A model generated the notes under the pieces. That model saw nothing but the letters and a program-made list of their open reading frames with translations. It was not told the DNA's origin and made no database searches. DNA of 63,643 bases, counting the filler, from Octopus bimaculoides (lineage: Eukaryota), in NCBI RefSeq assembly GCF_001194135.2. It is 6 parts of 6 records of this genome, joined end to end, with 100 filler letters (N's around TTAATTAATTAA, not from the genome) between each part and the next. Parts side by side here need not be neighbours in the genome. Positions count along the whole stretch, not along the records: positions 24,474 to 55,538 come from NC_068999.1; 5 more parts are not named here. One strand, written 5' to 3'. This document shows positions 1 to 63,643 of the stretch, piece after piece. How positions within the stretch are numbered: position 1 is the stretch's first letter; every line of letters begins with the position of its first letter. Both the position numbers and the translations under genes were made by a program.

Positions 1-1474
1 CCTAAAGCTCCACGAGGCTCCGGCAGGGGATGGTGGCGAACCCTGCTGTACTCTTTCACCACAACTTTCTCTCGCTCTTACTTCCTGTTTCTGTTATGCC
101 TGTAATTCAATGGGTCAGCCTTGTCACGCTGAATATCCCCGAGAACTACGTTAAGGGTACATGTGTCTGTGGAGTGCTCAGCCACTTGCACGTTAATTTC
201 ACGAGCAGGCTGTTCCGTTGATCGGATCAACTGGAACCCGCGACGGAGTGCCATCGACTAATTCTGTCCGTTCCTGAAAATACTCTTTGAGAGTTACCCC
301 CCTTAACGCAAACGAGTGAAAAGAAAAAGAAAATGAGAGCAAAGAACCACACATCAAATATCAATAACTAATTATCGTATAATGAATATCTTTTATGATA
401 ATATAATAGGAGAAACGGGATGTTGTCACGATCAGAATTTTCCTTAGAAAATTAGTCATTTAGATCTATATAATGATTTATTTTAACGAGCGATATTTGA
501 TACAGTGGAGTGCGTCTGAAATTCTGGCTAGCTAGCGAGGAAGCCTCAAGGCAGCCTCTTGACTTGCCAAAAATTGTAGTGAAGTCTTCCTAAAATACTA
601 CCATAACGTCTTTAAAGTGGTATATATGTAGAATAGGCAATCTTTCGATAACTGTACACGAAAAATGGAAGTATTTCTTCAGCACCTTCCGTAAAAAAAA
701 ATTTAATTTAATTCTTTTCAGCTGAATTGCTTGTTTATGTATCCGTGTGTGTGTGTGCATGTATGTAAATACTTTATGTGTATATACATATACATAAACA
801 AATATATATATATGCACATATACACATACAAATATATATAATATATGCTCACATACATATATATACATACACGCATAAACGCATAATAAATACATGAACT
901 AGTGATACAAATGAAAGAAATAAAAAAAAATTACGGAATTTACCGAAGAAATAACTTCACTTTTTGTGTACGGTTATCTAAAGATTGCCTGTACAATGAA
1001 TAAACATTTAGAATCCCAGTTGAAAAGGGTATTCTTCACTCACTGATATGTTTTTCACAGAGCAGATAGGTATTTGCATGAACAGCGCTCAAAAATATAT
1101 GCAAAGGATAAGTGTTATGTAATGTAATCTTACAAATACAAACATTTATCGTGTCTAGAAGATTATTCAGCTTTATAATGATGGCAGCAACACTGAAGAT
1201 AAACCAAATTGTATTTTCATTCAATTGTCACAGGTCCACACAGAATGCATTTAAAAGTAAAGGTTTCACTTGCAACAATGAAATTTGTTTGCATGACACA
1301 TAAAATAAAATACAATAAAATTTGCTGGCATGGTTTTGTGGCTAACAGGCTCGCTGTGCAACCATGTGGTTTCACATTCAGTCCCACTTTGTGGTATCTT
1401 GGGCAAGTGTTTTCTGTTAAAGCATTGGCTGATGAGTGCCTTGTAAAATGAATTTGGCAGATGGAAACTGTGTA

Positions 1475-1517
<43 letters not shown>

Positions 1518-1639
1518 TATAAACAAGTTAAAAATAATGGCCATTACATATTTTTCCTTTACTGGAGCAAATTTGGCTCACAGCTGTTTCCAGTTGTTAT
1601 TATAGATACGTTACTGATAAGTTTACTTCAATTGGTCAA

Positions 1640-1674
<35 letters not shown>

Positions 1675-1676
<2 letters not shown>

Positions 1677-2447
1677 TCATCATTGTTGTCATCTAACGTC
1701 CGCTTTCCATGCTGGCATGGGTTGGATGGTTTGATTGGGAACTGGCAAGTTGGGAGGCTGCACCAGGCTCTAATCTAATTTGGCAAGGTTTCTACAGCTG
1801 GATGCTCTACCTAACACCAACTACTCCAAGAATGTAGCAGGTACTTTTTACATGCCACAAGTGCCAGTCAGGTGGCATGACATCAGCCATCTGTACGATC
1901 TCACTCAGTTCGATAAGTCTTCACAAGCACAGCATATCACTCAACAATTGAAGATTGCTTTTAAACAGACCTGTTATGTGACACTGGCATCAGTCACGAC
2001 TATGATCTCACTTAGCTTACCAGATCTTCTCAAGCGTGGCATATCTCCAAAGGTCTCAGTCACTTGTCATTGCTTCTGTAAGGCCCAACGTTTGAAGGTC
2101 ATGCTTCATCACCTCATCCCAAGTCTTCCTGGGTCTATCTCTTCCACAAGTTCCCTCCACGGTTAGGGTGTGACATTTCTTCACACAGTTGTCCTCATCT
2201 ATACACATCACATAACCATGCTAGCGCAGTCATATCTCTTGCACTCCACACTTGATGCTTCTTAAGTCCAACTTTTCTATAAGGATGATTACACTCTGTC
2301 ATGCATGCACACTGACATTACACATCCAGCGGAGCATACCAGCTTCATTTCTTTCAAGCCTATGCATGTCCTCAACAGTCACAGCCCTTGTTTCACTGCC
2401 GTGTAGCATAGCTGCTTGTACACAGGCATCACACAGTTTCCCACTTA
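1675..2447 (-). mobile_element. 5'-truncated RTE LINE (ORF C-terminus, 3' UTR, (GAT)n tail)
   Basis: Minus translation ..[58 protein letters not shown]. The tail abuts (TA)n. Confidence 0.88.
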
Positions 2448-4457
2448 TGCTCCAGAGATGGTTTTAGACTCTTAAAATTTTTCACATAAACAGTAACGGG
2501 CCCTTGGGGAGCAGAAAACACACTTTCCTGGGTTACATGGATATATATATATACATATATCGCCCTCCAGCACTTATGCTGGTGGCACGTTAGAAAATCA
2601 TTCGAGCGAGGTCATTGCCAGTGCCGCTGGACTGGGTCCCGTGCAGGTGGCACGTAAAAAACACCATTTTGAGCGTGGCCGTTGCCTATCTTTCACACAC
2701 ACACACACTCACTCACTCTCTCTCTCTCTCTCTCTCTCTCACTGAATTTCTCTCCCAACAATAACTTTTCTCCTCCCCTTCTTCCCTTCCTCTAATAGAT
2801 GCTGTGACAGACAGATAGATGGTATAATGTATAAGATTAGGTACCTAAGAGAAAGACAATGCAAGAAAATATTGACCATGTCTATGAATATTACTGTGAC
2901 TTTGGAAGACAAATAAAGATAAAAGTATTCTTTAAAAGTCAAAATATAAATGCAAAAAACTTGCGAAAATTATCACAATACCGAAGGTAAAGAGAAATGC
3001 ATAATTAGTCAACATTTCAAATTTAAAGAATATAAGATGATTCATTTTCAAGAAAATTTGGATGAAATGAAAACTGTTCCATTAAAAACGTTTTTCATTT
3101 CAAGTGCAAGATTACTTAAAGTTGATGTTTTGAATACATTTTTCATCCTTTAGCATTAAAAAGTTATATCTGTTTAGAATTAAAAACCACATCTGTTTTA
3201 TGCAGAATGTCAAGGCTAAGCCAGGTGAGTGGAACAGGCACTTATCTAGTATATCAATTCAGTCTAGAAATTGGAGATTTAAAAAATTGTTTCTACTCAA
3301 ACTGTATATACTAGTGAACCAAAAAACAAAACTCATTAATGTCACTTGACACACCCAGAACTTGCTTGTTCATGTTGAATCAATATGCATAGTTATAGTT
3401 TTGTCTAAATACATTATTCATATTCTTCCAATAAATAATATATTATCTGTATTCATCAATTAATTTAAGTTTGTCATGAGGAGTGGATTGTGTTGTGCAA
3501 CCCACCCAATTACTTTTCTACATTATCATAGAAACCAATTAATAAACTTTAAATAACTACGTAAAAATTTTGATAAATTATCTATTATCTCTAAAATTAT
3601 AATCAACTATTCACTATAAGAAATGAAAGCTATTTTGATCAATGTTTTGTGAAAATATTTTTATAGATATAACATTTTCTCTTATTTATTTGATTCCTTA
3701 CCTTCACTAGTCAGAATATTTCAAAATGATGGAGGAAATTAATTTTTTATAAGTTCTTCACTGTTGTTGTTGTTGTTTACTTTTCCATGCTTGCATGGGT
3801 CTGAATTTATTGAGGCAGATTTTGTATAACTGGATGCACTTCCTATCACTTGTTCCATGCAAGATAATATTTACTTCATGGAAGACTAGAACCAAACATC
3901 ACTTATGTGATGGTGATATTCATTTACAATCATTGCATAAAGTCAAAACAAGGGTACACAGAAACAAGCACATATACACATACATACATGTATGATTATG
4001 TGCATATGAGGGGCTGCTTTCAGTTTCTGTTAAATGAATCCACTCAGAAGCCTGGGGTTATAGTAGAAGACATTTGTCCTGTGTGCTGCACAATGTAACA
4101 ACCCCAAATCACACAATTGGAAGATAAGCTTCTCACTATGCCTCTAAGTATTTTATCATTTATTCAGACTAACTTGACCAAACACCATTATTATGTAAGA
4201 TTCAACACTCACCATACCTATGTTGAGATGAGACCAATTAACAGTAATTCAACTAGAGTTAATAGGTATCATAAAAGATACAACTTACCTAACTGTAAAT
4301 AGGTCACATAAGAAGTACAAAAGCCCTATACATACGTACACATTGAGACAGAGTCCACCTCATTTTGAATAGATATCATTAAGATGTACAGATAGCCTTT
4401 GTACATAGATGCCATGCTAAATAGGATCCATATAGAGGTAGCTTTGAAACATAGTGG

Positions 4458-4831
4458 TTCTGTAAGGCCCAACGTTTGAAGGTCATGCTTCATCACCTCA
4501 TCCCAAGTCTTCCTGGGTCTATCTCTTCCACAAGTTCCCTCTACAGTTAGGGTGTGACATTTCTTCACACAGCTGTCCTCGTCTATACACATCACATAAC
4601 CATGCTAGCGCAGTCATATCTCTTGCACTCCACACTTGATGCTTCTTAAGTCCAACTTTTCTATAAGGATGATTACACTCTGTCATGCATGCACACTGAC
4701 ATTACACATCCAGCGGAGCATACCAGCTTCATTTCTTTCAAGCCTATGCATGTCCTCAACAGTCACAGCCCTTGTTTCACTGCCGTGTAGCATAGCTGCT
4801 TGTACACAGGCATCACACAGTTTCCCACTTA
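4458..4831 (-). repeat. 374-bp near-identical copy of 2074-2447 (RTE fragment)
   Basis: Manual alignment shows 4 substitutions, no indels and an identical ORF-side breakpoint. Confidence 0.92.
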
Positions 4832-5264
4832 AAGGAAATGTGAAAATGATATACGAGTTGAGATGAAAATGAACCGGTAAGCAATGATTTATGCTCTGTT
4901 ATAAAATACAATGATTGCTATACATGAAGTAAAATAAATATAACAGGTTACAACAAAAATGTGTGAGAGACTTCATAGTCAGGTTGGATTGTTGATCTTG
5001 TAGACAAAGTTGATGTACTGTTTGGTGGTGTGTAGAGGCAGCCGTTGATCTGTTGGTTGTGTGGTGTTCATACAGCAATGATGTAGGCACATGTCTGGTG
5101 GAGATGAAAGCAGAGACTGGCTGGTGTCAGATACAACTCAAAATCAAAACATCTTGCACATAATGACAGTGTAAATCACTTCTGCTACAAACAGAGACAA
5201 GCATTTCAAAATAAACTTTATAATAGAAGAACATAGAGACAAAAGTGAGAGACTTCAGGTAAAC

Positions 5265-5312
5265 GTGTTTGTAACCAAAACAGTGTTTGTAACCAAAACA
5301 GTGTTCGTAACC
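5265..5312. repeat. 18-bp tandem repeat x2.7
   Basis: GTGTTTGTAACCAAAACA. Confidence 0.9.
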
Positions 5313-5809
5313 TTACTCACAGTCCATAGCAATACAAAGCATCAATAGATGCACACTTTGCCCAAAGCCAGATATTAAAAAAATATAGATAAGATACAAG
5401 TTAGCATAGAATCAATAGTCACACACTGTTCATAACAGCAAACATTATATACAACAATGTCCATAGCTGCATATACATAGTCCATAGCAACAGACAGAGT
5501 TTATATCTGTACATGCTGTCCTAGATACACATGGTTTCCTAAGCAACACTTATTAATTGTAGTCATGCTGCAAATTGTCTATAGATAAGAGACTGTGTCC
5601 ACAGTTACATTGTTTTATCTATGGAGTAGTGAATCACATGGAGACTCATTTTAGATATAGCTTTTCATCAGATAAAATATGAGAGGTGTTGCTTAATCTA
5701 TGGAGAAATAGTTAAACACACCATGTATGTATGCCTACTATACAGTTTACATATTATACAAGGATCAGCTGAAAAGTTCATAAGCTTACCAAGATATTCT
5801 CATAGGATG

Positions 5810-6310
5810 TGACCAAATGAGGTTCATTTTTCAACATAGTACCCCTTGTGGTCCATACACTTCTTTCATCAGTGTTGTAGTGCTCGGATCCCATTGGTGA
5901 AAAAGTTTTCATCCTGCTGCTCAAAAACGTCAACAGCAGAAATGACATCATCATCACTGCAATACTGGTTCTCAGCCAAGTATTTTTCATGCTGGAGTAC
6001 AGATGATAGTAAGATAGGGCCAGATCAGGAGGATGGGAAGCTAATCAACCAGTTCAAAGCCACAATCATCCACAGCAGCCATTGAAACCAATGACTTGTG
6101 TGCTGGAGCATTGTCCTAATGAAGCAATGAAACAAGGCCCCTTTCATTAATTTTCCTGGATGTTTGGACTTGATAGACTTTTGTAACTACCTCAACAAGC
6201 TGGAATAGTACTCTCCATTGATGGTGTGGCCCTTTTTAACGATACACAATAAATACAATGCCTTCAGCTTCCCAAATTATTGAGGCTGTCACCTTCTTTG
6301 TCTTTGCACA
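5810..6310 (-). pseudogene. Mariner transposase C-terminal relic
   Basis: Minus translation with stops and frameshifts: DNAPAHKSLVSMAAVDDCGFELV..PDLA..YYHL...GIRALQH..KKCMDHKGYYVEK. Confidence 0.8.
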
Positions 6311-6328
6311 GAATTATCCTTGTGCTAA

Positions 6329-6404
6329 ACTGTCATGTACAGAATTATAGGCACTGTACTGTCATGTACAGAATTATAGGCACTGTACTGTCATGTACAG
6401 AATT
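6329..6404. repeat. 29-bp minisatellite x2.6
   Basis: ACTGTCATGTACAGAATTATAGGCACTGT. Confidence 0.9.
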
Positions 6405-7109
6405 GTCAGTCCAAGTAGTTACAGATGGGATAGGGGTGAGGAGGGTGATTATAGTGAATGGTGAAGAAAAGTGGAGGGCAGCAGATGATGAGTTGGAAGG
6501 AAGGTGGGGGAGAGGAGGTGATGACTGACAGTACAGTAAGGGTGAGGAATAGCCAAAGAATAAAAGTATAGTATACAGGAGAAGGATGAGAGAAAATGTG
6601 ACGACAGGTCGGTGGTGGGTGGGGTAAATATCAAAAGTGTTAAGGTAGAGTAAGAGGCAAAACCTGTAGGGAGAGTGAAAGACAATGGTGATAGGGGTGA
6701 GTCAGCATAAAGCAGTTCTGAGAAGCAGACATAACTGGTAGTGCAGAAGGGTGATCAATTAAAGTTTGAGTAGAGAGAATATTTTTAGGGTGGATTTTTT
6801 TACAGTTGGATGCCCTTTTTGTTGCCAACACTCACCGATTTCCAAGTAAAATATTTTCCCATGGCCTGATACGTTTTCATAGAAGATTGATTGGAAAGGA
6901 CACCTGTCACTTGCACAACAGTGATACTTATTTGCAAGCATCATGCGATGTCAAGGAAAGGAGACAGTTACACATACATACACATGTATACGATGGACTT
7001 CTTCCCATTTCTGTCTACCACGTCCACTCACACACAACAAAGCTTTGGTCAAACCTGGGCTGTAGTAGAAGACACTTGCTTAAAGTGCCATGCAGTGGGT
7101 ATGTGTGTA

Positions 7110-7160
<51 letters not shown>

Positions 7161-7260
7161 NNNNNNNNNNNNNNNNNNNNNNNNNNNNNNNNNNNNNNNN
7201 NNNNTTAATTAATTAANNNNNNNNNNNNNNNNNNNNNNNNNNNNNNNNNNNNNNNNNNNN
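7161..7260. other. Artificial scaffold linker N44-TTAATTAATTAA-N44
   Basis: Exactly 100 bp. The palindromic 12-mer gives stops in all six frames. Identical at five sites. Confidence 0.95.
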
Positions 7261-7600
7261 TATAGCCTCGGGCCGACCAAAGCCTTGTGAGTGGATTTGG
7301 TAGACGGAAACTGAAAGAAGCCCGTCGTATATATATATATTTATTTATTAATTAATTTATTTATTTATTTATGTGTTTCTGTATTTATGTGTCTGTGTTT
7401 GTCCCCCCCCCCACCATCGTTTAACAACCGATGCTGGTGTGTTTACGTCCCCGTAACTTAGCGGTTCGGCAAAAAGAGAGCGATAGAATAAGTACTAGGC
7501 TTACAAAGAATAAGTCCTGGGGTCGATTTGCTCGACTAAAAGGTGGTGCTCCAGCATGGCCGCAGTCAAATGACTGAAACAAGTAAAAGAGTAAAAGATA
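7261..7600 (+). mobile_element. SINE family C (middle and 3' part)
   Basis: tatagcctcgggccgaccaaagccttgtgagtgg..gtttacgtccccgtaacttagcgg..ccagcatggccgcagtcaaatgactgaaac. Further fragments at ~1325-1475 (+), 7020-7100 (-), 21190-21270 (-), 29608-29765 (+), 35093-35240 (+), 41615-41810 (-), 57035-57193 (-) and 62330-62420 (+). Confidence 0.85.
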
Positions 7601-7664
7601 TATAGATATATATGTATGTACACGTACATACACACTTCTATGTACGTATGTACATATGTATGTC

Positions 7665-7707
<43 letters not shown>

Positions 7708-7727
7708 GTATGTGCGAGTGTATGTGC

Positions 7728-7793
<66 letters not shown>

Positions 7794-8461
7794 CTGTCTG
7801 TCTGTCTGTCTGTCTGTAACGTGTATCATCCCCACTCGAACATGCGGTATGTCGGCCTGGCCCAGCTCAACACTTTCATCTTTCACCAAGCATTTGATCT
7901 CCAAGAAACATCTTATTTTCGACGTTTTATTCATTTATCAGTCTCTTCCAATGTCCTCTATTTTTTTATATGTTTATCTGATATTTTTCTTTTTATCTAT
8001 TTAATACGGATGTACAATAGAATTAGCTCAATTTAGCTGAACAAGCAAACTGTCAAACTATGGAGACCTCCTAGTGAGCCAGATACGCTGCTACAGTCAT
8101 ACCTTAAAGGCCGTGGACGCAATTAAAACATTACTTGGATGACATATCCCTCCCAGTTGATATTATTTTTTTTACTGACAGGGGCGGCTAGAGTTAACTT
8201 TTCTCTTATTCTAAGATAATGTTTCGAATTAATGATTTCTTCAGGTAAAATCACCAGGTATTCTGTTTTACTGGTGTCAGCGGCACCTTGTGGCATATTA
8301 ACATCAACCATGGAAACACTCATGCTCGCTATTTAGTGATAGATGGTTGGATATATAGGCAGATAGATAGATAGATAGATAGATAGGTAGGTAGGTAGGT
8401 AGGTAGGTAGGTAGATAGGTAGGTAGGTAGGTAGGCAGGTAGACAGGTAGGTAGATATAAT

Positions 8462-8880
8462 TCTTTTCTACTCTAGGCACGAGGCCCGAAATAACGGGGG
8501 AAAGGGCCAGTCGATTAGACCAACCCTAGTAATGGTACTTAATTTATCGACCCCGAAAGGATGAAAGGCAAAGTCGACCTCGGCGGAACTTGAACGTAAA
8601 GACAGACGAAATACCGCTAAACATTTCGCCCGCCGTGCTAAAGTTTCTTATTCCTTTATTGCCCCCAAGGGGCTAAACATAGAGGGGACAAACAAGGACA
8701 GACAAACGGGTTAAGTCGATTACATCGACACCAGTGCGTAACTGGCGCTTATTTAATCGGCCCCGAAAGGATGAAAGGCAAAGTCAACGTCGGCGGAATT
8801 TGAACTCAGAATGTAACGGTAGACGAAATACCGCTAAGCATTTCGCTCGGCGTGCTAAAGTTTCTGCCAGCTCGCCGCCT
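8462..8880 (-). mobile_element. Two head-to-tail SINE family A copies (8462-8648 head-truncated; 8649-8880 complete)
   Basis: Shared core GACCCCGAAAGGATGAAAGGCAAAGTCGACCTCGGCGGAATTTGAAC with two different 3' tails. Confidence 0.88.
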
Positions 8881-9003
8881 TAGGTAGGTAAATATATTGA
8901 TAAATGAATGGATGCATAGTTAAAGGAAATAAGATTGTATATTTTTACGTACGCACAAACGTATGTATGCATGTATGTGTGTGCGTGTGCGTGCGCGTGT
9001 GTG

Positions 9004-9068
<65 letters not shown>

Positions 9069-9184
9069 GTAGGCTTTAATTTGAATATATTTAAATGAAG
9101 TTAATTTTCTAAGCATTGGATGTTGAAGATTGTAGTCTGTGATATCCATCTACAGGAAACCGCTGTATCCTATTGTTACTGTTA

Positions 9185-9572
9185 AAGCTATTTCACACTA
9201 AAAGAAGCAGCTGCTGAGAGCCCGGAAAGATAACCTTATCGCTCGTTGGCCCATGTAAAACTCGTTCAGTATTATCCGATAATGGACTCTCCCGTCGAAG
9301 ACGACGTATGAGCATTCAGCTTTTGCCGAACGACCTGTACAAATGATTTGTTTATAGTGATCAAATGTACAGGCTGCACATTAGCTCACTCTCACCATTA
9401 AATTGACGATGCCTGAACAGATACACAAATGTACCACACATCAGGTGTCGAAGTGATGGCAAAGCAAGATGAGTTGAGGTGTTTTGCTCAAGAACACGAC
9501 ACACCACCCGGTCTTGAAATTGAAACCACGATCTAGTGATCGTGAGTGTAAAGCTCTAACCATTAGGCCATG
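9185..9572 (-). mobile_element. Diverged family B-like SINE
   Basis: Minus head GGCCTAATGGTTAGAGC..GTGTTCTTGAGCAAAACAC resembles 14545-14640. Confidence 0.55.
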
Positions 9573-9779
9573 TAGGGTAAACAATCTATTTGCCCATTGT
9601 GAGGTTATTTCCTTTCTGCCATTGCTTACTATCACCCAGCTAAAGTTAAACAAGGCGACTATGCTTGACACGCAAACTAATATGTAACCTGACATCATCT
9701 AGATGCTAAATGAAATGGGTTGTAGCCACAGTATTTTTTTATTTAAAGGTGGAGGGCAGAGATGAGAAACCAGAGGACA

Positions 9780-10290
9780 GAGATGACTTTGCAATGGGGT
9801 AGAATCTAGACGATAGGCTACACGAATTGTCATCCAATGTGAGTGACCGAAACATTAAGCTTAGCTTACCGATATTTTGTGAGCGCCATGCACCTTTTCT
9901 CGGTGCCTCTGTGTACACACCAACACACCAACGGAAGAAGCTGTATCCCTTTTCTACAAGATTCTTAGAAATATTATTGTTATCACACCGACTTCGACAA
10001 AATCAACCTATCTTGTGATTTCGATGCCAGAACTGCAATACATGGTCTAATTTGAAGCGCTTCGGCACGAGTAAAATAAACAATATTGGTCTAATCCTGC
10101 TCCAGCCATGCTCTGAGCTGGGTCTTGTGGCAGGCAATACGCTCTTCCACCAGACACTCATGCATAAAGGTACCTAGATCCGATCTCAGTTGACACAGAG
10201 TCAGCGTATTTAATTTGTCATAATACTTAAGCGCAGTATTCGTGATCCTTCTAGAGTTAGTTTTGCATGGGTTACACTTTGGTTAGATCA
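9780..10290 (+). pseudogene. Decayed RTE-type apurinic endonuclease fragment
   Basis: Frameshifted ..ASVYTPT..FYKILRNII..DFDAR..NNIGLILLQPCSELGLVAGNTLFHQ..HKGT*. Confidence 0.55.
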
Positions 10291-10794
10291 CCATCTATTA
10301 AGAACAAAGTTGATGCTGGTTGTTTGGAAATTTTTTTACAAATTATACCAAGTTTCCAAAATGAAGAATAGAAATGCTCTGTGGATAATCTTTGAAAAGT
10401 TGGAGTTTGTTGATTTGTTTCTCCAACTACACATTGATAAAATGACCTTCTTCAAGTAAAATGGTGCTCTGTCGGAACTGATTCCACTGAATAACGTTGT
10501 CAAATACAGATNNNNNNNNNNNNNNNNNNNNNNNNNNNNNNNNNNNNNNNNNNNNNNNNNNNNNNNNNNNNNNNNNNNNNNNNNNNNNNNNNNNNNNNNN
10601 NNNNNNNNNNNNNNNNNNNNNNNNNNNNNNNNNNNNNNNNNNNNNNNNNNNNNNNNNNNNNNNNNNNNNNNNNNNNNNNNNNNNNNNNNNNNNNNNNNNN
10701 NNNNNNNNNNNNNNNNNNNNNNNNNNNNNNNNNNNNNNNNNNNNNNNNNNNNNNNNNNNNNNNNNNNNNNNNNNNNNNNNNNNNNNNNNNNNNN

Positions 10795-10852
<58 letters not shown>

Positions 10853-11668
10853 GGATGGATCTCTAGCTTCCGGAATAAACATGAGGTTCGAGAAGGTTTC
10901 AGTTGGATTTGAGACATTGAAGAGAAGAATCTGGTCAAAGAACTTGAAACTGGTAGTAGTTGAGAAACTGAAACTGTTGGTAGGGAGAGAATTAGAGTCA
11001 ATAAGATCAACCTCAATATTTAAACTGGTACTTCACAGCACCCACTTCGGAGGAATCAACGTCAGATCCAATATAAGCAGGAATAGAACTCGCTATCTAG
11101 AAAAACTAACTAAACATCGCTTAGCCTGTAGCGATTTCTCCATCTACCGTCCATCATTGGAAACATCGTAATAATAAGGTGTAGGAGTAGCAGAATGAAG
11201 CGGTGAGAGATTGCCAGTAGTAAGGGCTGGCAGGATCCATCAATTTTTGCAACACTATCTCTATATCTAGAGAGAGATATTTCTATGTTATGCAACACTT
11301 AATCTAACAATACTTTAACTTTCTCTCAGTCCCATTGGCAATATATATCACATGACAATTTCTTCTGTTTGACGTTTTAATAACCTCCCTTTACTCTAAA
11401 CATATTGTCAAGTCTGCCATATCACTGAAATTATGTTGATTTATTTCTAACATTCACAATTTGATTTTATTTCTGATTCTTCTCCCTCTTTCTCTCTCCC
11501 CCCCATTTCTCTTTATTTCCCTCCAAACTTGTCTCTGTCTTTCCTCTCTCTCTCTCTGTACACACACATACACACAGATAGGTACGTGTTTGCAAGTACT
11601 TGCAAGTACATATACTACGCACACACACACATATGTATATATACACATATACGATTACATACTTATAA

Positions 11669-11711
<43 letters not shown>

Positions 11712-12025
11712 TATAATACACACACACGTATATAGAAACACATACACCAATATATAATACGCATGTGTGTCTATGTATGTATATTTCACTTAACGTGCTT
11801 TTGCGACTACTTTAGACCATAAACTAATTGTCAATTATTCAAATCGACTGAGAACTATTGGCAGAAATATCGAACATTGGAAGTTCAATCTTTACGCAGG
11901 AGCTTCATTCAGCATTTTGTTTTGTTGTGTTTCTCTCCTTTAAATACGCGCATACACACGCAAACACACATAAGAATGCATACATACATACATACACGTA
12001 TATATACATACGCGCACATATGCAT

Positions 12026-12057
<32 letters not shown>

Positions 12058-12205
12058 NNNNNNNNNNNNNNNNNNNNNNNNNNNNNNNNNNNNNNNNNNN
12101 NNNNNNNNNNNNNNNNNNNNNNNNNNNNNNNNNNNNNNNNNNNNNNNNNNNNNNNNNNNNNNNNNNNNNNNNNNNNNNNNNNNNNNNNNNNNNNNNNNNN
12201 NNNNN

Positions 12206-12244
<39 letters not shown>

Positions 12245-12804
12245 TTGTGTATGCGTGTGTGATATCTTTAAAGCTTCGTGACAAATTGCCGTATGTTACG
12301 TTCCAGCTGCTGTATCAAAGTAATATAAAATAGGTTCATGTGAGAGAATATATAATTGTGAAACATATATTAGCGACAGAGGCAGTATTAATACCGAGAG
12401 GTAACATTTATCCTCACTTAAACGTGGATATTCAATTAGATGTAAAACGGTAGTAAAGTTTAGTCTAATTGAACATCCACGTTTAAGTGGGGGTAAATAT
12501 TACCTCATAGTTGTGAAAATAATCCAGAGACATATTTCTTCTGAAAAGCAAGTGGAAGGGAGAGTAATGGAGGAGGCTGAGGAGAAGGGGCGGTTGGTTG
12601 TTTTGTTTGAAATATGTATACGAGCATATAATCATACAATACCCGAAAAAGTTGGACAGGGTGGACGAAGACAAACAAAATTCGCAAACTGAGTAAGTAC
12701 AGAGCTGAAAGTTGTGACTGGAAGTTTCTTGATTACTGCCCAGGATAAAAACCTTTCGACCAGAAACCCTCAAGAGCTTCTAACGAACGAATCAGAATAT
12801 TAGG

Positions 12805-13310
12805 CCTATTGCTTCTGGTTGCCTATCCACAGCCAAGAAAGAATATATCTATAAGCATGGCAGAGATGAGAATTACATACACTGGAAGTTATTGCTTGCA
12901 TTATGAAATTAAAACAGAGGAGAGGTGTTATAGAATACTCTTGAAAAGTGCTAAGTGAACGGAAAAACAACTCTAACCAGGGATATGCCAAAACACACTT
13001 ACGGGCAGTTCAGAGTAATCGGCCAGATATTGTTAACAAGAACACCAGAAAATGAAATGCCTCTTAATTGATATATCAGATGATAACATATCTCTAAAAG
13101 ACGTGGAGAAATTATCCAAATATAAAGATTTGGAAATAGAATTAATAACAAGGTGGGGGCCTGAAAACAGACACAATCCTTATAATTGTGGTTACTTTGG
13201 AAATGATAAAAAAAACTGGAAGACAAACTATTATAGTTCAAGGCTTCGTATTTGGGCTCCCAACATTACTCACTGTTCAAAACGTAGGTCTGCAAGGCAC
13301 TGTTCGCATC
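12805..13310 (+). pseudogene. R4/Dong-clade non-LTR retrotransposon C-terminal fragment (older copy)
   Basis: SGC..AKKEYIYKH..YIHWKL..NRPDIV..KCLLIDIS..DNISLKDVEKLSKYKDLEIEL: zinc knuckle plus restriction-like endonuclease. Confidence 0.75.
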
Positions 13311-13624
13311 CCCCCCCCCAAAAAAAAANNNNNNNNNNTGTTCGCATCCCCCCCCCAAAAAAAAAACACATTCAGTTCGATAGCACAACTCAAACAGTAT
13401 ACTCTGTACGTAAAGCATATAACACCGATAGAGCTCACTCTCTGTGCACATTACATATATACTGTATAGTTCCTTCACACAAAACGTACCCTACATATAA
13501 ACCACCAGATAGCACAACCCTTTCAACACTTACCCAACAGAATCACCATCAACGACAGATACAGTTAAATAATCAATACTCAATACTACAACACCAACAA
13601 TTCAATCAACTCGCATTCCACACG

Positions 13625-14340
13625 GCTGCCCAGTCCTGGCTAAGAAGGAATATATTCACAGACACGACAGAGCTGGGACCTATATACACTGGAAGCTATG
13701 CCAACACTAAGGAATAACAACAGAAAAAAGATGGTATAAACACACGCCAGAAAAGGTCACAGAAAACGAGAAAGCAACCATACTCTGGGATATGCCAGTA
13801 CACACAGATAGAGAACTTAAGGCAAATAGACCAGATATAGTTGTCAAAGATCATGAAGAAAAAAAAAATGCTTTCTAATTGATGTATCAATACCAGCAGA
13901 TGACAACGTTTCCCTAAAAGAAATGGAAAAAACTTTCAAAATACAAAGACCAGGAAATAGAGGNNNNNNNNNNNNNNNNNNNNNNNNNNNNNNNNNNNNN
14001 NNNNNNNNNNNNNNNNNNNNNNNNNNNNNNNNNNNNNNNNNNNNNNNNNNNNNNNNNNNNNNNNNNNNNNNNNNNNNNNNNNNNNNNNNNNNNNNCATAG
14101 TAGGTGCATTAGGTATGATAAAAAAATATTCAGACAAATACATAACAAAGACACCAGGACTTACAAATATATATAACATACAGAAAATTGCACTACTGGG
14201 CACTGCACACATCCTACGCAAAACACTTTCAATACAATAACCATAAGAGCATCACAGCAAACCACAGCACATACCCAATGCGCACAGAGCTGCGCTCGGT
14301 AGTGAAGTGAAAGCACGTTATAAAAATAAAACTACTGAAC
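13625..14340 (+). mobile_element. R4/Dong-clade element 3' end (younger copy, spans an N gap)
   Basis: GCPVLAKKEYIHRHD..WDMPVHTDRELKANRPDIVVKD..LIDVSIP..IVGALGMIKK..IQKIALLGTAHILRKTL, then 3' UTR and (AAT)n. Confidence 0.88.
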
Positions 14341-14354
14341 AATAATAATAATAA

Positions 14355-14908
14355 TAATACTTTCTACTATAGGCAAAAGGCCTGGAATTTTTGGGGCGGG
14401 GTTAAGTCGATTACATCGACCCCAGTACTCCATTGGTATTTAATTTATTGACTCCGAAAGGATGACAAGCAAAGTCGACCTCAGTGGAATTTGAACTCAG
14501 AACGTGCAAACGAGCAAAATACTGCTAAGCATTTATCCCGGTATGACTCAGTGGTTAGAACGTCGAGCTTACAATCGTGAAGTTGTGAGTTCGAATCCCG
14601 GACCGGGCTGCGTGTTGTGTTCTTGAGCAAGACACTTTATTTCACGTTGCTCCAGTTCACTCAGCTGTAGAAATGAGTTGCGATGTCACAGGTGCCAAGC
14701 TGTATCAGCCCTTGCCTTTCCCTTGGATAACATCAGTGGTGTGGAGAGGGGAGGCTGGTAAGCATGGGTGACTGCTGGTCTCCCATAAAACAACCTTCCC
14801 CGGACTTGTTCCTCGGAGGGTAACTTTCTAGGTGCAATCCCATGGTCAGTCATGACCGAAGGGGGTCTCAACATTTATCCCGGCGTGCTAACGATTCTGC
14901 CAGCTCAT
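14355..14908 (-). mobile_element. SINE family A (GGCGGCGAGCTGGCAG head) split by a nested SINE
   Basis: Matches intact copies at 8649-8880 and 29250-29477; interrupted at 14542-14871. Confidence 0.85.
14542..14871 (+). mobile_element. tRNA-derived CORE-type SINE (family B) with 12-bp TSD
   Basis: A box TCAGTGGTTAGA, B box GTTCGAATCCC, CORE-like CTTGAGCAAGACACTT...CTCAGCTGTAGAAATGAG. TSD CATTTATCCCGG at 14530-14541 and 14872-14883. Confidence 0.88.
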
Positions 14909-16129
14909 AATAATAATGGCTTCCAATTTAGGCACAAAGACAGCAATTTTGCGGCCCGGGGATCAGTCGATACTTCACTGGTACTTTATTTTATTGACCA
15001 TTCGGGGTGCTGAAGGGCATAGATAACCTCTGCCACTGATGTTGTTAATATTACTGCTGACGTTATTGCATCTCATTGGGGCGTTGGTGGTGGTGGTGGT
15101 GGTGGTGATGGTGGTGAAGGCGGTGGAGGTAACACATGATTAGCTGCTGATGATTATGATAATTTTAAGAGCTTCTTTGATTAACATAACATTGCTCTAG
15201 CTACAGCTACGTTGTTGTTGCTTCTGATACTGTTACTATGTTTTAATTACTAATACGTTGTAGTATTCTGTGCTTAGAGATAACTGCGAAAGACAGTTAT
15301 ATCCTATCTAACTTCAAAACCTTCTCCCTCTTTCCTGTGCCGCTGATTGGACGTCAAAGACAACTCTAGTTTGATTTTTGCCTTTATTTCGAAAAGTTTT
15401 AATTCCTTTAAAATTTCGCCTTTTAGGGCGAGTAATAGATTTCTATTTCTCTGGGACTAGTCAGAAGACACAGACATCCCCGATGAGAACTCAATAAGGT
15501 TCGAAAATCGATTTAAGCTGTTCATCATATTTTTCAATTTACGGAGAACTGGTTAAATTTGCCCTGCTTATAAGTCTACTCCGTAGGTTTGCACAAACAT
15601 AATAATTAAAATATCTATAATGCATTTTATTGCATTTCGTTATGAGTTCGACGCCTCCTCGCCCCGCTCCGTGGGATAATTGTTTGCATGAAACCATTTC
15701 TAGTGCAAAAGACGTTGGGGGAACGCTGCTCTACAGTACCCACACACACACCAAGCATAAATACCACCCGCAAAAGACAATAAAACTCACACTTGCTCTA
15801 CAGATACCATAAACTACATGCAAAACACAAACATCACCCAACAAAATAACAACTCATTACATTTATTCTACGTTAGGGTGCTGAAAAGTTCTTGGTTTTG
15901 GGTAAAAGAAAATACAGGATGCAATGGTGCACACATTTCAGAAACACAGAGTTGCAACTGGTGATGCAGTGGAAATTTTCATGAAACTGTTTAGACATGA
16001 TAACGACGATGATGATGATGAAAATCACTAATTATGATATCCGTTTATTAATTAGTCAATGTTTATCCAAAATATTAATTTACGCCTAAATACACGGTTA
16101 ATGTCATAATGTAATAATATAATGTCATT

Positions 16130-19560
<3,431 letters not shown>

Positions 19561-19716
19561 TCAAATTCAAGAATCACTCAGTATTTTTCAGTAGAGTCCC
19601 ATATTTGCTTTTATAAGGAAATGGTCGATAGTGACTTCGAATTTTCTTCTTACCGTCATAAAGAAACCTGATCATGGCAAATAATCTGAAACTTCGAAGT
19701 CGTTGCAAACTTTTCC

Positions 19717-19753
<37 letters not shown>

Positions 19754-20051
19754 CGTGCATGTGTGCGCGTATGTGCGTGTGTGTATGTAAAGATCTTAGC
19801 TTAGGCATAGCGATACTAACAACCTGGTGTTTGAACTCGATTTACATAGGCTTCAGAATAAGGTTTTAGGTGTGTGCAGACAGCAATACGAAATTAAATA
19901 ATGACACGAGAACAAGAAATAGGTAATCAACTTAATAAGTTGTGTTTCTGCTATAAGATGCCGTGCACTCAGAGCAGAATACTTGTGCATCATCTTAGAG
20001 CTTCTTCGGAACTAATGAAGTTGATTACTATTCTCTTGTCATTTATTTAAT

Positions 20052-20083
<32 letters not shown>

Positions 20084-20133
20084 TGTATGTATGCATGTAT
20101 GTATGTATGCATGCATGCATGTATGTATGTATG

Positions 20134-20298
20134 TTATTTCTTTACTACCCACAAGGGGCTACACACAGAGGGGACAAACAAGGACAGACAAACGGATTAA
20201 GTCGATTACATCGACTCCAGTGCGTAACTGGTACTTATTTAATCGACCCCGAAAGGATGAAAGGCAAAGTCGACCTCGGCGAAATTTGAACTCAGAAC
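20134..20298 (-). mobile_element. SINE family A, cut by an N gap
   Basis: Same core as 8649-8880. Confidence 0.85.
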
Positions 20299-20956
20299 NN
20301 NNNNNNNNNNNNNNNNNNNNNNNNNNNNNNNNNNNNNNNNNNNNNNNNNNNNNNNNNNNNNNNNNNNNNNNNNNNNNNNNNNNNNNNNNNNNNNNNNNNN
20401 NNNNNNNNNNNNNNNNNNNNNNNNNNNNNNNNNNNNNNNNNNNNNNNNNNNNNNNNNNNNNNNNNNNNNNNNNNNNNNNNNNNNNNNNNNNNNNNNNNNN
20501 NNNNNNNNNNNNNNNNNNNNNNNNNNNNNNNNNNNNNNNNNNNNNNNNNNNNNNNNNNNNNNNNNNNNNNNNNNNNNNNNNNNNNNNNNNNNNNNNNNNN
20601 NNNNNNNNNNNNNNNNNNNNNNNNNNNNNNNNNNNNNNNNNNNNNNNNNNNNNNNNNNNNNNNNNNNNNNNNNNNNNNNNNNNNNNNNNNNNNNNNNNNN
20701 NNNNNNNNNNNNNNNNNNNNNNNNNNNNNNNNNNNNNNNNNNNNNNNNNNNNNNNNNNNNNNNNNNNNNNNNNNNNNNNNNNNNNNNNNNNNNNNNNNNN
20801 NNNNNNNNNNNNNNNNNNNNNNNNNNNNNNNNNNNNNNNNNNNNNNNNNNNNNNNNNNNNNNNNNNNNNNNNNNNNNNNNNNNNNNNNNNNNNNNNNNNN
20901 NNNCGATCAAATCAAGTGGCAGCATGGGAAGAAAAGAAAACATATAGGTTATAATT

Positions 20957-20996
<40 letters not shown>

Positions 20997-21273
20997 TGAT
21001 GATAATAATAATAATAATATATGTATGTATGTATGCACACGCACATCGCATACACCCATATATGAATGTATGTATGTATGTATGTATGTATGTATGTATG
21101 CCTGCATGTTTCGCCTGATGATCACAGTCACGTGAAACTCGTGTCGCAAGAGAAACTCTCAGTTTCACTTTTAATAAAAAAAAAAAAGTATATATACATA
21201 TATACTCTCTTTTACTCTCTTTTTCTTGTTTCAGCCATGCGGCGTGGTCATGCTGGAGCACCACTATACACGC

Positions 21274-21305
<32 letters not shown>

Positions 21306-21467
21306 ATGTATTATTTATTATTATTATCTAATCGAACGCAACGCATCCATTTCCCCTCTCTACGCTAGCGATGTGATTCAATTGGAAAACTGCCACCTGA
21401 GGACTGACACAGTTTGGCACCAGTGTCGTTGCAGGCTGTCAGAGCGCAGCGAATCGCAAGCTATACC

Positions 21468-21625
21468 CAGCACCGTCTTAAGGCTGGGTATTGCACACTG
21501 GATATTTACCCAGGGGCCCTATTAATCTAGGGACCCTATTCAAATATATGTATGCTGTGTCGTGTCAATAAATAAATGCTACATTGATTCGCCTGGGGCC
21601 TTATAATGCTTGTATGACGGCCCTG
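21468..21625. mobile_element. hAT-like MITE (158 bp)
   Basis: Ends CAGCACCGTCTT... and ...ATGACGGCCCTG. 8-bp flanks gctatacc/ccaatacc match 6/8. GGGCCC-type subterminal motifs. Confidence 0.5.
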
Positions 21626-22159
21626 CCAATACCACAAGGTATCCAGTTCAGGTTATCGTTGTAACATTTCCAACAATCCTCCCTTCTCTGGATTGGTAAG
21701 CTTTGGAATTCGTATTTGAATAATCTCTACGTTTTAACAAATATTTTGTTGTTCTTTCTAACAATATGGATGACTAACATTTTGTCAGTTAGTGCTTGTG
21801 ACACCATCAAAAGGTAACCGAATCCTGAAAACCAAATAAACTTGAATGTAAGATAGAAATGATCTTCCCATGGTCTAGCCATTACATTTGTTCTGGTGTT
21901 GTCTTGCCTCAGAATGTACAGCTTATTTATCAGGAATTGTTTTAAAATGACCCCAGAAACCCCTTCTTTCCACCTGATTGACCAATTACTTTATTAGGCT
22001 GACAGTGATGCCAGACAAACTGATTAACACAGTTCATATGTGATTTTTACATGACGTAAAGACATGCAACTGGACCATAATCGCGTTTATTATGTTTTTA
22101 CCGGGTTATTACACGAGTTTATATTTGTGTGTGTGTGTGTGTGTGTGTGTTTGTTTGTG

Positions 22160-23564
22160 TAAAGTATTGGACAGTCAATAGATAGATCAGTGGTTGTCAC
22201 TCTATCTAGCTTAGTGTGTGTGCGTTCTTGCGTGTATGTGTGTGTATTTGTTCGTGCATGTATGTGTAATGGTGTATGTATTTGTATGAGTGTGTGCTGT
22301 TTTGCGCTTGTGTGTGTATGAGTGTATATGTGTATGTAATCATTTGAAGTATAACAGCGTTCTTATTAGTAAATTTTCACATAAATAATCGACGCGTTTC
22401 TATATATTTATCTATTTATGTTTATATGTATTTAAACATATTTACGCATTTGTGCATAAATACATGTACAATGTATGTCTTAACGTCAATATGCTTGTAT
22501 GTATATATATATATATTTATACATGCTTAGATGTGCTGAGTCATGTGCTCATGTATACTACGTTATGAGTTCTTGTGTGAATATCTACTATATTCAGGTG
22601 ATGTATTCGTGTTTGCATACATTACGGGGAATATTTACCAATTTCAAGTAGCTGTCGCTAAATTCTATTATCTAAAGACATACAACGTATTTAGTTGATA
22701 GTGTATCATGTTTCAAACTGCCGTGTTACCTGTCTCTCTGTGTGTGTGGCACCCCTGACATCAGAGTTCACGGTGAATACATAGAAGCTGGGAAAGTTGA
22801 ATCTGAATGTAAACAGAAATATTTATAGTTGACACCATTCCAAATATTGAAGGAGGGCTAAATATACCTAAAATGATCACTTGTACGCATTGTAAAGGTT
22901 AGAAAAAAGGCTTATATATAAGGGGCTGTCTTTTATTTTTGGATTTTATTTTTTTTTTGGAAGGTGACTCTTGAAACAGTACTTACGTAATAAAGCTTAT
23001 TAAAAAATACTTGACAGGAACATATTGTAGACTACCAACTCAAAGATGGTGAGTCCGTTCTTGTTCCTGGTATACTGACCTGTCTTAGATATAGTAATCT
23101 TTTTTGTGCTGCAGTCCATAGAGTGGAACAAAATACTTGTATTAAACTAGCGCTCTATCCCCGGGGAAATTTATCTCATTAATATTTCGATAACTGAATG
23201 CGGCGAGCTGGCAGAATCGTTAGCACGCCGGGCAAAATGCTTAGCGGTATTTCGTCCGTTTTACGTTCTGAATTCAAATGCTATCGGAGTCAATTTTGCC
23301 TTTCATCCTCTCGGGGTCAATTTTGCCTTTCAGCCTCTCGGGGTCGATATACCTCCTCCCCCGAATTTGCTGGCCTTCTGCCAAAATACGAATCTAATAT
23401 TCCGGAAACTGTATTCATATATAAGCTCTACAAAATCTGTGAACCAAGAATAATTTAATATTATTATAGGGCAGTTGTTTTGTAGAGAATGGATGGTGTG
23501 TGAACGAATGGATAAAGTATTGGACAGCCAATAGATAGATCAGTGGTTGTCACTCTATCTAGCT
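22160..23564 (+). repeat. 52-bp direct repeat pair (22160-22211 and 23513-23564)
   Basis: TAAAGTATTGGACAG(T/C)CAATAGATAGATCAGTGGTTGTCACTCTATCTAGCT, 1 mismatch. Confidence 0.9.
23206..23400 (+). mobile_element. SINE family A with internal 27-bp tandem duplication
   Basis: Head GCGGCGAGCTGGCAGAATCGTTAGC; GTCAATTTTGCCTTTCA(T/G)CCTCTCGGG x2 at 23289-23342. Confidence 0.8.
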
Positions 23565-24175
23565 CAGTAATGTTCAAAACACTTAACTCTGAAATACTTC
23601 AGTCCCTCTAACTGTAAATAGATACCTCTAAATAGGATGTATTCACTATTATTAGAAGAGGTGCCCTAGTAAAACTGCCGAGTCTTTCATAATCATGTAA
23701 GACTACAGCTAGATGGACTGGAGCTTTTCATAATCATGTAGTATTGATTTCAACTCAGATGATTGTTGCTTAATCCCATCAGGGCCTTTACCAAGAAGAC
23801 AGTGTTTATTTTGTCACGAAATCCAAGAATTAATTTTTCAAATAAGTGGTTATGTTATAAGTTTTGCAAGATGTATACACACATGTATCCCGTAATTAAT
23901 TCCTTGGCGGTCTAAAGATCTACACTGAAGAAACATTTCAAACAGATATAGGGTTGAGAATTTCTCGCACCTCCCAAGTTTGAATTTGATAGCTTAGCGC
24001 GGGAAAATTTGTTTTCCGAACCAAAAACCGGCATATTAATGATCTCTTTCTCCTCTGTTACTCATGAATACTATTAATACCTGCATATTGACAAAATGTT
24101 TCGTATTAAGATGGTGTCAACGAGACAGAGCGAGCGAAAGTAGTAGCCAAACTTCCATATAAATATATATATATA

Positions 24176-24366
24176 CGAGGAGTGCTGAAAAGTTCCTGGC
24201 TTTGGGTAAAAGAAAATACAGTAAATCATGATTTTACTCAACCTATTCCCCTCTCACATTCACACACTTATTGCAGCGGTCCTTCAGTTTTTCTAAATAA
24301 AAAAAATCGAAATGGTAGGCCTCCAACCAGGCTTTTTGCGATATCCTTAAAACCAGGAACATTTCG
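24176..24366. mobile_element. Short non-autonomous derivative (MITE) of the same mariner family
   Basis: TA|CGAGGAGTGCTGAAAAGTTCCTGGCTTT at left and a partly deleted inverted copy AAAACCAGGAACATTTCG|TA at right. Interior resembles 38433-38610. A one-TIR fragment also starts at ~15871. Confidence 0.7.
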
Positions 24367-24373
24367 TATATAT

Positions 24374-24473
24374 NNNNNNNNNNNNNNNNNNNNNNNNNNN
24401 NNNNNNNNNNNNNNNNNTTAATTAATTAANNNNNNNNNNNNNNNNNNNNNNNNNNNNNNNNNNNNNNNNNNNN
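24374..24473. other. Artificial scaffold linker
   Basis: Same 44+12+44 structure. Confidence 0.95.
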
Positions 24474-24734
24474 CCTCCTCTTTTTATAAACTACTTTTGA
24501 TGTTATATCTACTAACAGTTTTTTTAAAAAATTTAATAGTGTCCCTTTCATCATATACGCAGTCATCACATTCTCTTAAAATGTCTTATTGATGAGTTTG
24601 GTTTCTTTATTTCCCTGATGAGAAGATTGCATTGTTTTATATCATTTTATTCCTTCTGGAATAATACCAATGTTGTCTTCGAACCATATGTCGGAAGTAA
24701 AAGAATTGTCACACTCAAATGATGTTTTTCACGT

Positions 24735-25370
24735 GTCACCAGCATGGGAGCCAATCCGTGACCCTAGCAACGATCACGCTCGGATATGCTTCTTTTAATG
24801 TTCCACTGGCATGAGTGCCAATCAGGCGGTACTGTCATTGGCCACGTCAGCAATTTGGATTTATTTATACTTGCCTCAATAGGTCTTCGCAAGCAAAGTT
24901 CATTGTCCAATGAATGAAGGGTACTCATAAGTGGGCCAGTTGCACCCCACCTTCGGATGTGCTTTTAACGTTCCACTGGCATGAGTGCCAATCAGGTGGA
25001 ACTGTCATTGGCCACGTCAGCAATTTTGATTTCACTTACCTCAATAGATCTTCACAGGCAAAGTTTATTGTCCAATGAACGAGGAATATTCATAAATGGG
25101 CTGGTTACAACCACTGGCATAGGCTATGGTCTCACTTGTCTTGTCGGGTCTTCTCAAGCACAGCTAATCTCCAAAGGTCCCGGTCACTAGTCATTGCCTC
25201 GGTAAGGCCCAATGTTTGAAAGTCATGCTTCACCACCTCATCCTGTGTTTTCCTGGGCCTACCTCTTCCACAGGTTTCCTCAACTGCTAGGGTGTGACAC
25301 TTTTTCACACAGCTGTCCTCATCCATTCTTGCCACATGACCAGCACAGTTGTCTCTCTTGCACACCACAT
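24735..25370 (-). mobile_element. RTE 3' end with ~173-bp internal tandem duplication in the UTR
   Basis: Minus ORF ..GHVARMDEDSCVKKCHTLAVEETCGRGRPRKT..; the ttccactggcatgagtgccaatcagg block occurs twice (~24800 and ~24973). Confidence 0.82.
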
Positions 25371-25430
25371 CCTGATTTGCTACACTTTGTGTTGGGAGAA
25401 GCAATAAGATCGAAGACAAAAATGAGTAAG

Positions 25431-25484
25431 GAGTGTATAGGCCATATTTCGTGGGGAGGGGGAGTTGCCCCTTCATCAGCACCC
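25431..25484 (-). ncRNA. Hammerhead-like motif (type I, irregular stem II)
   Basis: Minus strand GGGUG-CUGAUGA-A-GGGG CAACU CCCC CUCCCCAC-GAAA-UA UGGCC UA-UA-CACUC. Canonical core, 5-bp stem I, 3-bp stem III, AUA triplet, extra C-rich bases before GAAA. Confidence 0.5.
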
Positions 25485-25677
25485 GTTAAAAAGATTTAAT
25501 GTACTTCGTAGTGTATTATGGTTACATAATGAAATACCATGTATCTACAAGTCATTAATATTTAAATACCAACTCCAGGAATGCGTCTAACATGTAAATT
25601 GGTTCATCCAATAACTTAACGCTGCTGTATGCAGTGGGTATATAAACAATGTGTTCCTAGGTGAGAGTAGGTTAGAA

Positions 25678-25725
25678 GGAAGTTGATGAAGGGGCAATCC
25701 CTGCCGAAATATGGCATATACATTC
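25678..25725 (+). ncRNA. Degenerate hammerhead-like motif, inverted partner of 25431-25484
   Basis: GGAAG-UUGAUGA-A-GGGGCAAUCCCUGCC-GAAA-UAU GGC AUA-UA-CAUUC. U at core position 3 and one mismatch in stem I. Confidence 0.4.
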
Positions 25726-25802
25726 ATTACCCATTATTGTCACTTATCTCATTGTTTTTTTTACGTCTGATAACTGAATATGGAACAGTGTAGCAAAAGA
25801 AA

Positions 25803-26125
25803 ACAGCGCTGGCTATGATATCTGTAGGAAGTGCCGCCTGACTGGCTCCCGTGGGATTTTCGAGTGAGATCGTTGCCGGTGCCCCTGGACTGGCTTGTGC
25901 GGGTGGCACATAAAAGACACCATTTCGAGCGTGGCCGTTTTCGTGCGGGTGACACGTAAAAGCACCCACTACACTCTCTGAGTGGTTGGCGTTAGGAAGG
26001 GCATCCAGCTGTAGAAACTCTGCCAAATTAGATTGGAGCCTGGTGTTGCCATCCGGTTTCACCAGTCCTCAGTCAAATCGTCCAACCCATGCTAGCATGG
26101 AAAGCAGACGTTAAACGATGATGAT
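25803..26125 (+). mobile_element. RTE-family 3' UTR with (GAT)n tail running into (TA)n
   Basis: Reverse complement of the terminus at 1675-1830 and 51946-52100. Confidence 0.82.
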
Positions 26126-26907
26126 ATATATATATATATATATATATATANNNNNNNNNNNNNNNNNNNNNNNNNNNNNNNNNNNNNNNNNNNNNNNNNN
26201 NNNNNNNNNNNNNNNNNNNNNNNNNNNNNNNNNNNNNNNNNNNNNNNNNNNNNNNNNNNNNNNNNNNNNNNNNNNNNNNNNNNNNNNNNNNNNNNNNNNN
26301 NNNNNNNNNNNNNNNNNNNNNNNNNNNNNNNNNNNNATATACCCCCTCATTCTTTGGTCCCTCTGATTTCTTTCCCCCTCTCTCCTATTCCTTAGTCCCT
26401 TTGCCCTCTTCAACTCCTCCCCTCCCCTACAACACAATTGCTGTCTAGTTCAGGTATTGTCGTCCTTTTTCGGCCAGCCGCCTTGAGGTCGGTTGTATCT
26501 GTTCTGTTTTGTGCTGCTACCTGGTCTGTTAAAATTCTTCCGTTTCCATTTTCCTTGCACTAGCGTATTACATTCGTCTGATAGTCAAAAGACGCTGTTT
26601 GTTTTGTTTTATTTTTTTTGTAATTGTATAATTATTTTTGTTTTGTTGAAAGGTGTTTGTTCATTGTGCATGTATAATTCTATTTCATGAGTTATGTTCA
26701 TCTGATAATTGAAAGACCCTTTCTGTTGATTACTTGTGTTTGTATATGTACATTCATTTGCCTTGCTCAGAGGCTTAATGCTTTTAGCTTAAGTTACTGA
26801 CCCAAATGGTTTTGAGTAGTACCAGAGGTAAATAGGTGAAACTATGTGAACATTCCGGACTCCAACTGAAAAGGCAATTGGCTGCAAATGATCCATGTAT
26901 CTTGTTT

Positions 26908-26962
26908 TGTCCTGTTGCCATTGTCATGCTATTGTCCTGTTGCCATTGTCATGCTATTGTCC
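26908..26962. repeat. 25-bp tandem duplication
   Basis: TGTCCTGTTGCCATTGTCATGCTAT x2.2. Confidence 0.9.
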
Positions 26963-27301
26963 TTTTTTTTTTTTTGCATGTTGGTGGTTTCCATTTGTTG
27001 TGTTTTTTATGTTTTACATTTGATTTATATATATATCTGTAAAATATTAACTTTTATATACCCATGGAGATATATATAAAACATAACAGGATATACTCAT
27101 AGAGATATGAATGCAACATATTGTACCTGGTTATATCCTTCAATGTATGTATAAAATGTAATACCTGAGATACTGATAAAAACTTATTATACCTGGCTAT
27201 GTTTGTAGTGATATTTATAAAATGTAAGATTTACTGTGCTTATAGTTTTGAGACAATATTTATCAAGTATTACAATGCTTTGATATTTATTAACTATTTT
27301 G

Positions 27302-27349
<48 letters not shown>

Positions 27350-27406
27350 NNNNNNNNNNTGTATTAAAAAAAATTAAACTATGATTATGTAAATTTTCTG
27401 TTGAAG

Positions 27407-27557
27407 ACCAAAGAAAACAGCTTTATTTTATATTGAATTAATTGTTGATGAACAAGGTCCACACTACAGTACTACCTTGACTGATTTTGAATCCTGTGTC
27501 CTTAGCCTTTTTGATAAAGGTATTAACTCTACTCAAGCTGTGCCGCAACTTGAAAAG
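27407..27557 (+). CDS. DNAH1: Dynein exon A (151 nt; [20 protein letters not shown]...AVPQLEK)
   Basis: Acceptor ttttctgttgaag|A, donor AAG|gtagat. Starts in phase 2, so it needs an upstream exon that is not seen. Confidence 0.88.
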
Positions 27558-30500
27558 GTAGATCTATTATGAAATTTTAATATTTTTCTTGTAATATTGT
27601 TCATTTGTAATTTAATTTAAATCATGAAATATTGATATCATATATATTTGAATACCTTACTGTGTAATATCCACTATCCTTGTGTAATATAATATCTAAA
27701 TAATATGAATTATTACCAGTGGTGTAGTTCTAAAAAAGGAAGTGAACTCTTTTAGGGTTAACGCTTCCACCAATGGATCTCAATGCATAAATATTCCTCT
27801 TAGAACAGATGATAGATTGCATATGTGTTACGAGTGGTGAGTATCAGAAAATAAAAAAAATTGAAAAGCTATAGCATTTCTGTTTGCATAAATTTAAAAC
27901 AAAACTCATTTAATAAAATCTTTCTTTGTTCTCCTAATTCTTTCTTTTCTGCAGTATATTTTGGAAGACATTTTTTGGTCTGGAACTCCACTTTTAGAAT
28001 CAGTTGGTGAGCATGAACCTCATGTTGAAGAAATGCGATCAGGCATCCAAACTACCATCCAAAAGTCAATTGTTCCAACCAAAGCATATGCTGAACGATA
28101 CAATAAATATGTTGAACTTTGCAATCTTGATGTAAACAAATTTATCAGGTGAAACACTTCTCTCTTTACTAAAATATTAGCTTTAAATTCAAAGAACCGG
28201 GATTCAAAGCTAGCTGACATTTACATTTCATTCCAAACTGCTATTTGTTAATAACAAGACTATTTTGTAATGTTGACATTCATCGTCAGCATCATTGTTG
28301 TTGTTGTTGTCATAGGTGGCAGTCACAGTAGCATTGTCATCATTGTTTGTGTTGGTGTTATCGATGTTGTTGGCATTGGTGTCATTGTCACAGTCAGGGC
28401 TACAGTAGATGTTTGTCTTAAGTGCTGTGCAATAGGATTGAACCAGAGAAGCAAACTCATCTATACTATAAATTGCAGTGTTCTTGATTGCTTGCTTGAT
28501 TGATTGATTGATTAAGTGTCGGCAGATTCACTCGAGAACGGTGCAGTGGAATCGCGTGAAATTCAGCACAGAGCGGCAGCATGGTCTGCTCATGTTCAGT
28601 AGATTTTTATTGCCCTCCAACTCCCATGGTCACCGAGAAAATCGATTATTACTTTTTAAGATAGGAATATCCCATTCAAAGTGGGGAGGGGCGATTTTGT
28701 TGCCTTTCCCATGCGCAAAATTTTACGAAAAACCAGCACAATAAAGATTATTTTTTTCCAAGTAATGTGGCTGGGTTTGTTTTTCGAAAATTTTAATCAG
28801 AGGCACAGAAAAAAAATAATTTCAAGATTTTGTGCGTTAAAAAGCCAAAGCTGTTAGATGCTGGCGTACAGCAATCGATATATACGCAGTGAACGTTTTC
28901 TCCATTTGCGTGCAATAAGGCTTAGCGAAAGCGAGTATAACATCGAAATAACTTGAAAAGAATGCATGTGGGAATGCCGTTATAATGAATGCTCATTTAA
29001 ATGTATTTATCCAACACTGGATATTTCTGCTAGTTTACTATATTTGCCATCCTATGTAGACAGCTGCAACCAAACAATTAGTTAATTTTATTTAGCTTAC
29101 TCTAAGATTATAGACCACATTTAAATTTCTGGTGAGTGACATTATTTGTATACCAAGTTATTTCTATTGATTGCGAATTCTGAAATTTAATTATATGTAC
29201 AAAGAGGAAATAATTCAGTGTGATTCTACAATGGAAATTTTATCTTATTTCTTTATTGCCCACAAGAAGCTAAACATAGAGGGGACAAACAAGGACAGAC
29301 AAATGGATTAAGTTGATTACATCGACCCCGTTGCGTAACTGGTACTTAATTTATTGACCCCGAAAGGATGAAAGGCAAAGTCGACCTCGGCGGAATTTGA
29401 ACTCAGAACGTAACGGCAGACGAAATACCGCTAAGCATTTCGCCCGGCGTGCTAACGTTTCTGCCAGCTCACCGCCTTCATTAATATTTTATCTGCATTA
29501 CAATTTTCACACTGCTTCTGAATTACTTTAATCTTACTTTTGATCGTAAGAAGATACACAGAGAGAAAAATATTTTCATACTCTATCAAATATGTATATC
29601 ACAGGCAAAGGCATAGCCGTGTGGTTGAAAAGCTTGCTTCCCAACCATGTGATCTTGGGTTCCATCCCACCATGCAGCACCTTGGGCAAGTGTCATCTAC
29701 TATAGCTCCAGGTTGACCGAAGCCTTATGAGTGAATTTGGTAGATGAAAACTGAAAGAAGCCTATCATATATGTGGTGTGTGTGTGTCTGTGAGAGAGAG
29801 AGGGAAATCAAGAGGGGGAAGGGGAGAGAGAGCAATAGATGTTGATAATGGGAAATATTGGTGGAAGAGAAAGTGATGACTAGCAATACAAAAGGGTGAT
29901 GTTGAGGGGTGGAGTACTGAATATGGACAGATCCAATGAATTGCTTTGGCATGTTCCATATATGGTGTGGAAGAGAGATAGAGTGATGAAAGGGAGGCAC
30001 AGTGGTAGATAAGAGAGTAACAAAAAAAGTAGTAGCAGGGGAAATGGTAGATGGTAAAATAATGGCTGGTTGCAGGGAAATTCAACTGTAGATTTAGATT
30101 CATCACTGCAGCTTCCATCATTTTTATCTTTGTTTTCCCATGCTTGCTTGAGTTGAGCTGGTTTTTTGGCTGTAACATTTACCATCTGTTGCTGTTCTTT
30201 GTGTGTGTGGTGGTGGTGGTGGGGGTCACCCTCTTATCAGTTTTCTTCCCATTTTTTTCTTTGATTTTTCTCTTTCACAAGCTTAATCCACTTTCAGCAC
30301 TCATCATTTCTTTCTACATATGGCATCCTTGTATTAATAGAATTTATTCCCTTGCATGCTACATTTAATCCCTCTTGTATGCTATTTTTTTTCTTTCTTT
30401 TGTGCTTTATTGTTCAGGCACTTGAACTTTATACAACTAGTAGGGAATGCTTGCCCCATTTCTTCTAAGCTTTTGCAAATCTTTTGCATTCTTTAACCAT

Positions 30501-33500
30501 GCAGCATTGCATTTCCTACACAAGCATTTCTTAAACAATCTGCCCTTACTCTGAGAGAGAAACCTTTTGCTGCCAGCAGAAGTAATTACTCACTGAACTT
30601 TTTTTCTATCCTGCCCTTACTCAAGCAAGTAGTTCTAAGAATTTTTCAGCATTCTATTGTGATAATTTCTTTAAAACAGCCACTCCTATCATTTTATGTA
30701 GTACATATGCTGAAACTGAACGACCTGCTGTTGAAATACAAGAAGAGGCTGAGAAACATTTGCATGAGAAAGGTATTCTAGAAAATGAAATTCCACTTAG
30801 TATTACTATTGGGCCTTTCTGGGTGACAACGTCGCATGTACGAGAAACTGTTTCGAAGAAGAAGAAAGCATTAACTATGGCACTCCTTGATTTACTTGCA
30901 AAACAGCTCAGCCAACAAACTGAGGAAGTATGTATTGATATTGCTTTCCCTATTTTCAGTTTTATGTTTGTCAATTTTAGTAAATTTGCTTATAAAATTG
31001 TTGTTCCAGTTTTTCTTGTCTTTGTTGTTCTGGTAAACCACATTGGGTTGTCACAAAACTAGAACGTATTCCAGTAATTCCATATTAAGTATATGGTTTG
31101 TTCATTTTGTAGAATGCTCCCCATTTTCTTTAGATCATTATTGTCATCATTATTGTCATGATTGTGGAGGAGGATGACAATGATCATCATCCTCCACATC
31201 ATTATCCTCCTGCTACATCTTGTCATTGATATTTACTTTTTAGTGTAATTTCCATAGATTATATTTGGAGGCTCTTTTAGACTGGTGTTCATCTTGAACT
31301 CATGCAGCTAATGAATTTAGGAACAACTGAGGTAGCCTCTACATGACTGCTGCTAGATCTGCTAGAAAAAGCAACCAGTTCTCCCTCAAATAAGTCTGAC
31401 TTAAAAGAGAGAATGCTCATTAGGTAATGTAAAAGGTGGGATATTTGTGACTGAAATGCCTTTGATTATAAGCCTGTTTGATCAAAGTTGACCAGTGGTC
31501 AAGCAATAACTATCTGGTGAAGGAATTCCTTAAGGCTGCAGTTCTGGGGGAAGAATGAAGAGGCAGTGTGGGTTTCAATGAGGAAAAGGAAGAGGTTGTT
31601 AACTGAGAAACAATTAAGCTGTGATCAAAACTAGTAAAAACAGAGAGAAGCAGTATTATGTGTGTGGCTTGATCGGACATGGATTAGCTTGATCGGACAT
31701 GGATTAGCTTGATGCCAATCAACTGGAGCTGCTTTTTTTTGGATAGGGTCTAGCATGCTTGTGTTTGAAGCAGCAGCAGCATCACACCTGATATGTAAGT
31801 AATACTCTAATGCTGTTCCAACTGTCTGAGAAAGCTTTATATGTGTGTGGTGCCTTGTTCTACTTTGGATATAATCCCAACGTGTCATGGATGGGGAGGG
31901 AATGTTGATTATTCAGGATTGAAAGTTCAAAACAAAAAAAATAGAAATTAATAGTTATCACCAAGCCAATATGGCAGTCCCAAAATTAGGACGAATGCTA
32001 CTGTCAATTAGCTCCAAGAGGCCATCGCCTCTAGCTAGCTATGTGACACACGAAGCCTGTGTCCTTTATAACCTTCGAACAGGGGAGGTCAGCAGCTTCC
32101 CCTTGCTGGTTTGGCATCTGCAGACTAGACTAGTTTCAGGGTATTGCCCCTTGTCAATGCAGAGCAGCCGAGCCCCAGCAGGCGTCGCTACTGACTGTCT
32201 GTAGGAAGATTATTTATCTAATTTCAGTGGAATACATCCACTGGTTTTCAGAAATAGAGTTATTAATATTTCTAAGTCTCTCTAAAGGAGACTACGGCAG
32301 CGGTACTGGAAATTAATAGTTATCGCCAAGCCAACATGGCAGTCCCAAAATTAGGACGAATAAAAAAATAGAATTATTTGAAAATTTATATAACATCATA
32401 GAAAATGGGGAAAAATTATGTTAAAATGGATGCCATCCAGCTTTCCTTGACTAGTAATTTTTTTTATCAACCATTTAACTGGGTGTCACTATTATTATTA
32501 TTATTATTATCAAGTCGTCTGCTTGATTTCTGTCTTAGAAACAAGTTAAGGTGAGAGGTCCATATTTGTTTTACGAGCAATTACTAAATATTTACTTTGA
32601 AGTATATTTGAATATTTATTATACAGTTAAAGCAGAGTTGTGTTACAACAAAACTGAGATAAGTTATGCACAAATTTAAAGGTAATAGAAATAAGTTTGC
32701 ATGTATAATCACCATAATATTTTTATTTGTTACCATTTTACTTATTGGTAGAATATTCTTCTTCCAGTTGTGAAACAAAAAGGGTAGAATATTCACATTG
32801 AATATAACTTGACTTATTTATATACAGGGTGAGCCAAAAGTAGCTATACACTTCGAAATTCTTTCATTTTATTACTTTTACGCTCATTTATTACAATTAC
32901 ATTTATGAAACACAGTTTAATCTCGTAAATGGTCGAAATATCCTCCGTCAACATGGGAACATTCCTCAAATGTCCCAGAACACTAACACGCAGCACATTA
33001 TTCATGGTACCTGTAAAAATCGAATAAGTTAATTTTAAAAGTGTTTACCTACTTTTGGCCCACCCTGTATGAGTCCTCACTTTTTTGGAGATGTTCCTTT
33101 CACCAAAATAACAAGCTTTGTTAATTGTTTTTTTAAAATCTGTTTGTATTAAATGATAATACCCGGGTAAAACTATAATTTATTTTGTTGAAGGTATGTG
33201 AAACTTTTAAACAAATCAGCCGAAAACAATCAGAAAAACCCAATACAATTGAGGAATTAGATGAGTTAAGGGAATGGATGAAGTCTATACCAGAAAAAAT
33301 TAAAGATCAACAAGTAAAGCATCTTATTCGAATCGTATATTTAATTTTATATAAGATTTAAAATAGTTTATATTATATTTCAGTTATTATGCAGTGTTGT
33401 GTGTGTATGTGTGCATGTGTGTATGCATGTGTGTGTGTGTGTGTGCATGCGTGTTTCATTATCAACACCAATATTTTATATCTACTTTTACGTTTGTGCA

Positions 33501-36500
33501 TAGGTTGAACAGTTTTCTATAGCTCAGCACCTTGCCACTTATGTTCCTTTGTCATCATAGGAAGGTTCAGCCTCCTGATATCAATCTCTAATGCAGCTTC
33601 CCTACATTTGGACTGCTTTGCACTTTTTTACTCAATTGTCATTTTTTTTTACATTTCATGCCAACTCAATCTTCTCCTTAGCATACAATCTGATTTCTCC
33701 AATACCTAGTTATTCTCTCAGCTCATTTCTTATTCATCATTCATGTACAATAATATTATGCATTCAAAGGCTGTCCATGGGACAGAAACCTTCATCACTA
33801 GACATGACAGATGTACGGTCATTGTACCAAAGCAATACTTTGAATTTCCCCATCCATTTTAGAAGCTTTGTTTGTACCAGTGAGAATTGTATGTTTGTTT
33901 ACACCATAAGAATGGACATTAATTGATGATGATATATATATATATATATATATATAAAATACAAAAATGGGACAAGAACGCAAAACATTCAAACAGTTGG
34001 GAGATACAAAAAAGGGACAACAAAACACCCAGGCAGATGATACAAAGAAAAAAAGGACGAGTCATTCAGAGTTTTCTATCCTCAGTCGAGTTCCAGATTA
34101 TCTTTGCAATTTTGGCTTGTTATACTTGAGATTGCTCCAATCTGGCCAACCCCAAGGAAAAACTAAGCTAAGAGCATTAGATTCCTTGGAAGAAAGCAGC
34201 AAATGTATACGAAAACAAGGATGGAAAAAAACAGAGAAATGTTTCACAAATACAAATTCAGTTAACAGGACATAACAACAGGTGTTTTTTGACTAAGGAT
34301 GAATTAAATTAAGCTAGCATGTGTGGAAAACCAGTCGAAATTGCAAAGATAATCTGGAACTTGATTGAGGATAGAAAACTCCGAATGACCTGTCCTTGTT
34401 TGGTTATGGAACATTCATATTTTATAATCATTTTTTAAAACTAAGGGTTATATTATAGGTTTAAAACTTGCTGAGTGATACTCAGCATGGCTTTCGACCA
34501 GGTAGGAGCTGCCTGACCCAAATCTTACAACATTATGACTGGGTATTGAGGCAGTTACTCAACAACTCAAATGTGGACGTAATATACCTTGATTTTACAA
34601 AAGCTTTTGACAAAGTGGATCATGGTGTGATATGCCACAGACTGCAGGATCTTGACATAGCTGAAAAACTTGGAGAGTGGTTACATGACTTTCTGAAAGA
34701 TAGAAGACAGGCAGTAGTGGCAAATGGAGCCACCTCTATGAAAACACAAATAGTGAGCGGTGTTCCACAGGGCACTGTCTTGGGACCACTGCTTTTTAAA
34801 GTGGTCCGCTCAGATATGCCCTCAAGTGCCCGGATAGCCACCCTTGCAAGCTTCGCAGACGATACAAAAGTCTCGCAGAAAATACAGAACCCCAGTGATG
34901 TTGCACATCTGCAGCAGGAGTTGGACTCAATTTACAAATGGGCTGAGGATAATAATATGCAGTTTAATGCTGAAAAATTCCAAGCCCTGCACTACCAACA
35001 TCCAAAACTGAATATGAAACTTACAGAGTACACTGGTCCGCAGGGAATTTCAATCCCAGAGCCTAAATCAGTGAGGGACCTGGGTATCGACATGTTTACG
35101 TCCCCGTAACTTAGCAGTGCGGCAAAAGCGGCCGATAGAATAAGTACTAGGCATCCAAAGAATAAATCCTGGGGTCAATTTGCTTGACTAAAGGCACTGC
35201 TCCAGCATGGCCACAGTCAAATGATTGAAACAAGTAAAAGAGTATATATTTATATATATTATTTATATATATATATTTATATGCATATATACAGGGGTTG
35301 GACAAAATAATGGAAACACCCAGCATCATAGCATCATAATTTTGAAATATCTATAAAACCATCAAAAGCATGTTTATTTTTATGTTTTTCGATTTATTAT
35401 TAGTGTTGCTTAATATGTTTTGCTAACATTGCTGTTTCTTTTCAGATATCATCAGAAAGAGGTAATTAAAATTCATTAAAATGACAGATCTATCGGACTT
35501 TCAAAGAGCTGAAACTGTTGGTCCTTGTATGGCAGGTGCGAATGTAACAAAAACAGCCAAAATGTTTGGTGTATCAAGAAGTACTGTCTTGAAAATAGTG
35601 ACAGCATTTGAGAAAAAGGGAAAAACCTCCTCATCAAAACAAATTTCCAGAAGAAAACCAAAACTTTCAGATAGGGGCCGTCAGAATCTTAAAGAAATTG
35701 TTAGAAAGGATCCCAAAAGTACAGCTCCCAAAGTTACTGCAGAGCTTTATGACCACCTCGAGAACCCAGTTTCCACAAAAACTGTTCACTCGGAGCTGCA
35801 CAAAGCTGAATTTCACGGATGGGTTGCAATCAGAAAACTACTCCTTTCAAAAACAAATGTTGCAAAGTGTTTAGAGTGGAGTAAAAACCTACAGAATTGG
35901 TCCCTAGAGCAGTGGAAGAATGTTATTTTCTCGGACGAGTCATCCTTTACCTTATTTACAACCACCAGCTGAGTATACATGTGGAGACAGCCAAAAGAAG
36001 CATTTGACCCTGACTGCCTTCTTCCAACTGTTAAACATGTAGGAGGATCTGTGATGATTGGGGTGGGGCTATATCTTGGAAATCCACCGGCCCAATGGTT
36101 TCCCCTCATCGTAGAATTAATAGTCAAGACTATTTAAGCATTTTATCTGATCAAATTCATCTTATGGTGGTGGAACTGTTTCCGGAGGGAAACACAATCT
36201 TTCAGGATGATAATACACCAGTTCACACAGCTAAAGTTGTTACTGAATGGCACTAGGAACATTCTAGTGAAGTTCAACATCTTATCTGGCCACTATAGTC
36301 CCCAGATCTCAATATTGTTGAACATTTATGGTGCATTTTCGAAAAACAAGTAAGGAATCGATATCCTTCACCATCATCACTACAAGAACTGGAGACTGTT
36401 TTAGCTGAAGAATGGACAAAAATTGCTTTGGAAATAATTCAAACTTTGTACAAGTCCATACTTCATAGAATTCAAGCTGTAATTACTGCCAAATGTGGTC

Positions 36501-36579
36501 ATACCCCATATTAAAATAAATTTGTTTGAAATTTTAAGGTGTTTCCATTATTTTGTCCAACCCCTGTATATACATACAT

Positions 36580-36631
<52 letters not shown>

Positions 36632-36865
36632 CCAAAGTTTTAAATTTTTACATTTACGAGAGAGATTTGATGCTAATATTAGCGTCAAATCTCTCTCTTA
36701 AATGTAAAAATTTAAAACTTTGGATATATAAACAAGGAGAACAATCCCTAAGGAGTCTAATTTAGACTTTTTTGCGGTGAAATCTCCTGCTATATTGGTA
36801 ACGATTACATAGTTTACTATGAAAAATTATATATATATATATACATATATGTACATATACATACA

Positions 36866-36904
<39 letters not shown>

Positions 36905-39900
36905 ACACACATACATACATATAAACATGCATGCACATATGCTTATATATACATTTATGTGTGTATGTGTTTAAAAAAAAACTTTTAATTTGGTTTAAGG
37001 GTAGCATTCTGAGGATATACATGTATAAGTACAAAAAGAAAAGGTTTTGTGTTATGTGCACGGAGTATATGGAATAAAATGAAATGAAAAAAAATTTAAA
37101 TGTTAGATAGGAATAAAATTGCAAAAAGATACAGAGATTAAGATAAAATGTGATCCTCTCATTCATCTGTCTCTGTACAAAAATGATTCACAAGAAACAA
37201 TTAGGTAATTAGAAGAAAAAGATAAAATAATGAAACAAAACAACAAGTAGTTGTTTTATAAGGTTATTTGAAATGTAAACTATAACAATCCATATAAACT
37301 AGTGCTAGTCTCAGTTTGATGAATTCAAAATGAAACCAGTTTGTGTGATGAGAAGAGAAGTGAATTATATTTCAGGGCATGATTTTGTGGAAGTAATGCT
37401 TTAATCTTTATTTTTTACAGGAACAAATTAGTAAAATAGTTGTGGACTATGGATTGTTGGAGAACTTTTTCTATAATCTTCCCATTGATGACTTCAATAA
37501 TTTGTAAGTGTGGTTTCTCTTTTACTTTACTTCTGTTTTGGCTGTTATTTGAAGAAACATCTAATATACAGTTATGTATATTCTTTTTTGGAACTGCAAC
37601 ATTTAGTATTACAAAAGTCTATGATTTTGGTGTTGATTCAATGTTACAATTGAAATTAATGATTAATAGCAAATAATTATTTTTTCTCGTGAGATTTTTA
37701 ACTCGGATTGTCACAAATGTTCTGTAGTCAAGAAAAAAAGATGCCTTAATAAGCTTTGCAAAGCCTCCAAAGCTAATGAAATCAAAATGGTTGAGTTTGG
37801 TGACTGTTTCTATCGGATACGTAGAAATTTAGAGGTTAAGTTACTGCTCTTATATGAGCCATATACTTACTTTTCTACTCTAGGCACAAGGCACAAAATT
37901 TTTTGGGATGGAGCTAGTTGATAAGATCAACCCCAAAACGCAACTGGTATCTAATTTATTGACCCTGAAAGGATGAAAGGCAAAGTTGACCTTGGCGGAA
38001 TTTGAACTCAGAACATAAAGACAGATGACATACTGCTAAGCATTTCACCTGGCATGCTTGCTGCCTTCTTATATGGGACATATTACCTTATGGTTTCCAG
38101 AACCTGGGACAGAGCAAATGAAAGCTGGTAAACTTACTCCATTGTCCTGAACTGGCTGCTGATGCGTTCATACTTGGTGACTTCTTAGTAGTATCATGTG
38201 GCAAAATAGAGAATAAGAAAGAATTTAAGAAAATAGGTTACTTATGTGTAAGGATATTGTTATCCCCAACATATAACAATACCTAGGATGGTAAGTGAAG
38301 ATATAATCTATGACAACTCATTTAACCCATGCCAGTATGAAAAGACTTCTTTTAAGATATTTGCACCACTGGCTCTATTACTGAGGATGACAATTTAGTT
38401 TATCAACCATTTTATTGAAATTGCTTGTTATATGAGCGAGTGCTGAGAAGTTTCTGTCTTTGGATAAAAGAAAATACAGGAGGATCAGTTAATTATGATT
38501 TTATTCAACATATTCCTTTCTCAGAGTCACACACTTATTGCAGCAGTCCTTCAGTTTCTTTAAGCCCTGTAAAAAATTCTTGGAAGGATGGGCCTCCAAC
38601 CAGGCCTCTGTAGCAGCAATCACTCCTGAATCAGTGAAATTTCATTCCCTTGCAATATTTCTTCAGTTGTGGAAAGAGGTGATAGTTATGGATGGGAGCA
38701 AAGTCAGGAGAGAAAGGTGGATTGTTTACCAGTTTGAAGCCAAAGTTGTGTATTTTCCATAAAGTTTCATGTGCTGGTGCAGTGTCCTGCAAAAACAGGA
38801 CACCATGGTTCAGTTTTCTACAATGTTTCTGCTTCAAAACTTCATGTAGTTTGTCCACCAGAGACATGTTGTATTCTGTGTTGATGGTGCAACCCTTTAG
38901 CAGGTATTTTATGAGAAGTAATCTGTTTTTGTCCTAGAATGCTGAAGGCAGAACCTTTCCAGCTGATTTCTGTGTCTGAAACTTCTTGGGACGTGGTGAA
39001 CTGCTGTGGCATCACTCCATTGATTGCTGCTTGGTCTGGGGATCATAATGAGGAAGCCAAGTTTCATCCATACTGACTAAACAAGCCATAAAATCTGCCT
39101 CTCCTACTGCAAACTGGTCCCAAATTGCCTTTGCTGTCATCTGGTGTGCTTCTGATCTGTGTTCAAGAATTTTGGTATCCATTTTGTAGAAAGTTTTTTT
39201 TTCTCATGTCCAGAATGTTATAGATGATGTAACCAACTCTTTCAAGGTGACCCCCTGAGTCTCAGCTATAACTTTAGCTGAAATCTGGTAGTCCTCAAGA
39301 ATCATGAGATGCACAGTGTCAGCTTTGTCCTCTGTGGTCATGGAAGTTGGCTCTCCTGACTGAGGTTCATCTGTAACCTTGAAATAACCAGTTTGAAGCC
39401 TTAACAACCAGATTTTCACTGTGGAATAAGGTGGGAAGCTATCTTTCATCTTGCCATGGATTTCTGTCACACCTTTGCATTGCAAAAAAAGGAACTTCTT
39501 GACCATCTATGCTTCAATTTTACCAAAATCCACTGTAGAAGATGCCATCAGGCATTAAATCTGCAAAAAAAGAGAAAAATACATTGTATGCCATCGTGAT
39601 TTTTTGCATATCTTCTAAATAGTGTCCTACTTCACCTATGAAAGGTAACCCTAACCCTTTTCTAATACCCTTAAAGGTAGGAACTTTTCAGCACCTCCTC
39701 GTAACTGCACCACAAACCTGTATGTAGTCCAGCACAAAGATAGAAAATAGAAAACCCCTATGTTGCATGTTTTTTTTTTTACTAATCCGAGGCTTTTGTT
39801 ATTGTTTGTAGATGGGCTATGATTGGATGGCCTCTGAAAATTGAGAAACAAACTGAGACGGTTTTGATAAACCATGAAGCTGATGAAGAGCGGTTTCGTA

Positions 39901-42060
39901 AACTCCAGCTACTGGACCAAGCAGCATTCAATGAAAAGCTGGATTCTTTGGCTGTGAGTTACTTTAAACATTTTGTTTCTTTTCATTTAGGGTCATTAAT
40001 TAGTTGATTAACTGTAAATTTATTAATGTTAAATGGTTGTTGAGTTTATTGTTAAATAGATTGTTTAGTGGTTTATTTGAATATAATTGGTAAATTACAG
40101 CTATGATCATTATCTGGTGGTAAACTGTTCATATCTTTCAGTAGATCTCAGAGAGCACCACATCACATTCCTCTTTTATGACCTCAGCTTTCCTTACAAT
40201 GGGGATTATTGAAATAATTTATGTAGAACTAAATTGTGTTGCTGTAAACAAATGAAAAAAGAAATTTTATTTCAGGGGATCAGAAACTTCCATTTGATTT
40301 AGTGCCAAATCTCTTGTTGGGAAAACCAAAATCACTATCATCAAAAGAAAAAAAAAAAAAGATTAATAAAAAACAAATTCTTGCTACACAAAACTTCTGT
40401 TTCATTTAATGGCGTCTTTGGCCTGCATGCAGATAAAGTAAACTGGAATATTGAGGAACAGATCCTGTTAGCTTTTGCTCGAAGGTCACCATGCTTACAA
40501 ATACTGAGATTTTACTATATATCTGTAATAGTACTTATTAAAGGCATATTCAACCAAGTCTCTTGTTGAGAAGGGTAAAAAAAAACACTTACTGGGATTG
40601 GGTATCATATCACAACAAACCCATTTTTCAAATGTCAATAATTGATTAGTCCTAAATGGGAGTAAGGCTGAAGGGATAGCTTTTGTAAACTGTTAATTTG
40701 TGATTACCCTTATAGTTGTGTCTATTGGTATTTTGTTTGATATATATCTAGTGACAGGGTAGGTAGTGTGAGCATACTTGTTGCAGAGAAATGGGTTCAT
40801 ACGGTCATAGAGGTAGTCAGACTGTGTGATTGAACACTTAAGCTCAGGCTAGTTTTGTAGCATAGTACAGCAACAATTATTTCTGCCTGTACCTCCCGGA
40901 TGGGTCTACCAAATGAGCAAAAGATCTGCTTTTATGATATTCTTCTGCAGGCTATCTCAAAGACAAATGACAATGACCTCATCTTCATGGTTGGTGATTT
41001 CAATGGAGATGTTGGGCAAGTATCTTCCATAGTGTACATGGGAGCCATAGAATTAGTTTCTGAAATAAAAGAGGGATCAAGGTTACTGGAGTTCTGTGAT
41101 GCAAATAATCCAATGATATTATCTTCCTGGTGAAGCAACTTGACCAAAAATAAACCTCTGTATCTGTCTTTTGTTGATAGGAAGAAAGCTTTTGACAAAG
41201 TCCCCTGTACCCTTATCTGGTTGGCAATGCAGAAAATGGGAAAATGTAACAAAATGCATTTCTGAAAATGATTGTTTGTATTTCAGATGATAGCAGCTTC
41301 AATGCAATCTTACACAGATGTTAACAAAGCTCATGAAATTGCTAATGAAGCACGTCGTATTAGTAAACAGATGAAAGATGCTCAGCAATTAGCACAGGTT
41401 TACAACAACAGAGAACGTTTGTTTAAATTACCCACAACTCAGGTAAGTCAGTTATATTTATAAATATGATAAGATAAGATATAATATATAGAGGGAGATG
41501 AAATACAGGGAAACATTAGCATTTACTTCAAGTACAAGAAGTGTATACTGATGTCTTATGAAAATGAAGAAGTGATTGACATTTCAGATGAAGTGTTTCT
41601 TTGGAGGATATCTTTTACTTGTTTCAGTCATTGGACTGCAGCCATACTGCGACACTGTCTTGTGTTTAGCTGAACTGCGTCACTCCAGTATTTATTTTCT
41701 TTGTTAAACCTAGCACTTATTCTATCAGCCTCATTTTCCCTAACCATTAAGTTACAGGGATGTAAACAAACCAACACCAGTTTTCAAGTAGTGATGGGGG
41801 ATAAACACAGACATAATATAAAATAATATAATTTGGTTACATATTCACTATAAAAAATTTAGCTGCTACCACCCACAGAATGAAGGAACTATAATAAAAA
41901 CTGTGTTTTATCTCCCTGGGAATTGTCACCGTTTTGCTAATCTTGAGTGTTCTCTTAAAAGACTGAACAATATTTTACTCTAAATGTCTGAGATGACCTG
42001 TTAATATATATATAATTTTATGGGTTATTGACCTTATCTGAGAGGCAAAAAGCAGTTTCA

Positions 42061-42137
<77 letters not shown>

Positions 42138-45100
42138 ACACTAGGTAAACAGTGATATCAATATAAATATTAACAGCATTTTTAACCCCTCCATTTGATG
42201 TTAATAGTCTACAGCTAAGGCTAAAACGTTGCAGAATCAATGATATTGAATGAAGTGCTTTGTGGGATTTATTCCAACACCTCGTGTTTTAAATTCAAAT
42301 CCTGCTGTGATTAACTTTTACCTTTCATTCTTCTTGAGCTGATAAAGTATCTGATTGGCAGAATTGTTAGTGTCAGAAGAAATGCCTCCTGGTATTTGTT
42401 CCAGGTGCCTTTAGCAGAGTTGCTCTATTGTAGCTATTGAGACTGGGTCTCTAATTTCAGGATTCCTTCTTCCTTTCATTTCTATCTGTATCATAAGGCT
42501 CAGAGGCCCTAAAAAGACAGAATCATGGGCACTGCCCTTCCTGACTGAAAGATAAAACTGTTTGAAAAATTATTGTAATTGTTTACTCTATTACAAAATA
42601 TAGAAGATACTGTATTTATTTTATTTCTTTATTGCCCACAGGGGGATAAACATAGAAGGGACAAATAAGGACAAAGGAATTAAGTTGATTACATCGACCC
42701 CAGTGTGTAACTGGTACTTGTTTAATCGATCTTGAAAGGATGAAGGGCAAAGTTGACCTCAGTGGAATTTGAACTCAGAACGTAAAGACAGACGAAATAC
42801 CAATAAACATTTCGTCCAGCATGCTAACGTTTCTGCCAGTTGTTAAAAATTATGCAATGGAATAATAATATTGTTTAAATTTCATCACCATCATCATCAT
42901 TCAACATCCATTGTCCATGTGGTATGGATTGGATGGTTTGATCATGGATTGGTAAGCTGAGGGCTGCACCAGACTCCAGTCTGATTTGGCATGGTTTCTA
43001 AGGCTGGTTGCCCTTTCTAACGCCAACCACTCACAGAGTGTAATAGGTGCTCTTCTCTCATGCATTGTCCACATTTAGCATCCTTTCATAGTGACACTTC
43101 CATGCATCTTTCTTTTCAGAACCACCAAATGCAAGTGTACCATCATCCATGTGTCATATTTCTCTCTCATGACATCATGATTTTCTCTAATACACTGTTT
43201 TGCAATCCAGAACATCTGTTTTTCATGCCACAGATCATTGGCAAACCTTTTCCTTTCTGCTTTTCTCCTCGCTAGATAGACCTGTTCTGTAACTTCAAGC
43301 AACCTGCTATATTTCTCAACTAATCCCATTCTTCAAACTCTTTCAAGCTTGTTCCTTTGCTTCTACGGCTCTGTCAATTCCACTGTTCCAACACCATGTC
43401 TCTTTTGGTCTTGCTAGCACTTTGCACCAGCCACAGATTTGGTTTGTACTCCTCAATAGGTTGTTCTGAAAGAACTTCTAGTTCTCCTCTACATCTTAAG
43501 TCTCTATCTCCTCCTCCTCCTTCTCATCAAATGCTTCAACTGGTAATTCTCTAGATTTCGGACTTTCCACTGAACTTCCTTTTCAAGTCTGGTTTGCATC
43601 TCAAAGTCCTTTTAGCTCTAAGTCTGAAGTTACTAGATACTACCTTATGTTGGGTTATAAATTTCCCACCTGGGAAGGACTTTGCATTCACAAACATCTA
43701 TCCTGTTTTCTGGTGAGGATGTCATCAATCTAGCTTGTGTGTCCACTAAATTGATAGGTGATTAGGTGAATGGCAGGTTTTTGACATTTGTGTTGTAGAT
43801 CATCAGGTTATTTGTATCACAGAACTCTAAGAGCCTTGCTTCTCTCCTCATTTCTGGGACCAAAGACATAGCCTGGAATCCTTTGGGTTGCTGTCCAACT
43901 TCTTCATTTAAGTCACTAACCACAAATGTAGGCCACTATCATTTGTCATCAACGTGATCTGCAAAAAGGTTTCATTTCATTGATCTTTTACTTCATCTGC
44001 CAATCCTGATTGAAGATCATATTGTATTTTTCAAGATGAGTGCAAATTCAATCATTCTATCTGACTAACTTGATTACCTTATCTCTCCATTTCTCTGCCA
44101 AGATTATGCTAACACCTCCCACACTATCACTATTGCTCACTCAGAATATTTTATATCTTTGTTCATCAATTGTGCAGCGAATTCTGATTGAGGATCACCT
44201 CATGTTACCTCTTGCACCCAGCACAGACATTTCTCCCCCAAACCTACTTTCCATTGTGCTTACATGGATTGTGGCTGTTCTCAGGTTTTGCACTCATTGG
44301 GAAGAGTGAGGTAATAGAATTCTGAAAAGAAGGCTTGTGCAAATGTTTGCCTTGAAGTAGAGTGGTATTGCACCACATCATCATCATCATTTAACTTCTG
44401 TTTTCCATGCTGGCATGATTTGGATGTTTGGACAGGAGCTGGCATGGTAGGAGAGCTGCTCAAGCTCTATGCCTGTATTGGTATGATTTCTATGACTGGA
44501 TGCCCTTACTATCATAAACCACTTTAAAGAGTGTGGACTGGATGCTTTTATGCTGGACTGTCATGGATGTTTTTATGTAGCATCAGCACCCATGGGCCCA
44601 CAAGATTATGATTGCTCAGCTGAAGAGTGATTTAGGAGACATGCTTCTGTGCAAGGGCAACCATGATTTTACTTAGTTTGATGCACCTTCTCAAGCACAG
44701 CAAACCACCAGAAGTCTTTGTCTCTTGTCGTGAGGCCCAATGTCTGAAGATCTTTTCTTACCACTTTGTCCCACATCTTCTTGGGTCTACCCTTTCAACA
44801 TATTCCCTCTGCAATTAAAGATCTACACTCCATGATGTAGCTATCTTCATTCATACACATTACATGGGTGTGCCAGTTCAGTTTTCTCTCTTGCATGCTA
44901 CATCTGATGCCTCGTATACATGCACACTGCCATTAGCCATCCAGTGAAACATACTGGCTTCATTTCTTTCAAGCCTTCACATATCCTCAGTAGTCATAGC
45001 CCATATCTCACTGCCATGTAGCATAGCTGTTTCTACACAGGCACTATACTATCTGCCTTTCACTCTGTGGGAGGAGCCCTTCGTTACCAAAAGAAGTAGT

Positions 45101-45420
45101 GGCTCTCATCGAAATAATTACTAAAAGTATTACCACTCGATGAATTACCATATTCCTGAAATCCTCTGGTCGAGGTAAGAAGAAAAATTTAGTATAAAGT
45201 GTGACAGGAGGAATGCTACTGCTTATTGGTTGAGGTTGGGAGGGGAAAAGAGGAGGAAAAATACAGGAGCTAAAACGATGTGGTCTCTCTTTGGCCTTGC
45301 TATTTTTATTAATACTGAAGAGAAACTTCACTTAATTTGGGTATTTTTATACTTAATGCTTTACAAAAGCTTAAAAATTAGTAACAAAAACTTTAAGAGA
45401 TCAAAGAAAAATATTCAAGT

Positions 45421-45473
<53 letters not shown>

Positions 45474-48400
45474 CGCGCGCGCGCACACACACACACACAC
45501 ACACTCTATCTACTGTCTCAGTAACGAGTATGAGCATTGCTTGTTAATGATTCACAAAGCAAAAATTAGTTTTTAGGCTTGCAGCTTTTAATCTAATTAT
45601 CATGTAATTGTCTTTGTTAAATGCGGAATCATGACACTTGGTTTTGTGTATTGACATGTGTCTTTGAAACCATCAATACAAGGACATTTCTTATATGAGT
45701 GGCAAACATATGTGCTTTCTAGTGGTTGAGGATCTACTACTAGCTTGTTTTCATTCATGTAACCATGAGTGGGTAAAAAGAGAAGGGAGATTACTATGTG
45801 CCCATGACCCAGAGATCAAAGTGTGTTGATCATTCTTCCAGATATTCTTTTTTGATGTCTTTGTGTGTAGTGGTAGCACCATCCCATATGTAAAAGTATT
45901 TTATTGAGAGACTCACATAAATTTTGTAGGTAGTCAGCATTTGTTCGAAGCTGAAGTACTCTCTAAAGAAGAAGTTTTAGTCTTTTAAAGAAGCAGTTTT
46001 TGCTATGTTGTGAATGTAACGTCACCAGTAGAGGTTATAAATGATGACAAGGCTTAGTTTTTGTGTTGACTTTGAGGATTTTAATTGCTTCTCTATTTCA
46101 TATGTGTAGTGTCTCTTTGTGCTGTTGAAGGAAACAAGATTGTCATATTTCCATTGGAGAATATTTGGGGGATCTTTATTTGTGGAAGAAATAATGCATG
46201 TTTGATTTATCATGTTTCGATTGCTTGTGGATGTCATCTGTATGTGAAAGAGTGAAGAGTGGTATCACCTGTATAGCATAAATAAACCTTGTCTATTATT
46301 ATTACTTCCAGTTCCCATTTATTTATCTTTTTGTCGCAGACAGGGTTTTGTTTTGTAATTAAATACATCACTGATACAGTTGATCTAAGATGAAAATAGG
46401 AAGAGTATTTAGCCATAAAAACCATGCTAAAAAACATCATGTACAATAACAGGGATTGGCTGTGCATATTTATCACAAACCAGGTAACAAAGGATTGACA
46501 AAGATTCATTAAATTCATCCAGCATGGAAGAAAAGGACAGTGTGGTGATGATGAACGATGATGATCCTACCATTTATCATAAATGTTGTCATTTATAAAT
46601 GTATGAGCTCTCTAAAATTCAGCTTGATATTTAATTTTATTACTGACATGCTGTCTTTGGAATTATATTTCAATGTATTTTTATGCTTGGTTAATTTAAA
46701 TATTTCGAATTAAGGATGTAATCTGTCTTCTTATTTTCTTAGTGTACTTAATGAAGTCACTGAAAGTTTTTCAGGAAAAACTGTAATGAGTTCCAATAAT
46801 ATCCTTATACATTCTCTAATTCTATTTTTAGTATGATAAACTTCATCTGATGGTAAAAGAATTTGAACCATTTCGCAGCCTTTGGATTACAGCATCTGAC
46901 TGGCAGAGATGGCATGAGAGCTGGCTGAATGATCCACTGCTGTCTATCAGTGCTGAAGATGTTGAAAAGAATGTTCTGGATTCTTATAAAATTATGCATA
47001 AATCAGTTAGAATATTTCAAGACAGTCCTGGTATGTAATTTTAATTCTCTTTATATGTTCATTTAGTTCAAAACTTTGTAGTCATGACCAAACTGAAGTT
47101 CTGCTACCCCTCTTGATTTATCAATCATTTATTTGAAGTTTTGACTTGACAATATTGAAATTATTAAAAGCTGATTAGAATTGGTAAAAACAGCTGATGT
47201 TGAAGCTTGCATTAGTTGTAATATTAAGTAATGAAGATACTGTGATATAGTATGGCAAATAGTAGATAAGATACTATGTGATATAGTAATATTAAGTAAA
47301 GAAGATACTATGTGATATAGTATGGCAAATAGTAGATAAGATACTACATTAAATAACAGAAAAGCAAAGTTGTACAAAGTGATTCAGAAGTCCTTTCATA
47401 ATTTAAATTATATGTAATTTATCTATTAGGCATGATTGAAACAGCATTAAATTAAAAATTTTATTTCTTTCATACATAACACATATATATATATATATAT
47501 AGTGTTGTTGGCTTTATGCAAGAGAGAAGTACCACTGATGCTATTTTCCTATTGATGCAGCTGTAGGAGAAATATTCAGCTGAAAGTAAACCATTGTATT
47601 TGGTATTCATTAACCTGGAGAAAGTCTTTAACAGTGTCCCTTCTTTTGTGATTTGCTGGTGGTCCTGGAACAAGCTAGGGGAGATGAATGGTTTGTGAAA
47701 TCCATATCAACCATATGCAGGGTTACTATCAGTAAGATGAGAGTTAATCATGAGATCCCCAATGAATTTAGAGTATAGGTAGGAGATCATGAAGGCTCAG
47801 TTTTCAGTCTGCTTCTATTCATCATTTGTGTTCCAGGTCATAACAGAGGAATTTAAGACCATCTGCGCTTGGAAGCAATTATATTATGGTCTCTGCCTAT
47901 GCTCCACAGGCAGTGCTGGCTGATGACCAGAAGGACTAATTCTACGAGGTCCTCCTGCAGACTACCTCAGTGACAAGTGACAGTAACTTGGTAATTGTTG
48001 CTGGTGACTTTAATGGATATGTTGGGTAGCGGTCTCATGGATTCCATGGAGTGCATGGTGGTTATGGCTTTGGCCCTAGAAATGAGGAGGGAACAAAACT
48101 ACTGGAGTTCTGTGATGCAAATGATCTAATGATCTGCAACACTAACTTCAGAAAATCAGCCAGCTTCCTAATCATTTCTCAGTCTGGTAGGCAAATAAAC
48201 CAGATCGTTTACCTCCTCACCAGGCAATGAGATAGGCAGAGGCTCACAAATGTAAAGTCTTTCTCAAGTGAAGAGTGTACACCCCAACATAGGCTACTTG
48301 TTTGTGACTCTAGAATTAGGTCTAGAAAGGCTTGGAGAAATAAGCCACACTTGACAAGAAAATTATGGAAGCTCAAGGACCCAGCAAGTCATCAAGAATT

Positions 48401-51400
48401 TAGAGATATTCTAGTGGAAGCCTCTGACGAAAGAAAAGAGGAGGTAGGAGCATATAGCTCAGAGGACAATTAAAAGTTCCTGTGGGACAATCTACTGAGG
48501 GCTGCAGAGCAAATCTGTGGCTGGTGCAAAATCCCAATGAGGCCAAGGTTGGCATAGTGGTGGAACAAGGAGATGGTCAGTACCATAAAAACAAAGAGAC
48601 AGGCTTGGAAAGACTGGAAAAAGGGGGGAAGAAGAGAAGTATATAGGGTAGCCAGAAGGGAAGCTAAGTGACAGGTTTAAATAGCAGAAGGTAAATGATT
48701 TGCCAATGTTCTTCTGCGGGAGGATCAGAGGCGTGAGGTATGCCAGATTGCAAAGCAGTGTGTCAGGGAGAATAGAGATGTGGTGGGTGAGAAATATGTG
48801 TGAATGGATAATGGTGTGCTTGCACTTAGTGCTCCAGAGAAGAAAGATACATGTAAGTGTCACTATGACAGATTAGTAAATGCAGAGGAACATAAGTACA
48901 AAGAGCACACGGGACTTAGATTCTCTTAAATATCCAGGAGGCTCTCTCAAGGTAGTAGATAGTTTCTGTTACCTAGGTGACCAAATTAGCATTGGGGGTG
49001 GATGCTCTGAAAGTATTGTTTCTAGAATACGAATAGGATGGAAAAAGTTCAGAGAGCTGTTGACTGCAAAAGAACTGTCTCAGATTGAAAGGTAGATTGT
49101 ATGACGCTTGTGTATGAACAGCTATACTCTATGGTAGTGAAACATGGGCTCTGAATGCAGAGGACATGCATAGACTGGAGAGAAATAAAGGCAGTATGCT
49201 CTGTTGGATGTGCAGCATCAATGTGCATTAATGACAAAGTGCAAATGTTCTGAGAAAAAAGTTGGGCATAAGAGGAATCAAATGCAGCATGCAAGAGAGG
49301 AGATTATTACGTTGGTTTGGACATGTGATGTGTATGAATGAAGATAGCTGAATAAAGAAGTGCTGGTCACTGAAAGTGGATGGCACCTGTGGAAGAGGGA
49401 TACCCGGAAAGACATGAGATGAAGTAGTGAAGACTTATCTAAAGATGCTGGGGCTCACAGAGGAAATGACACTGGACTGAGATGTCCAGCGATATGAGGT
49501 TCTAGAGAAGACCCATCCATATCAGCAAACCTGAGTAGGAGATGCATTGTGTCCCACCCACATATAACAATAAAACTTTTACATACCCTACCCCAACAAA
49601 CCAAGCTACATCACCCCCCCCCCACTTCCTAAACTGTTTCTCTTCTCTTCATTACATTTCCTCTTCATACACTATGATTATCTCCCAGTCCCTAATCTAG
49701 TCCTCACTACCCTGCTCACTGTATCATTGCTGTCTCATACTCTCAATTACCTCTGTCGGCAATAAAATGTTTCTTTCTCAGAGTGAAAGGCAGATCGTAT
49801 GATGCTTGTATGATGCTTGTATGATGCTTGTATGAGAACAGCAATACTAAATAGTAGTGAGACACGTGCCCTAAATGCTGAAGACATGTGAAGACTAGAG
49901 AGGAATGAAGCTGGTATATTCCACTGGATGTGCAATGTCTGTGCATGTACAACATAATGTTAATATATTGAGAGATGTGGTGCAAGAGAGAAGACTGCTT
50001 TGGTTTGGTCATGTGATGCATGAAGAAGTACAGGTTGTTTAAAGTGGTTAGAACTTGAGGAAGAGGGAGATGCAGAAAGATACAAAACGAGTAGTGAAGG
50101 CCGATCTCAAGATACTGAAGCTCATGGAGGAAAAAAGGGATTGGCAAGTCACTGTATTCAAGAATACCCATCCAAAACTGCAAAAATTATGTCCTAAACA
50201 ACTTTTGCTTATGCTTCTAAGTACTGGGCTATTCCCCTGCACCCAATTTTCTCCATGAAGCATTTCCCTCATCTCATTCCCCACTTCTCCTAACAACCAT
50301 CATTTCCATCACTTCTCAGTTGGTGGCCCAGCATGGCTGCTGTAATTACTTAAAATAAGAACTGGCACATTTATGTGATGCCTGTACATTGGTGACATTT
50401 ATTACAGAGTGTTTGTCTTTGATTGTTAAAATATGTTTAATTATTCAACAAAATCTTGACTTCCTCCTGCAAGACAATAAGGAATCAAACAAATTAACTT
50501 GGTATACTCTTAAAAATACTTACTAACCTTGCGGATGAAGTATAATTACGTTATTTGGCATAGTGTCATCAAACATCTGAATATAAACTATCATTCTGTC
50601 GTATGTATTTGAAATTTTAAACTTTTTGATTCTTTACTTTCAGTTGTTCAAGAAGTTGCCATAATTATAAAAGGCCAGATTGAAGAATTTAGACCTTTTA
50701 TTCCACTGTTTCAAGGACTTAGAAATCCAGGGATGAGAAATCGACATTGGGATCAGGTATGCATTGTAATCATTATCATTGGATAGGTTAAATGAGTTTG
50801 CATTATAGCATCTTTCTCCGAGTCTTCATCTTATGCTTTCTCAACTATGAAGTTCAAAATCTGACTTAATTACTTCTCAAATCTTCTTTGTCTTCTTCTG
50901 CTATATGTATTTTACTCTTTTTTTACAATCAGTAGGTATCTTCCATTTATCTTCCATACAAGTGTAATGTACATTTCAGGTAATGCTTCTGATAGCTCAT
51001 TGGCAGAAACATAAAATAACACACCTAAAAGCTGACACCTTTGCTTGATTTTCCAAAAGCACTTCAGATCCTCTCTTAACTGCTTTTATTTCACTGCAGT
51101 ATCATGCTTCCTACACATGTCTCCTATAATATGCTTGTACAGGAAACAAAACCAATTTTCTGCATGGCAGTTCTCTGGGGTTATTCATTCTCTCATCACT
51201 AGAATCAGTTTTACTATTAATTATCTTATAAATATCAGGTCATTAAGAATGAAATGCCCAATTTTCTTATGCACCAAGTTTAACAGTTGTTAACTCTAAT
51301 ATTTTATCTTGACAATTCTTTGTTTTACAACATTGAAAAGTTACATCATCACTTTTTGAAATGCAATTCATGATGTCTGATTATATTGTGAGTTTTCTCT

Positions 51401-54400
51401 TGTAAATCAATTTTTATGAAACCATGGATAGATCAAAATTTGTGTTGTTTATGAATATGAGTTCCATCATAGAACTAATGCATTCCAGACAGCTCAAAAC
51501 ATCAAAGTGGTGTCTGGTGAAGATGTGGTGAATGAGGGCACTAGACATCGATGGTTTGAGAAGTTCTGGTCTGGTGACTTTACTCTTGAAAATCAGCCCC
51601 GTGGTAGACCTGAGACCAAGGTGGATAACGAAGAGCTGGAAACACCTCATACTATGTGTGAGTTAGCAGTTTGATGTTTCGATTCCAACTGTATTGGACC
51701 ATCTGAAACAAATCGGCAACGTAAAGGAGCTGGACAAGTGAGTACCACATGAACTGAGCAAGCATCAACTGACACATCATCTTGAAAATTGCTGTTCTTT
51801 ACTGTCACAACATAAAAGTGAACCATTTTGGCATCATATTGTTATGTGTGATATAAAATGGATTCTTTTCAACAATAGCAAGCATTTTGTATGGTAGTTA
51901 GATAGAGATGAAGTGCTAAAACACAATCCAAAATATAATCATCATCATCATCATCGTTTAACGTCCGCTTTCCATGCTAGCATGGGTTGGACGATTTGAC
52001 TGAGGACTGGTGTAACCCGAAGGCTGCACCAGGCTCCAATCTGATTTGGCAGAGTTTCTACAGCTGGATGCCCTTCCTAATGCCAACCACTCCGAGAGTG
52101 TAGTATGTGCTTTTACGTGTCACCTGCACGAAGGCCAGTCAGGCGATACTGGCAATGGCCACGCTCAAAATGGTGTATTTTATGTGCTACCCGCACAAGA
52201 ACCAGTCCAGGGGCACTGGCAACGATCTCGCTCGAAAGTCCTTACATATGCCACGGGCACAAGTGCCAGAAAGATGACGCTGGGCACAGGTGTCATCCCG
52301 ATTTCGCTTTCGTTTGCCCCAATAAGTCTTTCATGTCCAATGAAGGAGACGACATTGGCATGGGTGCCAGTCGTCGAATTTAGTTCGGTTTTGATTTCAC
52401 TTGCCTCAACAAGTCTTCACAAGCGGAGTTTAGTGTCCAATGAAGGATATTTACTGGAAAAAGGCTAATGGTGTCCGTTTGGTGGTCCAGCTCTAGTGTC
52501 ATCCACTACAGCTTCATGAAACCTGGTAAATCAATTACAGCAGATGTATACATCAACCAATTTGTTGAAATGATGAGTGAACTTCTAATTAAACAACCAA
52601 GACTGGTCAATAGAGATATGCAAATTCTCTTGCAAGACAATGCTCGACCACATGTTGCACAAAGAACACTACTCAAGTTACAGGAATTAAACTTGGACAT
52701 ATTCTATCATCCACCATATTCACCAGACGTTGCACTAACTGACTATCACATTTTCTAGGCATTAGACGACTTTTTGCAAGTAAAAAACTTCAAATCTGAT
52801 GCAAAAACAGCCTTTCATGAATTTATCACCTCTTGCTCTCCAGAATTCTTTGCTGCCAGCATTAATAAGCTATCGATAAAATGGCAAAATTGTGTTAATT
52901 TAGGTGCATACTTTAACTGCATTGCTTTTTGTTCTCTGTTTATTTTCATGGAATCAATTTCTACATTTTCTAATCAATTTTAGTTATCTGATGAGCTTGG
53001 TTTTCAAGTGCGACCTAAAAGCAATTTAACTTTTAGTAAATGTCTTGAAATGAAGCTGCAAGACTATATTGAAGTGATTGCTAAAGTTGCTGAAGTAGCA
53101 GGGAAAGAGTATTCAATTGAACAGGTAAGACAAATGTTTGAATTAAATGATTAATGATATGAAGTCATACAATGACTATATTTGAGAAAAAAAAAAAAAT
53201 ATATTGTAACTTATATAGTCTCTTCTTTTATACACACTCACATCATGCACCTACGTTTATATAAACACTTCTATTTATATATGTACTTATCTCTTATTTG
53301 TATGTGTCTTTTCATCTATCTTTTTGTCTGTCTATACATACTTGCGTGATACATACATGAATTCATATATTATCATCGTCATTATCATCATCATCATTGT
53401 CTAATGTCCATTTTCTATGCTGGCATGGATTGGATGGTTTGACATGGAGTTGGCCAGCTGGGAAGTTGTCCAGGCTCTACTCGTCTGTGGTGTCATGCTT
53501 TCTATGCCTGGGTGCCCGTTTTAACATCAACCACCCTACAGAGAGTGCTGGGTACTTTTTGCATGCTGCTGGCACCCGTAAAGGACAAGCCTGTATGGAT
53601 GGATGGCAGTGATTTTACTCAGCTTGATGCTCCTTCTCAACTACAGAAAATCCCCACAACTCCTCCTGGTCCCATTTCCAGTGAAGCCCAACATCTGAAG
53701 ATACTTTCTCACCACTTCGTCCCATGTCTTCCACATGTTCCTCCCACTTTTAAAGTTTGGCACTTTTCTACACTTCTGTCCTCATCCATGTGCATCACAT
53801 GACCAAACCAGTGCAAACCTTGCACTAAATAGATGAAGTAATGACATCAATAAGTAAATTGAATCTTGGTAGGGCACCTGGAAAGGATGGAATTTGTGCT
53901 GAGGTCTTGCGATTTGGTGGTAATTACATCACACAGTCCCTTCATGAACTTATTAGTGCAGTCTGGAGGGATGGTGCAATCCCTAAGGACTGGAAAGATG
54001 CAATTATTCTTCCTCTATATAAAGAAAAAGGAGCCAGAACAATGTGTGGTAACTACAGAGGTATTTCTCTACTATCAGCTGCTGGCAAGGTTCTGGCAAA
54101 TATTCTTCTTACCCGTCTGAATGGGTGTCTCGTAAATGATGTCCTATCTGGATCTCAATGTGGCTTCCGATCTGGTAGAGGGACAATGGATATGATTTTC
54201 ACAGCAAGACAGATGCAGAAGAAGTGCTATGAGCAGAATATGGATCTTGTCCAGGTTTTCATTGATTTAACAAAGACCTTTGATACTGTAAATAGGGCCT
54301 TTCTATGGAAAATACTTGGCAAACTTGGATGTTCAGATCACTTTGTATCTAGAATTAAATCATTTCATGATGGGATGGAGACTTGGGTCAATGTTGGTGG

Positions 54401-63643: not shown

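What the first reader, a model, noticed from the sequence alone, without database searches (positions are those of the whole stretch)
31935..32373. Candidate cephalopod retrozyme: TSD-flanked 1.15-mer of a 365-nt hammerhead-containing unit in a dynein intron
Seen: a non-coding 415-bp insert with 53-bp direct repeats 365 bp apart, a 12-bp duplication (AAAAAAATAGAA) on both sides, and a full type I hammerhead on the minus strand. Stem I can extend further: GGC/GCC after an internal loop, then UGCUGG/CCAGCA, with a CAAUA loop II as expected for loop-bulge tertiary contact. The insert ends do not coincide with the predicted cleavage site (32122/32123). Established: non-LTR retrozymes in metazoans are small type I hammerhead-bearing repeats that yield circular RNAs and are thought to be mobilised in trans. 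Inference: terminal redundancy unlinked to the cleavage site is what reverse transcription running more than once round a ~365-nt circle would leave. The 3-nt GAA/UUC overlap at the left junction fits microhomology priming. The ribozyme is antisense to the dynein pre-mRNA, so it would not cut it. I do not know whether this family is already described.
Basis: partly seen in the sequence, partly recalled or inferred. Interest (0 to 1): 0.88.

Follow-up and report, generated by a model that had tools for sequence, protein, structure and literature searches.

The report
Hammerhead retroelement insertion in dynein intron
A 415-bp piece of a very abundant, non-coding 365-nt repeat carrying a variant self-cleaving (hammerhead) ribozyme motif inserted into a dynein intron in one species' lineage; it is a good new example of a known class of mobile elements (retrozyme / Penelope-associated repeats), not a new kind of system.

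Summary
The structural observation is real. It is a 415-bp insert (31947-32361) of 1.14 units of a 365-nt sequence, flanked by an exact 12-bp duplication. Five runs from two related species show the empty site with one copy of the target, so this is a true lineage-specific insertion. The unit belongs to a family at about 10^4-fold depth in at least four related species, and most copies continue head-to-tail through this copy's right end. The left end is a recurrent family terminus next to varied AT-rich flanks, so ends are not freely permuted. The minus-strand "hammerhead" has the full type I architecture but a non-canonical core (UUGACAA, U3-A8, plus G10.1-U11.1), and Rfam misses it. It is still non-random (0 hits in 300 shuffles). 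It is the most conserved block of the unit, and its frequent substitutions fall in loops. U3-A8 cores are already reported in Penelope-like-element hammerheads. The monomer RNA is unusually stable (z = -5.9). RNA-seq shows low, strand-symmetric signal and no cleavage or circle evidence. Verdict: a new member of the non-LTR retrozyme / PLE-associated hammerhead repeat class. Reverse transcription of a circle is plausible but unproven against a multimeric linear template. The host taxon could not be verified.

The parts
31935..31946 (.). Left target-site duplication AAAAAAATAGAA
   Evidence: Exact 12-nt direct repeat. The empty site in organisms B and I has a single AAAAAATAGAA followed directly by the right flank.
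32362..32373 (.). Right target-site duplication AAAAAAATAGAA
31947..32361 (-). The whole 415-bp insertion (1.14 units). The element sense strand is the window minus strand.
   Evidence: Absent at the orthologous site in 5 runs of 2 other species. Read depth is thousands-fold above the flanks.
31947..32311 (-). One complete 365-nt unit. Its 3' end in element sense (...GAUAACUAUUAAU) is at 31947.
   Evidence: Repeat spacing of 365. 31947, equivalent to 32312, is a recurrent terminus with varied AT-rich flanks in organisms B, C and D.
32312..32361 (-). 5'-truncated upstream partial unit (the last 50 nt of a unit), which forms the terminal redundancy with 31947-31996
   Evidence: 48/50 identical to 31947-31996, and the right copy carries the family-consensus bases. 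3020 reads continue past 32361 into 31997-like sequence, so 32361 is a truncation point and not a family end.
31944..31946 (.). GAA microhomology shared by the target end and the unit-internal sequence (32309-32311)
   Evidence: The repeat D1 begins at 31944, inside the TSD.
32104..32180 (-). Type I hammerhead-like motif with its extended helix I
   Evidence: Only descriptor hit in the piece and 0 in 300 shuffles. It is the most conserved block across organisms A-D. No Rfam hit.
32151..32157 (-). Catalytic box UUGACAA (the U3-A8 variant of CUGANGA)
   Evidence: Read directly. No variant at >=6% in any of 4 species. Subfamily consensus sequences read UUGAUAA and UUGAAAA. U3-A8 covariants are reported in PLE hammerheads (PMC4209133).
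32138..32150 (-). Helix II GGGG/CCCU (G10.1-U11.1) with loop 2 CAAUA. The family majority has CAACA, and some subfamilies have CAAAUA with a C11.1.
32123..32137 (-). GAAA box, helix III ACU/AGU with loop AGUCU (near-palindrome ACUAGUCUAGU), and C17. Predicted cleavage is between 32123 and 32122.
   Evidence: The self-dimer of this segment is -12.3 kcal/mol against 0 for the monomer. A 5-nt shorter form (GAAACUAGUC) occurs in 27-28% of organism-A reads.
32117..32122 (-). Helix I 3' strand UGCAGA, pairing with UCUGCA at 32163-32158
   Evidence: 6-bp helix I.

Best explanation
The insert is a retrotransposed copy of a non-autonomous, non-coding, hammerhead-bearing repeat of the metazoan non-LTR retrozyme / Penelope-like-element (PLE)-associated type. 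The element's sense strand is the window's minus strand.

Shown:
- A staggered break in an A/T-rich intronic target gave a 12-bp TSD.
- The inserted DNA starts at a recurrent family 3' end (...CUAUUAAU, at 31947), with a 3-nt GAA/UUC microhomology to the target.
- It runs through one full 365-nt unit and then 50 nt further into a second unit.
- The template was therefore longer than one unit, and its ends were not the ribozyme cleavage site.

Inferred:
- Head-to-tail source copies are transcribed.
- The type I hammerhead (U3-A8 core, weak near-palindromic helix III, so probably active mainly as a dimer in multimeric RNA) cuts after C17 (32123). This releases 365-nt monomers that host ligase can circularise.
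- A reverse transcriptase/endonuclease supplied in trans nicks AT-rich DNA, primes on the AU-rich stretch of the RNA, and copies more than one turn of the circle or more than one unit of a multimer. A PLE is the favoured source.
- The insertion is an old, decaying copy with no evident function in the dynein gene.
For: Insertion and TSD:
- Exact 12-nt duplication and 365-nt periodicity.
- Empty site with a single target copy in organism B (X28, X30, X31) and organism I (X27, X29).

Family:
- Raw DNA reads reach about 6,700x over 32001-32154, against 0-3x in the flanks. 17,108 of 12.9 M reads map.
- The family is present in organisms A, B, C and D.
- Head-to-tail continuity: 592 'goes back 365' reads, and 3020 reads with 94% agreement continue past 32361.
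- Preferred 3' end: varied AT-rich flanks 'before 32312/31947' in 18 (B), 21+9+7 and 15+3+4 (C), and 10+2 and 4 (D) contigs. No comparable terminus appears at the cleavage site.

Hammerhead:
- The descriptor hit is unique, with 0/300 shuffles.
- It has helix I of 6 bp, helix II of 4 bp, and a short palindromic helix III, as described for metazoan type I HHRs (PMC4209133).
- The U3-A8 covariant is known in PLE HHRs (PMC4209133).
- Over 32104-32172, all five substitutions reaching >=25% in any species (32111, 32143, 32165, 32170, 32172) lie at unpaired non-core positions. My own arithmetic: 20 of 69 positions are of that kind, so about 0.002 by chance.
- N7 varies (C/U/A) while U3 and A8 are kept in subfamily consensus sequences, and GAGG/CCUC replaces GGGG/CCCU.
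- The organism-A majority consensus keeps the motif.

RNA and other features:
- Circular MFE is -127.9 against -95.7 +/- 5.5 for shuffles, z = -5.85, and GC is 46%.
- No tRNA head and no protein homologue of the only ORF.

Literature:
- The published retrozyme life cycle proposes target-primed RT of circRNA giving tandem cDNA, with PLEs as the likely mobilisers (PMC7229834).
- PLE insertions are 5'-truncated partial tandems with a (TA)n target bias (PMC8557442).
- Vertebrate retrozymes are related to PLE pLTRs (10.64898/2026.07.22.740005).
Against: - No Rfam hammerhead match.
- Two canonical core positions differ, and G10.1 pairs with U rather than C in this copy and in the main subfamily, so activity may be low or absent. 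Self-cleavage is untested.
- RNA-seq (X49, X50) shows only about 430-490 mapped reads per roughly 12-13 M, about 35-40 times rarer than in DNA. Both mate orientations are equal, there is no pile-up of ends at 32122/32123, and head-to-tail joints are no more frequent than in DNA. The library type is probably unsuited to circles.
- A recurrent fixed 3' end is not what random priming on a circle predicts.
- No autonomous partner element was identified, and homology to a PLE pLTR could not be tested.
- The distribution of array lengths is unknown. No long reads are served, and the loose-end tables are capped.
- Compensatory changes are seen only in 30-nt consensus strings, and their linkage within single copies was not verified.
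- The host taxon is not verified.
Confidence: 0.72

Rival explanations
1. Same element class, but no circle is involved. The template was a linear multimeric transcript of a genomic tandem array, or two RNAs joined by template switching. The 1.14-mer is then the ordinary PLE-style product: a full copy preceded by a 5'-truncated copy (pseudo-LTR). The hammerhead may process transcripts, but it is irrelevant to the terminal redundancy.
For: - PLE insertions are typically 5'-truncated partial tandems (PMC8557442).
- The family is mostly head-to-tail in the genome, so multimeric transcripts must exist.
- There is a fixed 3' terminus with variable 5' extent.
- RNA reads contain head-to-tail joints at about the same rate as DNA reads.
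- No circle evidence was found.
Against: - An active hammerhead would tend to cut multimers to monomers.
- The two copies of the redundancy differ only by two transitions, both in the left copy relative to the family consensus. That fits identical units at insertion, as a single circle would give, but it does not exclude a young array.
- Published retrozymes accumulate mainly as circles (PMC7229834).
Confidence: 0.35
2. The hammerhead-like motif is an inactive relic, or merely a conserved structural module. The family is an ordinary 'unclassified SINE' or satellite-like repeat, moved by a LINE or amplified at the DNA level.
For: - The core is non-canonical, there is a G-U at 10.1-11.1, and Rfam gives no hit.
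- RNA signal is low and strand-symmetric, with no cleavage ends.
- The target is A-rich.
- LINE-type RT fragments lie nearby in the window.
- Octopus annotations list hundreds of unclassified SINE families (PMC13282606), if the host is indeed an octopus.
Against: - No tRNA/5S-like head and no poly(A) or simple-repeat tail.
- Multi-unit head-to-tail organisation.
- The motif block is the best-conserved part of the unit across four species. Substitutions are confined to loops, N7 is the only variable core position, and U3/A8 co-vary as a pair.
- The motif is not expected by chance.
- The architecture matches canonical metazoan type I HHRs, including CAA(A)UA in loop 2 and a palindromic helix III (PMC4209133).
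Confidence: 0.15
3. Not a mobile-element insertion: a local duplication, an assembly artefact or a chance repeat.
For: None beyond the short length of the repeats.
Against: - The precise empty site in five runs of two species.
- Thousands-fold read depth.
- Contigs of organism A reach both junctions.
Confidence: 0.01

Closest known systems
Metazoan non-LTR retrozymes (Cervera & de la Pena 2020, PMC7229834; coral, mussel and axolotl families)
   Same: - A non-coding unit of about 170-400 nt (here 365) with one type I hammerhead.
- Thousands of copies, arranged head-to-tail.
- GC below 50%.
- TSDs longer than 4 bp.
- A highly self-paired monomer RNA.
- A proposed target-primed RT of a circular RNA, yielding insertions of more than one unit.
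   Different: - The core is U3-A8 with G10.1-U11.1 instead of the canonical C3-G8 and G-C.
- Abundant circRNA is not demonstrated here, and the RNA signal is low.
- There is a preferred 3' insertion end next to AT-rich flanks.
- No cephalopod family is mentioned in the papers I could search, and the host taxon is unverified.
[quoted passage not shown] 2021, PMC8557442)
   Same: - U3-A8 covariant cores occur naturally (Schistosoma Cercyon, about 1,300 hits).
- Helix III is weak and palindromic, implying dimeric action.
- Insertions are 5'-truncated partial tandems with variable TSDs and a (TA)n / AT-rich target bias.
   Different: - PLE min-HHRs usually lack helix III and loop-loop contacts and have a longer helix II. 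This motif has the canonical 6-bp helix I, 4-bp helix II and CAA(A)UA loop.
- No RT/GIY-YIG ORF is linked to this unit in the data available.
Schistosoma Sm-alpha and newt satellite 2 hammerhead repeats (cited from my own knowledge and from PMC7229834 / PMC4209133)
   Same: - Units of about 330-365 nt with a type I hammerhead, both tandem and dispersed.
- The ribozyme is weak as a monomer and active as a dimer.
   Different: - No detectable sequence homology was tested.
- The + strand look-alike of the Schistosoma helix II (GUCCCAAAAUUAGGACGAAU, 31981-31996) lacks a CUGANGA box and is not conserved in organisms B-D.
SINEs
   Same: Short, non-coding, very abundant, with TSD-flanked insertions, a fixed 3' end and variable 5' truncation.
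   Different: No tRNA/5S/7SL head, no A-rich or simple-repeat tail, multi-unit head-to-tail organisation, and a ribozyme motif.

Membership tests
Type I hammerhead ribozyme | Conserved box C3-U4-G5-A6-N7-G8-A9 | tested here: not met
   The box reads UUGACAA. Positions 3 and 8 are changed together to U and A, which keeps the 3-8 pair. This covariant is documented in PLE hammerheads (PMC4209133).
Type I hammerhead ribozyme | G12-A13-A14 plus A15.1-U16.1, and a cleavable N-U-H triplet | tested here: met
   GAAA at 32137-32134 and GUC at 32125-32123.
Type I hammerhead ribozyme | Three helices in type I topology (open helix I, closed helices II and III) | tested here: met
   Helix I is 6 bp with extensions, helix II is 4 bp (with a G-U closing pair), and helix III is 3 bp with a 5-nt loop.
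Type I hammerhead ribozyme | Match to the curated covariance models (Rfam Hammerhead_1, Hammerhead_3, HH9, HH10, Hammerhead_II) | tested here: not met
   No hit at E<=1 on 31 kb or at E<=10 on 500 nt.
Type I hammerhead ribozyme | Conservation and covariation consistent with the fold | tested here: inconclusive
   The block is invariant at >=6% across 4 species except at loop positions. GAGG/CCUC versus GGGG/CCCU, and CUACA...UGUAG versus CUGCA...UGCAG, are seen only in 30-nt consensus strings, and their linkage was not verified.
Type I hammerhead ribozyme | Site-specific self-cleavage | not testable with these tools
   RNA-seq shows no pile-up of ends at 32122/32123, but the libraries are not suited to this.
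Non-LTR retrozyme | Small (about 150-450 nt) non-coding unit carrying a type I HHR, with no LTR/PBS/PPT | tested here: met
   A 365-nt unit whose only ORF (77 aa) has no homologue. The HHR is a variant, see above.
Non-LTR retrozyme | Many genomic copies in head-to-tail arrangement | tested here: met
   Depth about 10^4-fold over the flanks, 592 'goes back 365' joint reads, and 3020 reads running on into the next unit. Array lengths were not determined.
Non-LTR retrozyme | TSDs longer than 4 bp flanking insertions | tested here: met
   A 12-bp TSD, with the empty site seen in two species.
Non-LTR retrozyme | Stable, highly self-paired monomer RNA and GC below 50% | tested here: met
   z = -5.85 and GC 45.8%.
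Non-LTR retrozyme | Expression as abundant unit-length linear and circular RNA | tested here: inconclusive
   RNA reads are present but rare and strand-symmetric. Circles cannot be told apart from tandem DNA templates with these data.
Penelope-like element (as a pLTR or non-autonomous derivative) | Sequence homology to the terminus of an RT/GIY-YIG-encoding element in the same genome | not testable with these tools
   No host genome assembly or repeat library is searchable here. Pattern scans of the metagenome and viral contig collections found nothing.
Penelope-like element (as a pLTR or non-autonomous derivative) | Insertion anatomy: a 5'-truncated partial tandem and an AT-rich / (TA)n target | tested here: met
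   A 50-nt partial unit lies upstream of a full unit, the target is A/T-rich, and other copies' flanks are AT-rich or (TA)n.
tRNA-derived SINE | A tRNA-like head with A and B boxes, and a simple-repeat or A-rich tail | tested here: not met
   ARAGORN finds nothing. Only a GTTCGAA B-box-like heptamer is present. There is no tail: the A-run is target DNA, because it is present at the empty site.

The most novel reading that the evidence does not exclude
This family would be a recently active retrozyme whose naturally U3-A8 hammerhead, set in an otherwise canonical type I scaffold, is catalytically competent. This locus would then be a clean genomic footprint of rolling reverse transcription of a 365-nt circRNA: an empty site, a 12-bp TSD, a 3-nt microhomology, 1.14 turns, and ends unlinked to the cleavage site. 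Priming would occur at one preferred AU-rich site by a PLE-type endonuclease/RT that targets AT-rich DNA. That would give the first taxon-wide system (if the host is a cephalopod, the first there) in which the priming rule of retrozyme mobilisation can be read directly from thousands of insertions.
Probability: 0.3. Interest if true: 0.65.

Novelty: new member of a known kind. Interest (0 to 1): 0.45.

Why it matters
How non-LTR retrozymes are mobilised is still a model rather than a demonstrated pathway. The open questions are the template form, the priming site and the helper element.

This locus has a verified empty site, an exact TSD, a microhomology junction and a length of more than one unit. 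The family also shows a recurrent 3' end beside AT-rich flanks. Together these give concrete, countable predictions for a genome-wide survey: a fixed 3' end, a spectrum of 5' truncations, and identical units within an insertion.

It would also extend the natural U3-A8 hammerhead core from minimal PLE motifs to a canonical-architecture ribozyme. Current covariance models miss such ribozymes, so similar families are probably under-annotated and filed as 'unclassified SINE' or 'unknown'.

For the dynein gene itself the insertion looks neutral: it is intronic and antisense.

Tried and rejected
- **Rfam** on the whole piece and on the insert alone gave no hammerhead hit. All matches were spurious miRNA or snoRNA hits on simple repeats.
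- **The + strand look-alike** of the Schistosoma helix II plus GAAA (31981-31996; the family consensus turns GAAT into GAAA). I rejected it because there is no CUGANGA box upstream and the hairpin is not conserved in organisms B, C and D, where the sequence is AGAAAAATAGGACGAAT.
- **CUGAUGA...GAAA at about 25479 (-)** fails the helix requirements.
- **The 77-aa ORF as a handle** to fetch other copies found no homologues.
- **Exact-pattern scans** of the metagenome and viral contig collections with the ribozyme segment gave 0 hits.
- **tRNA-like head**: none.
- **The share of organism-A copies ending at 31947/32312** could not be quantified. The loose-end table shows only six entries per run, and the expected uniform class was not listed. 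I can only say that fewer than 59 reads appear at 32312.
- **A 5'-truncation depth gradient.** I rejected it because the drop at 32175 is an alignment break. 2708+980 reads continue there with a consistent, slightly different sequence.
- **Host identification** via the dynein exon: the database gave no organism names, and the best identity was 81%.
Full report
**1. The observation**

- A 53-nt direct repeat (31944-31996 and 32309-32361, 51/53 identical) with start-to-start spacing of 365.
- An exact 12-nt AAAAAAATAGAA at 31935-31946 and 32362-32373.
- A 415-bp insert (31947-32361), that is, 1.14 units of 365 nt.
- Nothing else in the 31-kb piece resembles the unit.

The genomic context also holds.
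- The ORF fragment at about 30760-30920 (+) matches residues 777-826 of axonemal dynein heavy chain 1.
- The fragment at 33185-33310 (+) matches residues 828-863.
- DHC_N2 exons follow on the + strand at 46850-47038 and 54924-55268.
- The insert therefore lies in the intron between two consecutive dynein exons, and the ribozyme strand is antisense to the gene.

**2. The hammerhead**

On the minus strand the motif reads:

5'-UCUGCA UUGACAA GGGG-CAAUA-CCCU GAAA CU-AGUCU-AG UC | UGCAGA-3'

Its parts are:
- Core: 32157-32151.
- Helix I: 6 bp, extended by GGC/GCC and UGCUGG/CCAGCA. MFE folds reproduce these extensions.
- Helix II: 4 bp.
- Helix III: 3 bp.

- The CUGANGA box is UUGACAA (C3->U and G8->A).
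- The closing pair of helix II is G-U.
- Rfam finds no hammerhead, even at E<=10 on 500 nt.

The motif is nevertheless not a chance look-alike. A descriptor allowing either a C3-G8 or a U3-A8 core, with all three helices, GAAA and NUH, hits only this site in the real piece and nothing in 300 shuffles.

The literature supports this reading. Cervera & de la Pena (PMC4209133) describe exactly this U3-A8 covariation in Schistosoma PLE hammerheads (about 1,300 hits). They describe canonical metazoan type I hammerheads as having a 6-bp helix I, a 4-bp helix II, and a 1-2-bp helix III capped by a small palindromic loop, acting as dimers. Here ACUAGUCUAGU is a near-palindrome. Its self-dimer is predicted at -12.3 kcal/mol, against no structure for the monomer.

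**3. It is a real, lineage-specific insertion**

I laid other species' contigs on the left flank plus only 14 nt of the insert. Each run gave a single-copy contig that aligns up to 31940 and then continues TAGAATAATTTGAAAATTTATATAACATCA. That is the window's right flank with one mismatch.
- Organism B: three runs from two samples.
- Organism I: two runs.

The ancestral site had one copy of AAAAAATAGAA. The 415 bp and the second copy of the target are an insertion in the lineage of organism A. The flanks of B and I differ from A by about 8% (25 mismatches plus small gaps over 339 nt).

The two copies of the terminal redundancy differ by two transitions. Both are in the left copy, and the right copy carries the family-consensus bases. 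This fits identical copies at insertion followed by a few percent of decay.

**4. The family**

Abundance:
- Raw DNA reads of organism A (about 1% of run X32) give depths of roughly 2,000-7,600 across the unit, against 0-3 in the flanks. 17,108 of 12.9 million reads map.
- Contig word-depths tell the same story in organisms A, B, C and D.
- This indicates copy numbers of the order of 10^4.

This copy differs from the organism-A majority at 25 of 365 positions (6.8%). About 8% of mapped reads are >=99% alike to it over their aligned part, so it belongs to a minor subfamily.

Head-to-tail continuity is the rule.
- 592 reads show a 'goes back 365' joint.
- On a short stretch, 3020 reads with 94% agreement run past 32361 into sequence equivalent to 31997 onward.
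- The right end of the insert is therefore a truncation point and not a family end.

The left end is different. At 32312, which is equivalent to 31947, contigs break into varied AT-rich or (TA)n flanks (agreement 0.46-0.54).
- organism B 18 contigs; organism C 21, plus 16 within 2 nt; organism D 10, plus 2.
-, at 31947: organism C 15, plus 7 within 2 nt; organism D 4.
- No comparable terminus appears in the ribozyme stretch, including the cleavage site.
- In organism A fewer than 59 reads show this terminus, so most units there are internal to multi-unit arrangements.

The pattern is a preferred 3' end (element sense) with variable 5' extent. This is the signature of target-primed reverse transcription. 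It also fixes the template strand as the ribozyme strand.

**5. Is the ribozyme under constraint?**

Across organisms A-D, the 32104-32164 block shows only three variants at >=6% in any run:
- 32111, in the AAA internal loop of helix I.
- 32143, in loop 2.
- A 5-nt indel at 32122 that converts CUAGUCUAGUC to CUAGUC. This is a shorter but still palindromic helix III, present in 27-28% of organism-A reads.

Extending to 32172 adds 32165, 32170 and 32172. All three are unpaired in this copy, and 32170 creates extra pairs in the majority form (UUGGC/GCCAA).

All five substitutions that reach >=25% in some species fall in the roughly 20 unpaired non-core positions out of 69. My own arithmetic puts that at about 0.002 by chance.

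Loose-end consensus strings from divergent subfamilies read as follows:
- UUGAUAA and UUGAAAA. N7 varies while U3 and A8 are kept.
- GAGG...CCUC in place of GGGG...CCCU.
- CCCC, which restores G10.1-C11.1.
- Loop 2 as CAAAUA, the loop of the Schistosoma ribozyme as I recall it.
- CUACA in the helix I 5' strand and UGUAG in its 3' strand, which would be a compensated G-C to A-U change.

These strings are only 30 nt long, so I could not verify that the paired changes sit in the same copies. I rate covariation as suggestive and not shown.

**6. The RNA**

The monomer as cleavage would release it (365 nt, minus strand) folds as a circle at -127.9 kcal/mol, against -95.7 +/- 5.5 for dinucleotide shuffles (z = -5.85). 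Helix I closes the molecule, and GC is 46%.

Two raw RNA-seq runs of organism A give about 430-490 mapped reads per roughly 12-13 million, about 35-40 times rarer than in DNA.
- The two mate orientations are equal.
- There is no accumulation of ends at 32122/32123.
- Head-to-tail joints are no more frequent than in DNA.

The family is therefore transcribed at least at background level. These cDNA libraries cannot show or exclude self-cleavage or circles.

**7. Mechanism**

Shown:
- A staggered break at an A/T-rich intronic site, giving a 12-bp TSD.
- A cDNA that starts at the family's preferred 3' end with a GAA/UUC microhomology.
- Copying of a full unit plus 50 nt of the next one.
- Ends unrelated to the cleavage site.

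It follows that the template exceeded one unit and was not the linear ribozyme-cleaved monomer.

Two templates fit:
- A circularised monomer copied for 1.14 turns. This is the published retrozyme model, "tandem cDNA copies" from a target-primed circRNA (PMC7229834).
- A linear multimeric transcript. This is the usual explanation for PLE partial tandems (PMC8557442).

I favour the first only slightly. The recurrent priming site beside AT-rich flanks fits an endonuclease with an AT-rich / (TA)n preference plus annealing to the AU-rich ...CUAUUAAUUU stretch. That points to PLE machinery, because PLEs show a (TA)n bias and vertebrate retrozymes are related to PLE pLTRs (PMC8557442; 10.64898/2026.07.22.740005). 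No helper element could be identified here.

**8. Comparison and novelty**

By function and by nearly all testable defining features, this is a non-LTR retrozyme / PLE-associated hammerhead repeat.

Features that fail or remain open:
- The canonical core box, replaced by the documented U3-A8 covariant.
- The Rfam match.
- Demonstrated cleavage.
- Abundant circRNA.

It is not a tRNA-type SINE. There is no tRNA-like head, no tail, and the organisation is multi-unit.

None of the retrozyme or PLE-hammerhead papers I could search mentions cephalopods. A detailed Octopus vulgaris repeat annotation lists 893 'unclassified SINE' families and active Penelope elements but no ribozyme-bearing family. 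I could not confirm that the host is a cephalopod, because run organisms are coded and the protein search returned no organism names.

**9. Verdict**

This is a new member of a known kind.

Noticed in passing
Seen in reads, not in the window: abutting window positions 32151, 32169, 32311, 32334 and 31994 (behind), and 32321/32323 (= 31956/31961) and 31970 (before): A perfect 28-nt palindrome, GGTTCGTCCATCGATCGATGGACGAACC, adjoins family copies at several different unit positions in organism A (45-337 reads each). It could be a foldback or inverted junction, a PLE-type 'tail', or the end of another element. It remains unexplained.
   Followed up: partly
window 31981-31996 and 32346-32361 (+): GUCCCAAAAUUAGGACGAAU closely resembles helix II plus GAAA of the Schistosoma hammerhead, and the family majority even has GAAA. 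But there is no CUGANGA box upstream, and organisms B-D have AGAAAAATAGGACGAAT instead. It is probably fortuitous.
   Followed up: yes
window 31667-31706: An exact 20-nt tandem duplication (GCTTGATCGGACATGGATTA x2). The contigs of organisms B and I show about 22 nt of gaps across 31681-31712, so they appear to carry one copy.
   Followed up: partly
window 34468-35109 (+) and 53841-54431 (+): Reverse-transcriptase (RVT_1) ORF fragments with LINE-like motifs (FADD) lie in other dynein introns. Transposase-like ORFs (about 35481-35972 +, 38631-39506 -, 52468-52758 +) look like Tc1/mariner remnants.
   Followed up: partly
window 31308-31538 and 32771-33078: Two other stretches flanking the insert are moderately repetitive in all species (read depth about 10-35x against about 0-1x for the flanks; contig depths in the hundreds to thousands). 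These are other repeat families.
   Followed up: no
window about 25479 (-): CUGAUGA...GAAA occurs here but fails the helix requirements of a hammerhead. It lies inside a 116-aa ORF that looks like a retroelement remnant.
   Followed up: yes
window 36565-36979 and 33399-33465: TA/TG-rich simple repeats produce all the sub-threshold Rfam 'miRNA' matches. These are artefacts of low complexity.
   Followed up: yes
window about 26150-26330 and about 27350: Runs of N (assembly gaps) next to (TA)n repeats, visible as X runs in the ORF translations.
   Followed up: no
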